DNA of 64,000 nucleotides, taken from assembly GCA_040756875.1 (NCBI GenBank), contig JBFLYH010000002.1, positions 32,001 through 96,000 of the forward strand, given 5' to 3'. Of this stretch, positions 1 to 64,000 are shown in pieces. Below the pieces are notes generated by a model. It saw only the letters and a list, made by a program, of their open reading frames with translations, was not told where the DNA came from and ran no database searches. The translations under genes and the position numbers were made by a program. The stretch comes from a candidate division FCPU426 bacterium. GTDB lineage: Bacteria > Oederibacteriota > JAAXVQ01 > JAUVAV01. How positions within the stretch are numbered: position 1 is the stretch's first letter; the number at the start of each line of letters is the position of its first letter.

Positions 1-770
1 AGTTTTTGCTGGCTCTCGCCCAAGCCGCGCCCCCACAACCCGCCGCTGCCCAGGGCCAGGAACGACTGGATCACCTGGAAGCCCTTGCCCAGCGGCTCCT
101 GCCAGGGATTGAAGAAGGCGTCCAGCCGCCGGCGGCGGTAGTCCACCTGGAACACCAGGTAAAAAACCACGGGCAGCGCCGCCAGCAGCAGGGTGAGCAA
201 ATGGGTGAAACGCACGCCCGCCGCATACATCAGGGCCAGGCTGACGGCCAGCAGGATCACCGCGGTCCCCAAATCCGGCTGGAGCAGCAGCAAGCCCGCG
301 AATCCGGCCACCACCAGCAGGGGCGGCAGGAAGCCCTCGGTCCAGGATTCGAGTTTGCCTTCTTTACGCGCCAGCGCGTCGGCCAAATACACCACGATCG
401 CGACCTTGAGCAGCTCCGCCGGCTGGAAGGACAGCGGGCCCAGCGCCAGCCAGCGGCGGGCGCCGCCCGCGGTTTTCCCCATCGGGAAAAACAGCACAGC
501 CAGCAGGCACAGCCCGCAGGCGAGCAGGACCGGCTTGGCCCAGGGACGCAGCCGCGGATAAGGATATTGGGCCAGCACCCACAGGGCGCCGAACCCCAGC
601 AGCGCCCAGACCAGCTGGCGCTTGATGAAATAATAGAAGTCGCCGTAGGTCTTCATGGCCAGGATGCTGGAGGCCGAATACACCATGATCAGGCCGAACC
701 CCACCAGCACCGTGGTCACCGCGAGCAAAGTGATGTCCACATTGCCCCCGGCGCCGTGGCGGACGTTCAT
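1..770 (-). CDS. ftsW: Cell division SEDS glycosyltransferase FtsW (3' end runs off the window)
   Basis: Translated by hand from ATG at 770, which overlaps the murD stop (ATGA): MNVRHGAGGNVDITLLAVTTVLVGFGLIMVYSASS...FIKRQLVW...GASRWL...FQPAELLK. These are FtsW motifs, and the gene follows murD. Confidence 0.95.
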   Translation of the reverse strand, partial: MNVRHGAGGNVDITLLAVTTVLVGFGLIMVYSASSILAMKTYGDFYYFIKRQLVWALLGFGALWVLAQYPYPRLRPWAKPVLLACGLCLLAVLFFPMGKTAGGARRWLALGPLSFQPAELLKVAIVVYLADALARKEGKLESWTEGFLPPLLVVAGFAGLLLLQPDLGTAVILLAVSLALMYAAGVRFTHLLTLLLAALPVVFYLVFQVDYRRRRLDAFFNPWQEPLGKGFQVIQSFLALGSGGLWGRGLGESQQK

Positions 771-2152
771 GAGGCCGCTCCCCTTTCTCCGGCTTCCTTT
801 TCCAGCCGCCTGACCACCGCCTTGAACACCTCGCCGCGCTCCTCGTAATTCGCGAATTGGTCGAAGCTGGCGCAGCCGGGCGAGAGCAGCACGATGTCGC
901 CCTCCCGGGCCAGGCCGGCCGCCGCGCGCACCGCCTCCTCCATGCGTTCCGCCGGGTGGACGGGCACGGTGCCCTGGACCTGCTTGGCGATCTTGTCCGC
1001 CGCCTCGCCCGTCACCACCACGGCGCGGACCCGCTGCTGGATCAGTTCCCGCAGAGCGGTAAAATCGCCGTTCTTGTCCCGGCCGCCGAGGATCAGCACC
1101 AGCGGCGCCTGGAAGCTTTGCAGCGCCTTGGACACCGCGTCCACATTGGTGCCCTTGGAGTCGTTGACGTAGCGCACGCCCCTGACCAGCGCCACGGGCT
1201 CCAGCCGGTGGGCCACGCCCCGGAACTCCCGCAGCGTCTTGGCCAGGCTCGCCGGTTTCACGCCCTGGCTGAGGGCCAGGGCCGCGGCCGCCAGGGCGTT
1301 CTCCTGGTTGTGGGGGCCGGGAATGAGCAGTTCGTCGGCCAAAACCAGTTCGCCCTGGCCGAGGCCGAACAGGCGGTACTGCAGAATTCCCTTCTCGATC
1401 CAGGTGCCCTCGATTTCCGGCGGGCGCAGCCGGGAAAAGGTCAGCACCCGCGACTGCGCCTGGGTGGAAAGCAGCGGCGTGTACTTGTCGTCGGCGTTGA
1501 GCACCAGGAAATCATGCGGTTCCTGGTTGCGCATGATGCGCGCCTTGGCTTCCACGTACGCCTGCATGTGCGGGTACCGGTCCAGATGGTCCGGCGTGAT
1601 GTTCAGGATGGCCGCGGCCTGCGGCCTGAAGGTCTGAATGGTCTCGAGCTGGAAACTTGAGACTTCCAGAACGATGACCCCGTTTTCCGGCGCCTCGCCG
1701 GCCACCTGGCACAGCGGCAGGCCCACGTTGCCGGCCAGGATCGTCGGGAACCCCGCGTCTGCGAAGATCTTGGCCAGCAGGTTGACCGTGGTGGTCTTGC
1801 CGTTGGTGCCGGTCACCGCGACGATCCGGCCCCGGCAAAACCGGTAGCCCAGCTCCATTTCCGAAATCACGGGGATCTGCAGCTCCTGGGCCTCCTTCAG
1901 CAGCGGCACCGTAAGCGGCACGCCCGGCGACAGCACGATCAGTTCCGCCTCCTTGACGCTGTCCGGATGGTGGCCGCCGGTCTCCACGGCCGCCCCCAGG
2001 CTCCGGAGCTTCTCCGCGGCGCCGGCCAGCGCTTCGGCCGGTTTCTGATCCGTCACCGTGACGCGAGCGCCCTCGCGCACGAGCAACGCCGCGGCCGCGA
2101 GGCCGCTGCGCGCCATGCCCACCACCAAGACCCGTTTCCCTTTCACGTCCAC
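767..2152 (-). CDS. murD: UDP-MurNAc-L-Ala--D-glutamate ligase
   Basis: GMARSG, SPG, GTNGKTTT, EVSSFQL, NITPDHLDR, NDSKGTN, LLSPGCASFDQF motifs. Confidence 0.97.
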   Translation of the reverse strand: MDVKGKRVLVVGMARSGLAAAALLVREGARVTVTDQKPAEALAGAAEKLRSLGAAVETGGHHPDSVKEAELIVLSPGVPLTVPLLKEAQELQIPVISEMELGYRFCRGRIVAVTGTNGKTTTVNLLAKIFADAGFPTILAGNVGLPLCQVAGEAPENGVIVLEVSSFQLETIQTFRPQAAAILNITPDHLDRYPHMQAYVEAKARIMRNQEPHDFLVLNADDKYTPLLSTQAQSRVLTFSRLRPPEIEGTWIEKGILQYRLFGLGQGELVLADELLIPGPHNQENALAAAALALSQGVKPASLAKTLREFRGVAHRLEPVALVRGVRYVNDSKGTNVDAVSKALQSFQAPLVLILGGRDKNGDFTALRELIQQRVRAVVVTGEAADKIAKQVQGTVPVHPAERMEEAVRAAAGLAREGDIVLLSPGCASFDQFANYEERGEVFKAVVRRLEKEAGERGAAS

Positions 2153-2190
2153 TTCGCTTCTCCTTGACCCGTTGATCCGCTTGCGTTTCC

Positions 2191-3276
2191 CTACCTGACT
2201 TTAAGCGTGCTGAGGGTGATGACCGCCAGCATGATGGCCACGATCCAAAAGCGCGTGATGATCTTCGGCTCGGACCAGCCCGCAAGCTCGAAATGATGGT
2301 GCAAGGGCGCCATGCGGAACACCCGTTTTTTCGTCAGCTTGAACACCGTCACCTGGATCACGACCGACATCAATTCGGCCACGAATACGCCGCCCACGAC
2401 CAGGAGCAGCAATTCCTGCTTGATCAGGACCGCCAGGGTGCCCAGCATCCCGCCCAGGGAGAGGGACCCCGTGTCGCCCATGAACACCTCGGCCGGGTGG
2501 GCGTTAAACCAGAGAAACCCCAGGGCCGCGCCCACCATCGCGCTGCCCACCACGGTCAGCTCCCCGCCGGCGGGGATGAAAATCACCTTCAGGTAGCTGG
2601 CGAACTTGGCGTTGGCCACGACGTAACTCATCACGCTGAACGTGCCGGCCACCAGGGCCAGGGAGCCGATGGCCAGCCCGTCAAGCCCGTCGGTCAGGTT
2701 GACCCCGTTGCTCGATCCGGTGATGATCAGCATGCCGAAGAGAAAATACAGCCAGACCGGCAGGCACACCGGGTGCGACACGAACGGGACGTTCAGGCAG
2801 GCGGCATGGGGCCACAGCTGTCCGTCCCGCATGATCCAGAGCATGATCAGCGCGCTGCCCGCGAGCTGAAGGACCAGTTTGGCCCGGGCGAACAGCCCCT
2901 TGGACTGCCGCCGCCGGGTCTTGATCACATCGTCCAGCATCCCCACCAGGCCGAACCACAGCAGCGAAAAGGTCAGGATGCCGATGCCCGACTGCTCCCA
3001 GCGCGCCCAGAGCAGCAGGCTGCTCAGGATGGCGGCCAGAATGATCAGGCCGCCCATGGTCGGCGTGCCGGCCTTCTGCTGGTGCCGGTCCGGGCCTTCT
3101 TCGCGGATGTTCTGGCCGATGCCGCGCCGCCTGAGCCAGCGGATGACCGGCGGGCCGATGAACAGGCACACGGCAAAGGCCGTAAGCGCAGCGTACACCG
3201 AACGGAACGTGATGTACCTGAACAGGTTGAACGCGGTCCAGGTCTCGGCCAGCGGGTACAGCAGGTAATACAGCAC
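2191..3276 (-). CDS. mraY: Phospho-MurNAc-pentapeptide transferase
   Basis: KAGTPTMGG, DD, NLTDGLDGL, FMGDTGS, MAPLHHHFE motifs. Start placed at GTG 3276 (GGGAGG RBS upstream) rather than the track's 3399. Confidence 0.96.
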   Translation of the reverse strand: MLYYLLYPLAETWTAFNLFRYITFRSVYAALTAFAVCLFIGPPVIRWLRRRGIGQNIREEGPDRHQQKAGTPTMGGLIILAAILSSLLLWARWEQSGIGILTFSLLWFGLVGMLDDVIKTRRRQSKGLFARAKLVLQLAGSALIMLWIMRDGQLWPHAACLNVPFVSHPVCLPVWLYFLFGMLIITGSSNGVNLTDGLDGLAIGSLALVAGTFSVMSYVVANAKFASYLKVIFIPAGGELTVVGSAMVGAALGFLWFNAHPAEVFMGDTGSLSLGGMLGTLAVLIKQELLLLVVGGVFVAELMSVVIQVTVFKLTKKRVFRMAPLHHHFELAGWSEPKIITRFWIVAIMLAVITLSTLKVR

Positions 3277-3325
3277 TACAGCCTCCCACGTCGGAACATT
3301 GAGGCGTCTTTCCCCTCTCGCAAGG

Positions 3326-3473
3326 GTTGAATGTTGAATGGGGGCGGCGGAGGCGTGGGCGACGTCGGCGTCGGAGGCGTCATCGGGCGTCGTCGGCAAC
3401 GGGTCGGCGTGGCACGGGCGTCGTTAGGGTGGATGACGTGGCGTCGATACGGGTCGTCCATTCAACATTCAAC
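3326..3473. repeat. Intergenic element bounded by 16-bp perfect inverted repeats, with degenerate GGCGTC repeats inside
   Basis: GTTGAATGTTGAATGG at 3326-3341 and CCATTCAACATTCAAC at 3458-3473. Confidence 0.85.
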
Positions 3474-3489
3474 GCTTACGAGAGTGCGA

Positions 3490-4866
3490 TCACCGCCTTA
3501 ACCAGCGTTTCATTTCTTCCACCACCGCCTCCAGCCCGATGCGGCGCGACCCTTTGATTAAAATCAGGTCGCCCTGCACGGACAGGCGGAGTTTGAGCCA
3601 GGCAAACACTTCCTCGGCCGAATCCACCTTGGCGATCCATTCCATGCCCCCGGCCTGGCGCGCGCCCACGGCGATGCCGCGGGCCTCCTCGCCGACCGTG
3701 ATCAGGCCCTGCACGCCGGCCTGGGCCGCCAACCGGCCCAGGGCGTGGTGCGCCGGCGCGGACTGGGCGCCGAGTTCCAGCATGCTGCCGGCCACGAAGA
3801 ACTTGCGTCCGGGCGAAGGCAGCTCGGCCAGCAGCTCCAGGGCCTTGGCGGCGGACTGGGGATTGCTGTTGTAGGCATCGTTCAGCACGCGGTGCTGCCC
3901 GACGCGCAGCAATTCCAGGCGCATGGGCGTCTTCTGGTGAAACCCTTCCAGCGCGCGGCACGCCGTCTTGAAAGGCTGGCCCAGGGCCACGGCGCCCGCC
4001 ACCGCGGCCGCCGCGTTCCAAGCCTGGTGGGCGCCGAGCACCCCCAGGCGCACGGATTGCTTCTCGCCCTCGTACGCCAGTATAAAGTGCGTGCCCGAAA
4101 GCCGCACCGCCACTTCCCCGATCCGGAGGTGCGCCTGCGGCGATTGCCCGAAAGTGATCACGTGCTTGCGCCCGCGCGCCGCCTTGGCCAAATGGGGGTC
4201 GTCCGCATTCAAAACGGCGATGCCGTCGGCCGGAAGCTCGGCCAGCAGTTCGAGCTTGGCCGTGACCAGCGCCTGTTTGCTGCGGAAACGGCCCAGGTGC
4301 GCGTCGCCGATATTGGTGATGATGCCCACCAGGGGCCGGGCCAGGCGGGCCAGGCGCCGGATTTCGCCGGGGGCGTTCATGCCCATTTCCACCACGCCCA
4401 GTTTCAGCTTTGAAGTGAGGCGCAGCAGGGTCAGGGGCAGTCCCAGGTCGTTGTTATTGTTGCCGCGGCTTTCCAGGATGCTCTCGCGCCGGCCCAGGAT
4501 GACGGCCAGCATTTCCTTGGTCGCGGTTTTGCCGCTGCTGCCCGTGACCGCCGCCAGGCGCAAACCCGGGAACTGCTGGCGGTAAGCGCCGGCCAAGTCG
4601 CCCAGGGCTTTGCGGCTGTCGGAGACCAGCACCTGCGGCAGGTTCGGCAGCGGACGTTCGCACAGCACGGCGCCGGCGCCGGATGAAACCGCCAGGCCGG
4701 CATAGTCCTGGCCGTCCACCCGTTCCCCGCGCAGGGCCACGAACAACTGGCCCGGCAGGATTTGGCGCGAATCGATCGAGACGCCTGAAATTTTCCGGCT
4801 GCGGGGCGCGTGCAGCAGCTGGCCGCTGACCGCGTTGACCACCTTGCCCAGCGTCATGTCCTCCAT
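3490..4866 (-). CDS. murF: UDP-MurNAc-tripeptide--D-Ala-D-Ala ligase
   Basis: IDSR, VTGSSGKT, GNNNNDLG, EMGMN, NDAYNSNP, MLELG, KGSR motifs. Start at ATG 4866, or at 4857 overlapping the murE stop. Confidence 0.96.
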   Translation of the reverse strand: MEDMTLGKVVNAVSGQLLHAPRSRKISGVSIDSRQILPGQLFVALRGERVDGQDYAGLAVSSGAGAVLCERPLPNLPQVLVSDSRKALGDLAGAYRQQFPGLRLAAVTGSSGKTATKEMLAVILGRRESILESRGNNNNDLGLPLTLLRLTSKLKLGVVEMGMNAPGEIRRLARLARPLVGIITNIGDAHLGRFRSKQALVTAKLELLAELPADGIAVLNADDPHLAKAARGRKHVITFGQSPQAHLRIGEVAVRLSGTHFILAYEGEKQSVRLGVLGAHQAWNAAAAVAGAVALGQPFKTACRALEGFHQKTPMRLELLRVGQHRVLNDAYNSNPQSAAKALELLAELPSPGRKFFVAGSMLELGAQSAPAHHALGRLAAQAGVQGLITVGEEARGIAVGARQAGGMEWIAKVDSAEEVFAWLKLRLSVQGDLILIKGSRRIGLEAVVEEMKRWLRR

Positions 4867-6362
4867 CCGCCCCTCCGTTTCCTTTGGGCCAGCCAGGCGG
4901 CGGCCACGGCCCGGTCGTCGAACGGCAGCGTCCGGCCACCCACCAGCTGGTACGTCTCGTGCCCTTTGCCCGCCAGGAGCACCGTATCGCCCCGGCGCGC
5001 GGCGGACAGCGCCAGGCCGATGGCGCGCTTGCGGTCCGGCTCCACCGTGCATTTCGCCCGGCGGCAGCCTTCCAGAATCTGACCGATGATTTTGCCCGGC
5101 GCTTCCCGCCGGGGATTGTCCGTGGTCACCACCACGTGGTCCGCCAGCCGCGACGCGATCTCGCCCATGGGCGCCCGCTTGCCGGCGTCCCGGTCGCCGC
5201 CGCAGCCGAAAACCACGAACAGGCGGCCGGGCGTGAACTCACGCGCCGCGGTCAGGATTTTTTCCAGCGCATCGGGCGTGTGGGCGTAATCCACCAGCAC
5301 CTGAAACGGCTGGGGCCCGGGAACGCGCTGCATGCGGCCCGGCACGCCGGCCACGGCCGCAAGCCCCTGCTGGACGGCCGCCGGCTTCGATCCCAGGCAC
5401 AAAGCCGCCGCAGCCGCGGCCAGGGCGTTCTGCACGTTGTGCCGGCCGGGCAGGCGGAGTTCGATGCGCGCGGAGCCGAAAGGCGTGCGCAGAAAAAAGC
5501 TGCTCCCGGACGGCCGCAGGCGCAGGCGCTCGGCGGTCACGGCCGCGCCGCGCCCCAGGCCGTAGGTAACCACCCGGGCGCCGCGGGCCGCGCGGCCCAT
5601 GGACGGGCCACAGGGATCGTCCGCGTTGACCACGGCCCATTTGGGCCCGGGTTTGCCTCCGGGCCGCGCCAGCTGGCGGAACAGCAGCCGCTTGGCCGCC
5701 GCGTAGCGGGCCAGGGTCCGGTGGAAATCCAGGTGTTCGGAAGTCAAGTTGGTGAACACCGCCACATCGTACTCGCACTCCGCCACGCGCCCTTCCACCA
5801 GCGCATGGGAGGAGACTTCCATGACCGCGGCCGAACAGCTCCGCTCGGTCATCTCGTGCAGCAGCCGCTGCACGTCCCAGGCCATGGGCGTGGTGTTCGG
5901 CGCCGGACGGCGCTCGCCGCCCAGGTCATAGACAATGGTTCCCAGCAGGCCGACGGGCGCCGGTCCGCGTCCCAAAATGGCCTGAATGAAATACGTCGCC
6001 GTGGTCTTGCCGTTGGTGCCGGTCACGCCCACCAGGCGCAGGCGCCGGGAAGGCTGATTGTAGAAAACCGGCGCGAGCCCGGCCAGCGCACGGGCCACGT
6101 CCGGCACCAGCAGCTGGGCCGTGCGCCGGGAATCCAGCCCGGCCACGCGCCGCGAAAGCATGACGGCGCTCGCGCCCTGCTTCACGGCCGCAGCAGCAAA
6201 GCCATGGCCGTCCGTCCGGCGCCCGCGCACGCAGGCGAACAGGTCGCCCGGTTGCGCCTCCCGCGAGTCGGCCGTGAGCCGGCGGATAAAAACCGGCGGA
6301 GCGCCGAGAACCCGGGCACCCGGCGTGCTGGCCGCCAGCAATCCGAAAGGCACGCTGATCAT
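4854..6362 (-). CDS. murE: UDP-MurNAc-dipeptide--meso-DAP ligase
   Basis: GTNGKTT, MEVSSH, FTNLTSEHLDFH, DYAHTPDA, FGCGGDRD, DNPR (the DAP-type motif), AGKGHETYQ. Confidence 0.97.
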   Translation of the reverse strand: MISVPFGLLAASTPGARVLGAPPVFIRRLTADSREAQPGDLFACVRGRRTDGHGFAAAAVKQGASAVMLSRRVAGLDSRRTAQLLVPDVARALAGLAPVFYNQPSRRLRLVGVTGTNGKTTATYFIQAILGRGPAPVGLLGTIVYDLGGERRPAPNTTPMAWDVQRLLHEMTERSCSAAVMEVSSHALVEGRVAECEYDVAVFTNLTSEHLDFHRTLARYAAAKRLLFRQLARPGGKPGPKWAVVNADDPCGPSMGRAARGARVVTYGLGRGAAVTAERLRLRPSGSSFFLRTPFGSARIELRLPGRHNVQNALAAAAAALCLGSKPAAVQQGLAAVAGVPGRMQRVPGPQPFQVLVDYAHTPDALEKILTAAREFTPGRLFVVFGCGGDRDAGKRAPMGEIASRLADHVVVTTDNPRREAPGKIIGQILEGCRRAKCTVEPDRKRAIGLALSAARRGDTVLLAGKGHETYQLVGGRTLPFDDRAVAAAWLAQRKRRGGWRT

Positions 6363-8563
6363 TCGGCTTCCCTCCGGTCGCAGCTGGCGGTCTGGAGCGT
6401 GAACTTCAATTCATCGCGGCGGGCGACCCCGTCCCGGTTTGTCCTGCCGGCGGAGGCTTCCGGATCCTCGCAATGCAATGTGCAGACCTCCCCGGTGCGG
6501 ACCAGGGCCAGCGGCCGCGGTTCCTGCAGGTACACCATGCCGCTGCCCGTGACTTCGACCCGGAGTCCGTACCCGTCGAGAATGCGCAGCGCGTCCCGCA
6601 GGGAGTGGCCGGAGACCCGCGGCATCACGACCTGGGTCCGCTCGCCGGCCTGCTGCTGGTCGCCGCAATACAGCATAACCGGCGAATCCGCGTTGGTGGC
6701 AAGCCCCGCGGCCGGACGCTGGCCCAGGACTTTTTCGCCGCCGCCCACCCGCCGGGCGCGCAGGCCCGCTTTCCGCAACCGGTTCTCGGCCTCCGCGGCC
6801 GGCAAGCCGCTGCATGCCGGGACTTTCAGCGTACCACCCACCAGCGCGCCGTCCGGCGGGCAGGCCGGGGTGGCCAAGGTGTAGACCTTGCCGCTGTTCG
6901 GCGGCAGGCCCGCATACGCCACCAGCTGGCGGGTGATTTCGCGGAACACCGGGCCGGCCACCGTGCCGCCCCACTGCACGCCCCGGGGCTCGTCCATGAC
7001 GACCGTGATCAAATACTGGGGGCGTTCGGCCGGCAGGAAACCGATGAACGACGCCACGTGGTGAACCGGATCGTACCCGCCACCCCGGGCCAGGGATTTC
7101 TGGGCCGTGCCGGTTTTGCCCGCAATGCTGTAGGGCTGCAGGTCCGCCTCCACGCCCGTGCCCTCGCGCACCACGTCCGCCAGCAGGGTGCGCAGGCGGG
7201 AGGCGGTCTGGGCCGAGATCACGCGCTCCTCGGGCAGCGGCCGGTTGACGGTGGATTTCAAGTCATCCGGCCGCCGGAGTTCCTTGACGATCCACGGCCG
7301 GACGCGCAGGCCGTCATTGGCCACGGTCGCGTAGGCCGAAGCCATTTGCATGGTGGTCACGGCCACGCCCTGGCCGAAGGGAACGGACACGGCCGTCCAG
7401 CGGCGCCACTCCCGGAAGGGCCGCAGCAGTCCGGACACCTCGCCCGGCAGGTCCACCTGCGTGGGCCGTCCGAAACCGAACGCCTGCGCATAGCGGGACA
7501 ATTTCTCGGCGCCGACCTTGAGCCCGATCTTGACCGCCCCGATGTTGCTCGAGTACCTCAGGATCTCAGCCACCGTGATCCGGCCGCGGGGTTCGTGGTC
7601 CCGGACCACCAGGCCTGAAAAAACCGCATGGCCCTCCTCGCAATCGATCACGTCGCTTTCAACCACCGCCCGCTCTTCCAGGGCCGCGGCCAGGGTCACC
7701 AGCTTGAACGTGGAGCCGGGCTCGTAAATGTCGCAGATCGCCCGGTTGCGCCGGACGCCGGCCGGAAACCGCCCGAAATCGTTCGGGTCAAAATCCGGCT
7801 GGTTGGCCAGCGCCAGGATTTCCCCGGTGCGGGGATCCATGATCAGCGCCGACCCGGCCTTGGCCCCGCTGCGCTCCAGGCCCTGCGCCAGCTCCCGCTC
7901 GGCGATGTGCTGCAGCACCTTGTCCAGGGTCAGGTACACGTCCAGCCCGGGATGGGACGTCTTGTGGACGCGGGTCGTGGCCGGCAAGGCCTGACCACGC
8001 GCGTCCCGGGCGATGCGGATCCAGCCGCTCTGGCCGCGAATGTCCCGGTCCAGGCTGAGTTCGATCCCCGCCAGTCCCTGGTTGTCGAGGCCTGCGAACC
8101 CCAGCACGTGGCAGGCCAGGCGCCCCTCGGGATAGACGCGCTCGGTTTCCTTGAGCGCATGAATGCCCGGAAGCTTCAAGGCCAGCACCTGCGAGGAGAC
8201 GTTGTCCTCCACCTTGCGCTTGATCCACACGAACGCTTTGCGGCTGCGGAGGCGCTGCTCGAGCCGGGGCGCGGACACGCCCAACAGCCCGGATAAACGC
8301 GCCGCCGTCTCCCGCGGATGCTTGATTTCCGCCGGCACGGCGTAAAAGGACCGGACCTCGCGGTTCAGGGCCAGCGGCCTGCCCTGGCGGTCGAAAATCC
8401 GGCCGCGTGCGGGCTGGACCTCGATGGTCCGCTCCTGCTGCCGGAAGGCGAGCTGGGAAAGGTGCTGATGCTGGATGATCTGCAAATAAAACAGGCGCCC
8501 GGTCAGCAGCACGAACACCGCGCCGAAACCGGCCGCCAGCACCACCAGCCTGCGATTGCTCAT
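6359..8563 (-). CDS. ftsI: Class B penicillin-binding protein FtsI with two C-terminal PASTA-like domains
   Basis: N-terminal TM; RGRIFDR; R-x-YP; EPGSTFK (SxxK); SSN; KTGTAQ; two VP/MP-x-x-x-G PASTA-like repeats. Start placed at ATG 8563. Confidence 0.94.
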   Translation of the reverse strand: MSNRRLVVLAAGFGAVFVLLTGRLFYLQIIQHQHLSQLAFRQQERTIEVQPARGRIFDRQGRPLALNREVRSFYAVPAEIKHPRETAARLSGLLGVSAPRLEQRLRSRKAFVWIKRKVEDNVSSQVLALKLPGIHALKETERVYPEGRLACHVLGFAGLDNQGLAGIELSLDRDIRGQSGWIRIARDARGQALPATTRVHKTSHPGLDVYLTLDKVLQHIAERELAQGLERSGAKAGSALIMDPRTGEILALANQPDFDPNDFGRFPAGVRRNRAICDIYEPGSTFKLVTLAAALEERAVVESDVIDCEEGHAVFSGLVVRDHEPRGRITVAEILRYSSNIGAVKIGLKVGAEKLSRYAQAFGFGRPTQVDLPGEVSGLLRPFREWRRWTAVSVPFGQGVAVTTMQMASAYATVANDGLRVRPWIVKELRRPDDLKSTVNRPLPEERVISAQTASRLRTLLADVVREGTGVEADLQPYSIAGKTGTAQKSLARGGGYDPVHHVASFIGFLPAERPQYLITVVMDEPRGVQWGGTVAGPVFREITRQLVAYAGLPPNSGKVYTLATPACPPDGALVGGTLKVPACSGLPAAEAENRLRKAGLRARRVGGGEKVLGQRPAAGLATNADSPVMLYCGDQQQAGERTQVVMPRVSGHSLRDALRILDGYGLRVEVTGSGMVYLQEPRPLALVRTGEVCTLHCEDPEASAGRTNRDGVARRDELKFTLQTASCDRREAE

Positions 8564-8601
8564 GTCCGCTCGCAAATAACGCTCCTTGGCCAGGCTCGGC
8601 T

Positions 8602-9036
8602 CTAGGGCCGGGGGCCTGATGGCTTCATCCAGGCGGCCACCCGCTGCCACCAGGAAGACATGCCGCCCCTCGGGGCGGCCGGATCCACCAAAAAAACCAC
8701 CTGTTCGCTGCGCGGCGGGGCGAGCTTCAATTCCTCCCGCGCCAGCGCTTCCACGCGCTGGAGGCTGATGAGCGCGTTCCGCTGGCTGAGCAGGCGGCGG
8801 TGCTCCTCGGCCAGCTGCTGCACCTGCTGCTGGTGCTGGTTCAGCAGATACCCCAGCTTCATCACCTGCATCTGCTGCCAGGCCCGCACGAAAAACAGCC
8901 CCAGCGCCAGGGCGATCACGCCCAGGACCAGGGTCAGCCGCCGGACCGCCAGCCCGCCGCGCTGCTGCTGCTCCTGCAGGAAATAAATCGTCACGAATTC
9001 GCGGTCCAGCCGGCTGGTGAGCCTGCGCACGTTCAC
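8602..9036 (-). CDS. ftsL: Cell division protein FtsL-like
   Basis: Single TM, then a coiled coil and RVEALAREELKL; lies between rsmH and ftsI. Confidence 0.8.
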   Translation of the reverse strand: MNVRRLTSRLDREFVTIYFLQEQQQRGGLAVRRLTLVLGVIALALGLFFVRAWQQMQVMKLGYLLNQHQQQVQQLAEEHRRLLSQRNALISLQRVEALAREELKLAPPRSEQVVFLVDPAAPRGGMSSWWQRVAAWMKPSGPRP

Positions 9037-9037
9037 G

Positions 9038-9931
9038 TCAGCCCTCCCTGCGGCGCGCGGCCCGCAGGCGGGCGCTGCGGGCGCGCGGATTTTCGCGCCG
9101 CTCCGCTTCGCCGGGCCGCACCACGTGCGGCGTCAGCCGCTCCCAGCCTTCTTCCCGCAACGCCAGCTTCACAATGCGGTCCTCCAAGCTGTGAAAGCTG
9201 ATGACCACCAGCCTCCCGCCCGGTGCGATGAGGCCGCGGGCGTCGGCCATGGCTTCGCGCAGCCCTTCCAGCTCCTCGTTCACCGCCAGGCGCAGCGCCT
9301 GGAAGGCCCGCGTGGCAGGGTGGATTTTGCCCCTGCGGCCTCCGCAGGCCCGCGCGGCCAGGGCCGCGAACTCGGTGGTCAGGCGCAGCGGGCGGTGGTG
9401 GACCACCGCCTGCGCCAGCCGCCTGGACCTCGGCTCCTCGCCGAGCGTATAGAACAAATCGGCCAATTCGCGTTCTGAGGCGTGGTTGAGGATGTCGGCC
9501 GCCGTGCGCGCCTGGCGTTGATCCATGCGCATGTCCAAAGGACCGGGTTGGAGGAAGGAGAAACCGCGCGTCGCGTTGTCGAGTTGAAAGGAGGAGACGC
9601 CCAAGTCCATGATCATGCCGCGCACGGCCGGAATCCCCTGCTCCCGGATGACCCGCGGCAATTCCCTGTAATTCGCCTGCACCAGCACCAACCGCCCGCC
9701 GTATCCGGCGAGGCGTTCCGAAGCCACGGCTAGCGCGTCGCGGTCACGGTCGATTCCCAGCACCCGTCCGCCGGGCGCCACCGCTTCCAACAAGGCCGCC
9801 GTGTGCCCGCCCCCGCCCACGGTGGCATCCACCCACCACCCTTCGGGCCGCGGGTCGAGCCACTGCAGCGTTTCGGCGAGCAAAACCGACCGATGCCGCC
9901 CCGCATTCGGCCCCGGATCCGTGGGGACCAT
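9038..9931 (-). CDS. rsmH: 16S rRNA m4C1402 methyltransferase
   Basis: HRSVLL, DATVGGGGH, DLGVSSFQLD, RGFSF, PLDMRM, HPATRAFQALR, ISFHSLEDR, NPRARSARLR. Confidence 0.97.
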   Translation of the reverse strand: MVPTDPGPNAGRHRSVLLAETLQWLDPRPEGWWVDATVGGGGHTAALLEAVAPGGRVLGIDRDRDALAVASERLAGYGGRLVLVQANYRELPRVIREQGIPAVRGMIMDLGVSSFQLDNATRGFSFLQPGPLDMRMDQRQARTAADILNHASERELADLFYTLGEEPRSRRLAQAVVHHRPLRLTTEFAALAARACGGRRGKIHPATRAFQALRLAVNEELEGLREAMADARGLIAPGGRLVVISFHSLEDRIVKLALREEGWERLTPHVVRPGEAERRENPRARSARLRAARRREG

Positions 9932-9934
9932 GGT

Positions 9935-10291
9935 TCAGGCGGCCATGACTTTATCGACCCGCATGGCGCCAAGCGCGGCTTCGCGGTCGTTGTAGATGCG
10001 AAACATTTTCGCCATCCCCGTCAGTTCGAAAACGCTGTGCAGGATAGGATTAAGCCCGGTCAGAACGACGTCGCCTTTCTGCCAGCGCGCCCGACGGACG
10101 CTTTCAGCCAAAATACCCAGGCCGGTGGCATTGATATGGCCGACCCGCGAAAAATCCAGGACAATGTGCGCGCAACCGCGTTGCAGCAGCGTCGTCAGGG
10201 TATTGCGGACATTCACCACTTCCGGCATATCCAGGTCGCACAGCGGCGTCACCACCGCCGTCTCCTCGGTGCACTGGGTTTTCATCGCCAC
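9935..10291 (-). CDS. STAS-domain protein (anti-sigma-factor antagonist-like)
   Basis: DLDM...IVLDFSRVGHINATGLGIL...VFELTG...FRIY..REAAL matches the SpoIIAA/RsbV pattern; AAGGAGG RBS upstream. Confidence 0.85.
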   Translation of the reverse strand: MAMKTQCTEETAVVTPLCDLDMPEVVNVRNTLTTLLQRGCAHIVLDFSRVGHINATGLGILAESVRRARWQKGDVVLTGLNPILHSVFELTGMAKMFRIYNDREAALGAMRVDKVMAA

Positions 10292-10331
10292 GTTTTCTCC
10301 ACCTCCTTCCTTGGCATGAATGGCTCTCGGC

Positions 10332-10769
10332 TCACAGATCCTGAATATTTTCCGCGATCTCTTCCAGCGATTTTCCGTCTTTCAAGTAGGCCTGCCATCT
10401 TTCGGGCGACCAGATTTCGAAACGGTTCGACACGCCCACGATGACGACTTCCCTCGTCAGCCCGGCGTATTGGCGCAAGCCGGCCGGAAGCATAATGCGG
10501 CCCTGTTTGTCCAGCGGACATTCCACGGCGCCGGCCAGCAGGCGGCGCACGAAATAACGGTCATCGCCGCGGTTCAAGGGACGGTGAATGATTTTTTCTT
10601 GGAAGGATTTCCATTCGTCCAGCGGATAGCCGAACAGGCAGGTATCCAGGCCCTGGGTGATGATGAGTTTTTCCGGGAGTTGTTTTTCTGCAAGGATTTC
10701 GCGGAAACGCGAAGGGACGGAGAGCCGGCCCTTGTCATCCATTATATATTCGTATGTGCCTAGGAACAT
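10332..10769 (-). CDS. mraZ: dcw transcriptional regulator MraZ
   Basis: MFLGTY...DDKGRLSVPSRFR...DKQGRIMLP...GVSNRFEIW; start ATG 10769. Confidence 0.97.
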   Translation of the reverse strand: MFLGTYEYIMDDKGRLSVPSRFREILAEKQLPEKLIITQGLDTCLFGYPLDEWKSFQEKIIHRPLNRGDDRYFVRRLLAGAVECPLDKQGRIMLPAGLRQYAGLTREVVIVGVSNRFEIWSPERWQAYLKDGKSLEEIAENIQDL

Positions 10770-10772
10770 ACG

Positions 10773-10803
10773 TTTTCCCCACTTTCCACCACTTTTCCCC
10801 ACT
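10773..10803 (-). promoter_or_regulatory. MraZ binding repeats (three GTGG boxes at 10-nt period)
   Basis: Minus strand reads AGTGGGGAAA-AGTGGTGGAA-AGTGGGGAAA immediately upstream of mraZ. Confidence 0.85.
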
Positions 10804-10812
10804 ACATGGGTT

Positions 10813-10841
10813 AATTTACCCCCCGGGCCATATTTTGTCAA
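10813..10841 (-). promoter_or_regulatory. sigma70-type promoter of the dcw operon
   Basis: TTGACA (10841-10836), 17-nt spacer, TAAATT (10818-10813). Confidence 0.8.
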
Positions 10842-10971
10842 TAAATAAAAGTGAATTGACCCACTTTTTTTCTAATAAAATCAAAACAAAACCAGAATCA
10901 GGCCAGGTGGGTCAGGCTTAAAAACAGGGGTTTGGAGGAAGGGAGGAGCCATGTGGAAAACCTGGGAAAAC

Positions 10972-11088
10972 CGCGAAAATCACGAATCAGCCACAGATAC
11001 ACACTGATGCACTCAGATAAAATCCTGGTTTATTATCCTAAACCTTATTGTATCTGTGTTTATCTGTGGCAATTTTTGCGATTTTGGC
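10972..11088. repeat. Nested imperfect inverted repeats (REP/MITE-like)
   Basis: GCCACAGATACACACTGAT (10990-11008) pairs with ATCTGTGTTTATCTGTGGC (11052-11070) at 17/19 positions; outer arms GCGAAAATCACGAA and TTTGCGATTTTGGC. Confidence 0.6.
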
Positions 11089-11091
11089 AGG

Positions 11092-11137
11092 AAATAAAAA
11101 AGCGTTGCCCGGCCGCAGGGAGCAGCCGGACAACGCT
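11092..11137 (-). terminator. Rho-independent terminator of rplM-rpsI
   Basis: Minus strand AGCGTTGTCCGGCTGC-TCCCT-GCGGCCGGGCAACGCT followed by TTTTTATTT. Confidence 0.85.
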
Positions 11138-11152
11138 GGGACTGCCAAAAAA

Positions 11153-11584
11153 TTATCTCTTGGAGAACTGGAACCGCTTGCGCGCGCCTGGACGGCCGTA
11201 TTTTTTGCGTTCCACCATGCGCGCATCGCGCGTCAGCATGCCCGCTTTGGACAGCGCCGCGCGCAAATCCGGGTCCGCGTTCACCAGGGCCCGCGCCACG
11301 CCGTGCTGAATGGCGCCGGTCTGGCCGTTGAGGCCGCCGCCGGTGACCGTGACGTGCACGTCGAACTGGCTGCCCGTGGAAGTCAGTTCCAGCGGCAACC
11401 GCACCAACAGGCGCTGATTCGCGAAGGGAAAGTACTCTTCCAAGGGACGGTCGTTAATGAAGAAATTTCCCTGGCCCGGCTCCAACAGCACGCGGGCAAT
11501 GGCTGTTTTACGCCTGCCGGTGCCCATGAATTTTTTGTGATTTTTTTCTTCGCTCACGGCCGGGGTGGCGTTGGACTCTGACAT
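11153..11584 (-). CDS. rpsI: 30S ribosomal protein S9
   Basis: [56 protein letters not shown]. Confidence 0.98.
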
Positions 11585-11586
11585 TG

Positions 11587-12015
11587 TCAAATCTCCACTT
11601 TTTCAGGTTTCTGCGCCTGCTGCTGATGCTCGGCGCCGCGGTAAACGATCAGTTTGCGGAACATGGCCCGCCCGATCGAATTTTTGGGAAGCATGCCTTT
11701 CACCGCCAGCTCGAAGACCCGTTCCGGGTGTTCGGCCAGCAGGCGCTCATACGGGGTGTGGCGGTCGCCACCCGGCCAGCCGGAATGGCGGTAATCCAGT
11801 TTTTGGGTCAGTTTCTTTCCGGTCAGGCGGATTTTGGAAGCGTTGACCGCCACCACGTGGTCGCCCGTGTCCAGATGGGGTGTGTACATGGGATTGTTTT
11901 TGCCCTTGAGAATCGCGGCCACGCGGCTGGCTGCCCGGCCCAGGACCTTGCCGTCCAGGTCGACCAAATACCACTTGCGAGCCACCTTCCCTTTTTTGGG
12001 AAAAGGTGTAGACAT
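11587..12015 (-). CDS. rplM: 50S ribosomal protein L13
   Basis: [47 protein letters not shown]. Confidence 0.98.
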
Positions 12016-12104
12016 ATCCTGCCTCCTGCGTCATGAACGAATGAACCACCCTGCAGCCAACTGCCGCTGATGTGCGGTGGAGAGAGAGGGTTAGAGAAGC
12101 CGGT

Positions 12105-12133
12105 AATTTACCCAATTCGCCCCATTCTGTCAA
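12105..12133 (-). promoter_or_regulatory. sigma70-type promoter of rplM-rpsI
   Basis: TTGACA (12133-12128), 17-nt spacer, TAAATT (12110-12105); the same hexamers as the dcw promoter. Confidence 0.8.
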
Positions 12134-12150
12134 GATAAAAAATGGAACAA

Positions 12151-13437
12151 CTATCTCTTCCGGGACTGTAAAAAACCTCCGGGGCAAAGCGGGGCTTTCC
12201 GGGCAAATAGATCAGCCTCGGCCGCCGCACGCAGGCGGTCCAACCGTGGCGGTTTTCTCCCGTCGAAGAAATCGCTGGCTAAAAAATAACGCAGATCCCG
12301 CAACCACATGCGAAAATAAGGGTAATCGCTCCGCAGGCGTCGAAGCCACCCCCGCGGATCGCGCCAAGAATGCCGCGCAAATCCCAGCAGCTCCGAGGGG
12401 TCGCGAAAGCATTCCCAGTCGCAAGCCCGGCAATCGCCCGGCGGATTGGTTTTCCAGCGCTTTTCCCAAAAAGGTCCCAACGAATCCGGCAGGTATCCGC
12501 AGGCATAGGTCAAGTGATCGCGGGCCGAGATAAAAAAGAAGTGCGAACCTCCCAGGCAGGGGTATGGGGCTGGAGTGCGGCCTGCATGCTGCCTAACCAG
12601 GGCCTGGAGCGAAACCCGCGGGGAAAAAATGCGCACACGCCCCCGGAACTCGGGCACTGTGTCCTGCCAGGCTTGCAGCAGCCACTGCCTCTCCACCCGG
12701 TTGTAATCCATAATGGCATCCGCGGACGCCGCGGCATACACCGGAGCCTGGCCTCCCTCTTCCAGGCCCATGGGGTAGCAGGCGTTGACCAGGGTGAAGC
12801 CCAAGTCCAGAATCAGGTTGAGGTAACCGCGAAACGCCCGGCAATAGCCTTGGTAAAAAGCGGCGATGGCCGCAGGATCCGGCTCTGGCTCTAGGCGCAG
12901 GTGTTCGGTTTCCTTGCCGCCTATCAGACGGTTGAGTCCCAGATTGGCCGCCGGATACAACCCCCAGGCATGAAACCGCGGCAGGTTTTTTTCCAGGCTG
13001 CGGATCAGCCCCGGCAATCCCCGCAGTTGCTCATGCACGCGGGGTTCGGCGGAATCCAGGCTGATCCAAAAATTCCGCACCGGCGAGGACGCCAACTCGG
13101 CAATGCGGTCAGCCACGCGGGACGGCTCGTCGCTCAGCCAGAAGCCATTGGTGCCGGTGCGTAAAAACGGAATGCCCAGGCTGCCGGCGTAGCGCAGCAA
13201 AGCAACCACGTCGTCAAAATGGAGAAAGGGTTCGCCGCCCGTCAGCGAAACAATTCCCACGCCCTCTTCCGCTGCCGTATCCAAAATGCGGCGTGCGGTG
13301 TCGAGGGAAAGCCGGCGGCGGGCCCCGGGCTGCGAAGCTCTCATGCCGCATTGCGGGCAACTGGCATTGCAATGCTCGGTCAGCTGGATGATTACTTGGC
13401 GGGGCAGGCCGGGATGAAACATTTGCCGCAAACGCAT
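12151..13437 (-). CDS. Radical SAM protein with C-terminal Cys cluster (SPASM/twitch-like)
   Basis: CNASCPQC (CxxxCxxC), TGGEP, TNG, ISLDS; later C..G, C and CRACDWEC. Start placed at ATG 13437, just after the CHAD stop. Confidence 0.85.
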   Translation of the reverse strand: MRLRQMFHPGLPRQVIIQLTEHCNASCPQCGMRASQPGARRRLSLDTARRILDTAAEEGVGIVSLTGGEPFLHFDDVVALLRYAGSLGIPFLRTGTNGFWLSDEPSRVADRIAELASSPVRNFWISLDSAEPRVHEQLRGLPGLIRSLEKNLPRFHAWGLYPAANLGLNRLIGGKETEHLRLEPEPDPAAIAAFYQGYCRAFRGYLNLILDLGFTLVNACYPMGLEEGGQAPVYAAASADAIMDYNRVERQWLLQAWQDTVPEFRGRVRIFSPRVSLQALVRQHAGRTPAPYPCLGGSHFFFISARDHLTYACGYLPDSLGPFWEKRWKTNPPGDCRACDWECFRDPSELLGFARHSWRDPRGWLRRLRSDYPYFRMWLRDLRYFLASDFFDGRKPPRLDRLRAAAEADLFARKAPLCPGGFLQSRKR

Positions 13438-13445
13438 GACCAGGC

Positions 13446-14378
13446 CTATTTGGCCAAAGAACGGCGAAAACGCTGCAGCCGCCGCAAGAACCTGGCCCTG
13501 CGGCGTTCGCAGTCCAAACGGCCCAGGCGCACACCCTCCTGCAGGTGGCGGATCATAACCATGACCAGCAACCCCTCTTCCACGTTGGTTTGAAAACGGT
13601 CGGCCGTGGCGACCAGGTTCTCCAACAGTGCGATATGCGAAACGCCGTCCTGGCAGGCGCCAAGCCGGTCTTGCATCTCCTTCCAGGCGCGGCTGCTTTT
13701 TTTTATTTTTTTTGAAAACAGCGGGGCATAAAATTCGCACGCGTCGCGCAGGCGCCCGCAGGCGATCCGCAGGTGGTGGAGTTCGCGGGGAGCCATGCCC
13801 GTTATTGGCCGCGCGGATTTTTTCGCGGTTTTTTTAGCCAGCTTGCGCAGAAGGCGGGCAGCTTTGGCAGCGGCCGGCAAGGTTTTACGGCCGGAACCCG
13901 CCTCCGCCTGGCAGAGCAAATCCACAACCAGCTTCCGAAACCGTGCGGACTGCAAATCCGGCAGCACCCGGGCCAGCAAGTCTTCCCGGTGGCTGCTCAT
14001 CTTGGCCAGCAACGCCTCCCCCGCCGGAGTGGGTTGATGCCCGTGCTGCAGCAGTTCGGCGAAGCGCTGCGTCAGGACGTCCCACTCCCTAATCGGCGCG
14101 GCCAGGTCGGCGAATTCCCGCAGCGTGTGCAGGCATTCGTCCGGACTTCCAGCCCAAGCCCAGGGCCCGCCGGTCCGAAGCAGCAGTCCGATTCTATGCA
14201 AAGCCACACGCAGATCGCGGATGCCGTCGCGGCTGCCCCCGGCCGCCACCTGCGCCTGCTGCCACAGCCGCCAGGTTTGCCGCGCAAGCTCTTTGCGGCA
14301 AATCAGGGACCAGTCCTCTTTGCCTTCCAGCCGGAAGGCTGCTGGTTCCCGTCCCCACAGCGCCGCTTTCCCGCTCAT
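13446..14378 (-). CDS. CHAD-domain (polyphosphate-binding) protein
   Basis: IRDLRVALHRI...REWDV and ELHHLRIACGRLR..CEF...MQDRLGACQD repeat motifs; basic and helical; ppx in the same cluster. Confidence 0.85.
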   Translation of the reverse strand: MSGKAALWGREPAAFRLEGKEDWSLICRKELARQTWRLWQQAQVAAGGSRDGIRDLRVALHRIGLLLRTGGPWAWAGSPDECLHTLREFADLAAPIREWDVLTQRFAELLQHGHQPTPAGEALLAKMSSHREDLLARVLPDLQSARFRKLVVDLLCQAEAGSGRKTLPAAAKAARLLRKLAKKTAKKSARPITGMAPRELHHLRIACGRLRDACEFYAPLFSKKIKKSSRAWKEMQDRLGACQDGVSHIALLENLVATADRFQTNVEEGLLVMVMIRHLQEGVRLGRLDCERRRARFLRRLQRFRRSLAK

Positions 14379-14800
14379 TCGGATATTTTGTCGGAAAGCG
14401 CGTCGAGCAGGCGGGTTAAATGCACCAAATCTTTGAGCCGGCCCTTTTTCGGTTTGAGTTTCAACTCTTGGATTTTTTTGAGCATGGCGGCCAGGCGCTT
14501 GGTGGCCGGCAGCGTGGATTCAGGCGCCTGACCCCGGCTGCCTCCCAGCATCTGAATCAAGTGCATCAGATGCGCATCCTGTTTCAGCGTCAACTGCTGG
14601 GTAATCTCCTTCAGTTCCGCCCGCAGGTTGTTCAGTTCCTGAATCAGGGAGGCCTTGGCCTGTTCCCGGCGTTCCTGGCGCAGCTGCTTCTTGGCGGCTT
14701 TTTTCCGGAACTGCCCGCCTTTCTTTTCAGCTCCACCGTTTTCCTTGCTTTCTTCCCCTTCAACTGCGATCCATGTCATTTCCCGCACCTCCTCCGACAT
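14375..14800 (-). CDS. Hypothetical basic helical/coiled-coil protein
   Basis: ORF overlaps both neighbours; K/R/E/Q-rich; ends KPKKGRLKDL. Confidence 0.7.
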   Translation of the reverse strand: MSEEVREMTWIAVEGEESKENGGAEKKGGQFRKKAAKKQLRQERREQAKASLIQELNNLRAELKEITQQLTLKQDAHLMHLIQMLGGSRGQAPESTLPATKRLAAMLKKIQELKLKPKKGRLKDLVHLTRLLDALSDKISE

Positions 14801-15503
14801 TGGGATAATAGCGGCCGAGCACTTGTTCGACAGCCGCGCGCAACTCCCGCTCCACCCTGGGGATGGAACGGTTGGCGTTAATCAACTGGAATTGGTATTT
14901 CAGCTGCAGACGCTTGAACTCCAGTGCCATTTTTTTTTGATAGCGGATAAAACTTTCGAACCAATCGCGGGACAATCCCAGATCCATGCCCGATTCCCAG
15001 TAATCCAAGCCTTGGCGCGATTTTAGGGTGCGGGCCACCAGGATCTTCCAGCTTGCCTGTAAAAAAACCACCGCGTTCGGCACTACGGCCATGGAGTAAA
15101 GCGATTCGAGCCACGCCGGATCGGCGCCCCGGACCGAATCGCGGGCCATGAGGGTGAAAATATACCGGTCCGCCAGCACGATCGACCCCGCGCGCATGGC
15201 GGGCACGATGACGTTTTCCAACTGGTCGTAAAAATCGGTGGCGTAAAACAAAGACAGGGTCCGGGGATTAAGAATATTCCCCTGTTTGGCCCGCTCCAGG
15301 GCTTCACCCACCAGCACCGAACGCCGCAGCTTCACCTGGCTGACCGAATGGCCTTTGCGCTCCAGCCAATCGGTCAGACGCTCGATTTGGGTCGAGCGCC
15401 CCGAGGAGTCCATGCCTTCAATGACGATCAGCAGGCCTTTGAGCGCGGAGGGATCGACCCCCGGCGGAGCTTTGTAAAAGCAACGATGGGTCACGGTGTT
15501 CAC
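14760..15503 (-). CDS. Thymidylate-kinase-like protein with altered P-loop
   Basis: IVIEGMDSSGRSTQ, LADRY, DYWESGMD; paralog of the adjacent gene. Confidence 0.85.
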   Translation of the reverse strand: MNTVTHRCFYKAPPGVDPSALKGLLIVIEGMDSSGRSTQIERLTDWLERKGHSVSQVKLRRSVLVGEALERAKQGNILNPRTLSLFYATDFYDQLENVIVPAMRAGSIVLADRYIFTLMARDSVRGADPAWLESLYSMAVVPNAVVFLQASWKILVARTLKSRQGLDYWESGMDLGLSRDWFESFIRYQKKMALEFKRLQLKYQFQLINANRSIPRVERELRAAVEQVLGRYYPNVGGGAGNDMDRS

Positions 15504-16174
15504 GCTTTACGCTCCTTAAAGCAGGCCAGGTCGACGGTCCGGCTGACGATCTCGCGAACCTGGCGCTGTTGTTCGTGGATACTCAAGGTGGCATCCACGG
15601 TCGTGAAGTGGTAGGCGGTCGCCAGGCGGTCGTATTGGGCCATGACGCGCTCCTGGAAAAGCCGGAAGCTTTCCTGTATGTCACTCGACAACCCCAGGTC
15701 CATGCCCGCTTCGAAATATTTCAGGCTCGGCCGGCCGGTCAAAATGCGGCCGAGGGCGGTTTGCAGGGGCAGGCGAAAATAGAAAGTCAGGTCCGGCCGC
15801 CGTGCGAAACCATAGAGGTTTTCCAGCCAGGAATCGGCGCACCCCCGCACGGCATCGCGCGCGAAGGCGGTGAACATGTAGCGGTCGCACAGCACCAGGT
15901 AGCCGCCCTTGAGCATGGTCAGAATCTGGCGCTCATAGCGGTCTGCGAAATCGGTGGCGTGGATCAGGCTGAACGTGGCGGGGGTGAGCAGCTGCTGTTT
16001 TTTGCCTTTGCGCGTGGCTTCCCGCACCAGTTGGCTGGAGTTCCATTCGGTAAAGAACACTTTGCAGCCAAGGCCGCTCAGCCAGCGGTATAAAAGATAG
16101 ACCTGGGTCGATTTTCCCGAACCATCCAGACCCTCGACCGCGATCAGCTTGCCGGTAATCGGCGATTCATCCAT
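15500..16174 (-). CDS. Thymidylate-kinase-like protein
   Basis: IAVEGLDGSGKSTQ, LCDRY, PDLTFY, YFEAGMD; start ATG 16174 with GGGAGG RBS. Confidence 0.88.
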   Translation of the reverse strand: MDESPITGKLIAVEGLDGSGKSTQVYLLYRWLSGLGCKVFFTEWNSSQLVREATRKGKKQQLLTPATFSLIHATDFADRYERQILTMLKGGYLVLCDRYMFTAFARDAVRGCADSWLENLYGFARRPDLTFYFRLPLQTALGRILTGRPSLKYFEAGMDLGLSSDIQESFRLFQERVMAQYDRLATAYHFTTVDATLSIHEQQRQVREIVSRTVDLACFKERKA

Positions 16175-17735
16175 GGATGGGCCTCCCAAGGTATTCCAAT
16201 CGGACCGGGTATCCGAACAGATCGGTAAACAACCGTGCCTTGCGCTTTAGCGACCAGACTTCGAGGGGTCTGATCCGCCGCCCTTCCAGGCTCAGCACCA
16301 GCGCGTTTTTTTCGATTCGGGCGGCTGCGGCGCGCACATTTTGCGTGTGGTCGCGGTCCAGCGCGTCTGCCAGGCGCAGCAACGAGGCGAGCACCGCAAC
16401 CCGCCGCTGGTCGTCCGAAGAAAGCCGGGCGAAATGCTCGTGCCGCAGTTGGGGATGACTCTTGCGGTGGTAGCGGGCCACATTGGCGATCATCAGCATG
16501 TCGCTCTCGGTGCACCCGGGCAGTTCGGACTGCAGCACCAGGTACAGGGAGTGCTTGTGGTGCTTTTTTAAGCTGACAAAGCCGCCCACATCGTGCAGCA
16601 GGCTCGCGGCCATCAGCAGCCGCCCGTCGTCGCGCCGCAACTGGTGCAGGCTGCGCAATTGTTCGAAGATCGACATGGCCAGACGCGTCACCTGCCGGCA
16701 ATGGGCTTCGTCAATGCGGTAATGCCGGCCCAAGGCCAGGGCCGCACGAAACAATTCCTGCTCCCGCTCCTGGTCGTGCCGCTCGTCCGGAAACAGACGG
16801 GCAACGACGTCCAGCAGCAAGCCTTCCTTGGTGCCCCAGTCGCTGACTAAAATCTGGCGTTTGCCGCCCAGCCGGCCGATGCGGTCGTGGACCAATGCGG
16901 CCGGCAGAATCACATCCGCCCGGTCGGGCCGAAGTCCCAGCGTGCGGATGCGTTGTTCAACCGTGAGCCGGGCCAGGCGCCGGGTGATGGCCCCGAGCGC
17001 GTTCAGCCTCAGCACGCGCATGCCTGGGCGCAGCTGGGGTGCGCCGGCCAGCCGGGCCAAGACTTCGCTGTTGCCTCCGGTGGCCACAATGCCGGCCAGC
17101 GGCCGGGAGGCTTTGGTCAGCGCGGTGCGCAGGGGCTTGAGGTAATCCTTCACCAGGCGCTGCAGGTTTTGCGGCGGCTGGTGCGGCGCGCCAAGCTCGG
17201 CCAGTAGGCGCACCGTGCCCAGGGTGTGCGATTCGCTCCAGTGAATTCTGTCTTGGTCCGCCAGGCACAGTTCCAGGCTGCCGCCGCCTAAATTCATGAC
17301 CAGCCAGGGTTTGCTGCCCAGGGGCTGCAGCTGCCTGACGGCTCGCACCACCAACCGGGCTTCTTCCGAACCTGAAACCACGTCCACAGCCAGCTTCAGC
17401 CGCTCCTCGGCCAGACGCAGAAAATCGCGCCGGTTTTTGCTTTCGCGCACCGCGCTGGTGGCGATGGCGCGGTAATGGGTGATTTGCAGCGCTTGCAATC
17501 GGCGGCGGAAAAAAGCCAGGGCCCGAAGCGACGCAGCCAGGGCTTTGGGGTCCAGCCGCCCGTCCCGGAACACACTGGCACCTAGGCGCACTGGAACCCG
17601 CTTGCTTTCGAGCACCTGAAAGCGGGTCGGCGACGAGAATTCGGCGGCAATAAAACGCATGGCATTGGAACCGATGTCAATCCCCGCGGCGCGCAGCGGA
17701 AACCAGGGATGCAGCGGCGCAGACAGGGCAGTCAT
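16167..17735 (-). CDS. ppx: Ppx/GppA exopolyphosphatase with C-terminal HD domain
   Basis: IDIGSNAMR, ATSAVRE, SGSEEARL, NLGGGSLE, RADVILPA, LLHDVG...HHKHS, LRLADALD. Confidence 0.92.
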   Translation of the reverse strand: MTALSAPLHPWFPLRAAGIDIGSNAMRFIAAEFSSPTRFQVLESKRVPVRLGASVFRDGRLDPKALAASLRALAFFRRRLQALQITHYRAIATSAVRESKNRRDFLRLAEERLKLAVDVVSGSEEARLVVRAVRQLQPLGSKPWLVMNLGGGSLELCLADQDRIHWSESHTLGTVRLLAELGAPHQPPQNLQRLVKDYLKPLRTALTKASRPLAGIVATGGNSEVLARLAGAPQLRPGMRVLRLNALGAITRRLARLTVEQRIRTLGLRPDRADVILPAALVHDRIGRLGGKRQILVSDWGTKEGLLLDVVARLFPDERHDQEREQELFRAALALGRHYRIDEAHCRQVTRLAMSIFEQLRSLHQLRRDDGRLLMAASLLHDVGGFVSLKKHHKHSLYLVLQSELPGCTESDMLMIANVARYHRKSHPQLRHEHFARLSSDDQRRVAVLASLLRLADALDRDHTQNVRAAAARIEKNALVLSLEGRRIRPLEVWSLKRKARLFTDLFGYPVRLEYLGRPIHG

Positions 17736-17820
17736 GGGACGATTCCTGGGTTCACGTCATTCAAAGAGGTCATGGGGGTGGAGTCTAGACCAGAAAGGTT
17801 GCCGCCTGATGCGGAAATGA

Positions 17821-20295
17821 TTAAGAATGTGTGAGCCGTCCGCCGGCCGCCCCCGCCAGTTCCGATTCACGCTCCAGCTGCGAACGCACGGCAGCGGCTG
17901 TTGGCGTCGGCTCCGCTCCAGCGCCGAACGCGCCGCCCAGCAAACCGCCCAGGACATCTTCAGGGCAATAACGGTCTAAAACTTCCCGGCGGGCGCGCTG
18001 CCTCATTCGCAGGTACCGTTCCGGCTGCAGTTTGCGCCAGGCCAGCACCTCCAGAAGCGCCTGCTCCCAGGCGGCTGTTTGTCCGGCCGGGACCACCAGC
18101 CCGGTTTCCTGATGCCGGACGATTTCCTGCGGCCCGCCCTGGTTCGAGACCACGGCCGGCAACCCGCAGGCTTGGGCTTCCAGCACAACCATACCGAAGG
18201 TATCGGTCGTGCTGGGAAAAACCAGAACATCGGCCGCGCTGTAGGTCCAGGGTAATTCTTCCCGCGGCTGTCTTCCGAGAAACCGCACACCCGGCCACGA
18301 AGCGGTTTTGGCCTGCATTTCTTCTTTATACGGCCCATCGCCGACAATGAGCAGGTTGAGGCGCTGGTCCTGCCCCATCAGGCGGCGGTAGAGCCCCAGC
18401 ATAAAATCCATATTTTTATCCTGCGACAATCGTCCCACATATAAAAGCAGCGGCGCCTCAGGGAACGTCAGGCGGGACTTCAGGCGCTGACGGGCATCGG
18501 GCCGGGGGCTGAACAACCCGGTGTCCAAGCCTTTGCGGTAATGAACCAGCTTGCTGGCGTCGTATCCCCGGTCCCGCAAAATGCGCAGGTAGTTCTGCGA
18601 GGACACTTTAATCTGCCCGCACGCCTGGTAAAACCAGCGGATATAATTTTCCACGAACCGGCCGAGGTCTTCGTCCAGGCTGAGGGAATGGATTTGGGCG
18701 GAGAAATCGGTGTGATAGACGCCAATGCAGGGTATGTTCAGAAGGCGGCCGGCCAGCAACCCCACCAAACCGACCGGCCCGGGTGTCGAGACGATGATCT
18801 CTTCCGGATCGGCCCGGTAAATCAAGTCAATCGCCTTCAGCAGCGACGGTATCCGCAAACTGACTTTTTCGTAGTACGGCAGCTTCATTTCGCGGATGTA
18901 CGGAAGCGCCAGCACGATGGGCGGCAGCTGGCCGGATTGTTCCTGCCGCGTGTCCACGGCCGCCGCGATCTGGAGCGGCAGCCGCTGCTGGTGCGCCAGC
19001 CAGGCCGTCTGCTTGATGGTCTCGGCCACGCCGTTGAGATCGCTGTGTGTGTCGGTGAACCACAGAATCCGTTTGGGGGCTTTTGGCGCGTTTGGAAACA
19101 AGGATTGCTTCAGCTCACCGATCAGCGGACGGCCTTGAAACATGTGCCCGACGCTGGTAAAAAACGGAGCCGATAAAAATAAGCCGGGGATCAGCGAGGA
19201 CAGATCCTTGATCAGTTCGATGGCGTCCAGGTGGCGCAGGCTTTTTTCCAGCGATTCGAACAAGGTTCGAAAAAAGGCATCGGCCAGTTCGGCCAGTTGC
19301 TCGTACACCACCCGGAGCTTATCCTCGATATCCCGGTGCGCGTCGCGCCGGATCCGTTCCACCAGGTCCAGCAGGGCTTTTTGGATTTTGTCCTGCCGGG
19401 CTCCGTTTTTCCAAGCCTTCAGCCGCAATCGGTCCGCCAGAGGCATTTGTCGGCTGTGAAACAGCAGCTCGTTCAATTGATGGACGAGCGAGCGGGACAG
19501 TCCCGTGGATTTTTCCCTCGAAAAATCGTAGGCGATTTTATAGATGGCGAAAGTGAACCCCTGATAATTGTTGTGCCGGCCGCCCGGAACCGTCAGCTTG
19601 TTCTTGAGTTGCTGTAAAAACTCCTCGGGTGTCGACGCGCCGGCTTGCGTATAGGTCCGTCCCACAAACAAACCCGCGTGGTCGTCGCTGCCCCCGATGA
19701 TACCCTTGACCCAGGGGTCCCGGCTGGTGGGCTCGATGCCGTGCCGACGGGCCAGGTCCTCGGTCTGCCGGGGGGTGATCTGGCGGAGTATGTCCATCCA
19801 CCCCAGGTTGCTCATTTTATCGCGGCTGCCGTTGATGCCCTCAAAAACGTCAAACAGCAGAAGCAATTTCTCCAGGTGTTCGCGCCGCAGGCGGTCGTTT
19901 ACGGAATAGGTTGCATGCGCCACCGCGTGGGCCAGGTCGCGCGCCTTGAGATAATCGCGGAGCTCATAGATGCTGCCGCGCCGCCGCTCGATCTCGGCGA
20001 AATCCTTTTCGTCCAACCCGTATATCAGCACGTGGACTTTGCAGCCGTCTTCCGGGAAATAGGCCGTAGCCTCCATGCCCGTAAAGACTTCACCGGGATA
20101 TTTCGCCTGCAGCCGCATAACGCCGTCAATGCGGTTGTGATCCGTGAGCGTGACAAAACGCATGCCATTGGCCTTGGCCAGGCGAAAAACCTCTTCGGGC
20201 TCGGAGTACGATTCGTTGGCTCCGAGCTTTTTCAAGAACCATTCCGACGCATGCCGGGAATATTTAGAGTGCACATGTAAATCCGCTCGGGCCAT
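17821..20295 (-). CDS. PHP-family phosphoesterase fused to a GT4 glycosyltransferase
   Basis: N-terminal DLHVHS, TDHN, HATY, GGSDDH; C-terminal FTDT..NGVA, TPGPVG, YHTDF, YVGRLSQDKN, FPSTTDTFGMVVLEAQACG. Start ATG 20295 follows GAGGAGG. Confidence 0.9.
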   Translation of the reverse strand: MARADLHVHSKYSRHASEWFLKKLGANESYSEPEEVFRLAKANGMRFVTLTDHNRIDGVMRLQAKYPGEVFTGMEATAYFPEDGCKVHVLIYGLDEKDFAEIERRRGSIYELRDYLKARDLAHAVAHATYSVNDRLRREHLEKLLLLFDVFEGINGSRDKMSNLGWMDILRQITPRQTEDLARRHGIEPTSRDPWVKGIIGGSDDHAGLFVGRTYTQAGASTPEEFLQQLKNKLTVPGGRHNNYQGFTFAIYKIAYDFSREKSTGLSRSLVHQLNELLFHSRQMPLADRLRLKAWKNGARQDKIQKALLDLVERIRRDAHRDIEDKLRVVYEQLAELADAFFRTLFESLEKSLRHLDAIELIKDLSSLIPGLFLSAPFFTSVGHMFQGRPLIGELKQSLFPNAPKAPKRILWFTDTHSDLNGVAETIKQTAWLAHQQRLPLQIAAAVDTRQEQSGQLPPIVLALPYIREMKLPYYEKVSLRIPSLLKAIDLIYRADPEEIIVSTPGPVGLVGLLAGRLLNIPCIGVYHTDFSAQIHSLSLDEDLGRFVENYIRWFYQACGQIKVSSQNYLRILRDRGYDASKLVHYRKGLDTGLFSPRPDARQRLKSRLTFPEAPLLLYVGRLSQDKNMDFMLGLYRRLMGQDQRLNLLIVGDGPYKEEMQAKTASWPGVRFLGRQPREELPWTYSAADVLVFPSTTDTFGMVVLEAQACGLPAVVSNQGGPQEIVRHQETGLVVPAGQTAAWEQALLEVLAWRKLQPERYLRMRQRARREVLDRYCPEDVLGGLLGGAFGAGAEPTPTAAAVRSQLERESELAGAAGGRLTHS

Positions 20296-20336
20296 GGAAC
20301 CCTCCTCGGGCATCTTTTGCATGCCGCAACCGGCCC

Positions 20337-20400
20337 AGCATATACCAGGTTCAGCCGCCGCGGGTTATGGCGAGGATAATTCCGGGTTAGATTATGGTTT
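20337..20400 (-). promoter_or_regulatory. Putative Pho-box/OmpR-family direct repeats plus -10 element
   Basis: AAACC, TAACC, TATCC and TAACC start at 20400, 20389, 20378 and 20367 (exact 11-nt period); TATGCT at 20342-20337. Confidence 0.5.
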
Positions 20401-20438
20401 GGAAGTTATGTCCGGCAGCGGCCGGGCTGCCGGCGGAT

Positions 20439-23400
20439 TTAAGCGGCTTGGCCGGCCAGGCGGAAATACCGGCGCCGCAGAGGTTCCAAAGGGTTGAGAT
20501 CAAGCTGTATTGGCAGGGCCCGGACCCGGTCAAGCAACGCTCCCAGCAAGCCGGACTGCCCGGGTTTGAGCAGCAGTTCCGGCACCAAAAGAGCTAACCC
20601 GGTGCTTTCGGCAATCTCGGGTTCCCACTTTCCGATCGGTGTGCCGCGAAGCAACGGCATTTGTTCGACCAGGCGGCTGAAGGTGCGCAAGGCTTCCTCC
20701 TGCTCCCTGGGTTGTTTCAGGTTCGTAACCACCCTGACCAAGCTGCGAACCAGGGTTTGAAGCTGGATTTCATTCTGCTGAAGGGTGAAACGCAGGTACG
20801 CCTGGCCGAGGGGGCTGTCGGGTTTTTGCAGGAGTGCGGCCAGCGGGGAATGGTCGCCGCGTAAAACAGCGGCCAGGTAGGCTTCCGGAGATCGCGCCAG
20901 CCACATCTGGTCCAACGCCCACTGCCAGGACTTCGGCCAGCGCCGGCTGAGGCGGAATACGGCGGCGGAAAACAGCCAGCGGCCGCCTGCGGGCGCGCCG
21001 ACCCGCTCCGGTTTCCCCCCCTGATACGGCCTGCTCTGCGTTTCCTCGGGCACGCGCCCAATGGCCAGGTCTTCGGCGGCCACCTGCCTTGCGCTGCTGA
21101 CTTCCAGAACCTGGCGCACAGGCAGGAGCACGCCCGATTTTTCATGCCACTCCAGCCGGCCGGTGGCCACGCCCAGACAGATCCTGCCCAAGTCGCTGGC
21201 TAGGGGCAGGGTGTGCACGGCTTCGTCCTGCATCAGAAATCCGCTCTGCAACCACAGCGACTGGCCGAGTGCGGCATCCAAACGCGCCAAGCTGCCGGGA
21301 GCCGCGGTTTCGGCGCCGGCCAACGCCCGCTCGATTTCCTGCCAGCGTTTACACAGCGCCCGCACCGGCCGCGTGGCACGCAGTGCGCTCAGTGCCTGCA
21401 GGCGCGCCTGGGACTGCATCCGCAGGCGGCGGATGGTTTCCGGCATCGCATACACGTACACTTCGCGCACAAACTCTTCTTCGGTTCGGGTCACCTGCGC
21501 CCGCACGGCCGGCGCCTGGGCCTGGATCAGGGCGGCCATGAGATCGCGGCGCACCCAGCCTTGCTCGGTTTGCGGCAGCTGGTCGGCTTCTCGAATGGCG
21601 GTGGCCACCAAGGCCGTGCGGACGTCCCACGGCTCGTCCGCATTCCCCAGTACGCCGGCCAGCGTGGTGAAGTTCGGCTCGGCGCCCGCCTCCACCTGCC
21701 GCGCCAACGCTTCCACCCAGGCATCGCTTCCCTGCCCGGCGGACGTTGGCCCGGCCAGGAGGACCCTGCTTTCGGATTCCAATTGATCTACGAGTCGCAG
21801 CAGGTCGAAAACGCTCAGGCACACCCGCTTGCCGGCCGCGCGCCAAGCCAGGGAGGCCGGTTCTCCGGCGTGCAGGTCGACCAGCAGGCGGGTCCGCGGC
21901 ACACCGGCTTGGGCCCAGGTCCAGTCCCCGGGTTCAAGCCTGGGCCACTCGCGGTCCTGCTGGTAATAATCGTGAGCATGATACTCCAGAATAAGCCCGA
22001 GCAAAAAACGTTTGGCCATAAACGCCAGCCTTCGCCAGCGACGATTGAGGCTGTCATCGTCGGCAGGCATGCCATTCAGCAGACTGCGCAGTAGCGCAGC
22101 GGGCACATACAGCGTGGGACGGCCGTTTTCACCCTGCTCGCGGTAGCGCCCAAAAAACGCCGGCAATCTGCGGCCTTCGGATTCGAGCGCCCGCACCTGG
22201 ATGGATTGCAGGCGCAGGCCTGTGTGCCGGGCGAACAAGCGCAAAGCCATCGGATCAGGCAGCTGATACTGTCTGAGAAGATCGGCCACTTCGGGCCGCC
22301 GTTCCGGCAGTTCTTCACCGTCGAAGCGCGGAACCGGGCGGCTGGCGATCCAGAGCCAGACGGCGCCCCGCCACAAGCGCAGGGGCAGCTGGAAGAAAAA
22401 GCCGGCCAGTTGCCAGGGTTGCTTCAGTCTGGCGGGCGCTTGGGCCTCGGGCAGGCGGTCGAACAACGTGGCGAGCATGAACCAGCGCCAGGCTCGCGCC
22501 AGCCGGCTGCGGGAGGGTGCAACCGGCTGGTTGGCGCCGGGGTCGTCCTGCGCTGCGTGCGCCTGCCAGGCCTGCAAGGCTTGGGCTTCAGCCTGCGCCT
22601 CCCGGGTATTGGCCGGGGGACGTTGGGCTGCGCTTTCCACAGGCGCCTGCTGTTCGGCCAAACCAGCGGCCAGCGGCCACCCGGCCGGACGGGTGGCCAG
22701 CAGGGCTTCGCGGTACAGACGCAAAGAAAGCGGCGCGCCGCCTTCCCGGCGCAACTGAATGTAAACCGCGGCCTGTTCGATCCGTTCGGCCGGATGCCGC
22801 ATGATCAGGGGATGCGCCTCCAAACCATAGCGCCGCAATATGCGAACCTTGGCGCGCGGGCTGTTGTCCGTCTGCAGCCTGGTTTTTTCCACCCCTGACC
22901 GGCCCTGCCAGGGCAGGGTCAGAAGCATGAACGTCACCTCCCACAGCCAGGCCATTCCGGCCCATGGCTGCCGCGGCTGCCAGGCTTCCAGCGGCGTGGC
23001 CGGCGGCCGGAAAAACAGCGGACGCACGGGAAACCACACACGCTGCCAGCGGGTCCGCGGCTGGACAATGCGCGGGCCTGCCTGGCCGGCGTGATAGCTT
23101 TCAATAATGTCTTCGACCTCTTCTTCCTCGGTCGCCGGCATGAGGCCGGTTTCAGCAGGCACCTGCCGGGTCAGGTTCAGGGCTTCGCGGTAGAGTTTGA
23201 CGGTTTCAAGCTCGCCCATCTTAACGCGCTGGTAAATATACTTGGCCGCGGTTTCGAGCTTGGCGCGGCTGGTGCGGAACAGAAAGGGATGGGGGATCAG
23301 CCCGTACTTCAGCAGCACCACGACTTTTTCGTTGACCTGGTCCCAGCGTCCGTTGAATTCGCGCACATAAGTTCCTGGGCGGATGGGAAAACGGACGCCG

Positions 23401-26400
23401 TAACGGCGTTCCAATACCTGCCGCAGGTATTCCGCCCGTTTTCCGGGATCCTGGGCCGCGCTGTGCAGTTCGAATTCCAGCGCCACGTCAGCCTCGCGCC
23501 GGTTGCCGGCCTCCAGTATCCGCTTGCCGATGAGGGCCAGGGTTTGGGGATCGGCCGCCGTGACTTCAGCCACCAGGTGTTGCACGCGTTCAAGCGGCAG
23601 ACCGGCCTGAATCAGCGCCTCGCGAAAGATCATAGCAGCCACGGTGCGGTTGCTGAGCAGGTTGAACATGCGGCGGCGGAAATAGATCTCCTGGTCCAGG
23701 GAAAACACCCCTCCCTCGAGCAGGCTGGACATCCAGGTGGGTTGGCTTTTCTTGGGAACCAGAATGACGCGGCTGGCTTGGCAGACTTTGCGCAGCCGCT
23801 CCCAATCCACGACTTCGTCCGGTTTAAGATAATGATCGAGGTTTTTAATGTACCGGTTGAGAGTTTCCTGCAGGACGTGCAGCCGGTCAGGCGCCGCCTC
23901 GGACACCTGGCTGACTTTATCCTGGTCTTTCAGCACGCTGGAAAAGCCGAGCAGCGAATACATGAAGCTGACGAAAATGACCAGCTCCTGCAGGTGCGAC
24001 CGTAAAAAAGACAGGGCAGCTTGCAATTCAATGACTCGGGTGGAAACGAACGCCGGCAGCAGACCCGGCCATATCGCGTGCACGCTGGACAAGGCAAAGG
24101 CCAGGGACATGGAAAACACCACCAATGCGGCGGGCAGCAGGCTGGCCAGAATAATGACCTTGACCTGCTGGCTGATTTTGGGGTTTTTCGCCATCTGCAG
24201 CCATTGTCCCAGCATAAAGGCCAGCAACACGGTTTGGCCGGCCAGCATGACCGGCAGGGGCAGCGAAAGATAGAAACTGAGTAATAGCATGCTGGACAAC
24301 ATAAATACAAACAAGATCTGGCGCAGGGGTTGGCCCCGGCCAAAGCTGTCGCGCACGCGCTGGCGGAAAGGTTTGGGGCCTTGGGTGCGGGCGGGCCGCT
24401 TGTTCAGCTGCAGTTCCTTGCGTTTAATGCGATGGAGCCATTCGAGTAAATGCAAAAAGAACTGGGCAAACGAAAGCACACCCACGACTTTTTTCAACAT
24501 GCGCAGAGAAATGGTGGTGCTGTTGCTGGCCAGCACGCTGCTGCCGAAGAAGAGCACGAAGAAAAAACTGGTGGGAAATTTACACACCTCAATCAGCACG
24601 ACCGCGCACACGATGCGCAGGGCCTTGGAAACGACGCCATCCAGCCATTCGGTCTTGTTTTTCAGTTTCAACAAACGCAGGCCGATGATCACCAGAAAGC
24701 CTCCGGCCAGGGCAAAGAGCATGACCGCGTTGAAGTTGACCGTGTAGCCCAGCACGGTGCTGTAGTCAAGCAGGCGCGCCAGGATCATCAGCGCGACAGC
24801 CAGCATGGCGGCCAGCGGGGTTTGCTGTTTGGTCAGGCGGTACTCCTTGAGATTCTTCACCAGGGCCGATTTTTGCGCTTTCCATTCCTCCCGCAAGCCG
24901 CCGACCACCTCGTACCACGACAGCAACCGGCGCTGGCGGAGCAGCGCGGTGGCGTAGTTGGAGACAAACGTGAACAGGCCCAGGGCCAGCAGTACGCCGG
25001 CCAAGGCGCCCAGGGTCCAAGCCCAGGTCGGCGGCGCGGGTGACAGGTGCAGCAGGATAGGAACCAGACCCACAGCGAGTTTGATGTCCCCCAACAGTTC
25101 GCCGTAGATGGGCCAGAGCGTAAACCGGCTCTGTCTGCGCTTGGCGATCTGGTCCCGCAGAAACTTCAAGGACGGTTCCTCGGGCGCCGGGCCGGCCCGG
25201 ATCGGCGCAGGCCGCCCATTTAAATAGGAAGCAATCAGCAGCAGGCCGGCCAAGCCGGCGCTGGTGCCCCAGGAAACCAGCGGCGAAATACCCAGACTGA
25301 GCGGCAAAGCGGGCTGGAGCACGCCCACGGCTATCACCGCGCCCGCGGCAACCAGGAACACGGCGCCGCGCAGCGGGCTGACCCGGCTGGTCAGTGTGGA
25401 CCAGTTGCCGCTTGCCGCGGCTGCAGCTTTGCCGGCAACAGTGCTTCCCCACAGATAGAGCCGGATTTGGCGATCATGGACCTGCGCCTGCCAGCGGGTC
25501 CAGGCCTGACCCATGCGTTCAGCCAGACGGAAGCGCTTTCCGGTTTCGGTCCCACGCTGGCGCCACCAAGACCAGGCGAGCCATGCGGCCACAGCTGCCA
25601 GCAGCACCCAAATGCCAATGCCGGCAGCTGGCTGAAGCGCGGGATCGGAAAACCAGGTTTGCCAACCCTCGGTCATTGCCCCTGGCTGGGCGGCAGCTGC
25701 TGCGCCTGGGTCCACTGTCGGCGCAAGGATCGAAGGATCTGGCGTTTGGGGCGCTACCGGCTCTGCTGCCGTTTGCGCAATTGGTTCCGGCGCTATTTCC
25801 ACCAGCTGCCCGTGAATCGGCGTTGTCCCGGTTTGCTGGGGATCGAAATCCACCTTCAGCGTAGTGCCGTAGGCGCTGGGTTCCCCAGCCGGGTTGAACG
25901 AGTGATAGCGGATTTTATTCGGATCCGCCAGTTGGTTGGCCGCCGCAAGTTTGGCAACACCTTCGGGCGCCGGCAAGTTGGGATAAAGGTGTTTGGCCAG
26001 CGCCCACAGGGTGTCGCCCTTGCCTACGTAATACAGCCCTTCGGCGGCGTGTGCAATGCCCTGCAAAGCCAGCGATCCCAGCGACCCGGCCAGCAGAACG
26101 GGCAGAACCCGCAATACGATTCGAACGCCCCGGCGCAGCCAGCGGCGCCACGCCGGATGGTTAGCCGCCGCTTCCGCGGCCGGCGCCGGACCCCGCCGGA
26201 GTCTGGAAGCCAGTCCGTCAAGCGCGCCCAAGGAGATAAAATACGCGTGCAGACTGATATCGCGCGCCTTGGACCGCACAAGGTCCGCGCGTTTGGCCGC
26301 GCCCTGCCACAGCGGCAGGAGGGGCAGCCGGTTAAAATTGACAAAAGGGATCATGCCGGCCAGCAATGCAAAACTCGGCACTGCGCCCATGCCCACGGGG

Positions 26401-28274
26401 ATAAACCCCTGCAGCAACGGCACCGGCAGCGCGACGCGGCCGAACAGGCCGGGCTGGGTTTCCTGCAGCCGGGCTTCGACCGTGCGTCGTTGGTCCAGCG
26501 GATGGAAACTGACCTCGAAGTCATCCAAGACCAGGGGTTCGGCCAGAGCTTGGGGCAGCTTGACCGCTCGGCGCAGAGGTTGCAGCACCGCGATAAATTG
26601 ACGGCCGGCCAAGGGCAGCACCAACGTTTGGCCGATGGTGCGGGCTTGCTTCATATCGAATCGGATTAGCCCGCTGTCTGCGGCGTACCGGCGCAATTCG
26701 GCGTCCAGAGCAGCCGCCATTTTCCGGACCGAGCCGGTCTTGGCCCACAAACGCTGTACCGAGCCTAATTTAAGGACCATTTCCAGCATCTGGTAGGCTT
26801 GGCGCGTTTCCTCCGGCAGGTCGTTTTCCTGCAGAATGGCTTCCGGCTCGGCATGCTGCGCAAAAAAAGGCGGCAGGGCCAACTGCATTTGGTTGCGGGC
26901 CACCAACCGCTCCCAGGGCGTCTGGCGACGGCGCAGCAGGCTGAGGTAGGGGTTGTACACCACCGCTTCGCTCATGCGCGGCCGCACGGAGATATAACCA
27001 GCGCCCGCGTCTTCCAGCGCTTCACAAATCAGCGCGGTATGATAGCCGCCGCTGATGATCACCGCCAACGGGGACCGGTGGCGTTCGAGCGCTTCCAAGG
27101 CGCGGCGCACAAAGGTGCGGCTCCGCTGATCGGCCTTCCGGTAGAATTCCAGGGCTTCCAGACGCTTTGCATCCAGCGCCGGCAGGTCGCCGGTGGGTTC
27201 CAATTGCAAGCCCGAGGCCAGGGGTTGCAAAAAATCCAAAAACCGTCCGATTGCCAACTGCTCCGGATGGGCGCGCACTTCGTTTAATTCTTCGGGCGTC
27301 AAAGCGATGTTCAGCAACCCTTCGAGCAAATCGAGGCGGTGGAGCATGCCGTCAAGTTCGGCTTGCAAAGGCTGGGTATAGAGCTCGCGGCGTAAAACCA
27401 GGTCTATGACCTGCATTTCCCGGTACAGGTTTTCGGCTTCCACCTCCGGAGGAAATTCGGCTTGTGAAGATCGTGTGTAGCAAAGCAGGTTGGGATACCC
27501 GGCCAAATCCAGCGACCCTTGTGCAAACCCCAGCAGCTGGCGGCAATACTGTTTGAGCGAAATCTGCCCGTTTTGCGTCGCGGTTTTCAAATCGTCCAGT
27601 TTCAGCAGCGGCAGCGAGTACAAGCGCGGCTTGAGGCTTTCCAGGGCTTGACGCAGATCGCACAAGAGCCCCTCGCTTTCGTCGGTTAAAAAACGGAGCG
27701 CCAGCTCGTGCGATGCGCGGTATTCGCCGTCTTCTTCCATGCCCTCCAGAATCACTTGCCCGGGATGCTGGGCCGCGAAATATTCCGCGCCGGACAGGCG
27801 TCCGCTTCTCAGCAGCAGCTCGGCGGCCAGCTGCCTGACATGCGGATCCGGAAAACTGGAGAGCTTGGTCACATTGACCGGCAAATGAGCGCCTTCGATC
27901 AGCACCAGGCTTACGGCCCGAGTGCGCGCCAAGTGCGACAGCAGCTCGGCGATGTTTTTCTGGATGGGATAGTGACAGTGAAGGTCCTGAATATGAATGA
28001 TACGCACGGGCAGACGGCGGTCGGAAACGTGGGTGGCCTGGGCCAGCTCCCGTGGAATGTCAAACCCACCGGGCTTGAAGGCGGCAGCGGCTGAAGCCGG
28101 GGCGTAGGTATCAGGCGCAAACGCCCACCCAAACAACGGATTGATCAGCGCCAGGTTCAGTATAAAGACTAAAACCCGGATCGCGCCCGCATGCCTGGGC
28201 TCGCGCCAGACGCGCAGCCACTGTAATCGCGTTGACAAGGATTTGTCGCATCCCGGCCGCTGAAAGATATTCAT
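20439..28274 (-). CDS. Giant (2,611 aa) multi-pass membrane protein: signal-like N-terminus, putative ChaN/TraB/Tiki-like domain, LysM, TM bundle, family C-terminal domain
   Basis: Uninterrupted ORF with AAGGGG RBS; hydrophobic N-terminus; QDLH...IEG...R...GGYH; YYVGKGDTLWALAK LysM; C-terminus homologous to that of the upstream giant ORF. Confidence 0.88.
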   Translation of the reverse strand: MNIFQRPGCDKSLSTRLQWLRVWREPRHAGAIRVLVFILNLALINPLFGWAFAPDTYAPASAAAAFKPGGFDIPRELAQATHVSDRRLPVRIIHIQDLHCHYPIQKNIAELLSHLARTRAVSLVLIEGAHLPVNVTKLSSFPDPHVRQLAAELLLRSGRLSGAEYFAAQHPGQVILEGMEEDGEYRASHELALRFLTDESEGLLCDLRQALESLKPRLYSLPLLKLDDLKTATQNGQISLKQYCRQLLGFAQGSLDLAGYPNLLCYTRSSQAEFPPEVEAENLYREMQVIDLVLRRELYTQPLQAELDGMLHRLDLLEGLLNIALTPEELNEVRAHPEQLAIGRFLDFLQPLASGLQLEPTGDLPALDAKRLEALEFYRKADQRSRTFVRRALEALERHRSPLAVIISGGYHTALICEALEDAGAGYISVRPRMSEAVVYNPYLSLLRRRQTPWERLVARNQMQLALPPFFAQHAEPEAILQENDLPEETRQAYQMLEMVLKLGSVQRLWAKTGSVRKMAAALDAELRRYAADSGLIRFDMKQARTIGQTLVLPLAGRQFIAVLQPLRRAVKLPQALAEPLVLDDFEVSFHPLDQRRTVEARLQETQPGLFGRVALPVPLLQGFIPVGMGAVPSFALLAGMIPFVNFNRLPLLPLWQGAAKRADLVRSKARDISLHAYFISLGALDGLASRLRRGPAPAAEAAANHPAWRRWLRRGVRIVLRVLPVLLAGSLGSLALQGIAHAAEGLYYVGKGDTLWALAKHLYPNLPAPEGVAKLAAANQLADPNKIRYHSFNPAGEPSAYGTTLKVDFDPQQTGTTPIHGQLVEIAPEPIAQTAAEPVAPQTPDPSILAPTVDPGAAAAAQPGAMTEGWQTWFSDPALQPAAGIGIWVLLAAVAAWLAWSWWRQRGTETGKRFRLAERMGQAWTRWQAQVHDRQIRLYLWGSTVAGKAAAAASGNWSTLTSRVSPLRGAVFLVAAGAVIAVGVLQPALPLSLGISPLVSWGTSAGLAGLLLIASYLNGRPAPIRAGPAPEEPSLKFLRDQIAKRRQSRFTLWPIYGELLGDIKLAVGLVPILLHLSPAPPTWAWTLGALAGVLLALGLFTFVSNYATALLRQRRLLSWYEVVGGLREEWKAQKSALVKNLKEYRLTKQQTPLAAMLAVALMILARLLDYSTVLGYTVNFNAVMLFALAGGFLVIIGLRLLKLKNKTEWLDGVVSKALRIVCAVVLIEVCKFPTSFFFVLFFGSSVLASNSTTISLRMLKKVVGVLSFAQFFLHLLEWLHRIKRKELQLNKRPARTQGPKPFRQRVRDSFGRGQPLRQILFVFMLSSMLLLSFYLSLPLPVMLAGQTVLLAFMLGQWLQMAKNPKISQQVKVIILASLLPAALVVFSMSLAFALSSVHAIWPGLLPAFVSTRVIELQAALSFLRSHLQELVIFVSFMYSLLGFSSVLKDQDKVSQVSEAAPDRLHVLQETLNRYIKNLDHYLKPDEVVDWERLRKVCQASRVILVPKKSQPTWMSSLLEGGVFSLDQEIYFRRRMFNLLSNRTVAAMIFREALIQAGLPLERVQHLVAEVTAADPQTLALIGKRILEAGNRREADVALEFELHSAAQDPGKRAEYLRQVLERRYGVRFPIRPGTYVREFNGRWDQVNEKVVVLLKYGLIPHPFLFRTSRAKLETAAKYIYQRVKMGELETVKLYREALNLTRQVPAETGLMPATEEEEVEDIIESYHAGQAGPRIVQPRTRWQRVWFPVRPLFFRPPATPLEAWQPRQPWAGMAWLWEVTFMLLTLPWQGRSGVEKTRLQTDNSPRAKVRILRRYGLEAHPLIMRHPAERIEQAAVYIQLRREGGAPLSLRLYREALLATRPAGWPLAAGLAEQQAPVESAAQRPPANTREAQAEAQALQAWQAHAAQDDPGANQPVAPSRSRLARAWRWFMLATLFDRLPEAQAPARLKQPWQLAGFFFQLPLRLWRGAVWLWIASRPVPRFDGEELPERRPEVADLLRQYQLPDPMALRLFARHTGLRLQSIQVRALESEGRRLPAFFGRYREQGENGRPTLYVPAALLRSLLNGMPADDDSLNRRWRRLAFMAKRFLLGLILEYHAHDYYQQDREWPRLEPGDWTWAQAGVPRTRLLVDLHAGEPASLAWRAAGKRVCLSVFDLLRLVDQLESESRVLLAGPTSAGQGSDAWVEALARQVEAGAEPNFTTLAGVLGNADEPWDVRTALVATAIREADQLPQTEQGWVRRDLMAALIQAQAPAVRAQVTRTEEEFVREVYVYAMPETIRRLRMQSQARLQALSALRATRPVRALCKRWQEIERALAGAETAAPGSLARLDAALGQSLWLQSGFLMQDEAVHTLPLASDLGRICLGVATGRLEWHEKSGVLLPVRQVLEVSSARQVAAEDLAIGRVPEETQSRPYQGGKPERVGAPAGGRWLFSAAVFRLSRRWPKSWQWALDQMWLARSPEAYLAAVLRGDHSPLAALLQKPDSPLGQAYLRFTLQQNEIQLQTLVRSLVRVVTNLKQPREQEEALRTFSRLVEQMPLLRGTPIGKWEPEIAESTGLALLVPELLLKPGQSGLLGALLDRVRALPIQLDLNPLEPLRRRYFRLAGQAA
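25905..26036 (-). other. LysM domain within the 2,611-aa protein
   Basis: YYVGKGDTLWALAKHLY...KLAAANQLADPNKI. Confidence 0.85.
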
Positions 28275-28452
28275 GAACGCTCATTCCCCTTATGGCTTGA
28301 CTGCCGGGCCAAGCATAGCCAAAAAGGGTTAATGGCGCGTGCGGTTTCTATTGATTCTCGATTAGAAGTGGGTTAAAGGAAAGCGGCCACAAACCAACCG
28401 GGAGGCAACACTGCCGCAGCCGGCGCTTGGGTGCAAAAAATCACTCAGGCAG

Positions 28453-31400
28453 CTAGGCCGCGCTGCCGGGCGTGCGGCGCAGGCGGCGCAGCTCGGGACG
28501 GAATTTCCGTTCGTCCAGGGTGACCGGCGCCAGCCGCAGTCTTTCCTGCAAAGCCAGCCACAGGGACCGGTACCCGGGCGCCAGGAACAGTCCGGGCACG
28601 AGCACAGGCCGTCCATCCTGCCGGAGGCCGATGCGCTCGCCCGCCAGCTCGGGCATGCGGGCCAGGCGCTCCAGCGTGTTCAGTCCGGCGTCCAGCGCTT
28701 CCGCCGGCTGCGCTTGCAGCAGTTCCACGAGCGTTTCCAACAGGCGGTATTGGGTTTCCGGCGTCGGCGCCAGCGCAAAGAACCGATAGGCCCGGCCGGC
28801 GTCCGCCTCCCGGTCCCGCAGGGCCTGCGCCAGGGGCGAAGTGTCCTCGGCCAGCAGTTCGTTCAAATACGCTTCGGGCTGCGATCGGCGCAGGCTCCGG
28901 TGAATGCGAAGGTTCAGACCCGCAGGCAGACGAACGGCCAGTTTCAGGAGGTTGCGCAGCACCGGCAGATCGGCGGCTGCCGCGTCGCCGCGCCCAAAAC
29001 CACGGAGCAGCGCCGCCAGCAACAAGTCCATTCTGCCCCGTTCCTGCTGGTCCGCGCCGGCCTGGCTGACCACCACGTCCAGCCAGTATTGATAAGCGCG
29101 GTAGCGTCCGAGTTGCCAGGCATCCCGCATGGTGTTCACTTCCTCCGGCGGCCCCTGCATGAGGTTGCGCAGCAGGAATTCCGGAGCCGCGACCACGGAC
29201 CGGTTCCCCCGCTCGACCAGGCCGCCCAGCCAGCGCCGGCTTACAGGCAAACTGCGGCGGTTCGCGGCGTCCAGCGCGCGCACGGGCAAAGGCTGCAGCC
29301 GCAGACGCTGCGCTCCGGCCAGGCGCAGGGTCGTGTCGTCAGGCAGTCCGTGGCGCCGCAGCAGGGCCTGCACGGCGGGGTGCGCGGCATCCACTTCCAA
29401 ACCGGATTCTGCCCGCGTCCCGGCGATCAGCCAGGCCAAGCCCCGGGCCAGACCCATCCCTGCGGCCAGCAGGCTGACCGCGGCAGCCACGGGCGTCAAG
29501 CGCGCCGGGAACATCAGGCGGCGGAAGAACGAGACCAGCAGGCGGCTCCCGGCCGAAAGGCGCGGGGTCAGCGGCTGGTTGGGCGCTTCCACCCAGGCGC
29601 GTTCAGCCTGCACGGAGGCAATGGCCTCGGGAACCGGACCGGGCAATTCCCTGCCCAGCCCCAGCGGGAAGGCGTTCGGCGACACGTCGTCCTCCTGGCC
29701 TGCGGCGCGCCTGGCGGCGGAGACGGGCTGGATTGTCCCCGTGCGGCCGAACCAGCGCGATCCGTACTCAGCCAGGGACGCCCGCCAGTGGCTGCCGGTG
29801 TAACCTTCCCATATTTCGTGCCGCAGCAGCAGCGCGAGCTCAGGCAGGCTGAGGGCATTGGCTTGGGGATGCACGCGGACCACCAGGTCCCCGCCCACGC
29901 GCTGGACCTGGCCGAGAAGCAGGCGCTGCCAAAAGCGGGGCCTGGCGTCCGGCAAGACTTCGAACCGGATGCGTTCGGGCGCAAAACCCGCGGGCAGACC
30001 GCCCTGGCGCTCCAGATAGGCCAGCAGCGATTCCCGCCGGGCCGCGAGCGCTTCGTTGGTCAGCGGAGGCAGCTTTGAACCAAGCACGCGCCGCCGCATC
30101 AGAAGCCGCGGCAATTGTACGCCGACCAATGCCAGTCCGGAGACCGCGCCGGCCAGGCTCAGCGTGGTCAGGGCCGGGTCTTGCAGCAACGCGAAACCGA
30201 AGAACAGGCCGGCCAGGGCGGCGCCCAGGGCCTGGAGCAGGACCGCGCCGGGCGACACGGCCAGCGCGCCGGGGCGTTCGGGCTGCAGGATTTCCCGGGT
30301 GGAGAACATGTCAAACAAAGCCTGGTTGCCGAGCGGGGCGCTGACCCGGCTGGCAATGCGCAGGGTGTTTACCCAGCGGAAATCATACCGGGGCAGGCCG
30401 TCATTGGCCAGGGTCAGCAGTTCGTGCTCCAAGGCGGTCAACTGCGGCCGGCTGGCGCGCCGCATCTGGGCCGCGTTCACGAAATCCGCCACGGAAATGG
30501 CCCGGCTCACGCCGGACAGGGCGGTGCGGCGCAACCCGCGGGGATACCCGCGGCCATTGAGCCATTCGTGGTGATTGGTGCTTTGCAGGATCTCCGGCTT
30601 GTAGCCGAACGCCGAGAGCAGCATTTCGCCCAGACGCGCATGGCTGCGGAGCAGCGACTTTTCTTCCGGACTCAGGGGATCCAGGCGCAGGAGCAAGGCC
30701 GGCGGCAGGAGCAGCTTGCCCGCGTCGTGCAGCCAGCCGCCGCGGCGGAACAACTCGACCGCCGCCGGGCCGTACGCCGGGGCCCGGTTGACCAGCCCGT
30801 ACACCGCCGCCATTTCCGCGGCCAGGTTCCCCACTTCCCACGAATGGCTGAAGGTGAAACCCTGATCATGCCGGTACAGCAGCGTGAGCAGCACCCAGTC
30901 CCAGAACGCAGGCCGCAGCCCCGCGGGCATGGCTTTCAAATCCTCGCTGTCCACTTTCCGGACCAGTTCCCGCATTTCAACGACCATCCGCCGCACCCGA
31001 TTCTGCAAGCGGCCGGACCAGTTGGCTTCCATTTCCTGCGGCGCGCGGATATCGTCGAGCGAGGCCTGGTGCTTCACCAAAATCTTTTCCACGTCCGCGA
31101 TGATCTCCATGCGCCTGGGCAGGGAGACCAGGCGGCTGGCGGACACCAGTTGCTGGTAGGAGGTGCTGTCTTCGCCGGCGCGCGCGGCCAAGGGGCGCCA
31201 GGTGCGGATCCAGGCGGCCAGGGCCAGACGGATGCCCTGGAACGGACGGGCCAGGCGGTTGCGCACCTCGGAGGCCATCCAGGCTTCAATGACCGCTTCG
31301 GGATTCGAGTCCGCGTTGGGATCCACGAAGTACCGGTAGCCGTGGGGCTGGTCCTTGGCGTCGCCCAGGAACAAGCCGTCCTCGGGAACCAGCTGGTTTT

Positions 31401-34400
31401 TATTGTCCGCGATCAGGGGCTGCAGGTCGTCCTCGATGACCTCGCCGGTAAACACGCCGCGGGTGTTGAAAACCAGGCGGTTGCCCCTGACCTCGGATAC
31501 CACGACGCCGCGCGTCTCCAGGGTCCGGTTGATTTCTCCCCGGTTGAAGAACATCTGCAGCGATTGCTCGCTGCTACGGCTGCGCACGGCCACCTGGATG
31601 TCCTTGGCGCCGGTCGCGACCCGCAGCCGGTCCGTCAACTCCAGGAAACGCCCGTTAAGCTGCCAGGATGCGGCCTGGCGCCGCAGATGTCCGAGCGTCA
31701 GGCGGTCTTTGAGCACCGCCAGATAATTGCGGTACGCAGGGGCGGAAACCTCGGCGTCGAACCGCTGCCGGGCCTGGTTGTACGCCGTGGTGAACGTTTC
31801 GCGTTCCTCCGGATTGCGGATGGACACGGCGGCAATGTCGCGCAGGCTGAAGCCTTGCTCGGACCGGGGCAAGGTGATGGTTTCGTTGAAATCCGCGTAA
31901 ATCGTGATCGGCTGGCCGGCGTGGAGCAGCCGGAAAGCCAGCTTGAGCGCCCCGCGCCGCACCCGCCTTCCCCACTCACGCCAGTCCAGGGCCCGGTTGC
32001 CTTCCAGATTGACGAGCAGGTGGGCTGCCGACACCAGCGGCACGAACAGGCCGGCGAACAGCAGCCCGCTGGGATTCAAGCCCAGTTGCAAAGCGGCCAG
32101 CAGCACTCCGGTGAGCCCGGTGATGCGCACCAAGGGCGCGCTAAACGCCAGCCCCAACGCCGCGCGCCAGGCCAGCGGCCGGCCGGCGGCGTCCTTCGCT
32201 CCCACGGCGTGCAGAAGATGCCATGCCAGTTGGAACAGACCGAACAGCGCCCAGAAGGGCGGCCCCATGGCCAGGGGCAGGCCGAACGCCCACACCAGCA
32301 GCAGATGCGACGCCAGGGTCAGGGCGCCCACAAACCAGCCGGATTCGACGAGGGCGGGCAGGAGCGCCTGGCCGAGGAACCGCCCCCAGCGGGGCTGGCC
32401 GCGCTGGGCCGCCCGCTGCTCCATGCGGTCGTACCACCCTTGCAGCCACGGCCAGCGTCCGCCGGCCGCCGGCGCCGGGGCGCGGACCGCGGCTTGCTCG
32501 CTGTTCAGATCCTGCGCCACCTGCTGCAACAGTTGCTGCAAGGCAAACCGTTCGTCCAGCTTGTCGAGCAATTCCTGGGGCAGCACCGCCTGGCCCGAGG
32601 CTTCCAGCAATGCCTGGTGTTGAAGCTCCAATCCGTTCTGGTCCAGGCTCATCAGCCTCAGGTAATCCGCGGCCAAACGGGCGCTGTTGTCCTCCAGATA
32701 CTGTTTCTGCCTGAGCGTGTCCCAGTGTTCGATGCGTTGTTCTTCCCAGGCGCGCGTCCGGATATAGGCCCACAAGCCCGAATCCTCCTGGACCTGGTTC
32801 AGGTTGGCGTAAACCGCCGAGAGCTGCGGCGAGATCCCGGCACCCAGATCCTGCCAGCGGGCGACGCTGAGTTTGGCGGCCTGGGCCAGTTCGGCGTCCA
32901 GCTGTTTGAGCCGCCCCAGCAGTTCATTGACCCGGATCTCCTCCTCCGTGACCGGCTGGTCGCTCCGGATGCGCGCCGGCTCGCTGGGCGGACGCGGCAG
33001 GATCTGGGGCGTCAAGCCGCGCCGGTCCCGGTTCAGCAGTTGGGTGCGCGACAACAACACGACATCCTTCGGCTCCTCGGCGTCCGTGGCATGCTCAGGG
33101 CCCAGGATGGCCGGCAGCACCTCGGCCAGGCGGCCTTTCTGCCGGCTGCGCAGCGCGAGGGTCTCATCGCCCACCTGCAGGGTCTCGGGCAGCTGGACGT
33201 TGTAGCCGGCCATGCGCGCGTTTTCCACGGCCAGGGCCAGGAGGCGGCGGTGAGTGTAGTCGATGTCCGGATGGTACCTGTTGGCCGAATCCAGCCACCA
33301 CCAGAAATCGGAATTCACGGCCTGCAACAGGTAATACCAGGCCAGCTGGGTGTAGTCCTGGGGATAGATCACGGGCTGGTCGCGGTACCGGGTGTCCACG
33401 CCGGCCGCGCCGAACGCTTTGATCACCGCGTCGGTCAGGGCCCAGGCTTTGCGCTGCTCGGGCGTGTTGCCCGCCCAGCGGGAGAAGGACCCCAGCCGGC
33501 TGCTGGCTCCGGTGCGGTTGACGGCCGCGCGCACCTGGCGGCCCTGCTGTTCCAGCAGCCGCGTGCGCAGGTGCTGCTGCGCCGGTAGGCTCATCTCCAT
33601 GTCCTGGAAATCTTCGCCGCGATAGTCGGGGCTGGGATTGGTGCGGTTGAGCAGCGTGAAGACCTGCTTCCAGAAATAGAGCCAGCCGCCTTCCTGCCCC
33701 ACCTGACGGAAGAAGGGTGCGGAGCGCTCGCCGTCGATCATAAAGGAGATTTCGAACTGGCTGGGCAGGCCCAGTTGCCGGGCTTTGTTCTCGTATTCGG
33801 GAGCGTGCTGGCGCGGTCCCCAGCCGGGCCGGGGACGCAGCAAATGATCGTAGGCCAGAATCAACGCCGCGGACAGGCCCGCGGATTTGCCGCGGGCGTC
33901 TCCCAGTTCGTCCCTGGCCACATCTTTGGCGGATTGGGGGTAAAGCGTGATTTTGTGTTGAATGCCTTCCGCTTCCCACTGGTAATAAAACCCGGCCTGG
34001 TCGTCCAAGGGCGCAATCTGCCCCTGGTGCATCTTCAACAGCTGCTGCAGAAACGTCTCGGTTACGAAGACATTCCGGATCCCGTGGGCATGCAGACGCC
34101 GCAGGGTGTCCTCGTCCAGGCCGTCCTCGCCGGGCCAGAGCGAATAGAACGGCATGTCGAAAAAGTCTTCCATCAAGGCGGTCATGTAATCCAGGGCGAA
34201 CTCCGCCATTTCCGGATGCTTGAAATCCACTGCATACTGATCGCTGCCGCCGGCGGCCTGCAGAGCACTATTCTGGTCCGTCACCACGGGATAGATGAGA
34301 TGCGGCGCCGCGGCGGCCAGTTCCACCTGTCCGGTCGCGGACAACGGCAGGAGCCCCAGGGCTTCGCGCCGGGCGTCTTCGCGCCGCACGGCGAGCCCGA

Positions 34401-37400
34401 AGGAAATCTGATCGCGGTCCGCGGCCTCCACCACCGTGTTCACGGCCACCAGCCGCGCGGCCGGCGCGATCATGGACAGCACGCGGGTCTGGTCCCGGGC
34501 AAACGCCAGGCAGACCGCCTCGTCGCGCGCCAAGGCGGGCAAATCGGTCTGGGAGGTGTACCAGTACGAAAAATTCACCGTATGGGTGACCGGTTCGCCG
34601 GCGCGGTTGAGGCCCAGCAGGACCGTGCCAGCCGGACGCAGGCTGGGATCGATCCAGGCCGCGGCCTGGCCCAACAACAGCCCCTTGACCTGGGCCTTGA
34701 ACGCCAGCCCCTGCTCTTCACCGGCCAGACGCTGCTTCACATATTCCCGGAGTATGCCCGGGGCGTCGAAATAACCGGCCTGGATGAAGCGTTCAACCCG
34801 TTCCGCGGGATTCTCCACCGCCAGCAGGGCCGCCATCCCCTCCGGCATTCCGGTTTTGTATCCCTCGGCTAAAAATTGCAGGTAATCGAGCAAAAGGGTT
34901 TCGCGCAGGCGGCGGTAGGCCGGGACTTCCTGCACCAAGTTCCGTTCAACAGCGCGGTCCATTTTCAAGGCCAGGAACAGGTCGTCAGCCGTCCAGTCGG
35001 AGAACGGCTTGACGGTGAGCCGGTAGAGCGGATCCACCGCCGTAGCGCCCTCCTTGCCGCTTTCGTCCAGGAATTGCCCGATGATCGTGGCGCGGGCAGT
35101 CTGCGCCTGTTCCTCGGTCCAGCCTTCGGCCGCGCGGCGCTCGTTTACGTCCGCCAGGGGCTCCCACAACCAGGTTTCCGCGGCCCGCACCTGGTTCCGC
35201 AGCTGGTCCACTAGTGAGGCCGAAAGGTTCACGGTCAGTTTCGCCCCGCGCAGGGCCGGATCATACATCGCGGCGAAAGTGGGATAGTAGGTCCGGAGGC
35301 CGTGGAAACGCGCCCAGGCGGATTCCGACTGGTCGCTGCCCATGGGCTGGTGGTCGTTGAAAACGATCTGTATTTTCTTGGGGCGGTTGAGCAGTTCCAG
35401 GCTTTGCTGCAACTGGCGCTCCGTGGGCGAAATGAGGGCGGCCTCGATGCGCTGGGCCAGATAATGCCGTTTGACCGGCGGCACGGCCGGAAGTTCGGGC
35501 CGCAGCCGGCTGCGGTATTGCTGCAGGAAGAAGCGCGTGGTATGCCCGATCAAGGCCAGGCCCGAAGCCAGGATCGCGGTGCCGATCAGGCGGCCCATGG
35601 TCACCACCGGCCCGCCGAAGAGCCACAAGGCGGCCGCGCCCAGCACGACGGCCAGGGGCAGCGGGCTGGCCAGAAGATTGAACGCGCGGCCGCGGAGCAG
35701 GCGCTGGATCGAAGGATACTGCAGGTACCCGGCTGATTCGAGGAACGAAAACACCGCCTGGGCCGTGGCCCGCCAGTATCCCTGCCCCGCGGCCTCGTAG
35801 ATGAGGTACCGCAGGATGGCCAGCTGGAAGGAACGGTCCAGGGCGTCGAAGTGCTTGTGCACGTAGATGATCGGCTGCTGGGCCACGGTCTCGCTGCTGC
35901 CCAGGCGCAGGCCCTGGGTGAAGCGGGAGGAGAGCGATTGTTCGGGCAGGACGCGGAAGATCGGGCGGCGGTAGCCTTCCGGCAGCCGTCCGTTGCGCTC
36001 GACTTCCTCGAGCACGTCCTGCAGGCGCCGGTAGACCGAGGAATTGGTCAGCGCCGGAGTGGCGGGCCTGGCCAGCCGCGCATAATAATATAGGAAGCGC
36101 GGGCCGTAGCTGGCCAGCAGCGTGAGCAAGGTGAGGGCCAGCCAGATGCCAAAGAAGGCCCGGGTGCCGGGGCCGAAGAACCACGCCAGGCTGGCGCCGA
36201 AGGCCAGCGTGGCCAGGACCGCGCCCAGGACCCGCAGGGGCGGGATGCCGTAGTAGCCCAGAGTCGCCCGTTCCAGCAGCGGCCGCGTCAGTGGCGTGGC
36301 GCGGCGGTATTCCTGCTGGCTGCCCAAAAGCCCGGCGGCGAAACCCATGGCCAGGTACTGCAGGCGGATCATCTCGGCCCGGTCGCCCTTGATGCGGGCG
36401 GTTTCGGTCTGCTCGGCCAGGCCGTTCAAATACCCCAGCACCTGCCGGTTGGCCGTGCCGCCCGTGGGATCGGCCAGCAGGCTGGCGAGATACCCCAGCA
36501 GGTATCCTCCCCGGTGCCGTTGATTGTAATTGTCGTCCCCCTGGGCGTTGAACAGCATGACCTGGTCGACCAGCGGGCTCTTCTCCTCCAGCAGGCGCTC
36601 GAACCCATCCACCAGGCCGTTCAGGTTGGCGGCCGGACTGCGCCCCACTTCCTCGCGCCGGTCCACGTTGTAGAACGACCACGCAAAGGGCTCGAAGCGG
36701 CCCTGCACGCTGAGCCGCTCCAATTGCGCCGGACCCAGTTGCAGGGCCAGCGCCTGGGCCTGGCCGCGGCCTTCGGCCAGGTGGAGTTCGCGCTCCTGGT
36801 CCTGGCGGTCCAGATAATGCAAGTACTCCACCATCTCCCGGGCCACGCGTTGGGTGCTGATTGCCTCGGACTGGCCCAGGGAGGCGCGGAGCAGGCGCGC
36901 CTGCCCGCCCGGGCGCCGGAGTTCGGCGTTGGCCTGCTGGAAGGCCCGCATCAGGGCTTGCGGCGTGAAACTGCGGCGGTTGCCGTCGTCCGGGTCCGTG
37001 GTGTCGTACGGCAGCAGGAAGGAGTTGAACTGGTCCTGCGAAAACCGGGTGCCCGCGGGGAACTGCCCGGGATAGTCGGCCTCCTGGCCGCGGTACACGC
37101 AAAACTCGGGGATCGCCCCGTCCGGCGAGGCGATGACCACCGTGCCGTTGGCCAGGTCTTTCATGAAGCCCGTGGCCGAGGCTTCGCGGCCCTCGTTCGA
37201 CCCCATGACCGTGCCGTCCATGCCCGCGGCCAGGGTGCGCATGTCCATGGTGTTGAAATTGGGGAAGAACAGGACGCGGTCCCTGAGCGCCGGATGGGCG
37301 TTGATCAGGTTGAGGAAAGCCTGCACCAGTTTCTGGCTGCCCTGGTCGTCTTCGTGCACCCGGCCGCCGAAAACCATGACCATGTCCTCCTTCAGGAACT

Positions 37401-40400
37401 GCTCGCGCAAGGAGTCGTCGGCCAGCAGCTGGTAGAGCTTTTTCAGCTGTTTGTAGTCCACCACGCGGCGGGTCCAGTGGAAGAAGCGCATGCCCGCCAC
37501 CCGCTCCTTCCAGCCCGCGTCCAGGCCGCAGTTCTCGACCAGCAGGTCCTGCATGGCTGACCGGGCCTTGGCTTTCTCGGCCACCAGCTGCTCGTCGCTC
37601 TGTCGCGCCCAACCGCGGAACCCCGGCCACTGCCAGAACTTCAGGTTGACGCCGTTGGTGATGGAGACCACTTTGTCCCGCACCCGGCGGTAGGTGGGCA
37701 TGGTGCGCATGGTCTGGGCGTGGAGTTTGGCCACGCCGTACAGGCCGTGCGCCAGGGCCGCGATCATGCCGGTGATATGGATTGTGTCCCCTTCCAGGGC
37801 CAGGCGCAGCAGATCCGGGTTGAGCCGGTACCGTTCCAGGAAGCCCTTGCTCTCCTTCATGTGCGCGTATTCCAGGGGCGTATGGTCGTTGAACACGAAT
37901 TTGGCCCGGCCCAGAGTCTCCTGGAATTCGTCCTGCACCAGGGCCGGCAGGGCGAACGTGCCGGCGCTCATTTCGGAGACGATGACCGTGTCCGGGTTGA
38001 TGCCGAGTTTGGCCAAAAGCGCCAGGTAGCCCCGGCCGATCAGGTAGCTTTGCTCCATCTCGATCCGCTTCTTGCGCTCCCATTCCGGGTCTTTCTGGAA
38101 ACGCTCGGCGCCGTGCTTGTCGGCCGAGCCCGCGTAAGCCACGTCGAAGACATTGGGTTCGGTCTCGGCCGGATCGAAATCATCCAGGTAGTAGGTGACG
38201 CTGTCCGTATCCTGGTCGTAATCCTCCCAGACCCGGACTTTGCGCAGGCGCTGGTCGTAAAGCGGCACTTCGAGCACCAGCTGCTGGCCCGGATGCTCGG
38301 GGTCCGGGGCCGGCCGCAGCGCGGAACGGAGCACATCGCCGGTCGTGACCTGCTGCAGGCTGAATTCCGGGTAGGTCACGCCCGCTTCGCCCAGGGTTTT
38401 CACCTGCTGCATCCAGACTTTTTGGTAGAGAGGCGCCACGCTGACCACGCGCCGGATGCCCGGGTCCACGGCCAGGTCCTCCAGGCGGTCGCGCAGGAGC
38501 GGCCCGATGCCGCCCACGGACATGGACATGCACATGGTCTGCAGCACCTTCCGGACGCTGCCGGCTTGCCGGATGGCTTCGTCCAGGCGCTGCCGCCAGG
38601 GATGCCGCGGGTTCTCCAGGGCCTGTCGCGCGGCCTGTTCCATGCGCAGCGTCAGCCGGCTTTCCACGGTCAGTTCCACCACGGTCTTGGCGTGCGGAGC
38701 CGTGGTCGCCAGGCGGGCCAGATGTTCGTAATGGACCTCGCGCGGCCAGTCGAACGCCCGCAGCCTGGCCACGGCCGCTTCGTGGCCTTCGCGCAGGCTG
38801 AGGAGTTCGTGCAGCAGCAGGTAGCGCAAGCCGTCCGGAAAGGCGTTGCCCAGGCGCTCGCGGAAGAAGCGCAGGCGTTCGCCGCTGATGAAGAGGTATT
38901 GGATTTCCTGGCCCTCGAACACCGGGAACATCGTGCCGCGGTTGATCAGTTCGAACAGCTCCCGGCCGGGCCCGGACAGCCGGTCCACGAGTTTGGGGTC
39001 CGCTTCGCGCACCTGCAGCCAGCCCTTGACTTCCCTGGCTTCGTAGCCGCGCAGCAGTTCCGCGTACTGCGGATCCGCGAACAACCCGTCGATGGCATCG
39101 GCCAGCTCGTGCTCCCACTGCCGCTGTTCCACGGCCAGCCGCCGGTTGGCCGCCTGGCGGCCCAGGCCCAGCCGGTTCAGCAGGCCGTCGAACACTTCAG
39201 CTTCGGTAAACAGCTGGCCGGCCGCCACGGCGGCGGCCAGGGGTCCGGTTTTTTCCAGCTGTCCGGCCAGCTGCAGGACCTGGCCCCCGAAAGTGCTGTT
39301 GAGGAACGCGTAGGCTTCGGTCTCCCGCGCCTGCGGCTGGACCACAAACGCGAATCCGGCTTTGGGCCCGCCCACCAGGTTCACCACGGCGTGCGTCCCC
39401 ACGATCACGGCCAGCGCCAGGCCCGCGAACAGGTAGCCTGTGGGATTGAGCAGCAATTGCAGCGTGGCCAAGGCCAGCCCGGTCAGGCTCGTGATCCGCA
39501 GCAGCGGCAGCGAGAACAGCGGCCGCCAGTGCTGCTGAACGAAAGCGCGGACAGCGATTCCGCCGCGAGCCTGCCAGGGCATGTGCCCCAGGTGCCAGGC
39601 CACCTGCAGCACGCCGAAGGTCGCCCAGAACGGCGGACCCAGGGCGAACGGCAGGCCGAACGCCAGGCTGAGCAGGAACGCGCCGGCCAAACTCAGCGCG
39701 CCCACGAACAGGCCGGATTCAACGGCCGCCGGCACCAGGGCTTGGCCCGCCACCCACCCCAGGTGTTTGCCCAGCACGCGGCTTGCCCCGGCTTCCACGC
39801 GGTCGTACCAACCCGCCAGCCACGGCCAGCGGCCGCGGGTGGCCTTTTTGTTGAGATAATAAGTCAGCAGCATCCGCTGGGTCTGTTCTTCCGCCTCGTT
39901 GATGCTCAAGGCGCCGGCCGGCACCCGGGTGACCTCGCCGCCGGGCGCGAGCATGAAAGAATCCCGGGGCACGAGCCGACCCTGCGTCTTTTGGTACATG
40001 GTCAGAAACATCCGCTGGTCTTCCTCATCGCCAGTCAGCAGGTAGCCGCCCTCGCGGACGTCCTGTCCCATTTGCAGGATCCGCTGCTCGCGCTGATCCT
40101 TGTACATGTACAGCACGTTGAAGCAGATCTTCAGGTCCGCCGGCACGTTCTGGCCGAAGGAGGCCTGCACGACCTCAAAGCCGTTGGCCGCGGCAAAAGC
40201 GGCAAAGGGCTGTTCGACCACCCGCAGGTTCGCGGACAAGGTCCCGGCCTGATGGCGTTGGAACCACTCCGACATTTCCTGCAGCCGGCTTTCGTCGTAA
40301 ACCGTCGTGCCGCCGGACTGGAAGCCGGCCAGGAACCTGCCAGCCTGGTCGTAATAGGCGAACTCGCCGGTCTGGGCGTCCGTGACGGACCAGGCCGGGA

Positions 40401-43400
40401 CCAAAACATCGCTGCCTTTGACCATGGCCTCGGGATTCAGGGCGTGGACCGCGGCAGAGAGGTTGGCCACCGTGACCGGGACCGGACCGCCCAGCCCGAT
40501 GTTTTCGACCACCACGTTGTTCCTGCGGGACAGCATGCGCCGCAGCGAGCGCTCCCGGCCTAAAAATCTCCATAGAAGATCGAGCCGGTTGGGCCGGGTG
40601 TTGATGTTGATGAAGCCCTGGAACGGCTGGTCGGCCAGGGATTGTTCGAGTTCACGGATTTGCTGCGGAGTCAGGAGCCTCCTCAAGGCCGGTTTGATCA
40701 GCATTTGCGTCGCGGCCGTGCGGGCCCGGGCGATGATGCCGAAGGACGGATGGAAAAGCAACTGGCGCAGGGTGGCGACCGCGGCTGCGCGCTCTTCGTA
40801 AGACAGCCAGTCCCAGCGGTCACTGATGCGCTTCACCTCGGCCGCGGCTGCGTTGAATTCCATGGCCGGTTGGGCGGCCTGGGCCTGCGCTTCAACCTGC
40901 CGGAGCGGAGCCTGCGTCGCTTCCTGATCGCGGAGGAACCGCGGCGTTTCCCCGGGTCGTGTCTGTATTTCCGCCACCGGCACCACGGCTATTCCGAAAA
41001 TCAGCCGGACGCTTTCCCAAAACGCGGCGGCGAAGGTCCTGCCGCCTGCCTGGTCCTGCGGTTGGACCAGGAAAGCCAAACCCGCCTTGGGTCCGGCCAC
41101 CAGGTTCGCCAGCGCATGCACTCCCACCATCACAGCCAGCGCCAGGCCGGCGAACAAATAGCCCGTGGGATTGACCAGCACCTGCAGCGTGGCCAAGGCC
41201 AGCCCGGTCAGGCCCGTAATCCGCAGCAGCGGCAGCGAGAACAGCGGCCGCCAGTGCTGCTGAATGAAAGCGCGGACAGGGGTTCTGGCGCGCGCCTGCC
41301 AGGGCATGTGCCCCAGGTGCCAGGCGGCTTGCAGAATGCCGAACGCCGCCCAGAACGGCGGGCCCAGGGCAAACGGCAGGCCGAAGGCCAGGCTGAGCAG
41401 GAATGCGCCGGCCAGGCTCAGCACGCCCACGAACAGGCCGGATTCAACGGCCGCCGGAAACAGGGCCCGGCCCATCACCCGGCCCAGGCGCTGGCCCAGC
41501 ACGCGGCTTGCCCGGGCTTCCACGCGGCTGTACCACTTCTGCAGCCAGGGCCAGCGGCCTGAATCGTGCATCATATGGGCCATGATCAGATTTTCAGTCT
41601 GCTTCTCGGCCGCGGCGATGTCCAGATGGCCGGCGGGCATTTCGTAGGGCCCTTCGGGCCCCAGCATGACCGTGCGCTGGGGTTGGAGCCGGCCCCTGCG
41701 TTTTTCATACACCGTGAAAAAGATGCGGCTCACCATCCCGTCCCGGCTTTCGTAGGTTTCCTCCTCGCCCACGAGCAGGACCCCGCCCTCGCGGAGGTCC
41801 TGGCCCATGTCCGCGATCAAGTCCGCCTTTTGCCGCGGGTACATGTACAGCATGTTGAAAACCAGTTTCATATCGGCGGAAATGCCCCGGCCAAAGGCCG
41901 CGCGGGCGATTTTAAAACCGTGCTCAGCGGCGTACGTCTGCAGGGGCCGGTGGTTGGCCGTATAGCCCTCGGGCAGCTGCCGGCCGGGCTTCAGCGACGC
42001 GAAAAACGCCAGGTCGTCCTGTTCGGTCACCGCGCCGCCGGTGGATATGCGAAAAACGCCCATCAACCCGCCGTTCTCATCGTAATAAGCGAAACGTTCG
42101 TTGGCTGCGTCCGTGATCGACCACTCGGGCACCAGGATGTCGCTGCCCACGACCAGGGCCTGGGGATTGAGGCTGTGCACGGTTTCGGCCAATTCGGCCA
42201 CGGTGGACGGTTCCTGGCCGCCGAGCCCGATGTTCTCCACCACGCGCCGGCCCGGTTTCCGCAGCAACCCGCCCAGCATGGCGTCCGTGGCGAGGAATTG
42301 GTTCAAGGCCTGGAGGCGGTTGGGCTGGGTGGACAGATTGATGAATCCCTGGTATGCCTGCCTGGCCAGGGCGTGCTCCAGGGCGGCCTGCTGTTCCGGC
42401 GTCAGCAGCGCGCGCAGGTCATTGATGTTGAGCAGGGCCAGGGCGGACTGGCGCGCGCGCGCCACCACGGCAAAGCGCGGATCGGCCAGCCGCTCCGCGA
42501 CCAGCGCCACCGCGGCTGCGCGCTTGGCGGCTGTGAAGGATTTGAAATCGACTTCCGCGCTGACCAGCCTCCGGATCGTGCCGCCCAGGGCGGGCAAGGC
42601 CAGCACCGGCCACTTCAAGTTCGGGAAAGTCCGCGCCACCCAGTTGTTGAGGCTGTGAATCAGCGACGACGCCAGGAACGCGGCCAGGCCGCCGGTTAGG
42701 GGCAGGTTGGCCTGGCTCAGGCCAAAACTTACGGCAAAATACACGGCCCCCAGCAGCAAGGTCATTCCGCCGGCAGCCAGCCACTGCCTGGTGGTCCAGC
42801 CTTGGTCCCGGTGCGCGACCAGGAACGCGCCGCCGAACACCGCCAGGCCGATCCCGGCGGCCAGGGGCGAGAGGACTCCCAGGTGGAACAGCAGCATGGG
42901 CGCCACGCGGAAAATCAGTTCCTCGCCGAAAGGCCGCAGGCCCTTGGGCACCCAGGGCAGATGCCGCTCCCAGAAGGACAGTTCCAGCTCCACGGACGCG
43001 GATTCGCCCGGCGCGCGCGGTTTGAGCGGCGTCTCCTGCACGCGGGTCTGCAGGCCATGGAAGGATTCCGTGTACAGCAAGTGGGTGAAAGCGCCCGGCA
43101 TTTCCGCGGTCAGGCGTTCGGCCTGGGCCACGGTCCAGCCGGTTTCTGCCAGCGAAAACTCGAATTGCGCTTCCGCGTCCAGCAGGTAGAAGCTCAAGGG
43201 GCGGACCTCACCGGCCTGCTTCTGGTAGAGCACGAAACAGGCAAACGCCAGGCCCTGTTCGTTCTGGGTCTTGCCGGTCAGCAGGTAACCGCCTTCAGCC
43301 AGGTCCTTCCCCATGGTCCGGACGATTTCCGCTTCCTTGCCCGGGTTCATATACATGACATTGAAGCAGGTTTTAATGTCCGCCTTGATCCCCTCGCCAA

Positions 43401-46400
43401 ACGAGGCGACCTGCACGGAAAAACCGTTTTGGCTGGCGAAATACTGCACGGGCCTGAACACCATTTCATAGGTCTGCTGCAGTTCTAGGGACGAGGCAAA
43501 GCGCTGGTACACGTCCGAATATTCCCCGGCCAGCCCGTCCGCCGGGATGCCGCGGGGCGTATACGCCTGGATAAAGTTGCCCCGCTGGTCAAAGTAGGCG
43601 AACCAGCCCGTGGCTTTGTTGCGCAGCATGAACGCCGGCAGGAAAAGGTCGGCTCCGATCACCTGGTTGGCGGGATTGATGCTTTTGGCCAGGGCGGACA
43701 GTTCCGCCGTGGTCACAGGTTCAGGCCCGCCGATGCCGATGTCATTGATGACCGCGCCGGCCGGGCGCTCCAGCAAAGCCCGGATGCCCGGGAAACGAGC
43801 CAGGAAACCCCACACGGCCGAGAGCCGGCCGGGTTCGGTGATCAGGCGCACAGTGGCCGCCTCCCTGAATGCTTCCAGCTTGTCCTGGGCCAATTGCTGC
43901 AGGGCCGGGTCCTCCAGCCCCGGGGCCAGGACGTTCAGGGCGTGCCAGGCGGACATGACCACGCGCAGGTTCGTGTGCAGCAGGAGGTTGATCAGGGTAT
44001 AGGCGTACGCCTCGCGCTCGCCGCGGCCGAGTTCCCCGCGGCGCCATTCGATCCCCACCACCCCGCGCACGATGTCCCCGGCTTCGGAACTGGCCAGCAG
44101 CGCCGGTATTTCCTCCGGGCGCGCGGCTTGGGCGCTGTCTCCGGCCACCACGGCGGTCAGTCCTTCGGGTTGGCGCAGGGAGGCGAGCGAATCCCTGGCG
44201 GGCGGCGAGCGTTCCGGCAGTCTGGCTTCGAGCTGGGGTCGCGCCACATCCGGTGCGGTTGTGACCAGCAGGGTCTCAGCCAGCAGCGCTGTAAAGGAAG
44301 CCCCCAGCTTCCCCCAAACGGTTTTTTTACTGTCAGGCGTCCCTGTTTTCGGCTCGAGGACGCCGGCTTCCGCGCCTTCCATCCCCTTGCCTTCCAAAGC
44401 CAGCACCGGCCAGTTCAAATTAGGGAACGTCCGCGCCACCCAGTTGTTGAGGCTGTGGATCAAGGACGAGGCCAGGAACCCTGCCAGGCCGCCGGTCAGG
44501 GGCAGGTTGGCCTGGCTCAGGCCGACGCTGGCGCCGAAGTATGCCGCGCTCAAGACAAACGTCACGCCGGCCGCGGCTAGCCACTGCCGGGTGGTCCAGC
44601 CTTTGTCCCTATGCGCCACCAGGAACGCGCCGCCGAACACCGCCAGGCCGATCCCGGCGGCCAGGGGCGAGAGGTACCCCAGGTGGAACAGCAGCATGGG
44701 CGCCACGCGGAAGATCAGTTCCTCGCCGAACGGCCGCAGGCCCTTGGGCACCCAGGGCAGATGCCGCTCCCAGAAGGACAGTTCCAGGGTGGGCGTGCCG
44801 GGCCGCTGCACGGTGGGCGGCCGGGCCAGTTGCTGGGCCGCGATTTTTTCCTGCAAGGCTTGTTTGACCGCGGACACCACGTTCAACAGCCGCGGTTCAG
44901 GTTCGTCGAGATGGAGATATCCTTTCAGCGCCTCGGCCGGCTGGAAGAGATAGGCCGGAACGGATTCAGGCCGCGTCTGCAGGTCCGAGGCCGGCACGAC
45001 CACCGGCGCAATGGGCTGGTCGTCGAAGCGCAGCACCCGGCCGGCTGTGCCGTCCAGGTAGAACGTCAGGCCCGCGACCTGGGTTTCAACCACGGATTCG
45101 GATTCAAAGCGCAGGGGAAAGCTCAATTTTCGGGCGGTAAACCCCTCCTGCTTGAGCAGGTTGCTGATTTCCTGCGCACAGGGCCCGCACAGGTTGGGAT
45201 AACGCACATCCGACGTGATTTCCCGCAGGGCTCCGGGAATGGCGGCCAGCACTTTTTTAAAGCGCGTCACTTCCTCCTGTTCGGCCGGGGACAGGGTCCG
45301 GCCGGTTTCAGCCAGCACCCGCTGCAGCATAGCGTCGAAGCGTTCGGGTGTCATGCCTTCATACTCCGGATACATGCGCTCCGGCCCGCTGAAGTGCGCC
45401 ATCAGCATCTTGACCGCATACCCCAGGGTGAACCTTTCGCCTTCATGCACGATGCGCCCCAGGCTGTAGCCGGATGAAGTCCGGTCCATGCGCGCGAGCT
45501 CGTTCACGAGGAATTCGCGCGCCTGCGGGGTTTGCAGGTCCAGGCGAGCCAGGGCTTCAAAGCCCTTCTGCAGCACCGGCACGTGGGGATACAGGCCGCG
45601 GAGCGGCGCTAAAATCTCTTGGATCCTGGCCATTTCCCTCTCCGCCAGCCCGGCCGGCGCCGGCGCGGCCACGGATTCAGCCTCCACCGCGTGCAGCTCA
45701 GGCAGCGCGACCTGCGCAACCTCCCGCCCCTCCTGCGCGGCCCGCAAGCCCAGGGTGATCTCGTAACCCTGCCAAGTGAGTTCCTCGGTTTCCTGGATCG
45801 TCAACCCCTGCGCCGGCAAATCGAAACGGCGGTTGCCCGCGATGATGTGGACGGACTGCGGCACGATCCGGCCGTTTTCTTTCCGGTAAACCGCCAGCTG
45901 GAGGTCATACGCCTTGCCCGGCCCCCGCCAGGCGGAGAGCGAATGGCCGGTGACCAGGTAGCCGCCCTCGTTCAGGTCCTGGCCCATGCGTTCGATGATT
46001 TCGGATTCCCGGCCCGCGTAAAAATACAGCGTGTTGAAACAAAGCTTGACCTCCGCCGGCGCCGTTTCTCCGAAGGAGGACTGCTGGATCTCGAATCCGT
46101 ATTTTTCCGCGTACGCGCGGTACGGGTCCGGCTGGAACGTAAAACCAGTTTGCGGCTTGGCGGGTTGCACGCGGAACTGCGCAAAAGCCGACCGGAAGCG
46201 CCTGGCCCAGGCCGTACTGCGCGTGGGATTGCCCTTGTCATCATAGAGGCCGAGCAAATTGCCGTCCTGTCCGAAGTAGGCGAACAAGCCGTTCGCGGCC
46301 TGGACCTGGTAGGCCGGGATTAATACGTCGCTGCCGACCAGGCGGGTTTGCGGATTCATCCGGCGCAACCGGGTGGCCAGTTCGGCCGTGGTCACGGGCA

Positions 46401-49400
46401 CCGGCCCGCCCAGCCCGATGTCGTTCACCACCGCGCCCCCGCGCCTGAGCAGCAGGGCCCGGATGCCCGGATGGGTGAAAAGAAAATCATGCAGCCGGGT
46501 CAGCCGGCCCTCGAACGTGGAGACCGAGAGCAGGGCGAAACGGTCGTGCTTGGCCAGTTTTTTCCGGACGGCTTTTTGCTGGGCCGGTGAAAGCCGGGGC
46601 AAAACGGCGGTCAGGGTATGGTATGCGGCCATGGCCACGCGTCCGCGGTACGGTTCCATCAGCATCAGCAGGCGTTCGGTGTATTGCGCGAGATCGGCTT
46701 CGGCGATTTCATCGGCCCGGGCTTCGATGGCGCTGATGCCCCGGATCAGCTTGAGCACGCTCGAGGAATCCAGCAGCTCGCCGATCTGCGCGGCCGGCGC
46801 GGCCACATCGGGCCTGCGGGGCAGCACCGGGATGCGGCCCGGCTGGATTTCCATGTCCGTGCCCGCGAAGCCCGTGGCCCGCAGGTACTCGGGCAGCCCG
46901 GTTTCCAAATACCGGCCCAAGGCTTGCGTGAAGTCGCTGGCGCGGGTGAGCCGGGCGCTGACGCTGCCCCAGGCCTCCTCCAGGTAAGCCCGGCCTTCCA
47001 CCGGCCCCAGGGCGTCCATCACTCCGTCGAAGATCGCGTTGTCCGGCCGTACACGGAAGGCGAAGAACACCGGGAACAAGGCGATCAAGGGCGCGAACAG
47101 GCCGCGCATCCGGCTGGTCACGGCCAGGCGCTTGGGCCCGTAGAAAGCCGAATAGTACATGACCTGCGAAAACGGCTGGCGCCGGAACGGCATGGGGAGC
47201 AGCCCGTCTCGGTCCACCAGCTTGGGCTCGGCTCCCGGTTCGTCGGGCAGGATCATGTTCTCCGGTTTGGGGTCGAACAGCACCCAATTGATGCCCGTGC
47301 GGTCGCGCAGATATTTCAGCACGGTCAGGTAGGAACGCACGGCCAGGCGCGGCACCGAACCGTTGACCGCCGGACTGGCCTCCTGCACCTGGTCCAGGGA
47401 CCGGCCGTGGATGAACTCCTCGGCCATGATGCCCTGGTCCACGAAATGGAAGCTGGGCATGTTGGGATGGCCCTGCAGCCAGAGCTGGCGGATGCGCGGC
47501 TGGAGGAGCGCGACCCAGCCGACCAGGCGCCGCGGCACTTTGAAGGCCACGTCCACCTGCCGCTGTTCGCCGTTGGCGAAAGTGACCTGCGTTTCCACGC
47601 GGTACGCCCGTTTGAACGCCCCGCCGCCGGTCGGCGTGATCTTGACGTCAGGCCCGATCCGCTGCACGCGGGCGCCCGAGGGCAGGGCCAGGCGGATGGA
47701 GCGTTCGAGCAGCCGTTTGCCTTCGACGGCCCGCTGGATGCGTTTGCGGTCCGCGCCGGGAACATCGGCCGAAAAATCCAGCGCCAGTTCGCGGACCACG
47801 CCCGCGGGTTCAGCCGGCGCGGGCCGGGACTGCCAGCGGTAGAAGAGCAGCAGCGCCAGCACCATGACCGCGCCCAAGGCCGCGCTGCCGGCCACGGCCA
47901 GGGAAAAGAAGCCCAGGACATAGGCGGCCAGCGGCAAGGCCACGGCCAGAGTGAAGGCCCCGGCCGCCAGTAGCCACCGGCTCCAGGAAAGGGCGGGGTG
48001 CGTTTCCGCCGCCGCCGGGGCCGCGCCTTCGGCCCGCGAGCGGCGCGTGACGCGCAAACCCCGCGTCTGGCCGCCTTCCGCAGTCATAAATCCGTAGAGA
48101 TGGCAATCGCCGGCCGTTGGCATGGAGACGCCGATCTGGTCCACGTTTACACCCTGCCAGGCGCTGGTGTCCACGCTGATACGGCCCACGAATCCCGCCC
48201 CCAGGTCAAAGGCGCTTTCGCCCACTTTCTGGCCTTTGCGGTAATACACCAGGGTGAGATGCGCGGTTTCCGCGCGGTGGTTCATCACGGCCAGGCGCAG
48301 GCTGTCCCCCAGCCGGCCCGGAATGATCCGGGCCTGCGCTTCCTGGGAACCGATGGCGTGCAACAGCAGGTTCGGGGCGCGGGCCGCGCGGGGAATGAGG
48401 CCCAGCCAGTAGGCCGGGTCGCCCCAACGCGGCGTTTTCTGCTCGTCCGCGGGCGACGCGGGCCGGGCCTGGTCGAAGAAACTGGCGAAGAGGCGGACCG
48501 CGCCGGGATGGGCCGCGAGAATTCCCGCCGGTTCGCCCGGATACAGCTGGCCGAGCATGTCCACGAAAGCGGCGTAGGCCGAGTACAGCAGCCCGCGCCC
48601 CTGCAGGCTCCGCCCCAGGCCCTGGTGTTCGATCTGGACGCGGGTGCCGGCCGCGGATTCATACCGCGTGAATTCCCAGATGAACAGCGCGCCGCCCACG
48701 CCCTGGTCGACCTCGTAGGCCCCCACGGTCTCAATGGCCTGGGCCAGGCTGAATTTGGGCGCGATCAGGATGCGGTGCTTGAACTTGTGGCGGTCGCGCG
48801 CCTGCTCCGGGATTTCCGGGAACTGCATGCTCAGGTAGACCAGGGCGTCGTCCGGCACGTCCGCCAGGTCGGTCCGCAGGGCTTCGATGATCCTGCGCTT
48901 CAACTCCACGTAGGGGATGTAGTTGTCCGTGTCGAATATTTCCTGCAGCCGGATGGTGAACGGCACCAGGGGCCGGCCCCGGTTGTTCTCCCGCACCATC
49001 ACGGTTTCCAGCTCGCCCAGCCAATGCGGCGTGTCGAACAGCGTGAACCGGGCGCGGTCCTGCCGGGCCGAGAACAACCGTCCGAGGGCGATGACCAGGG
49101 CCGGCGCCAGCAGCGCCTGGGCCAGCAGGCGCGTCAGCCACCCGTTGACGAGCCGGTAGCGGACCGTGCCAGGCGTGAAGCGGTCGAGGGGCAGGCCCAG
49201 GGCCTTGAGGCCGCGCACGGCCCAGCGCCGGGCCAGGCCGTCGAACGCGAACATCACCCAGTTGCCGTCGCGCACCACCCGGCCGTGGTTGTCGTAGAAC
49301 TGGCGGGTGGCGGGTACGTAGGTCCCCAGCGGCGCATTCAGCAGCCGGCTGGTGGCGTCCAGCTTCCGCCACTCCTCGAAGGCGAACACCACCTTGGAAA

Positions 49401-52400
49401 ACTCCACCAGGAAGAAGGAGTACAGCGCCCCGAACACCAGCGGATTGGCCGTCAAAAAGCCGGCTGCCACGCTGAGCGCCAGCCACCAGGCCATGCGGCC
49501 CAGCAGCCCGCCGAGCGAGATCCGCTCGCGGGGCAGGCGCGTTTCTAGGCGGCGGTCGAACCAGGCGCTCGTGTCCGCGAACTGCCGGCGGTAGGGCTGC
49601 TGGCGGGTCTGCACGCTGAAAGCCGAGAGCGCCACCGCCACCCCGCGCCCCGGATCCTCCAGGGCGGCGTTGAGCTGGTCAATGGTCAGCCCCCGCAGGC
49701 GGGAGATCGGCAGCGTAAACCGGCCCGCGCGCTGGCTGGGCAGTTCCACGACTGTTTCCTCCACGGTCCGGTTTTGCTGGACAAAGGACAGGACCACGCG
49801 GACCGGCCGGTCGCTGCTTTGCTCGAACCGGAATTCCAGGCTGTCGCCCAGGTGAACGGCCTGCAGCCGCTGCATGGCCGGCGCTTCGGCCGTGGTCTCG
49901 GGGCCGAGTTCCACGGCCAGATCGACGCCCTCGTCCGTCAGCACCGCGCTGCGGCTGAGGTCGTCGTTGACCGCCAGTTCCACGGGCGCGGCGATCCACA
50001 GGGGGCTGACGGAGGTCACGGCCCGGTTCGGGTCCCGGCGCAGGTTCACCAGGCCTTTGGATTCCAGGTTGGCCAGCAGCATCTCTTCCACCTGGTTCAA
50101 GCGCAGCACCACCAGGTCATACTGCCGTTGGGCGGCCAGCACGGCCTGGATGCGCTGGAGCAGGTTCTTCTCTCCCGGCGACAGCGAGCCGTCCTCCCAG
50201 CCGGCCAGCAACGCGCTCCGCGCCGCTCGGGCGGCAACCGGCAGCCCGGCTGCCGCGGCCCGGCTGGGCAGCCAGCCGCGGCCCGGCGTATATAATAATG
50301 TATCCGAAGTCAGCAGGCCCGCCAGCTGCTGGCCGGACACCGGCTGGAACAACCGGAGTTGTTCCGGAACGACGATGCCCTGCTCCAGGAGCCCGGCCCT
50401 GAGCTGCCGCTCGTATTCCTCGGCCTGCGCCTGGGACAGTTCCCGCGGATGATACCAGACGCGCAATCCCTCCAGGGCCTCGCCGGTCATCAACTGGTTC
50501 GCGGCCAGCAGGCCCGTTTCCTCGGAAATGGCCGCGATCCCCGCCAGCCGCCCGTCCTTCCCCGCCTGTTCCACCAGCTGGTCTAATAGCGTCCGGACCG
50601 GCGCGCTGCCGTTGGGCTGGAAAGCGGCCAGCTGCGCCACGCGGTCGGGCGCAGCCGCGCCCAGCAGCTGCAGGCCGTTGAGGAGCAGATGGGCGTTGAG
50701 CCAGCTCGTTTCCCGGTCCAGCAATTGCAGCAATTCCACGGTGGCCGTTTCGAAAGCTTTCTTGGTCTGCCGGCGGCTGGCCAGGTAGGTCCAGAGCAAC
50801 ACGGCGTTTCCGCGGATCAGGGGATTGCGGTTCCACAGCAGGGGCCTGATCAGCGCCGGGTTCTGCTGGTTCAGCAGGCCGTGGAAGGCCTGGAAGCGCG
50901 TGCCCGGGTCCGCGTCGCCGAGCTGCCGGATCCAGTGCAAATAGGTGTCCGACGGCAGGGTGGGAATGCTCTCCCAGAAAACCGTCAGCGGCCCGGCGAC
51001 CCAGTCCAGGATGTGCGCCAGGCCTTCGGCCAGGATGCGGTTGACCAGCAGGTGCGCGAAAGTGCCGGGCCGGGTGCGCCGCAGGTCCAGGCCGAACCAG
51101 GACAGTAACTTTTGCGCCCAACGGTGGGCGTACACCTCGTGCGCCCAGACGATCCAGTGGGATTCGGGCACGCCGTTCACCGAACGCATGATGGTGCCGG
51201 TGTTGGGATTGTAGGTGGCCACCGGTGTGGCCCAGCTCCGTCCGGCCGCGGGCAGCTGGCGCCATTGCGAGAAGGTGAACAGCAGTTTCGCGGACGCCAT
51301 GGTCAGATAGGGGATGGCGATGGCCAGCAGGCCGGGGAGCATCCAGGCCGCGGCCACCAGGCCCACGGCCAGCAGGAAGGACATCAGCGCGCCGGGCAGA
51401 TTCAGCGGCAGCAGGCGGCGGGCCGGATCATCGGCCGGGAGCCAGCGCTTGGCGCCGGCGCGGACATAGTCCGTTTCGTAAACCGTTTCGAAAACCCGCT
51501 TCATGCCCGCGCGCAGGTCGCGAAGGGCCGGTTCCCCTTCGCGCAGCAGTTTTTCGCCCAGCCGGAGATACGCGTCCTCCAGTTCCGCCGGCGTGTAGGT
51601 CCGGGTCTCGAAATCAGTCAGCTCGCCGGTCCGCTCCACTTCATCCAGGCCCAGCAGCAGCTTCACCGCCCCCAGGTCGCCGGAAATGGCCAGGTCGAAG
51701 ATGGAAGTCAGGCTGTAGGACAGGCCGTGGACGATGAACTCCGCGCCGTATGCGCTGAACTCCTTCCAGGCGGCGAACCCCAGCGTGCCCCAGCCCGAGA
51801 GCAGTTCCAGGGACAGGTCCACCGCGTGCTGCACTTCGTGTTCTTCGGTCACCCGCGCCAGCAGCTCGTAGATTTCCTCTTCGCTCAAGCCTTCGAATTC
51901 CCAGGCGAACAGCCGGTTCGCCAGCCCGATCACCTCTTGATTGGGCGTTTTCAGGCGGTACACGCCCTGGGTGGGAGCCGCAGGATCCAGGCGGGAATAA
52001 ACGTACTGCCGTTTTTGGGAGAGCGCGGCGTACACCACCCGGGCGTCCTTGCGGATCGCGTCCTCCAACATGGCCGGATGCTTGAAATCCTCCAGCAACA
52101 AGCCCGTGAAGGGCGGCAGCAGCGCGGTGTCGATCAGGCTTTTTAAACGCCAGAATTCCAGCGCGCGGCCGGCCAGCTGGCCCCGGTCCACGCGCTGGGT
52201 GATGCTGAACGGAAACAGCATGGGCGCGGCTTCCTCGCCCGCAACGTCGGGCTTGAGGCGCATTTCCAGCAGGTAATATCCGAATTGGGCCAGCAGCCGG
52301 TTGAGGCTGGCCCGGGCCTCCATCATCCGCGCTTCCTGCTCGGGCTGGGGATTTTCCAGGTACTCGAAGAGCACGTTGAATAACCCCGGCGCCACGCGGT

Positions 52401-55400
52401 GCATCTGGCGCGAGAGCTCGAACACTTTCTGCTTGAGCCCGTCCGGGATGCGGGCCGGAGGCTCCTCGGTATGCCGCAATACGTCGGACAGTTGGGGCAT
52501 GACTTCATGCATGAGCTGGTCCACGGCCGGGTGCTTGTATTTGGCGGGCTGCGGAGCCACGATCCGGCGGGCGCTGGTCTGCTGGGTCAGGGGCATGAGG
52601 CGGCGCGCGATCCACAGCCCGGCCACCAGCAGCACGGCCAGGGGAATGGCCGCGGACAGCGAGAGGGCCCCGGCCCAGAACAGCAGGCCCAGTCCGGCCA
52701 CCAGGGCAACGGACAACCCCACGGCCAGGCCCGTGCTCTGCAGGAAGAAATACAGCAGCGGCGAGCTGACGGTCAGGGTGACCGGAGCCAGGGACAAACC
52801 GGCGTGTGCGACCAGCCAGTCGTGCTGATATCCGGTGACCGACAGCACCAGATCGCGGGCTTCCGCGTGGGTGAACCCCTGGTCCTCGAGCCATTCATGG
52901 AAGAGGATGGCCGCGGCCTCCCGGTCCTGGACCCGCGCCAGGGTGCGGGCCGCCAGAAAACATTTGCCGTCCAGGTGGAAGGCGCCCAGGCGCTCCAGGT
53001 CATCGTCCGTGGCTGCCGGCCGGGTCCGCGCCTGGCGCACCATGAGATGCAATGCGCCGGGATCCGCCACGGCCTTGGCCAGACGCCGGCCCTGCGGCCG
53101 CGATTGGTATTTGCGCTGGGCTGTTTGGACGAACCCCAGCCATTCCTCCGTGATCCGAGGGCCGCGCGCCCGATCGGCTTGCTGCAGCGGCAGGGCATGC
53201 AGGGCCTGGGTCGCGAACAACGCCCCCAGGAGCTGCGCCACTTTCCGCTGGGGCAACCGGGTGAGCACGAGCAGCGCCCGGCCGGGCCGGATCATCATGT
53301 CGAGCGTCGCGGCCGCGTTGCGCAGCGCGCGCTCCAAAATCACCTCGGCCGGTTCGCCCAGAAACGCGGACGACAGGGGCAGCGCGCGCCGGGCCTGCCG
53401 GGCCAGGTGCTCCAGCACGTCCAGAGGAGAACCCAGGCCGCCGGCCAGCCAGGTCCAGGCCGCGTCCTTGGGCGCTTCGCCGAAGTATTGGTCATAGGCC
53501 GGGTCTTCGGCCAGGGCCTCACGGAATTGGTCGGCGATCCGCATAAATTGTTCGTCCTCCGCGATCAGGCTCGCGTCCCGGACGCGCAGGAAAGCGGCGG
53601 CCATGGCAGGCGTAACTTCCGGCGTCTGCAAGTCCCGCAGCATCTGGACCGCGGCGTCACTTTCGCCGGCCGCGGCCAGGGCATAGGCTGCCACCAGCCG
53701 GCGCATGGCCGGGGTCAGCACGGACAGCGGCAGCCGGGCCTGGTCCTGTTCGCGGCGGGCATTGGCCGCGGCCAGGGTTTGCGCGAGGCGCTGCTTGCTT
53801 TCAGCCGGCAGGTTGGCCGCGGTCCACAGGCTGTAGGCGGGCATGGCGCTGGGCCCGCCGCTTTTAACGTAGATGACGAAGCTGAACAGCCGGCCGGCCC
53901 ACTCCTGCTCGCCGAGGATGGGCGCCACATTCTGCACCGGGCCCAGGCTGATGATCCGGCCGCGCGCGTCCGCCAGGCCGTTTACCGCCACCTGGCCCTG
54001 GCCGAAATGCGTGCCTTCCAAAACCAGGCTGCGGAATCCTGGCGAATGAATCAGTTCCAGATTGCGGTTGCGTACGCTGTTGGCGTCCGGCTGGACGCCG
54101 GAGCGATCCCGGGGCGCGTAACGCAGCCCGCCGATCGCCTCCACCACGCCCAGGAGTTCAGCGCGCGTCATGGCCGCGAGCAGGGCCTCGGCGCGGAAAC
54201 GCTCCAGTCCCAGGGCCTCAGCCACCTCGTCCGCGCCCAGGGTTTCGGCGCCTTGGTCAAACAAGGCCATGACCCGGGCCTGCTGCTGCTGGCGGTGGAA
54301 GAACAGGTTGGTGTGCAGGCTGTACGGCGAGCGGGGGCTGATGAATTCCTGCCACGTCTTTTCGGGCACGTCCGCCCAGGCTGCGCGGAAATCGCGCGCC
54401 GCCCGCTGCTTCTCCGCGGCCGTGGCGTGCTCGCGCCGCAGGAGCTCGCGTTCGATGTCGCGCCATTCCTCGGCCGTACGGATGCGCACCCGGCCTGCGT
54501 CCGCGTTTTGGCCGATGAAGGCGGCCCACACCTGGGACGCCGGCGCCTCACGGACCGTTCCCCAGACCGCCGCGGCCTCCGGGGCGGACGGGGCGGCCGA
54601 AGCCTGCTGCACGCCGGCCGCGGCCCAGGCGCCCCAGTCAAAGCCTGTTTGCGCCCCGCGGTCCGCGGCCCAAGCCGCGAAATCGCGCTGCGCGTAGTTT
54701 TCGAAAGCCAGGTCCCCGCCCCCGCGCCGGTAGGCCAGCCATTGGTCGTAAAACGCCCGTTTCGCAGGATCGGACAACACCTCGTACGCTTCGTTGACCA
54801 GTTGGAACAGCCGTCCGGCCTCGGGATCGTCGGGATGCAAATCCGGATGCAGGGCGCGGGCCTGCTGCCTGAACGCGGACTTGATCTCCTCGGCCGGCGC
54901 GTCGGACCCCTGCTCCAGGCGGCGGTAATAATCCTTGGCCTGCAATTCGGCCACGCGGTCCGGAACTTCGAGCCCGGCTGCCGCGATCAACGCTTCGTTC
55001 GTGAAACCCGTGACCTCGAGCACCGCTTCCACGGCCGCCTCATGCGAAAGCCCCAGGGTCTCCAGCGCCTCGTGCAAAATCACGGCCGCAGCTTCCCGGG
55101 TCGTCAGGCGGTTGAATGCTTCCTGCGTGAGATAGACGCCGCCCAGCAGGTGGAACGCGCCGACCCGCGCCAGGTCCGCGTCCGTATCCACGCCGGCCGG
55201 CGCCTGGTTGCGCTCCAGCAGGTTGATCGAAAGGGTCCGTGCGTTCAGCCGCCGGTTTTGCACCGGCGCCGTACGCACGCTGAACAGGCGCTCCGCGTGG
55301 GCGAGGTAAGCGGCCAGTTGCTCCCGCACCGGCGCGGCGCGGCGGGATTCCGCGTCCTCGAGGGAACGGCTGGCCAGCGCCTGCCGGGTCCACAGCGCCC

Positions 55401-58400
55401 GTACGACATCCGCAATCTTCTCGGGCGCGGCCTGGGCCAGGGCGAGCAAGGCTTGCCCGGGCTGCAGCAGCCAGCCGGCGGCCGCAGCCGCGTTGCGCAG
55501 GGCGCGGTCCAAAACCGCCTCACCCGCAACACCGGTCAAAACGCCGGCGAGTACGCCCTCGCCCTGTCGTCCGAGTCCGGCTGTCCGCGAAACGGCAGTA
55601 CGAAGGCCGGATCCAGGCAGGCGCAAGCTTGCCAAGGCTTGCAGCACCGCTTCGCCGGCCAGGCGCAGCAGCGCTCGGATCTGCGTTCCATAAGCATAGA
55701 GTTCGCCGGCCAGGCGGCCCGAAGGCGCGCGGCCTTGTTTTTCCCTGGCCAGGTCCTGCGTCCGGTGCGCCTGTTCATGGATCAAGATCAGGCGCTGCAG
55801 CAGCGCGGGCAGATACGAAATGCGCGCCAGGTCGGCCACCAGTTTGCCTGCGATTTCTTTGGGCGAAATGCTGCGGTCAGCATAGGCGGCAATCTCGCCG
55901 GGGCGCATTTCCTTTGACAGGCCGCGCGCATCCACGACATCCGCTGCCAGCCATTCCGGAATCAGGCGCTGCCGTTGCGCCTCAGTCAGGGCGGCCTCGC
56001 CGGCCAGGCCGCGCGTACGCGCGATCATAACGCCCATCACTGCAAACGGCACTCCGACGAGCGGCGTCAGCACGCTGCCCACGAGCCCGAAAACCAGGGC
56101 CGCCGTTCCGAATCCAAGCCCCAGGGAGAGCAAACCGGTCAAACCGCCAAAGCCCAACCCCAACGCGACGGCCGAGAGGCCCGTGCCCAGGAAGGAAATG
56201 AAGCTGGTGATGAACGCGCCCAGCGCAGTGAGATAGCGCGGCGCCGTGCTGACCACGATTTCCCTGGGCGCCTGCTTGGCAACCTCGGCATCCAGGGCCG
56301 CCTGCAAGGCGGGCAGACCGGTCTGGCTGACCAGTTTCCGGACTTTTGCGTATTCCGTTTCATTTAGAAAATGGAACGAGAGGTAGTCTCCTATGATTTG
56401 TCGGCCCATTTCAGGGTTAAGGGTTTTAAGCAGCTCAACCAACGACTGTTCGGCGTACAGGCTGCTTTTCCCGGAATTGACCGCGCTGTACAGCAGCTTA
56501 AACCCCAATTCAGCCAGGGTCTGATACTCCCCCTGGGTTTGAAGATACTGATACACGTGGTGCCGCACAACTTCCTGACCAACCGCATCCAGAACAAGGT
56601 TCTGCAGCCGCCCGGCGTATGAGCTCATATAGACGTGGTTATTTTTGGACGCCTTGAAAACAGCGGCCCGGTTGGCGGGCAGGAGCATTTCTTGATAGAA
56701 GCGCTCGTCGCCGAAGTATTGCTTCATTGCGCCTATATAATCGAACCCACCCCAATAGGTCAGCTGTTGCAGCACAGCGGCCATCTCCGAAAAGCTTTTC
56801 CTGCCGTGGGTCGCGAACATTTTTTTCAGTCGATCGGAGGCGCCCGTCTGCAGGCCGCCGTAGGAACCCTCCCTTTGCTGCGTCAGCAGCCAACGGTCAA
56901 GCAGAGCCGCGGTCTGTTCAACCGCGCCCGGGGTTTTTAACAGAGCGGCAAGCCGTTGCTCCTGAGCGGTTACCTCAGAGGAGCTGAAAGGTTTGACTTC
57001 CTGCCTCCGTTGCATAATGTCGGCCGTGGTTTCGGCTTTCTGAGCCGCCAGCGAATGGGCCTGCACCCAGGCTTGGGCTTTCGCAAAAGCGTCCGCCCCC
57101 TGAAAACGCTCGGGTTCTCCCATGGCGCGGTAGGTGGCCAGCTGTACCTGCCATTCAGGGCCGCTTTCACCCTGAACCACGGCCAGCAGATGAATCGGCG
57201 GATTTCTCGGGTTGGAAAGCAACCGGAAAAACTGGTTTTGCAGCATGACCAGGGCCGCTTGGGGATCCTGTCTGGCCACTTCCAAGGAGAACCCCAGCTG
57301 GAGGCCTAATAGCGACTCATGCTTCGCTTCCAGCGCCTTCGTAAATCCTTGATAGAATCCATGCGCCGCCCGCAGCCAGTCAACCATGCGTCCGGTTTCC
57401 GCCGGGGTGGTTCCTGTCAGCCAGGCAAACGCCTCGGGATGGGTTTTCGCCGCATCGGCCAACACGGCATAATGCTTCACGGCGATCAAAGCGGCGCGGC
57501 GGTCCGGCCGCCAATCCGTCTCGCCGCTTACACGTTCTAAATAGTCCCAATCCACGGATCCCAGATCCAGGCCTTGCCCGGAAATCCGTTCTTGATTGCG
57601 GGCCTGCACCCACGCTTTGAAAGCCGCGTCGCTGAGCGTGCCGTCCGCCGCCAGGGAAACCGGCGTTTTGCGGCCGTTGACAAAAATATAATCGCCCGTC
57701 TTGTCCCGCACCACGAACAAGGCGGCCATGAATTTCAATTTCTGCTGCAGGCCTTCATTCAAGCCGTCCCAGAGGACGTTCCCTCGTGAAATGACGTGCA
57801 CAAATGCCGTATAAGTCTCGGCAAAGCTCTCTTTCAGGGGGTCGCCCACGCGCAAGGCGTTGACCTTGGCGTCAAAAGCATAGCGGGAGAAAAAATACCG
57901 GCGTTCGGAAAAGCGTTTATGCAGTTGCAGCCACTCTTCGGTCAAGCGGGCCGAAAGCAGGCGGTGGATAAAATGCGCCAATTCATGGGTGGGGGTTTCG
58001 CTCAGCACGCTCACATTTTCAAAATATTTTTGCGGATCCGCCTCCGGGTTCAGGAAAGATCCTCTGCTGCCGGCCTGGCCTTGGCCGAGATCAATGGTCT
58101 GTCCGTACTGCCAGCCGGCGATATTTTCCCCCGCCGAATCCGGGAGCGCGCCGATGACCTGTAGGCCGTCAAGATGATTGCTTGGCAGCCCCAGGTAGGT
58201 TTCGTAAATTTGCCTGAGCCCATCCTGGGAATACCCGCCAATGAAACTGATCCAATTGCCGCGGATGTGCAACAACCAATGTTTATGACCGGTGCCCATG
58301 AAATCTTCGTCCGCCAAGAAGCAATTCGTGGCCGGGCGCTGGTTTTGCAGCACGGTTTGAATGCGCTGTTTGTACAGGGTTGCGTAAACCGCGCCGGCAT

Positions 58401-61400
58401 CGGCGTCGTAGTTTTCAAATTCAGAAAGGAGCTCGTTGGCCATCCACTGCAGCTGTTGGTTGTCGCCCGCGGTTGCGCCGCCCAGCCGGTCCACCATTGT
58501 GTTCAAAAAAGCGGGAAAATCCCGCAGCTGTTCCTCGCCGATCAGCAGCAGGCCTGCGCGTTCCTTTGGCACGCCGCGGAAATCCAGCATATTCCCTTGG
58601 CCTTCCGCGGAAGACAGCACACGGACAAATTTAAAGTACCGGGCCAAACGGTCGGGCAAAAGTTCAAACATCAGTTCCAGCTTGGTCTGGATGTCCGCGT
58701 CCTGAGCGGCAGCCCCGGCCACCATAATTTTGTATTTATCGAACATACGCTGTTGAAAAGCGTTCATTCTCAGGCTTTGCGCAAGCTCGACGTTGAGCGG
58801 GACGTTTTCAGCCAGCGTCTTTTGCATCAGCTCCCGGATGATTTCGCTACTCGTGGCGCCTTGTCCGTTGGGCGTCATCCAGCGGAGAATCATTTGCATT
58901 TCGTTTTGATTCAAGTTCTGCTGCTCCGCCCGATAGCGCAGGGCCGTACCAACGCCTAAACCGTCGCGCACCGAAACAACGATCTTGGGGGCGCCCGCCA
59001 AAGCAATCCAAACGCCCAGGGCCAGCAGCAATACCATTCGTACGCCCGGGTTGGCCAGCACCGGTTTGAACACCCGGCTGAGCACAGCCAGCGGCCGCTC
59101 CAGGACAATCCCCGCCATGGCCAAAGTGTCCAGCAGATGCGCCAGGATTTCGCCTGCCCATACGTTCCAGAGGCGATAGGCTCTGGAACCGGCCGGATGA
59201 CGGTTGAGATCGACGCCCACAAGGTATAAAAGATTTTGCGCCCAGCGGTGGGCAAGCTGTTCATGCGCCCGGATGATGGGATTCGTTTCTTTCAGCCCTG
59301 CGCTCTGCAAGGACTGCACCCTGCCGGTGGCAGGATTATAGGTGGCAACCGGCGTGAAGAAAGAGCGTTTCTCCTTGGGGAGCCGGCCCCTGATCCGCAC
59401 TACCAGCGCCAGCTTGGCAACGGCCATGAGGAAAAACGGCAGGCTGAGAGCCAAAGCCCAGGGATGGGCGGCGGCAAAAATGACCAGAGCGGCATTCACC
59501 CCCAAAGCCGCCAGCGCACCCGGCAGATTCAGCGGCTGCAGGGTTTCGTCCGTGCCTTCCACCACCAGGCCCTGCTCCGTGTACGCCACGCGCAAGCCCA
59601 CGGCGCCGAACACGGCCACCAGGCCCTGGGTGCCGCGCACCTCGGAATAATTCGTTTCCAGCACGTTGACCAGCCCGCTTAGGCGGTTGTGGTTCTCGTC
59701 CTGCCGTTCCTGCAGACGGTCGGCCGGTATCCGCTCCGCGGGAAGGCCGGCTTTGCCGGCCGTGCCTTCCACGTAGGGTTCGGTCAGGGCTTCGGCCTTG
59801 ACCGCGGTCACCATCTTTTTCAGGTCGTCGGAGCGGTTCTTGGGCATCACCAGCACGACCTTGTCCTGCAGCACCACCACGTAATCCTCCAGGTTGCGCA
59901 CGGTCACCGGCTCGCCGTCCGAAAACACCACCGTGCGTTTGGCGCCCTCCAAAACGATCCGGTCCGTGCCCGGGCCGATGCGCTGATTGCCGTCCGCGTC
60001 CGCTTTCTCGGTCATGGCGTCCCAGGCGCCCTCGTCGTACCAGGGAAAATCGCCAACCACGGCCGTGCTGCCGAATTCGTGTTCGGGCTTGATCTGCTCG
60101 TTGATCACGAACGCCACGGCCACGGCGCCGGCTTTGGGGATCTGGTCGTACTCGCGCTTCAGCACCTCGGCCTCGGCCGGCGTGTCCACGGCCGTGGCGA
60201 TGCGCTCCATGCGCTCCCACAGCTCGGGGGTGTACTTCTGGAAGGATTCGATGCCCGTGCGGTTGTGCACGGCGAACATGCCCGAGCTCCACAGGAACTC
60301 GCCGCTTTTCACGAACTGCTCGGCCACGTCGCGTTTGGGCTTTTCGCGGAAGCCTTGGATCTCGCGGATCAGGGTGCCGAGTTTGGTCTTCGACCCCATT
60401 TGGATGTAGCCGTAGCCCGTGGAGGGGAACGTGGGCTGAATGCCGATCATGGCCCAGTCCTTGCGGTTCTGGGCGGCTTTGATCGCGGACAGGATCGCGG
60501 CCTGCAGCCGCTCTTCCTGCAAGATGACGTGGTCCGAAGTGAGAAACACGGCCGTGAAGTCGTCGCCAAAGCGCTTCTTCCCCACCACCAGGCTCAGGGC
60601 CGTGGCCGGCGCGGTGTCCTTGTTCGACGGCTGGGCGATGATGTTGGCGCGGGGAAAATCCGCGGGCACGGAATCCATGACCTGCTGCACGAAATTTCCG
60701 CGGGCCGCAATCAGGATCCGGTCCTTGGGAATGCCCATGCGGACCACGCGGTCCATGGTCTTTTCCAGCATGGTCTTGCCGTCGCGCGAGAAGGAGCGGA
60801 ACTGTTTGGGATTGATGCCCGTGGACACGGGCCACAGCCGGGTGCCGCCGCCGCCGGCCATGATCACCACGTAGGCCCGGGAGACATCCGGTTCCTGCAC
60901 GGCCTGGCGGTGGTAAACGCGCTCGCCGCTGGAGAGCTTTTTCACTTCCACGCCGGCGGTCTCGGGCGACTGCTCGGCCTCGGCCGAGGCGAGGAACTCC
61001 AGCACCCGCTGCGCGGTGCGTTCGGTCCAGTTCAGACGCCGCGCCAGGTTCGCCGGAGTCAGGGGCTCGCCGGCCAGGATGAGCTCGCGGGCCTGGACGG
61101 CGCGGCTCAGAAAGCGCTGGTAGATCAGGTGCAGCGCGAACAGAGGCGTCAGGATCAGGATGACGGCGAACGCGCCCAGGGCCACGGTGCCCAGGGAGAG
61201 ATGGCCCAGCACGGCCAGGGGCGCGAGCAGGGAGAGGACCATGGTGGTGAAGGTGATGAAGAGCATGCTCTGCGGCCGGCTCAGGTCGCGCACCCAGGCG
61301 CCCCAGCGGGGATGGTTGCGCAGTCTCATCACCCACTCCAGGGGCTGGGGCAGATCCATGCGCAGCATGAGCGTGCGCAGCACGAAAGGCAGGGTCAGCA

Positions 61401-64000
61401 CGAACCCGCCGGCCAGGGTGATGCTGAGCGTGTAATAAAACACGCCCCACAGGGACATGGTGACCAGGCCCACGGTCAGCAGATAGGCCCCGGCCAGCAG
61501 GTAGAGGGCGATTTCCCAGGTCGTGAAGCGCTTGAATTCGCGGCGCACGGCCTGCCAGAAACCGGGCACAACCGGCGGTGCGAAGGATTTGATATGGATG
61601 CCGTCCGCATCCTGCTTGATCTCCAGGTGGTCGGCGTCCACTAGCACGGTCAGGCCCTGCCGGTTCACCACCTGCGAGCGGCTGGATTGGCCGAAGCGCC
61701 GGACCACGGCCTGCCCCTGCGTGCCGGCCTCGCGGGCCGACACGGCGCTGCGGGCGTAAGGAGCGGTCTCGGGATCCGCGGTCAGCAGGCCCAGCAGGCG
61801 CGGCAGGTCCTCGGCCCGCTCTTTGGGCATGACCAGCAGGATTTGGTTGGCCGCGACCACCACGTACCCCTGAAGGTTCTCCACCGAAACCGGAAGGCTG
61901 TCCGAGTACACCACGGTGTTCGTCGTGTTTTGCGTGCGGATCCTGAAATACGCCGGGCCCACGCGCTGCATGCCGCCCTTTTCCGTGGGCTGGGTCAGCA
62001 GGTTCCACTGGTTTTCCTCGTCCCAGGGAAACTCGGCGGGCACGGTCATCAGCCGCAATTCGTCCTGGTCGCCGATGGCTTCCAGCACCGCTTCGTCCAC
62101 GGACAGGGGCCGGACGGCCTCCTCGGCGTACAGTTCGCGCAGGCGCTGGGGAGCGATCCCGTCCGCGCCCGTGGCCTCGGCCAGGCGGGCGGTTTCCGGC
62201 GCATAGGACGCGAAGGCCGCGCGGCCCACGCCCACGTCCACCACGAAGATGCCGGCGTTGACGGCCAGGTTTTCGCGGGCCAGCATTTCCTCCAGCACTT
62301 CGCGGTCCGGTTTCTCGACAAACCCTTCGGCCTTGAAAATGTTGGGGGCGAGCTTGCTCGGCTCGCTCTGCAGGAAATAGCCGTACTTGGTGAGGGGCGT
62401 CTTGACCGGCGCGGCGACGGTCATCCAATGCTTCCCGTTTTGCGCGCCCTTGACCGCCGTGCGCAGGGCGGTTTGGAAATGCTCTTCCTGCTCGGGGATC
62501 ACCTGGTCCGTGGGCAGGAAGATCGCGGTGGCGTCCGCGCCGAAGCGGCGTTCCAGCCAGGCCAGGGCCCTGGCCATGGCCAGGCCCGTGCCCCGGGGCG
62601 CGGGCTCCAGGATGAGGTTTTGGTCGGCCGGAAATCCGGCCGGCAGCGCGGAGATGATGGCCGCGCGGTAGGCTTCGGGCGCGACCACGACCACGCGGTC
62701 CCAACTGATGCCCAGGCGCACCACGCGGGCGATGGTCTTGGCCAAGAGCGTCTCGCCGTCCCGGGAGAACGTCTGCAGCACCTCGGGCAGGTCCGCCTGG
62801 CTGGCGGGCCACAGCCCCGGCGCGCCGCGGCCGCCGATGGGGATCACCACGCAGGCCCGCGACAGATCGGTTTCCTTGACTTGCAGAGGTTTAAGCACGC
62901 GCTCGCGCGAGGCGTTCCAGGCGTCGGTAACGCCGGCCAGCCGGCCGCGCTCCGATTCCACGGAACTCAGGTAATCCATGATGTCTTCCGCGATTTCCGG
63001 CGCGCAGCCCAGGCGCTGCTGAATCTGGCCGCGCGTCAGTTCCTCGCCGGCCAGGACCCAGGCGTGAACCTGCCTGAGCTGGCGTTCGCGCCGGCGCTGG
63101 GCCGGTGACCACAGGGCTGCGGGCAGGGCCGCGAAGTCCAGCACGTGCGCTAAAATCTCGCTCACGATCACCACCGCGGCCAGATGCTGCCAGGTGCCGG
63201 GCCGGTAATCGCGCACTTTCAGGCCCAGGATCGACAGGCCGGCCAGGACCCAACGGTGCGCATATTGCTCATGCGCGCGCACCAATAAGCCGGCGTTGAC
63301 CAGCACCCGGCCGTTCGCGTCCTTGATCTTACCCGAACGCGGATCGAAAGTGGCCACGGGCGTCCACCAGGTGCGGCGGGCCTTGGGCAACTGGCGCCAT
63401 GCCCGGAAAGTATGCACGGCTTTAGGCAGGGCCAGGGCCAGGTACGGCGCGGCCAGCACCAGTAGCAGCGGATGCGCCAAGCCCAGGGCGAACATGGGCA
63501 GGGCCAGGGCCAGGAGGTTGATGACCACGCCGGCCAGGTTCAAGGGTTGCAGGGCGCGCAGCGATTCGTACGCCAGGCCGAGTTCCAGCGGACGGGCGAG
63601 CAGGCGGACCACGCTTTTGCGCAGCAGGAACCCAAACGACGGCGTGCGCGCCTGTTCCTCCAGCCACGGATCGAGCCGCAACGCGGCCTCGGGGGCGGCC
63701 GGGGGCCGGGGCAGCCGCTCGCGGCCCAGCCACAAAGCCGTGCTGCTGCTCGCCACCAGCGCGGAAATGGGGCTGGCGAGCAGCGCGGTGCGCACGAGAT
63801 CGCCGCTGATCAGGACTTTCGGCCTGGCCAGCAGCCGGTTCTTGATCTGGTCCGCGGCCTCGGTTTCCATCATGGCGATGGTGTAGGCATCGTTGAGGTT
63901 CAAGGTGGCCAGGGGGGTCCCGGGGATCCGGCGGTCCCGCCGGCGGATGATCATGGTAAACCCGGTGTTGCGGATGGGCAGGTAGTAGGTGTCCGCCGCG
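28453..64000 (-). CDS. Giant multidomain membrane protein, >11,848 aa, 5'-truncated by the window edge
   Basis: One stop-free frame of more than 35.5 kb. The frame stays open beyond the ATG at 63954 (AADTYYLPIRNTGFT-M) and carries many recognisable domains. Confidence 0.93.
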   Translation of the reverse strand, partial: AADTYYLPIRNTGFTMIIRRRDRRIPGTPLATLNLNDAYTIAMMETEAADQIKNRLLARPKVLISGDLVRTALLASPISALVASSSTALWLGRERLPRPPAAPEAALRLDPWLEEQARTPSFGFLLRKSVVRLLARPLELGLAYESLRALQPLNLAGVVINLLALALPMFALGLAHPLLLVLAAPYLALALPKAVHTFRAWRQLPKARRTWWTPVATFDPRSGKIKDANGRVLVNAGLLVRAHEQYAHRWVLAGLSILGLKVRDYRPGTWQHLAAVVIVSEILAHVLDFAALPAALWSPAQRRRERQLRQVHAWVLAGEELTRGQIQQRLGCAPEIAEDIMDYLSSVESERGRLAGVTDAWNASRERVLKPLQVKETDLSRACVVIPIGGRGAPGLWPASQADLPEVLQTFSRDGETLLAKTIARVVRLGISWDRVVVVAPEAYRAAIISALPAGFPADQNLILEPAPRGTGLAMARALAWLERRFGADATAIFLPTDQVIPEQEEHFQTALRTAVKGAQNGKHWMTVAAPVKTPLTKYGYFLQSEPSKLAPNIFKAEGFVEKPDREVLEEMLARENLAVNAGIFVVDVGVGRAAFASYAPETARLAEATGADGIAPQRLRELYAEEAVRPLSVDEAVLEAIGDQDELRLMTVPAEFPWDEENQWNLLTQPTEKGGMQRVGPAYFRIRTQNTTNTVVYSDSLPVSVENLQGYVVVAANQILLVMPKERAEDLPRLLGLLTADPETAPYARSAVSAREAGTQGQAVVRRFGQSSRSQVVNRQGLTVLVDADHLEIKQDADGIHIKSFAPPVVPGFWQAVRREFKRFTTWEIALYLLAGAYLLTVGLVTMSLWGVFYYTLSITLAGGFVLTLPFVLRTLMLRMDLPQPLEWVMRLRNHPRWGAWVRDLSRPQSMLFITFTTMVLSLLAPLAVLGHLSLGTVALGAFAVILILTPLFALHLIYQRFLSRAVQARELILAGEPLTPANLARRLNWTERTAQRVLEFLASAEAEQSPETAGVEVKKLSSGERVYHRQAVQEPDVSRAYVVIMAGGGGTRLWPVSTGINPKQFRSFSRDGKTMLEKTMDRVVRMGIPKDRILIAARGNFVQQVMDSVPADFPRANIIAQPSNKDTAPATALSLVVGKKRFGDDFTAVFLTSDHVILQEERLQAAILSAIKAAQNRKDWAMIGIQPTFPSTGYGYIQMGSKTKLGTLIREIQGFREKPKRDVAEQFVKSGEFLWSSGMFAVHNRTGIESFQKYTPELWERMERIATAVDTPAEAEVLKREYDQIPKAGAVAVAFVINEQIKPEHEFGSTAVVGDFPWYDEGAWDAMTEKADADGNQRIGPGTDRIVLEGAKRTVVFSDGEPVTVRNLEDYVVVLQDKVVLVMPKNRSDDLKKMVTAVKAEALTEPYVEGTAGKAGLPAERIPADRLQERQDENHNRLSGLVNVLETNYSEVRGTQGLVAVFGAVGLRVAYTEQGLVVEGTDETLQPLNLPGALAALGVNAALVIFAAAHPWALALSLPFFLMAVAKLALVVRIRGRLPKEKRSFFTPVATYNPATGRVQSLQSAGLKETNPIIRAHEQLAHRWAQNLLYLVGVDLNRHPAGSRAYRLWNVWAGEILAHLLDTLAMAGIVLERPLAVLSRVFKPVLANPGVRMVLLLALGVWIALAGAPKIVVSVRDGLGVGTALRYRAEQQNLNQNEMQMILRWMTPNGQGATSSEIIRELMQKTLAENVPLNVELAQSLRMNAFQQRMFDKYKIMVAGAAAQDADIQTKLELMFELLPDRLARYFKFVRVLSSAEGQGNMLDFRGVPKERAGLLLIGEEQLRDFPAFLNTMVDRLGGATAGDNQQLQWMANELLSEFENYDADAGAVYATLYKQRIQTVLQNQRPATNCFLADEDFMGTGHKHWLLHIRGNWISFIGGYSQDGLRQIYETYLGLPSNHLDGLQVIGALPDSAGENIAGWQYGQTIDLGQGQAGSRGSFLNPEADPQKYFENVSVLSETPTHELAHFIHRLLSARLTEEWLQLHKRFSERRYFFSRYAFDAKVNALRVGDPLKESFAETYTAFVHVISRGNVLWDGLNEGLQQKLKFMAALFVVRDKTGDYIFVNGRKTPVSLAADGTLSDAAFKAWVQARNQERISGQGLDLGSVDWDYLERVSGETDWRPDRRAALIAVKHYAVLADAAKTHPEAFAWLTGTTPAETGRMVDWLRAAHGFYQGFTKALEAKHESLLGLQLGFSLEVARQDPQAALVMLQNQFFRLLSNPRNPPIHLLAVVQGESGPEWQVQLATYRAMGEPERFQGADAFAKAQAWVQAHSLAAQKAETTADIMQRRQEVKPFSSSEVTAQEQRLAALLKTPGAVEQTAALLDRWLLTQQREGSYGGLQTGASDRLKKMFATHGRKSFSEMAAVLQQLTYWGGFDYIGAMKQYFGDERFYQEMLLPANRAAVFKASKNNHVYMSSYAGRLQNLVLDAVGQEVVRHHVYQYLQTQGEYQTLAELGFKLLYSAVNSGKSSLYAEQSLVELLKTLNPEMGRQIIGDYLSFHFLNETEYAKVRKLVSQTGLPALQAALDAEVAKQAPREIVVSTAPRYLTALGAFITSFISFLGTGLSAVALGLGFGGLTGLLSLGLGFGTAALVFGLVGSVLTPLVGVPFAVMGVMIARTRGLAGEAALTEAQRQRLIPEWLAADVVDARGLSKEMRPGEIAAYADRSISPKEIAGKLVADLARISYLPALLQRLILIHEQAHRTQDLAREKQGRAPSGRLAGELYAYGTQIRALLRLAGEAVLQALASLRLPGSGLRTAVSRTAGLGRQGEGVLAGVLTGVAGEAVLDRALRNAAAAAGWLLQPGQALLALAQAAPEKIADVVRALWTRQALASRSLEDAESRRAAPVREQLAAYLAHAERLFSVRTAPVQNRRLNARTLSINLLERNQAPAGVDTDADLARVGAFHLLGGVYLTQEAFNRLTTREAAAVILHEALETLGLSHEAAVEAVLEVTGFTNEALIAAAGLEVPDRVAELQAKDYYRRLEQGSDAPAEEIKSAFRQQARALHPDLHPDDPEAGRLFQLVNEAYEVLSDPAKRAFYDQWLAYRRGGGDLAFENYAQRDFAAWAADRGAQTGFDWGAWAAAGVQQASAAPSAPEAAAVWGTVREAPASQVWAAFIGQNADAGRVRIRTAEEWRDIERELLRREHATAAEKQRAARDFRAAWADVPEKTWQEFISPRSPYSLHTNLFFHRQQQQARVMALFDQGAETLGADEVAEALGLERFRAEALLAAMTRAELLGVVEAIGGLRYAPRDRSGVQPDANSVRNRNLELIHSPGFRSLVLEGTHFGQGQVAVNGLADARGRIISLGPVQNVAPILGEQEWAGRLFSFVIYVKSGGPSAMPAYSLWTAANLPAESKQRLAQTLAAANARREQDQARLPLSVLTPAMRRLVAAYALAAAGESDAAVQMLRDLQTPEVTPAMAAAFLRVRDASLIAEDEQFMRIADQFREALAEDPAYDQYFGEAPKDAAWTWLAGGLGSPLDVLEHLARQARRALPLSSAFLGEPAEVILERALRNAAATLDMMIRPGRALLVLTRLPQRKVAQLLGALFATQALHALPLQQADRARGPRITEEWLGFVQTAQRKYQSRPQGRRLAKAVADPGALHLMVRQARTRPAATDDDLERLGAFHLDGKCFLAARTLARVQDREAAAILFHEWLEDQGFTHAEARDLVLSVTGYQHDWLVAHAGLSLAPVTLTVSSPLLYFFLQSTGLAVGLSVALVAGLGLLFWAGALSLSAAIPLAVLLVAGLWIARRLMPLTQQTSARRIVAPQPAKYKHPAVDQLMHEVMPQLSDVLRHTEEPPARIPDGLKQKVFELSRQMHRVAPGLFNVLFEYLENPQPEQEARMMEARASLNRLLAQFGYYLLEMRLKPDVAGEEAAPMLFPFSITQRVDRGQLAGRALEFWRLKSLIDTALLPPFTGLLLEDFKHPAMLEDAIRKDARVVYAALSQKRQYVYSRLDPAAPTQGVYRLKTPNQEVIGLANRLFAWEFEGLSEEEIYELLARVTEEHEVQHAVDLSLELLSGWGTLGFAAWKEFSAYGAEFIVHGLSYSLTSIFDLAISGDLGAVKLLLGLDEVERTGELTDFETRTYTPAELEDAYLRLGEKLLREGEPALRDLRAGMKRVFETVYETDYVRAGAKRWLPADDPARRLLPLNLPGALMSFLLAVGLVAAAWMLPGLLAIAIPYLTMASAKLLFTFSQWRQLPAAGRSWATPVATYNPNTGTIMRSVNGVPESHWIVWAHEVYAHRWAQKLLSWFGLDLRRTRPGTFAHLLVNRILAEGLAHILDWVAGPLTVFWESIPTLPSDTYLHWIRQLGDADPGTRFQAFHGLLNQQNPALIRPLLWNRNPLIRGNAVLLWTYLASRRQTKKAFETATVELLQLLDRETSWLNAHLLLNGLQLLGAAAPDRVAQLAAFQPNGSAPVRTLLDQLVEQAGKDGRLAGIAAISEETGLLAANQLMTGEALEGLRVWYHPRELSQAQAEEYERQLRAGLLEQGIVVPEQLRLFQPVSGQQLAGLLTSDTLLYTPGRGWLPSRAAAAGLPVAARAARSALLAGWEDGSLSPGEKNLLQRIQAVLAAQRQYDLVVLRLNQVEEMLLANLESKGLVNLRRDPNRAVTSVSPLWIAAPVELAVNDDLSRSAVLTDEGVDLAVELGPETTAEAPAMQRLQAVHLGDSLEFRFEQSSDRPVRVVLSFVQQNRTVEETVVELPSQRAGRFTLPISRLRGLTIDQLNAALEDPGRGVAVALSAFSVQTRQQPYRRQFADTSAWFDRRLETRLPRERISLGGLLGRMAWWLALSVAAGFLTANPLVFGALYSFFLVEFSKVVFAFEEWRKLDATSRLLNAPLGTYVPATRQFYDNHGRVVRDGNWVMFAFDGLARRWAVRGLKALGLPLDRFTPGTVRYRLVNGWLTRLLAQALLAPALVIALGRLFSARQDRARFTLFDTPHWLGELETVMVRENNRGRPLVPFTIRLQEIFDTDNYIPYVELKRRIIEALRTDLADVPDDALVYLSMQFPEIPEQARDRHKFKHRILIAPKFSLAQAIETVGAYEVDQGVGGALFIWEFTRYESAAGTRVQIEHQGLGRSLQGRGLLYSAYAAFVDMLGQLYPGEPAGILAAHPGAVRLFASFFDQARPASPADEQKTPRWGDPAYWLGLIPRAARAPNLLLHAIGSQEAQARIIPGRLGDSLRLAVMNHRAETAHLTLVYYRKGQKVGESAFDLGAGFVGRISVDTSAWQGVNVDQIGVSMPTAGDCHLYGFMTAEGGQTRGLRVTRRSRAEGAAPAAAETHPALSWSRWLLAAGAFTLAVALPLAAYVLGFFSLAVAGSAALGAVMVLALLLFYRWQSRPAPAEPAGVVRELALDFSADVPGADRKRIQRAVEGKRLLERSIRLALPSGARVQRIGPDVKITPTGGGAFKRAYRVETQVTFANGEQRQVDVAFKVPRRLVGWVALLQPRIRQLWLQGHPNMPSFHFVDQGIMAEEFIHGRSLDQVQEASPAVNGSVPRLAVRSYLTVLKYLRDRTGINWVLFDPKPENMILPDEPGAEPKLVDRDGLLPMPFRRQPFSQVMYYSAFYGPKRLAVTSRMRGLFAPLIALFPVFFAFRVRPDNAIFDGVMDALGPVEGRAYLEEAWGSVSARLTRASDFTQALGRYLETGLPEYLRATGFAGTDMEIQPGRIPVLPRRPDVAAPAAQIGELLDSSSVLKLIRGISAIEARADEIAEADLAQYTERLLMLMEPYRGRVAMAAYHTLTAVLPRLSPAQQKAVRKKLAKHDRFALLSVSTFEGRLTRLHDFLFTHPGIRALLLRRGGAVVNDIGLGGPVPVTTAELATRLRRMNPQTRLVGSDVLIPAYQVQAANGLFAYFGQDGNLLGLYDDKGNPTRSTAWARRFRSAFAQFRVQPAKPQTGFTFQPDPYRAYAEKYGFEIQQSSFGETAPAEVKLCFNTLYFYAGRESEIIERMGQDLNEGGYLVTGHSLSAWRGPGKAYDLQLAVYRKENGRIVPQSVHIIAGNRRFDLPAQGLTIQETEELTWQGYEITLGLRAAQEGREVAQVALPELHAVEAESVAAPAPAGLAEREMARIQEILAPLRGLYPHVPVLQKGFEALARLDLQTPQAREFLVNELARMDRTSSGYSLGRIVHEGERFTLGYAVKMLMAHFSGPERMYPEYEGMTPERFDAMLQRVLAETGRTLSPAEQEEVTRFKKVLAAIPGALREITSDVRYPNLCGPCAQEISNLLKQEGFTARKLSFPLRFESESVVETQVAGLTFYLDGTAGRVLRFDDQPIAPVVVPASDLQTRPESVPAYLFQPAEALKGYLHLDEPEPRLLNVVSAVKQALQEKIAAQQLARPPTVQRPGTPTLELSFWERHLPWVPKGLRPFGEELIFRVAPMLLFHLGYLSPLAAGIGLAVFGGAFLVAHRDKGWTTRQWLAAAGVTFVLSAAYFGASVGLSQANLPLTGGLAGFLASSLIHSLNNWVARTFPNLNWPVLALEGKGMEGAEAGVLEPKTGTPDSKKTVWGKLGASFTALLAETLLVTTAPDVARPQLEARLPERSPPARDSLASLRQPEGLTAVVAGDSAQAARPEEIPALLASSEAGDIVRGVVGIEWRRGELGRGEREAYAYTLINLLLHTNLRVVMSAWHALNVLAPGLEDPALQQLAQDKLEAFREAATVRLITEPGRLSAVWGFLARFPGIRALLERPAGAVINDIGIGGPEPVTTAELSALAKSINPANQVIGADLFLPAFMLRNKATGWFAYFDQRGNFIQAYTPRGIPADGLAGEYSDVYQRFASSLELQQTYEMVFRPVQYFASQNGFSVQVASFGEGIKADIKTCFNVMYMNPGKEAEIVRTMGKDLAEGGYLLTGKTQNEQGLAFACFVLYQKQAGEVRPLSFYLLDAEAQFEFSLAETGWTVAQAERLTAEMPGAFTHLLYTESFHGLQTRVQETPLKPRAPGESASVELELSFWERHLPWVPKGLRPFGEELIFRVAPMLLFHLGVLSPLAAGIGLAVFGGAFLVAHRDQGWTTRQWLAAGGMTLLLGAVYFAVSFGLSQANLPLTGGLAAFLASSLIHSLNNWVARTFPNLKWPVLALPALGGTIRRLVSAEVDFKSFTAAKRAAAVALVAERLADPRFAVVARARQSALALLNINDLRALLTPEQQAALEHALARQAYQGFINLSTQPNRLQALNQFLATDAMLGGLLRKPGRRVVENIGLGGQEPSTVAELAETVHSLNPQALVVGSDILVPEWSITDAANERFAYYDENGGLMGVFRISTGGAVTEQDDLAFFASLKPGRQLPEGYTANHRPLQTYAAEHGFKIARAAFGRGISADMKLVFNMLYMYPRQKADLIADMGQDLREGGVLLVGEEETYESRDGMVSRIFFTVYEKRRGRLQPQRTVMLGPEGPYEMPAGHLDIAAAEKQTENLIMAHMMHDSGRWPWLQKWYSRVEARASRVLGQRLGRVMGRALFPAAVESGLFVGVLSLAGAFLLSLAFGLPFALGPPFWAAFGILQAAWHLGHMPWQARARTPVRAFIQQHWRPLFSLPLLRITGLTGLALATLQVLVNPTGYLFAGLALAVMVGVHALANLVAGPKAGLAFLVQPQDQAGGRTFAAAFWESVRLIFGIAVVPVAEIQTRPGETPRFLRDQEATQAPLRQVEAQAQAAQPAMEFNAAAAEVKRISDRWDWLSYEERAAAVATLRQLLFHPSFGIIARARTAATQMLIKPALRRLLTPQQIRELEQSLADQPFQGFININTRPNRLDLLWRFLGRERSLRRMLSRRNNVVVENIGLGGPVPVTVANLSAAVHALNPEAMVKGSDVLVPAWSVTDAQTGEFAYYDQAGRFLAGFQSGGTTVYDESRLQEMSEWFQRHQAGTLSANLRVVEQPFAAFAAANGFEVVQASFGQNVPADLKICFNVLYMYKDQREQRILQMGQDVREGGYLLTGDEEDQRMFLTMYQKTQGRLVPRDSFMLAPGGEVTRVPAGALSINEAEEQTQRMLLTYYLNKKATRGRWPWLAGWYDRVEAGASRVLGKHLGWVAGQALVPAAVESGLFVGALSLAGAFLLSLAFGLPFALGPPFWATFGVLQVAWHLGHMPWQARGGIAVRAFVQQHWRPLFSLPLLRITSLTGLALATLQLLLNPTGYLFAGLALAVIVGTHAVVNLVGGPKAGFAFVVQPQARETEAYAFLNSTFGGQVLQLAGQLEKTGPLAAAVAAGQLFTEAEVFDGLLNRLGLGRQAANRRLAVEQRQWEHELADAIDGLFADPQYAELLRGYEAREVKGWLQVREADPKLVDRLSGPGRELFELINRGTMFPVFEGQEIQYLFISGERLRFFRERLGNAFPDGLRYLLLHELLSLREGHEAAVARLRAFDWPREVHYEHLARLATTAPHAKTVVELTVESRLTLRMEQAARQALENPRHPWRQRLDEAIRQAGSVRKVLQTMCMSMSVGGIGPLLRDRLEDLAVDPGIRRVVSVAPLYQKVWMQQVKTLGEAGVTYPEFSLQQVTTGDVLRSALRPAPDPEHPGQQLVLEVPLYDQRLRKVRVWEDYDQDTDSVTYYLDDFDPAETEPNVFDVAYAGSADKHGAERFQKDPEWERKKRIEMEQSYLIGRGYLALLAKLGINPDTVIVSEMSAGTFALPALVQDEFQETLGRAKFVFNDHTPLEYAHMKESKGFLERYRLNPDLLRLALEGDTIHITGMIAALAHGLYGVAKLHAQTMRTMPTYRRVRDKVVSITNGVNLKFWQWPGFRGWARQSDEQLVAEKAKARSAMQDLLVENCGLDAGWKERVAGMRFFHWTRRVVDYKQLKKLYQLLADDSLREQFLKEDMVMVFGGRVHEDDQGSQKLVQAFLNLINAHPALRDRVLFFPNFNTMDMRTLAAGMDGTVMGSNEGREASATGFMKDLANGTVVIASPDGAIPEFCVYRGQEADYPGQFPAGTRFSQDQFNSFLLPYDTTDPDDGNRRSFTPQALMRAFQQANAELRRPGGQARLLRASLGQSEAISTQRVAREMVEYLHYLDRQDQERELHLAEGRGQAQALALQLGPAQLERLSVQGRFEPFAWSFYNVDRREEVGRSPAANLNGLVDGFERLLEEKSPLVDQVMLFNAQGDDNYNQRHRGGYLLGYLASLLADPTGGTANRQVLGYLNGLAEQTETARIKGDRAEMIRLQYLAMGFAAGLLGSQQEYRRATPLTRPLLERATLGYYGIPPLRVLGAVLATLAFGASLAWFFGPGTRAFFGIWLALTLLTLLASYGPRFLYYYARLARPATPALTNSSVYRRLQDVLEEVERNGRLPEGYRRPIFRVLPEQSLSSRFTQGLRLGSSETVAQQPIIYVHKHFDALDRSFQLAILRYLIYEAAGQGYWRATAQAVFSFLESAGYLQYPSIQRLLRGRAFNLLASPLPLAVVLGAAALWLFGGPVVTMGRLIGTAILASGLALIGHTTRFFLQQYRSRLRPELPAVPPVKRHYLAQRIEAALISPTERQLQQSLELLNRPKKIQIVFNDHQPMGSDQSESAWARFHGLRTYYPTFAAMYDPALRGAKLTVNLSASLVDQLRNQVRAAETWLWEPLADVNERRAAEGWTEEQAQTARATIIGQFLDESGKEGATAVDPLYRLTVKPFSDWTADDLFLALKMDRAVERNLVQEVPAYRRLRETLLLDYLQFLAEGYKTGMPEGMAALLAVENPAERVERFIQAGYFDAPGILREYVKQRLAGEEQGLAFKAQVKGLLLGQAAAWIDPSLRPAGTVLLGLNRAGEPVTHTVNFSYWYTSQTDLPALARDEAVCLAFARDQTRVLSMIAPAARLVAVNTVVEAADRDQISFGLAVRREDARREALGLLPLSATGQVELAAAAPHLIYPVVTDQNSALQAAGGSDQYAVDFKHPEMAEFALDYMTALMEDFFDMPFYSLWPGEDGLDEDTLRRLHAHGIRNVFVTETFLQQLLKMHQGQIAPLDDQAGFYYQWEAEGIQHKITLYPQSAKDVARDELGDARGKSAGLSAALILAYDHLLRPRPGWGPRQHAPEYENKARQLGLPSQFEISFMIDGERSAPFFRQVGQEGGWLYFWKQVFTLLNRTNPSPDYRGEDFQDMEMSLPAQQHLRTRLLEQQGRQVRAAVNRTGASSRLGSFSRWAGNTPEQRKAWALTDAVIKAFGAAGVDTRYRDQPVIYPQDYTQLAWYYLLQAVNSDFWWWLDSANRYHPDIDYTHRRLLALAVENARMAGYNVQLPETLQVGDETLALRSRQKGRLAEVLPAILGPEHATDAEEPKDVVLLSRTQLLNRDRRGLTPQILPRPPSEPARIRSDQPVTEEEIRVNELLGRLKQLDAELAQAAKLSVARWQDLGAGISPQLSAVYANLNQVQEDSGLWAYIRTRAWEEQRIEHWDTLRQKQYLEDNSARLAADYLRLMSLDQNGLELQHQALLEASGQAVLPQELLDKLDERFALQQLLQQVAQDLNSEQAAVRAPAPAAGGRWPWLQGWYDRMEQRAAQRGQPRWGRFLGQALLPALVESGWFVGALTLASHLLLVWAFGLPLAMGPPFWALFGLFQLAWHLLHAVGAKDAAGRPLAWRAALGLAFSAPLVRITGLTGVLLAALQLGLNPSGLLFAGLFVPLVSAAHLLVNLEGNRALDWREWGRRVRRGALKLAFRLLHAGQPITIYADFNETITLPRSEQGFSLRDIAAVSIRNPEERETFTTAYNQARQRFDAEVSAPAYRNYLAVLKDRLTLGHLRRQAASWQLNGRFLELTDRLRVATGAKDIQVAVRSRSSEQSLQMFFNRGEINRTLETRGVVVSEVRGNRLVFNTRGVFTGEVIEDDLQPLIADNKNQLVPEDGLFLGDAKDQPHGYRYFVDPNADSNPEAVIEAWMASEVRNRLARPFQGIRLALAAWIRTWRPLAARAGEDSTSYQQLVSASRLVSLPRRMEIIADVEKILVKHQASLDDIRAPQEMEANWSGRLQNRVRRMVVEMRELVRKVDSEDLKAMPAGLRPAFWDWVLLTLLYRHDQGFTFSHSWEVGNLAAEMAAVYGLVNRAPAYGPAAVELFRRGGWLHDAGKLLLPPALLLRLDPLSPEEKSLLRSHARLGEMLLSAFGYKPEILQSTNHHEWLNGRGYPRGLRRTALSGVSRAISVADFVNAAQMRRASRPQLTALEHELLTLANDGLPRYDFRWVNTLRIASRVSAPLGNQALFDMFSTREILQPERPGALAVSPGAVLLQALGAALAGLFFGFALLQDPALTTLSLAGAVSGLALVGVQLPRLLMRRRVLGSKLPPLTNEALAARRESLLAYLERQGGLPAGFAPERIRFEVLPDARPRFWQRLLLGQVQRVGGDLVVRVHPQANALSLPELALLLRHEIWEGYTGSHWRASLAEYGSRWFGRTGTIQPVSAARRAAGQEDDVSPNAFPLGLGRELPGPVPEAIASVQAERAWVEAPNQPLTPRLSAGSRLLVSFFRRLMFPARLTPVAAAVSLLAAGMGLARGLAWLIAGTRAESGLEVDAAHPAVQALLRRHGLPDDTTLRLAGAQRLRLQPLPVRALDAANRRSLPVSRRWLGGLVERGNRSVVAAPEFLLRNLMQGPPEEVNTMRDAWQLGRYRAYQYWLDVVVSQAGADQQERGRMDLLLAALLRGFGRGDAAAADLPVLRNLLKLAVRLPAGLNLRIHRSLRRSQPEAYLNELLAEDTSPLAQALRDREADAGRAYRFFALAPTPETQYRLLETLVELLQAQPAEALDAGLNTLERLARMPELAGERIGLRQDGRPVLVPGLFLAPGYRSLWLALQERLRLAPVTLDERKFRPELRRLRRTPGSAA
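30330..30875 (-). other. HD-GYP domain in giant ORF
   Basis: TFSHSWEV, LHDAGK, H..LG, HHEWLNGRGYPRGL, ISVAD. Confidence 0.88.
31320..31908 (-). other. HAD-superfamily domain in giant ORF
   Basis: ADFNETIT (motif I variant), RS, GNRL..GVFTG, NK, FLGDAKD. Confidence 0.65.
33215..35380 (-). other. GH57 (amylopullulanase-like) domain in giant ORF
   Basis: HQP, NLSASLVDQL, GQVEL...HLIYP, LWPGE, DGE, FSRWAG, SDFWWW. Confidence 0.85.
36820..38535 (-). other. GT35 alpha-glucan phosphorylase-like domain in giant ORF
   Basis: GGIG, HTP, GVAKLH, ITNGV, RRVVDYK, FGGRVH, EASATGFMK (PLP-lysine motif), DG..PE. Confidence 0.85.
39330..41559 (-). repeat. In-frame ~505-bp direct repeat pair (39330-39834 and 41055-41559) encoding a TM module; a diverged third copy at ~32005-32463
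   Basis: GRWPWL..WY.R.E...PAAVESGLFVG...WHLGH...H..vNL; long identical DNA runs at an offset of 1725 nt. Confidence 0.92.
39880..46545 (-). other. Four CheR-like class I SAM methyltransferase-like domains (~39880-40625, 41600-42350, 43130-43860, 45800-46545)
   Basis: (D/N)IG(L/I)GG..P.T..(E/N)L, G(S/A)D, FAY(F/Y), K..FN..Y.., MG.D..EGG.L..G in each copy. Confidence 0.7.
42595..44787 (-). repeat. In-frame ~393-bp direct repeat pair (42595-42987 and 44395-44787) encoding a CPBP/CAAX-protease-like module
   Basis: ELSFWERHLPWVPKGLRPFGEELIFR...FLVAH...IHSLNN occurs twice; near-identical DNA at an offset of exactly 1800 nt. Confidence 0.93.
47150..47645 (-). other. Protein-kinase-like domain in giant ORF
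   Basis: GGGAFKRAY (Gly loop), VAFK, HPNMP, EEFIHG, DPKPENM, LVDRD. Confidence 0.8.
54739..54936 (-). other. DnaJ J-domain in giant ORF
   Basis: DYY...EIKSAFR...HPD...FQLVNEAYEVLSDPAKRAFYD. Confidence 0.93.
57700..58250 (-). other. Zincin metallopeptidase-like domain in giant ORF
   Basis: HELAH followed by SRYA and ESFAE. Confidence 0.75.
59550..60880 (-). other. Mannose-1-phosphate guanylyltransferase-like domain, intact motifs
   Basis: IMAGGGGTRLWPVS...PKQF, DTAPA, SDH, TGYGYI, FREKP, WSSGMF, WYDEG. Confidence 0.9.
61590..62860 (-). other. Mannose-1-phosphate guanylyltransferase-like domain, degenerate motifs
   Basis: IPIGGRGAPGLWPAS...PEVL, EP..RGT, PTDQ, YGY, FVEKP, NAGIF, SVDEAVLE. 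Confidence 0.85.

Follow-up and report, generated by a model that had tools for sequence, protein, structure and literature searches.

In an uncultured groundwater bacterium, two adjacent giant genes in the stretch of 64,000 nucleotides analysed here (the window) raise the question of why their products should carry the same C-terminal domain at their ends. The strings on which the original prediction of a shared ending was based were recovered in both translations where it had placed them: in the smaller protein (P0001) PEVADLLRQYQLPD starts at residue 1993 (about window position 22298) and PEAYLAAVLRGDHSPLAALL at residue 2463 (about 20888), with RRRYFRLAGQAA directly before the stop, and in the giant ORF PAVQALLRRHGLPD and PEAYLNELLAEDTSPLAQAL lie within the final 310 residues, which end in RRLRRTPGSAA. 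BLASTP with composition adjustment gave two collinear matches between the two proteins, block A (P0001 1887-2108 to 1604-1805 of the translated giant-ORF fragment; 33% identity over 226 columns, E 2e-12) and block B (2463-2611 to 1859-1999; 38% identity over 150 columns, E 6e-13), all other matches having E values of at least 0.6. The spacer between the blocks is 354 residues in P0001 and 53 in the giant ORF, so that the extra sequence comes to about 300 residues and not the roughly 350 first proposed. The similarity is far above chance, and profile searches agree: HMM matches lay only at the far C-terminal end of large proteins with differing middles, and none fell on a known enzyme domain at an arbitrary position.

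From front to back the module consists of an NxP motif with an amphipathic helix, one hydrophobic helix, block A (~130 aa, alpha/beta), an optional insert of ~320 aa present in the long form only and lacking in the giant ORF, block B (~160 aa, helical) and an Arg-rich tail (Table 1). The AlphaFold models of both forms were confident, with block B at pLDDT 90-98, and they are mostly helical, block B being a repeat of helices with two or three short strands. Pfam scans of whole proteins (E up to 0.01) showed nothing within the module, and no family matched more than 1/20 modules at E up to 1; NCBIfam gave zero module matches at E up to 1, the PDB sequence profiles gave nothing, and a structure search with the models returned no convincing PDB match. 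A zincin-like reading of block A (the M1 aminopeptidase catalytic domain) was weighed; the structural matches fell below the level that the tool regards as meaningful, and the block has no conserved catalytic motif such as HEXXH. The shared ending is shown to be a real and unnamed domain module, as had been proposed, and one specific to a single lineage. As a folded and conserved unit of 350-700 aa exceeds what a tail signal needs, it may also carry an activity of its own.

Table 1. Features of the two genes and of their C-terminal modules, in window coordinates unless a contig is named.
Feature	Position	Strand	Remarks
Giant ORF, family member	28453..63999	-	12,450 aa stop-to-stop in the genome; continues beyond 63999, N-terminal ~600 aa past window end; short-form C-terminal module; stop codon TAG at 28453-28455
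Giant ORF, N-terminal family domain	G000:C2:95835-97682		profile search
Giant ORF, short-form C-terminal module, 396 aa	28456..29643	-	AlphaFold2 m94778f077101, mean pLDDT 83.1; order NxP motif, amphipathic helix, hydrophobic helix, block A, block B, basic tail ending GSAA
Giant ORF, hydrophobic, probably membrane-spanning helix, module residues 51-74	29422..29493	-	model helix H51-74, before block A; best 19-residue hydropathy 1.66; flanks net positive upstream, net neutral to negative downstream
Giant ORF, block A, module residues ~80-215	28999..29406	-	alpha/beta unit, starts LLRRHGLPD; pLDDT about 83-94
Giant ORF, block B and tail, module residues ~222-396	28456..28980	-	HMM independent E 1.4e-36; pLDDT 90-98; in the model a helical repeat with small beta element; ends RRLRRTPGSAA
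P0001, family member, 2,611 aa	20439..28274	-	N-domain, borderline LysM, polytopic membrane region, long-form C-terminal module; stop codon TAA at 20439-20441
P0001, conserved N-terminal family domain, residues 1-620	26415..28274	-	BLASTP, HMM
P0001, long-form C-terminal module, 725 aa	20442..22616	-	AlphaFold2 m92b6caab9b0b, mean pLDDT 81.1, pTM 0.76
P0001, block A, module residues ~105-222	21951..22304	-	BLASTP, model
P0001, insert between blocks A and B, ~320 aa	20982..21950	-	helical bundles and long beta-hairpin sheet
P0001, block B and tail	20442..20981	-	HMM independent E 2.9e-49; model; ends RRRYFRLAGQAA

The module is rare and restricted to one lineage. Its profile matched 65 proteins at E <= 0.001 among the 1,835,955,588 searched, and within the phylum it was found in 15 of 99 genomes (12/60 of those at least 90% complete), which are all the genomes of one order (15/15: the present genome, G000, 10/10 of its family and 4/4 of the sister family) as against 0/84 elsewhere. 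Genomes of the order hold at least 7 to 13 or more copies each. In the 3.2-Mb genome studied here the family takes up about 6% of the sequence, and block B closes the four longest ORFs (12,551, 12,450, 10,037 and 8,807 aa) as well as a 2,613-aa ORF, two contig-cut ORFs and one fragment at a contig start.

The position of the module at the end of the chain is very strict. Counting distinct tails that reach the end of the profile (n=80), the block B match stops at most 9 residues from the protein end in all 80 and exactly at the end in 64. The last two residues are Ala-Ala in 65/80 tails, a figure in which a slight bias is possible because the block B seed alignment held only sequences ending in Ala-Ala (later rounds took in all matches). 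Ala is the final residue of 67 tails, Val of 8, Ser of 4 and Ile of one, and the penultimate residue is Ala or Ser in 77/80. Both the Ala codons and the stop codons vary among copies, so the constraint acts on the protein. Genome-wide, 34 of 2,210 crude ORFs end in Ala-Ala, and among ORFs of at least 2,000 aa the count is 8/24. The tails are Arg-rich (a mean of 5.0 K+R in the last 20 residues) and hydrophilic through the final residue, the sole hydrophobic helix lying at least 320 aa upstream. In sortase, exosortase and rhombosortase signals a short motif precedes a hydrophobic helix and basic residues at the very C-terminal end, and we rejected a signal of this kind because no hydrophobic stretch follows a motif in the family tails and the helix lies so far upstream. 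The module is like the type IX C-terminal domain and the LPXTG, PEP-CTERM and GlyGly-CTERM signals in being obligately C-terminal, lineage-restricted and carried by many unlike large proteins per genome. A type IX domain (Por_Secre_tail) was likewise rejected, with no Pfam or NCBIfam match and no beta-sandwich at the chain end; the type IX domain is a beta-sandwich of 80-100 aa, whereas the module is mostly helical and has 350-700 aa.

The same proteins also share a conserved N-terminal domain of ~580 aa. In P0001 it starts with a basic N-tail and a hydrophobic helix ending in GWAFA, followed by the motifs IHIQDLHC, EG and GGYHT, and it shows 30-38% identity by BLASTP to nine other ORFs of the genome; the corresponding HMM matched 11 ORFs or fragments in this genome, and the domain occurs in 15/99 genomes of the phylum, a set identical to that of the C-module. 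It was at the extreme N-terminus in 21 of 30 long matches. The Tiki / TraB / ChaN superfamily, a candidate suggested by motifs, was discarded for this domain in view of the absence of significant sequence or profile similarity: Pfam ChaN (PF04187) matched 1/9 members at E 0.3, and hhalign of a 29-sequence alignment of the N-domain with eight TraB domains of the same phylum gave a probability of 0.14 (P 0.41). Paralogs resemble each other only at both ends and in scattered cassettes, and the distances between their N-ends and C-ends are correlated (r 0.85 in 15 proteins; 0/5,000 permutations as high), hence the N-end and C-end of a given protein have diverged jointly, without shuffling. Between them lie membrane-spanning stretches (12-41 hydrophobic segments per protein by a crude hydropathy scan) and housekeeping-type enzyme domains. 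The expectation of a family with variable middles was therefore borne out, with constant ends, differing middles and lengths from 1,344 to 13,678 aa; in one same-genus pair the ends are 89% (N) and 82% (C) identical and the lengths are 4,478 and 1,344 aa.

On which side of the membrane the module lies is suggested by several observations. Four small proteins (G000 C1:187454-188146, P0051, P0067 and P0048) consist of an N-terminal signal peptide or signal anchor and block B alone, which would place blocks A and B outside; the first of these genes has a ribosome-binding site, GGGGAG, and the neighbours of the stand-alone gene are unrelated metabolic genes. In 25 sequences the flanks of the hydrophobic helix have a net charge of +1.5 on the upstream side and about 0 on the downstream side, and the helix is borderline as a membrane span (mean best hydropathy 1.58, often with an Arg or Lys inside it). 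In P0001 the predicted order is an outside N-domain, a helix, a basic loop, a helix and a LysM, so the LysM would be outside, as expected, its match being itself borderline (20.7 bits for a Pfam cut-off of 20.9); the crude count of hydrophobic segments in P0001 leaves the side of its C-module undecided. From the four stand-alone proteins, the modest charge bias and the borderline LysM, we infer that blocks A and B of the C-terminal module are located outside the cytoplasmic membrane, through which the hydrophobic helix would pass.

We tentatively prefer to explain the module as an element at the chain end for docking or recognition, which would be read through its free Ala-Ala carboxy-terminus. 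The N-domain and the C-module are the constant parts that frame a family of polytopic membrane proteins; in these the hydrophobic helix would span the cytoplasmic membrane, blocks A and B would be outside, and the folded part would present the basic tail with its free Ala-Ala carboxy-terminus. The reader could be either a carboxylate-binding partner similar to a PDZ domain or a tail-specific protease, or a different part of the family itself, and the reading would serve to mark the finished end of every giant protein or to hold it. The Ala-Ala tags of the ssrA type are C-terminal ligands, recognised by ClpX and Tsp/Prc in E. coli, and other C-terminal peptides bind PDZ domains or tail-specific proteases; the family shares with these ligands small uncharged residues, mostly Ala-Ala, at a free C-terminus, but unlike the ssrA tag its tail is gene-encoded, has an Arg-rich stretch before the end and is joined to a conserved folded domain. 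The genome has one gene for an S41 peptidase of the tail-specific type, which adjoins none of the giant genes, and the organism's own tmRNA tag, AEPEFALAA, likewise ends in Ala-Ala, which together make the reading of such tails feasible. We found no partner, machinery or processing for the C-terminal module, for which the original prediction had conjectured a role in export, anchoring or assembly.

It is less probable, although it deserves serious consideration, that the two ends have simply been kept by descent and that the module has a structural or enzymatic job outside the membrane, the Ala-Ala being a structural detail and no signal. The ancestor would then have been an N-domain plus a C-module of about 1,300 aa, which grew by the insertion and duplication of cassettes between them. 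This does not sit easily with a chain end kept exactly in place in 80/80 tails, and with a last residue limited to A, V, S or I, while block B has drifted to ~25% identity, nor do the lack of a HEXXH-like motif in block A and the sub-threshold structural matches argue for an enzyme. We also regard it as unlikely that the tail is a built-in degradation tag of the ssrA kind, by which a protease reading Ala-Ala (outside the membrane a tail-specific S41 peptidase, or for a cytoplasmic end ClpXP or FtsH) would control the turnover of these costly proteins or trim them. The predominance of Ala-Ala, the small residues of the other tails, the tmRNA tag and the S41 peptidase gene all agree with it; however, it is difficult to see why the costliest proteins of the cell should carry a constitutive degron, unless a masked one, and both the conserved folded module and the secreted stand-alone block B would be left unexplained.

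That the module could be a secretion signal exporting the whole protein, either C-terminal and uncleaved as in type I secretion or of a new kind, is very improbable. Type I-secreted giants such as the RTX adhesins of the LapA type have a conserved N-terminal retention module, a C-terminal signal and an expandable variable middle, and the family recalls them in its conserved ends, its highly variable and expandable middle and its strictly C-terminal module. Nevertheless, it differs from them in having no RTX repeats, many membrane segments and cytoplasm-type enzymes in mid-protein; we rejected the family as RTX substrates since HemolysinCabind and other RTX or calcium-binding families were absent from the 4 + 16 proteins scanned with Pfam, which have 12-41 hydrophobic segments. 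Moreover, the module itself contains a hydrophobic helix, and the secreted giants of this genome already seem to use a different route, the tails of other large proteins being what we take to be type IX secretion C-terminal domains. Polymorphic toxin systems combine a constant N-terminal trafficking part with a variable C-terminal toxin and a downstream immunity gene, and the analogy with polymorphic effectors drawn in the original prediction, which was right on an unnamed C-terminal domain and variable middles, is scarcely credible: the paralogs are many, in tandem arrays and of variable content, but their variable part is internal, their C-terminus is the most strictly positioned constant part, their ends diverged together and are not shuffled among paralogs, the 4 + 16 scanned proteins hold zero toxin or immunity families, and the genes downstream encode another family member and a GT4 glycosyltransferase.

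The nearest architectural parallel is with the giant proteins of Omnitrophota, among which 'multi-enzyme' proteins with a signal peptide and many transmembrane segments are described in two preprints (West-Roberts et al. 2023; Nielsen & Lui 2026; 10.1101/2023.11.21.568195 and 10.64898/2026.06.07.730766). In both groups, uncultured groundwater bacteria with small genomes encode proteins exceeding 10,000 aa, which have a signal or anchor at the N-terminus, numerous hydrophobic helices, and scattered enzyme domains of regulation and of sugar and nucleotide metabolism. The giant ORF has this architecture, with 12,450 aa, 41 hydrophobic segments (crude Kyte-Doolittle scan) and seven unlike Pfam families (NTP_transferase, ManC beta-helix, DnaJ, CheR, Phosphorylase and HD/HD_5). 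SecA-DEAD, C39 and dockerin domains, reported as typical of the Omnitrophota giants, were absent from the family proteins scanned at Pfam E up to 0.01. As only 65 proteins world-wide match the module profile, the Omnitrophota giants lack the module, and the text available from the preprints defines no family by a shared N-domain and a strictly terminal C-module. Proteins of this type are an architectural class and not a homologous family.

Going beyond a docking or recognition element, we consider as a rather improbable extension that the two conserved ends act jointly as a completion check for giant proteins. The C-module and the free Ala-Ala would exist only after the ribosome has read all 1,300-13,700 codons, and with both ends outside the tail could be read by the enzyme-like N-domain of the family or by a shared periplasmic reader. 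Reading would license the stability or assembly of full-length molecules, truncated products would be degraded, and the secreted stand-alone block B could function as a competitor or regulator. If true, this would be a new quality control making very long genes workable.

Finally, giant bacterial genes are turning up in many uncultured lineages and, to the best of our knowledge, nothing is known about how their products are targeted, assembled or checked. The family described here, from which two new domain families can be defined, is a clean handle on this question, with a constant front, an Ala-Ala end module at the C-terminus and a middle whose length differs ten-fold, even where the ends are nearly identical. 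The end module could reveal how a cell copes with proteins exceeding 10,000 residues.

On its minus strand the window carries two neighbouring long ORFs, P0001 (20439-28274, 2,611 aa) and a giant ORF that extends from 28453 to beyond the window end and measures 12,450 aa from stop to stop in the genome (here G000). The original prediction that both giants share one C-terminal domain was borne out by two collinear BLASTP matches, block A (33% identity over 226 columns, E 2e-12) and block B (38% identity over 150 columns, E 6e-13), the latter extending to the C-terminal residue of each protein (...GQAA* in P0001 and ...GSAA* in the giant ORF). Blocks A and B are separated by 354 residues in P0001 and by 53 in the giant ORF, and P0001 therefore carries an insert of ~300 aa; extra residues had been foreseen at this point, but the 350 claimed were too many. 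Downstream of these genes there are a GT4 glycosyltransferase, a Ppx/GppA phosphatase, two thymidylate-kinase-like genes, a CHAD protein and a radical-SAM protein, and beyond the radical-SAM gene lies the cell-division/murein cluster mraW-ftsI-murE-murF-mraY-murD. The run from the Ppx/GppA phosphatase to the radical-SAM protein (window 12151-17735, minus strand), in which the two thymidylate-kinase-like genes are tandem paralogs, has the look of a group concerned with polyphosphate or nucleotides.

The shared ending is a feature of a family rather than a property of one pair. G000 has 3.22 Mb in 7 contigs (C1-C7) and 13 ORFs above 4,000 aa, and BLAST together with an iterated block-B HMM found the C-terminal module closing its four longest ORFs (12,551, 12,450, 10,037 and 8,807 aa) and the 2,613-aa ORF, as well as two ORFs interrupted by the ends of C4 and C6 and a 67-aa fragment with which C7 starts. 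With a profile built from five sequences (A1), 65 proteins carrying the module were detected at E <= 0.001 among 1,835,955,588 representatives, and at least one of them, P0006, belongs to G000. Within the phylum the module is present in 15 of 99 genomes (G000, plus all 10 genomes of its family and all 4 of the order's sister family) and absent from the 84 others, the count being 12 of 60 when restricted to completeness >= 90%; each positive genome has 3-11 module matches, in open frames of up to 13,678 aa. There are two forms, a long one (A, insert and B; ~700 aa) and a short one (A and B; ~350-400 aa), the giant ORF of the window carrying the short form. Tandem members are frequent, as in the two window genes, on C3 of G000 (6,158 then 2,248 aa) and in two other genomes of the phylum (three modules on G022:C19, four N-terminal domains on G028:C34). 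By arithmetic on ORF lengths, family ORFs total ~68,400 aa, ~6% of G000. Assembly breaks fall at the family's conserved ends: the small contigs C4, C5, C6 and C7 (5.8-20 kb) are nearly all giant-gene pieces, C4 and C6 terminate at the same residue within the module, C6 begins within the N-terminal domain, and C7 comprises the final 67 aa of one member plus the initial 1,136 aa of a second. In all, C4-C7 leave three or four family genes broken. The relatives are named 'hypothetical protein' in the databases, or once after an internal enzyme domain, and searching the full text of papers turned up no account of the family. No RNA data set was listed as containing the sequence, and its DNA was listed for a single groundwater metagenome, which may be its source.

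In alignments of 38 short forms (A2) and 20 long forms (A3) a conserved N-x-P motif, a candidate cleavage site, is followed by an amphipathic and then a hydrophobic helix, ahead of blocks A and B and the tail. The structures predicted by AlphaFold2 are both confident (short form, mean pLDDT 83.1, pTM 0.59, block B 90-98; long form, pLDDT 81.1, pTM 0.76). Foldseek matched neither model to the PDB at E <= 0.001 and sequence profiles gave no PDB match below E 0.2; the module had no match in NCBIfam, and no consistent or usable one in Pfam (20 modules) or the ESM Atlas.

As anticipated, the HMM search placed the matches at the C-termini of large proteins with variable middles. When library hits, fetched loci and G000 were pooled, 80 distinct tails reached the end of the block-B profile, and all 80 were terminal, the match ending at most 9 residues from the protein end and exactly at it in 64. 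Seven further matches that stop short of the profile end are contig-cut or end 11-24 residues before the protein end, and none of these seven is an internal block B. AA forms the final two residues in 65 of the 80 tails (last residue A 67, V 8, S 4, I 1; penultimate residue A in 73), counts that have to be read knowing that the first block-B seed took AA-ending sequences only, and the last 20 residues contain a mean of 5.0 Lys+Arg. Because the Ala and stop codons vary among copies, the constraint acts on the protein. Genome-wide, AA ends 34 of 2,210 crude ORFs versus 8 of 24 ORFs of at least 2,000 aa. For three more AA-ending giants (6,963, 6,158 and 2,248 aa) only the last 27-77 profile columns match block B (hhalign P 0.008-0.02), which is too weak to assign it; the 6,158- and 2,248-aa proteins do have the N-terminal domain. 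The 6,963-aa ORF ends in ...TTGSAA, its tail weakly matching just the last ~50 columns (P 0.018), and with a 4,835+ aa ORF and a 4,394+ aa ORF on C5 it makes up a second group of giants (G000:C2:1078294-1134622 and contig C5), mutually related at 26-50% identity and lacking the N-terminal domain.

At the opposite end, the first ~600 residues of P0001 are 30-38% identical to the N-termini of other giants, and an HMM detected this N-domain, which is ~580 aa long and common to all family members, in 11 ORFs or fragments of G000. At its start a basic stretch precedes a hydrophobic helix and the conserved WAFE motif, and D-L-H-C, E-G, two more Glu, one Arg and G-G-x-H are invariant in a 29-sequence alignment, residues that resemble an active site. 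Its distribution is that of the C-terminal module (15 of 99 genomes, in those two families), with 7 to at least 13 copies scored per genome, and well above 100 natural pairings of N-domain and C-terminal module are available in the 15 genomes. Of 30 library hits measuring at least 1,300 aa, 21 begin with the N-domain; truncation of the gene calls may account for the remaining 9. The N-domain has no match in Pfam and no sequence-profile match in the PDB. A relation to the Tiki/TraB/ChaN superfamily, suggested by its motifs, was not supported when its profile was compared with that of TraB domains from within the phylum (P 0.41). Prediction of a complex between the N-domain (alignment A5, residues 88-615) and the short-form module (A2, residues 76-396) gave scores of 0.01 and 0.02, the mark being 0.32, which is uninformative either way.

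Apart from scattered repeated cassettes, the G000 paralogs are similar only at both ends. Pfam recognizes NTP_transferase, ManC beta-helix, DnaJ, CheR, Phosphorylase and HD domains in the giant ORF; no Pfam domain is found in 10 of 16 long relatives, the others carrying GNAT, aldose epimerase, HD, GT1/TreT or PRTase-CE, and a crude hydropathy scan gives 12-41 hydrophobic segments per protein. For 15 proteins, N-end distances correlate with C-end distances (r 0.85, with 0 of 5,000 permutations as high), which we read as co-inheritance and not co-evolution because related proteins are not independent. In one same-genus pair the two ends are 89% and 82% identical while the lengths are 4,478 versus 1,344 aa, and the modules of C4 and C6 are 79% identical with upstream sequence that is 28-42% identical, in patches; the middles therefore change fast and the ends are kept. 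The giant ORF contains at least four copies of a ~250-aa cassette (window 39856-46518, minus strand, residues ~6430-8650), each 29-35% identical to residues 4498-4747 of the 12,551-aa paralog, and a ~790-aa stretch (residues 9037-9822) that shares 50% identity with a section of the 8,807-aa paralog. A ~60-aa motif occurs twice in P0001 (window 23168-23348 and 22695-22892, minus strand), as ..LLKYGLIPHP..AAKYI..LYREAL.. and ..ILRRYGLEAHP..AAVYI..LYREAL..; in the library protein P0047 a similar stretch lies ahead of block B, and the start of block A, LLRRHGLPD, also resembles it.

Four small proteins, one from G000 and the others P0051, P0067 and P0048, carry nothing but block B behind a typical N-terminal signal peptide or signal anchor. 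The G000 gene is preceded by a GGGGAG ribosome-binding site and has only unrelated metabolic genes as neighbours. The hydrophobic helix of the module, which is only borderline hydrophobic, has a net flank charge of +1.5 upstream and ~0 downstream (25 sequences). For P0001 the predicted order is N-domain outside, helix, very basic loop, helix and LysM outside, LysM being a peptidoglycan-binding type of domain. Taken together, the stand-alone signal-peptide proteins, the flank charges and the LysM order make a location of blocks A and B outside the membrane the better reading.

Coordinates of features of the giant-protein family and of related loci in G000
Feature	Location	Strand	Basis or description
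N-domain of P0001	window 26415-28274	-	BLASTP, HMM
N-domain of giant ORF	G000:C2:95835-97682, past window end		HMM
Borderline LysM of P0001	window 25908-26033	-	Pfam 20.7 bits, cut-off 20.9; directly after predicted membrane helix
tmRNA gene	G000:C1:1505058-1505409	-	tag peptide AEPEFALAA
Stand-alone block-B gene	G000:C1:187454-188146	+	~230 aa, signal peptide and block B, ends ...WFDSAV

Other large ORFs of G000, of 2,100-3,200 aa (e.g., C1:1403915-1413469), end in ...GIYLVRVVV..K-type tails, which we take to be type IX secretion C-terminal domains, and the genome therefore seems to end its secreted giants differently. The nearest described proteins, as far as the accessible text of two preprints goes, are the Omnitrophota giants (West-Roberts et al. 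2023, 10.1101/2023.11.21.568195; Nielsen & Lui 2026, 10.64898/2026.06.07.730766), which combine a signal peptide, many transmembrane segments and several enzymes in an architecture similar to that of the family here. However, according to Pfam the domains typical of those giants are missing from our proteins, and a family united by common terminal modules is not described in the same accessible text.

The exact chain-end position and the small uncharged last residues are the signature of a C-terminal peptide, in which these residues and the free carboxylate would be read together. In E. coli, Tsp/Prc recognizes ends of this kind outside the membrane, and ClpX does so inside. The tmRNA tag of the host has the same ending as the module tails, and G000 encodes one S41 tail-specific-type peptidase. 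Among the other explanations, a module kept by descent only, with an activity of its own, is rather doubtful, and a tail acting as a built-in degron appears unlikely. A secretion signal is very improbable, and a polymorphic effector system, to which the variable middles had originally been likened, scarcely credible. Given the tail signature, the tmRNA tag and the S41 peptidase, we tentatively favour a terminal docking or recognition module.

Follow-up and report, generated by a model that had tools for sequence, protein, structure and literature searches.

Duplicated four-helix membrane modules with CPBP/Rce1-like motifs flank a methyltransferase-like domain in a giant bacterial protein

The window, by which we mean the whole stretch of 64,000 nucleotides that was analysed, contains on its minus strand a giant open reading frame (28453..63999) encoding 11,848 aa inside the window, and the open frame extends past the window end to give 12,450 aa in total (G000:C2:60453-97805). 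The host of this protein is an uncultured groundwater bacterium, whose genome is labelled G000. Residues of the giant protein are counted downwards from window base 63999, and all features described here lie on the same strand (-). A methyltransferase (MTase)-like domain, A (45733..46755, aa 5749-6089), stands upstream of the first of two copies of a CPBP-like four-helix module (module 1, 44383..44787, aa 6405-6539). This is followed by a linker of ~100 aa for which no family match was found (44080..44382, aa 6540-6640), by MTase-like domain B (43078..44079, aa 6641-6974), which forms the “cargo” between the modules, and by the second copy of the module (module 2, 42583..42987, aa 7005-7139). 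MTase-like domain C (41551..42579, aa 7141-7483) begins 5 aa past module 2 and adjoins a membrane module of a second kind, termed TM2 (copy a, 41056..41559, aa 7481-7648), after which come MTase-like domain D (39829..40848, aa 7718-8057) and a further copy of TM2 (copy b, 39331..39834, aa 8056-8223). Membrane modules of three or more kinds separate the cytoplasmic domains of the giant protein. The TM2 modules do not significantly resemble either CPBP or the CPBP-like module, and they have no Rce1-like Pfam match.

Both copies of the CPBP-like module carry the motifs GEELIFR, FLVAH and IHSLNN, located at 44707-44727, 44611-44625 and 44443-44460 in module 1 (aa 6425, 6459 and 6514) and at 42907-42927, 42811-42825 and 42643-42660 in module 2 (aa 7025, 7059 and 7114). 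The members of each motif pair are 600 aa, or 1800 nt, apart, and these strings are absent elsewhere in the giant ORF. The repeat unit comprises 405 nt or 135 aa (42583-42987 against 44383-44787) with 53 mismatches, corresponding to 86.9% nucleotide and 88% amino acid identity; the stretch 42595-42894 / 44395-44694, also spaced at 1800 nt, is 85% identical, and the 90-nt flanks on each side fall to the random level of 22-33%. An earlier note on this DNA had called the copies near-identical, a description that is apt for the tract 42818-42987, which differs from 44618-44787 at 5 positions in 170 nt, but generous for the unit as a whole; the other 48 mismatches fall in the remaining 235 nt.

The objection that the repeat might be an assembly artefact fails, because the copies differ at 53 sites, the contigs of sequencing run X1 (possibly the source sample) tile the region at an even depth of 54-59, and a separately assembled genome of a sister species in the same genus, G001, likewise has two copies. 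No deletion joint across the repeat was found in the contigs of run X1.

An AlphaFold2 model of a 146-aa piece, built from a 16-sequence alignment (pLDDT 79.8, pTM 0.70), predicts a bundle of four long helices (residues 20-40, 46-63, 71-97 and 101-125). GEELIFR lies on the helix at 20-40, His64 of FLVAH directly follows the helix at 46-63, and HSLNN lies on the helix at 101-125. The motif trio, its order on four helices and its duplication at 1800 nt are all as the earlier note had described them. The conserved module comprises these four helices with sharp edges, and is flanked by soluble linker and MTase domains. Chance origin of the ordered triad is unlikely, as a strict regular expression for it returned only 7 matches among 4.13 million residues of six-frame open reading frames from this genome; two of these are the modules themselves, one is a true CPBP, and approximately four are attributable to chance.

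The module is confined to the giant proteins of one bacterial order, where it occurs in 11 of 15 genomes, always internal to open frames of 2,000 to 12,000 aa and never as a stand-alone protein; a search of 1.84 billion representative proteins yielded only 7 matches, each of which is a relative within a long protein. Conservation was counted over 16 module copies from 10 genomes, with identities down to ~40%. Eleven positions are invariant in all 16 (E28, F31, R32, P35, H64, W69, W74, A77, T81, H116 and N119), and N120 is retained in 15. Motif 1 reads EExxxR in 12 copies, EExxR in one and QExxxR in three, meaning that every copy retains the second Glu as well as the Arg and that the first Glu, which is catalytic in Rce1, is replaced by Gln in 3/16. 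The His of motif 2 is likewise universal and is always accompanied by the aromatic residue (Phe, or Trp in one copy), and motif 3 retains its His and the Asn at +3 in every copy, with the Asn at +4 present in 15/16 and replaced by Glu in copy 1 of G001. This genome has no fully canonical copy, because one of its modules has QE and the other HxxNE. In a second family of the order, f2 (G011 and G014), the module is present without MTase cargo.

The predicted model of domain B (pLDDT 84.6) matches at least 162 PDB chains at E <= 0.001 among the 500 matches listed, the best 50 of which are SAM-dependent methyltransferases, CheR among them; the earlier description of one methyltransferase-like cargo between the modules is upheld by this class I SAM-MTase fold. 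Among the matches listed, the top TM-scores belong to the CheR chains 5y4r, 5xly and 5ftw (0.32-0.36 on the query, 0.41-0.50 on the target). Residues G116, G118, G119 and D145 are invariant across 10 MTase copies, in keeping with a Rossmann-like MTase fold that has a glycine-rich SAM loop. Single copies score 13.7-18.4 bits (E = 0.0015-0.04) against the Pfam CheR family (PF01739) and do not reach its threshold of 27 bits, and a score of 45.5 bits is reached only when several copies are added together over a piece of 3000 aa. Like CheR-type protein glutamate O-methyltransferases, the cargo has the class I fold, the motif GxGG and a “CFNxLYM” stretch resembling that of CheR; unlike them, it carries an additional helical region at its N-terminus and an insert rich in beta strands.

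That the module itself is a CPBP/Rce1-type domain, as the earlier note had proposed, we consider plausible yet unproven. Glutamic intramembrane proteases of the Rce1 type carry their catalytic motifs on a four-helix CPBP domain, EExxxR on TM4 and HxxxN on TM7, and in MmRce1 and MrtX the first Glu and the His together hold the catalytic water (PMC11980579). The module agrees with this family (PF02517; MmRce1, 4CAD; MrtX) in carrying EExxxR on its first helix, FxxxH at the end of its second and HxxxN on its fourth, and in its predicted intramembrane polar site; it differs in that its invariant Asn is at +3, its first Glu is not invariant, it is always internal, and equivalents of TM1-3 are lacking, whereas full-length CPBPs have seven to eight helices (seven in the myxosortase MrtX; PMC11980579), with TM1-3 helping to form the substrate cavity. 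A lipidated-Cys site of the Rce1 or myxosortase type is also not evident, because no more than 15 Cys occur among the 11,848 aa of the giant protein, and none of these adjoins a membrane helix.

The motifs, their order and their helix positions match the earlier proposal, but family scores stay below threshold and the likeness is too weak to prove membership. The two modules score 15.3 and 17.3 bits individually (E = 0.025 and 0.0061), below the PF02517 gathering score of 22.4 bits. Across the 16 members, PF02517 is nevertheless the only family common to most (10/16 at E <= 1, best E 0.0061, profile positions 15-92 of 93), and a genome-wide search at E <= 1 returned just six matches, namely four true CPBPs and, below the cut-off, the two modules (15.4 and 13.3 bits). 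Aligned by hhalign with 32 true CPBP domains from this clade, the module profile gave P = 3.2e-4 (probability 39%), with all three motifs in register in a relaxed alignment; five negative controls, comprising reversed profiles and further membrane modules from the giant protein, gave P = 0.11-0.41. A local HMM of those 32 CPBPs scores the modules at just 0.7-9 bits, the module HMM fails to recover the genome's four true CPBPs, and the module profile has no PDB match at E <= 10; by contrast, MmRce1 (4CAD) is matched at 4.9e-7 when the query is a true CPBP from this genome. Fold searches of the module model (Foldseek, VIA wide and VIA second-look) listed only generic helical bundles (best Z = 7.5). 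Membrane-protein matches of comparable strength also occur: MntP scores slightly above PF02517 on both G000 copies (E = 3e-4), over 39 residues and in 2/16 members, and FtsK_4TM gives a spurious match at E = 1e-4. Language-model features placed a cluster that is 81% PF02517 second among Atlas clusters, with the ten best family-bearing matches sharing one family or clan, a result which at a score of 0.84 we treat as a lead only.

The near-identical tract covers the N-terminal half of the module, including motifs 1 and 2, and coincides with a break in the Logan unitigs; the two copies overall have diverged to dS 0.38 and dN 0.07. The tract probably records a recent gene conversion. In a tree of module copies, sequences group by genome (G000 pair 92/88, G001 pair 91/81). 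At the same place in G001, the two modules enclose ~900 unrelated aa with a match to DUF1152 (E = 1e-7), where G000 has the linker and MTase B, and the junctions fall at the module edges. The earlier suggestion that the repeats could drive recombinational gain or loss of cassettes is supported by the conversion tract, by the clustering by genome and by the quite different 900-aa cassette of G001, which is joined at the module edges.

In our preferred explanation, the two repeats are copies of a lineage-specific 135-aa membrane module, most likely a reduced and strongly divergent domain of CPBP/Rce1 type that corresponds to TM4-TM7 alone. By the positive-inside rule, both module ends and the loop between helices 2 and 3 (HRDxGW) are predicted to be cytoplasmic, which would place the conserved Glu and Arg of helix 1, the His at the end of helix 2 and the His-x-x-Asn-Asn of helix 4 in the cytoplasmic half of the bilayer. 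There they may form a single polar site facing the side on which the flanking SAM-dependent domains must act, and this site is most likely functional, whether hydrolytic or ligand-binding, and of glutamic-peptidase type rather than ballast. A string of such modules would tether cytoplasmic enzyme domains to the membrane, with gene conversion keeping the copies alike and the modules providing the edges between which soluble cassettes have been swapped in evolution. Taken as a whole, from divergent CPBP/Rce1-type module through tethering string and functional polar site to conversion and cassette exchange, we give this explanation roughly an even chance of being right.

Two competing explanations dispute either the ancestry or the activity of the module. 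It may be unrelated to CPBP: a four-helix module specific to this lineage would then have evolved its Glu/Arg/His/His/Asn network on its own, for example as an ion or metal site or for helix packing, and the resemblance would reflect convergence or chance. The sub-threshold homology measures, the generic four-helix bundles listed by fold searches (Z <= 7.5), the similarly strong spurious matches to MntP and FtsK_4TM, and the restriction of the module to seven relatives among 1.84 billion representative proteins all favour this possibility, which we regard as doubtful but worth serious consideration; the agreement of three motifs in order, spacing and helix position, down to the aromatic residue that typically precedes the Arg (“EELIFR”), the low chance rate of about four regular-expression matches per 4.1 million residues, the sharing of PF02517 by 10/16 members and an hhalign signal well above its five controls argue against it. 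Alternatively, the module could descend from CPBP and now have no role beyond anchoring the chain in the membrane, forming a hairpin spacer or providing a docking site. Non-catalytic CPBP members such as CflP have been described (PMC13692083), a member of the family is also said to function in the N-acylation of lipoproteins rather than in proteolysis (PMC7387801), and the loss of the first Glu or of Asn+4 in some copies, the absence of TM1-3 and the spacing of cytoplasmic domains by three or more kinds of membrane module are in keeping with such a role. We nevertheless think it unlikely, as five membrane-buried polar residues that remain invariant in 16/16 copies at ~40% identity exceed what an anchor needs.

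The earlier note took the modules as the best candidate for a built-in processing enzyme that frees cargo. On this view, the modules would be CPBP proteases with activity towards their own giant polypeptide, cleaving it in cis or from one copy to the other and so freeing MTase or other soluble cassettes. Catalytic-type residues are retained over the 16 copies, and the motifs and model suggest that the site would face the cytoplasm, where tethered linkers would be locally concentrated. Precedents exist at the level of prediction: membrane-embedded PrsW peptidase domains, which are distantly related to CPBP and belong with it and APH-1 to a wider group, are fused to polymorphic toxins in chains for which autoproteolysis and the exchange of cassettes by recombination are predicted (Zhang et al. 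2012, PMC3482391), and giant Omnitrophota proteins have been proposed to be cleaved after translation by their own built-in C39 and S8 peptidases (West-Roberts et al. 2023, bioRxiv 10.1101/2023.11.21.568195). No cleavage-site motif was found to recur at domain borders, however, just 5 aa join module 2 to MTase C, and the helices at the N-terminus of full-length CPBPs are missing from the module; together with the lack of an evident lipidated-Cys substrate, the loss of the first Glu in 3/16 copies, the absence of a fully canonical copy in G001 and the f2 modules without MTase cargo, this makes self-cleavage quite improbable in our judgement. In eukaryotes, Rce1 acts and ICMT follows. A bacterial counterpart, in which minimal four-helix glutamic endopeptidases alternating with CheR-like carboxyl-methyltransferases on one membrane-tethered chain would cut and methylate a membrane-proximal peptide, or else a self-cutting polyprotein with cassettes swapped between repeated protease modules, is a speculative idea to which we attach little probability.

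The PrsW fusions described in PMC3482391 resemble the giant protein in placing a membrane peptidase in-chain with exchangeable soluble domains, but PrsW has about eight helices and is N-terminal, with C-terminal toxins for export, whereas the modules here are four-helix, internal and duplicated, flank cytoplasmic-type enzymes and gave no PrsW match in Pfam scans. The “Archaeovorin”-type Omnitrophota proteins likewise come from single ORFs exceeding 10,000 aa, and numerous membrane helices are scattered among their methyltransferase, glycosyltransferase and other enzyme domains; the C39, S8 and SecA-like domains named in that preprint were not found in our Pfam scans. Neither CAAX nor CPBP appears in its text or in that of a 2026 Omnitrophota preprint, and membrane regions were omitted from its structure predictions.

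The broader question is how bacterial giants exceeding 10,000 residues are assembled, placed in the membrane and possibly cut into working parts, and the surveys of giant proteins compared here skip the membrane parts. If the modules are true minimal CPBP enzymes, the Rce1-type catalytic core could function, or be put to new use, in the absence of the N-terminal helices; giant proteins would then contain a candidate processing enzyme of their own, for which the module-MTase-module segment offers a small testable fragment. Whatever the function of the module, the evolution of this gene is one in which membrane-module repeats are homogenised by gene conversion and serve as fixed points for the exchange of soluble cassettes.

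The two modules lie within a single minus-strand frame that occupies positions 28453-63999 of the window (11,848 aa) and continues past its end, the whole open frame in the contig reaching 12,450 aa in a source genome (G000) of 3.22 Mb and 7 contigs; residues are numbered here from window base 63999 downwards. Pfam recognises in this giant ORF two NTP_transferase units with beta-helix, a DnaJ domain, a glycogen-phosphorylase/GT-like stretch, an HD domain and four weak CheR-like matches. Self-comparison and local HMMs give the order of methyltransferase-like (MTase) domains and membrane modules, all on the minus strand: MTase A (aa 5749-6089), module 1 (aa 6405-6535), MTase B (aa 6641-6974), module 2 (aa 7005-7135), MTase C (aa 7141-7483), a different membrane module, TM2 (aa 7481-7648), MTase D (aa 7718-8057) and a further copy of TM2 (aa 8056-8223). 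The earlier note called the domain between the modules methyltransferase-like, which is right at the level of fold: a model of MTase B (pLDDT 84.6, from an alignment of 10 paralogues and orthologues) had PDB matches at E ≤ 0.001 to 162 chains, the best 50 of which are SAM-dependent methyltransferases with CheR chains at the top TM-scores, while single MTase copies fall below the Pfam CheR threshold. The motif set reported there is likewise duplicated at fixed spacing, a string search of the giant ORF finding GEELIFR at aa 6425 and 7025, FLVAH at 6459 and 7059, and IHSLNN at 6514 and 7114, each exactly twice with copies 600 aa apart. The repeat unit is 405 nt long (copy 1, 44383-44787; copy 2, 42583-42987), with 86.9% DNA identity (53 mismatches) and 88% protein identity, and the 90 nt on each side fall to the random level (22-33% identity).

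AlphaFold2, given a 16-sequence alignment, predicts the module confidently as a four-helix bundle (pLDDT 79.8, pTM 0.70), with helices at residues 20-40, 46-63, 71-97 and 101-125 of a 146-aa piece. In this model the Glu-Glu and Arg of the first motif fall within the opening third of helix 1, His64 comes directly after helix 2, and the closing third of helix 4 contains His116, Asn119 and Asn120; a homodimer prediction scored 0.00. Because Arg and Lys residues precede helix 1, follow helix 4 and occupy the helix 2-3 loop (HRDxGW), with the two remaining loops uncharged, the positive-inside rule would place both module ends and all conserved polar residues on the cytoplasmic side.

The three motifs have the canonical order and helix positions of CPBP (the Rce1-like family, Pfam PF02517), and fit the TM4-7 layout given for this domain in PMC11980579, a set of four helices in which TM4 carries EExxxR and TM7 carries HxxxN. 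Of all Pfam families PF02517 has the most matches among module-family members (10 of 16 with E ≤ 1), the strongest (E = 0.0061) covering profile positions 15-92 of 93, and its six matches at E ≤ 1 in the whole genome are four true CPBP genes and the two modules. Aligned by hhalign with 32 true CPBP domains of related genomes, the module alignment gives P = 3.2e-4 (score 28.8), compared with P = 0.11-0.41 (scores 11-16) for five negative controls comprising reversed profiles and two other membrane modules of the giant protein; a relaxed alignment of modules with true CPBPs brings all three motifs into register. A strict regular expression for the motif triad has 7 matches across the genome's six-frame ORFs (4.13 million residues), two of them the modules and one a true CPBP. 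As a lead only, the cluster at rank 2 of a protein-language-model search (score 0.84) is 81% PF02517.

Against this, all scores between module and CPBP fall short of curated or conventional thresholds. The modules score 15-17 bits against a PF02517 threshold of 22.4, an HMM of the clade's CPBPs gives them a non-significant 0.7-9 bits, and the module HMM, run on the genome's ORFs, gave no significant result and missed the true CPBPs. When PDB was searched by sequence, the module profile returned nothing at E ≤ 10, whereas one of this genome's true CPBPs recovered MmRce1 (4CAD) at 4.9e-7. Foldseek of the module model found nothing in PDB at E ≤ 0.001, VIA wide and VIA second look gave generic helical bundles with Rce1 absent among the matches listed, and such bundles (Z ≤ 7.5) are all that the three fold searches recovered. 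An NCBIfam scan produced only a weak sorting-signal match (E = 0.015). We also considered MntP (PF02659), whose match is slightly stronger than that of PF02517 and very short, and rejected it as compositional, since the aligned part is 39 residues of a single hairpin and the match occurs only in the two G000 copies among 16 members. Compared with full-length CPBP, moreover, the module lacks TM1-3. The CPBP assignment in the earlier note is favoured by the motif order, the helix positions and an above-control profile alignment; family thresholds and fold searches do not bear it out. We consider the module probably a true, very distant CPBP descendant; its membership of the family is unproven, and it is not filed there.

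In a set of 1.84 billion representative proteins, just seven match the module (six at E ≤ 1e-10): five of 2,015-5,657 aa, one of 378 aa and one 97-aa piece. Searches with the 16-sequence profile, limited by word pre-selection, found nothing at E ≤ 0.01 among proteins of either 60-273 aa or 274-2000 aa. Within the order the module is present in 11 of 15 genomes at E ≤ 1e-5, always in long open frames, the longest of 12,659 aa and the shorter lying on fragmented contigs; a wider sample has it in 12 of 41 genomes, with a single weak match (E = 0.0017) outside the order. A profile scan of genome contigs with a 7-sequence alignment gave 3 loci and nothing new. Across 16 copies taken from 10 genomes, the second Glu (E28), F31, R32, P35, H64, W69, W74, A77, T81, H116 and N119 are invariant, and N120 is kept in 15. 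The first Glu, which together with His bridges the catalytic water in MrtX and MmRce1 (PMC11980579), is replaced by Gln in 3 of the 16, and one further copy reads EExxR. Neither of the two copies in G001, a genome of the same genus, retains every canonical residue: copy 1 ends in HSFNE, and copy 2 begins with QELIFR. The retention of five membrane-buried polar residues at about 40% identity argues for a working site in the module, and the variable first Glu argues against the classical Rce1 mechanism in every copy.

The two G000 copies differ at 5 positions in a 170-nt tract encoding the N-terminal half of the module (42818-42987) and at 48 in the remaining 235 nt (overall dS 0.38, dN 0.07). 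In a maximum-likelihood tree the G000 copies pair (92/88), as do those of G001 (91/81), and three copies from G011, in another family of the order, group together (87/91). Copies pair within each genome, yet the regions flanking copy 1 in G000 are orthologous to those flanking copy 1 in G001, and likewise for copy 2; the pattern is that of gene conversion between old module duplicates. Where G000 has a linker and MTase B, G001 carries about 900 aa similar to nothing in the G000 protein, with a DUF1152 match (E = 1e-7); the C-terminal 'NLxWPxLxL' tail is missing from its copy 1 and the N-terminal 'LELxFWE' helix from its copy 2, and cassette junctions therefore fall at module edges. This swap lends comparative support to the suggestion that the repeats mediate cassette gain and loss. 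A further genome, G003, has one module and one MTase-TM2 unit. Because the G001 cassette differs, and G011 and G014 (both in the other family) have the module with no MTase domain detectable at 1e-4, the module is not specifically tied to methyltransferase cargo. The repeat, which might have been an assembly artefact, is real: the copies differ at 53 sites, and contigs from X1, a DNA sequencing run labelled groundwater metagenome that contains the stretch and may be the source sample, cover the region evenly (depth 54-59), with breaks confined to the shared tract. Among the sequencing runs listed as containing the stretch there is none of RNA. No 1800-nt deletion joint occurs in these contigs, which drop rare variants.

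The giant ORF contains other membrane modules. An HExxxH-like module, comprising two membrane helices and a juxtamembrane segment bearing 'AHExxAHRW', occurs in four copies (63106-63594, 59083-59589, 50968-51423 and 49066-49503) and recurs in each of the four related giant ORFs compared, as well as in a 6,158-aa ORF on contig C3. The motif is intact in three of the four copies here and only partly kept in relatives; as not every copy has it, we set this module aside as a rival built-in metalloprotease. TM2, a third family (41056-41559, 39331-39834 and 31996-32460), comes directly after MTase domains and has conserved residues of its own (Glu, WHxxH, HxxxN). Its similarity to CPBP and to the CPBP-like module is not significant, and with hhalign P = 0.25-0.34 and no Rce1-like Pfam hit it was discarded as a further CPBP relative. 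The J-domain, at about 54745-54933 (aa 3023-3085, E = 1e-19) in the middle of this membrane protein, suggests that Hsp70 is recruited to the chain. An in-frame block of ~1,320 aa (55546-59511, aa 1497-2818), missing from the G001 orthologue, has 59.2% GC against 67.3% in the remaining ORF and no family in a Pfam scan, and has the look of a cassette inserted recently.

Downstream on the same strand follow a 2,611-aa ORF (20439-28274, minus; a weak LysM match only), a GT4 glycosyltransferase, Ppx/GppA, two thymidylate kinases, a radical-SAM protein and the dcw cluster (rsmH, ftsI, murE, murF, mraY, murD); the locus is ordinary chromosome, not a mobile element. The thymidylate-kinase-family genes are adjacent in tandem (14760-16189, minus). 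G000 has at least two more giant open frames, one on C1 from 375288 (plus, 12,551 aa) that has an MTase-like domain in common with the giant ORF, and one on C3 from 16707 (minus, 6,158 aa) that shares the HExxxH-like module.

What the modules do can be weighed against the proposal that they form a built-in processing enzyme. Putative processing of the giant protein itself would be favoured by the predicted orientation, in which the conserved site points to the side of the membrane where linkers of the same chain are anchored, and autoprocessing has been predicted in published work on PrsW peptidase-toxin fusions (PMC3482391) and giant Omnitrophota proteins (bioRxiv 10.1101/2023.11.21.568195). 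We nevertheless regard it as unlikely: no recurring site motif was found in the giant protein, its 11,848 aa include only 15 Cys with none next to a membrane helix, the linker between module 2 and MTase C is only 5 aa, canonical residues are missing from some copies, and TM1-3 are absent. A putative functional site of some kind, catalytic or binding, has an even chance or a little less, and the probability left by these two readings goes to a mere anchor or an unrelated module.

We found no description of CPBP-like modules within giant bacterial proteins in the literature, preprint supplements lying beyond the search. The terms 'CAAX' and 'CPBP' are absent from the main text of two Omnitrophota giant-gene preprints, whose supplements may bear on the point, and of PMC11573180, and structure prediction in the West-Roberts preprint (bioRxiv 10.1101/2023.11.21.568195) by its own account omitted membrane regions. 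What is new here, CPBP membership itself being unproven, is that a giant multi-enzyme membrane protein contains, internally and in duplicate, a minimal CPBP-like core.
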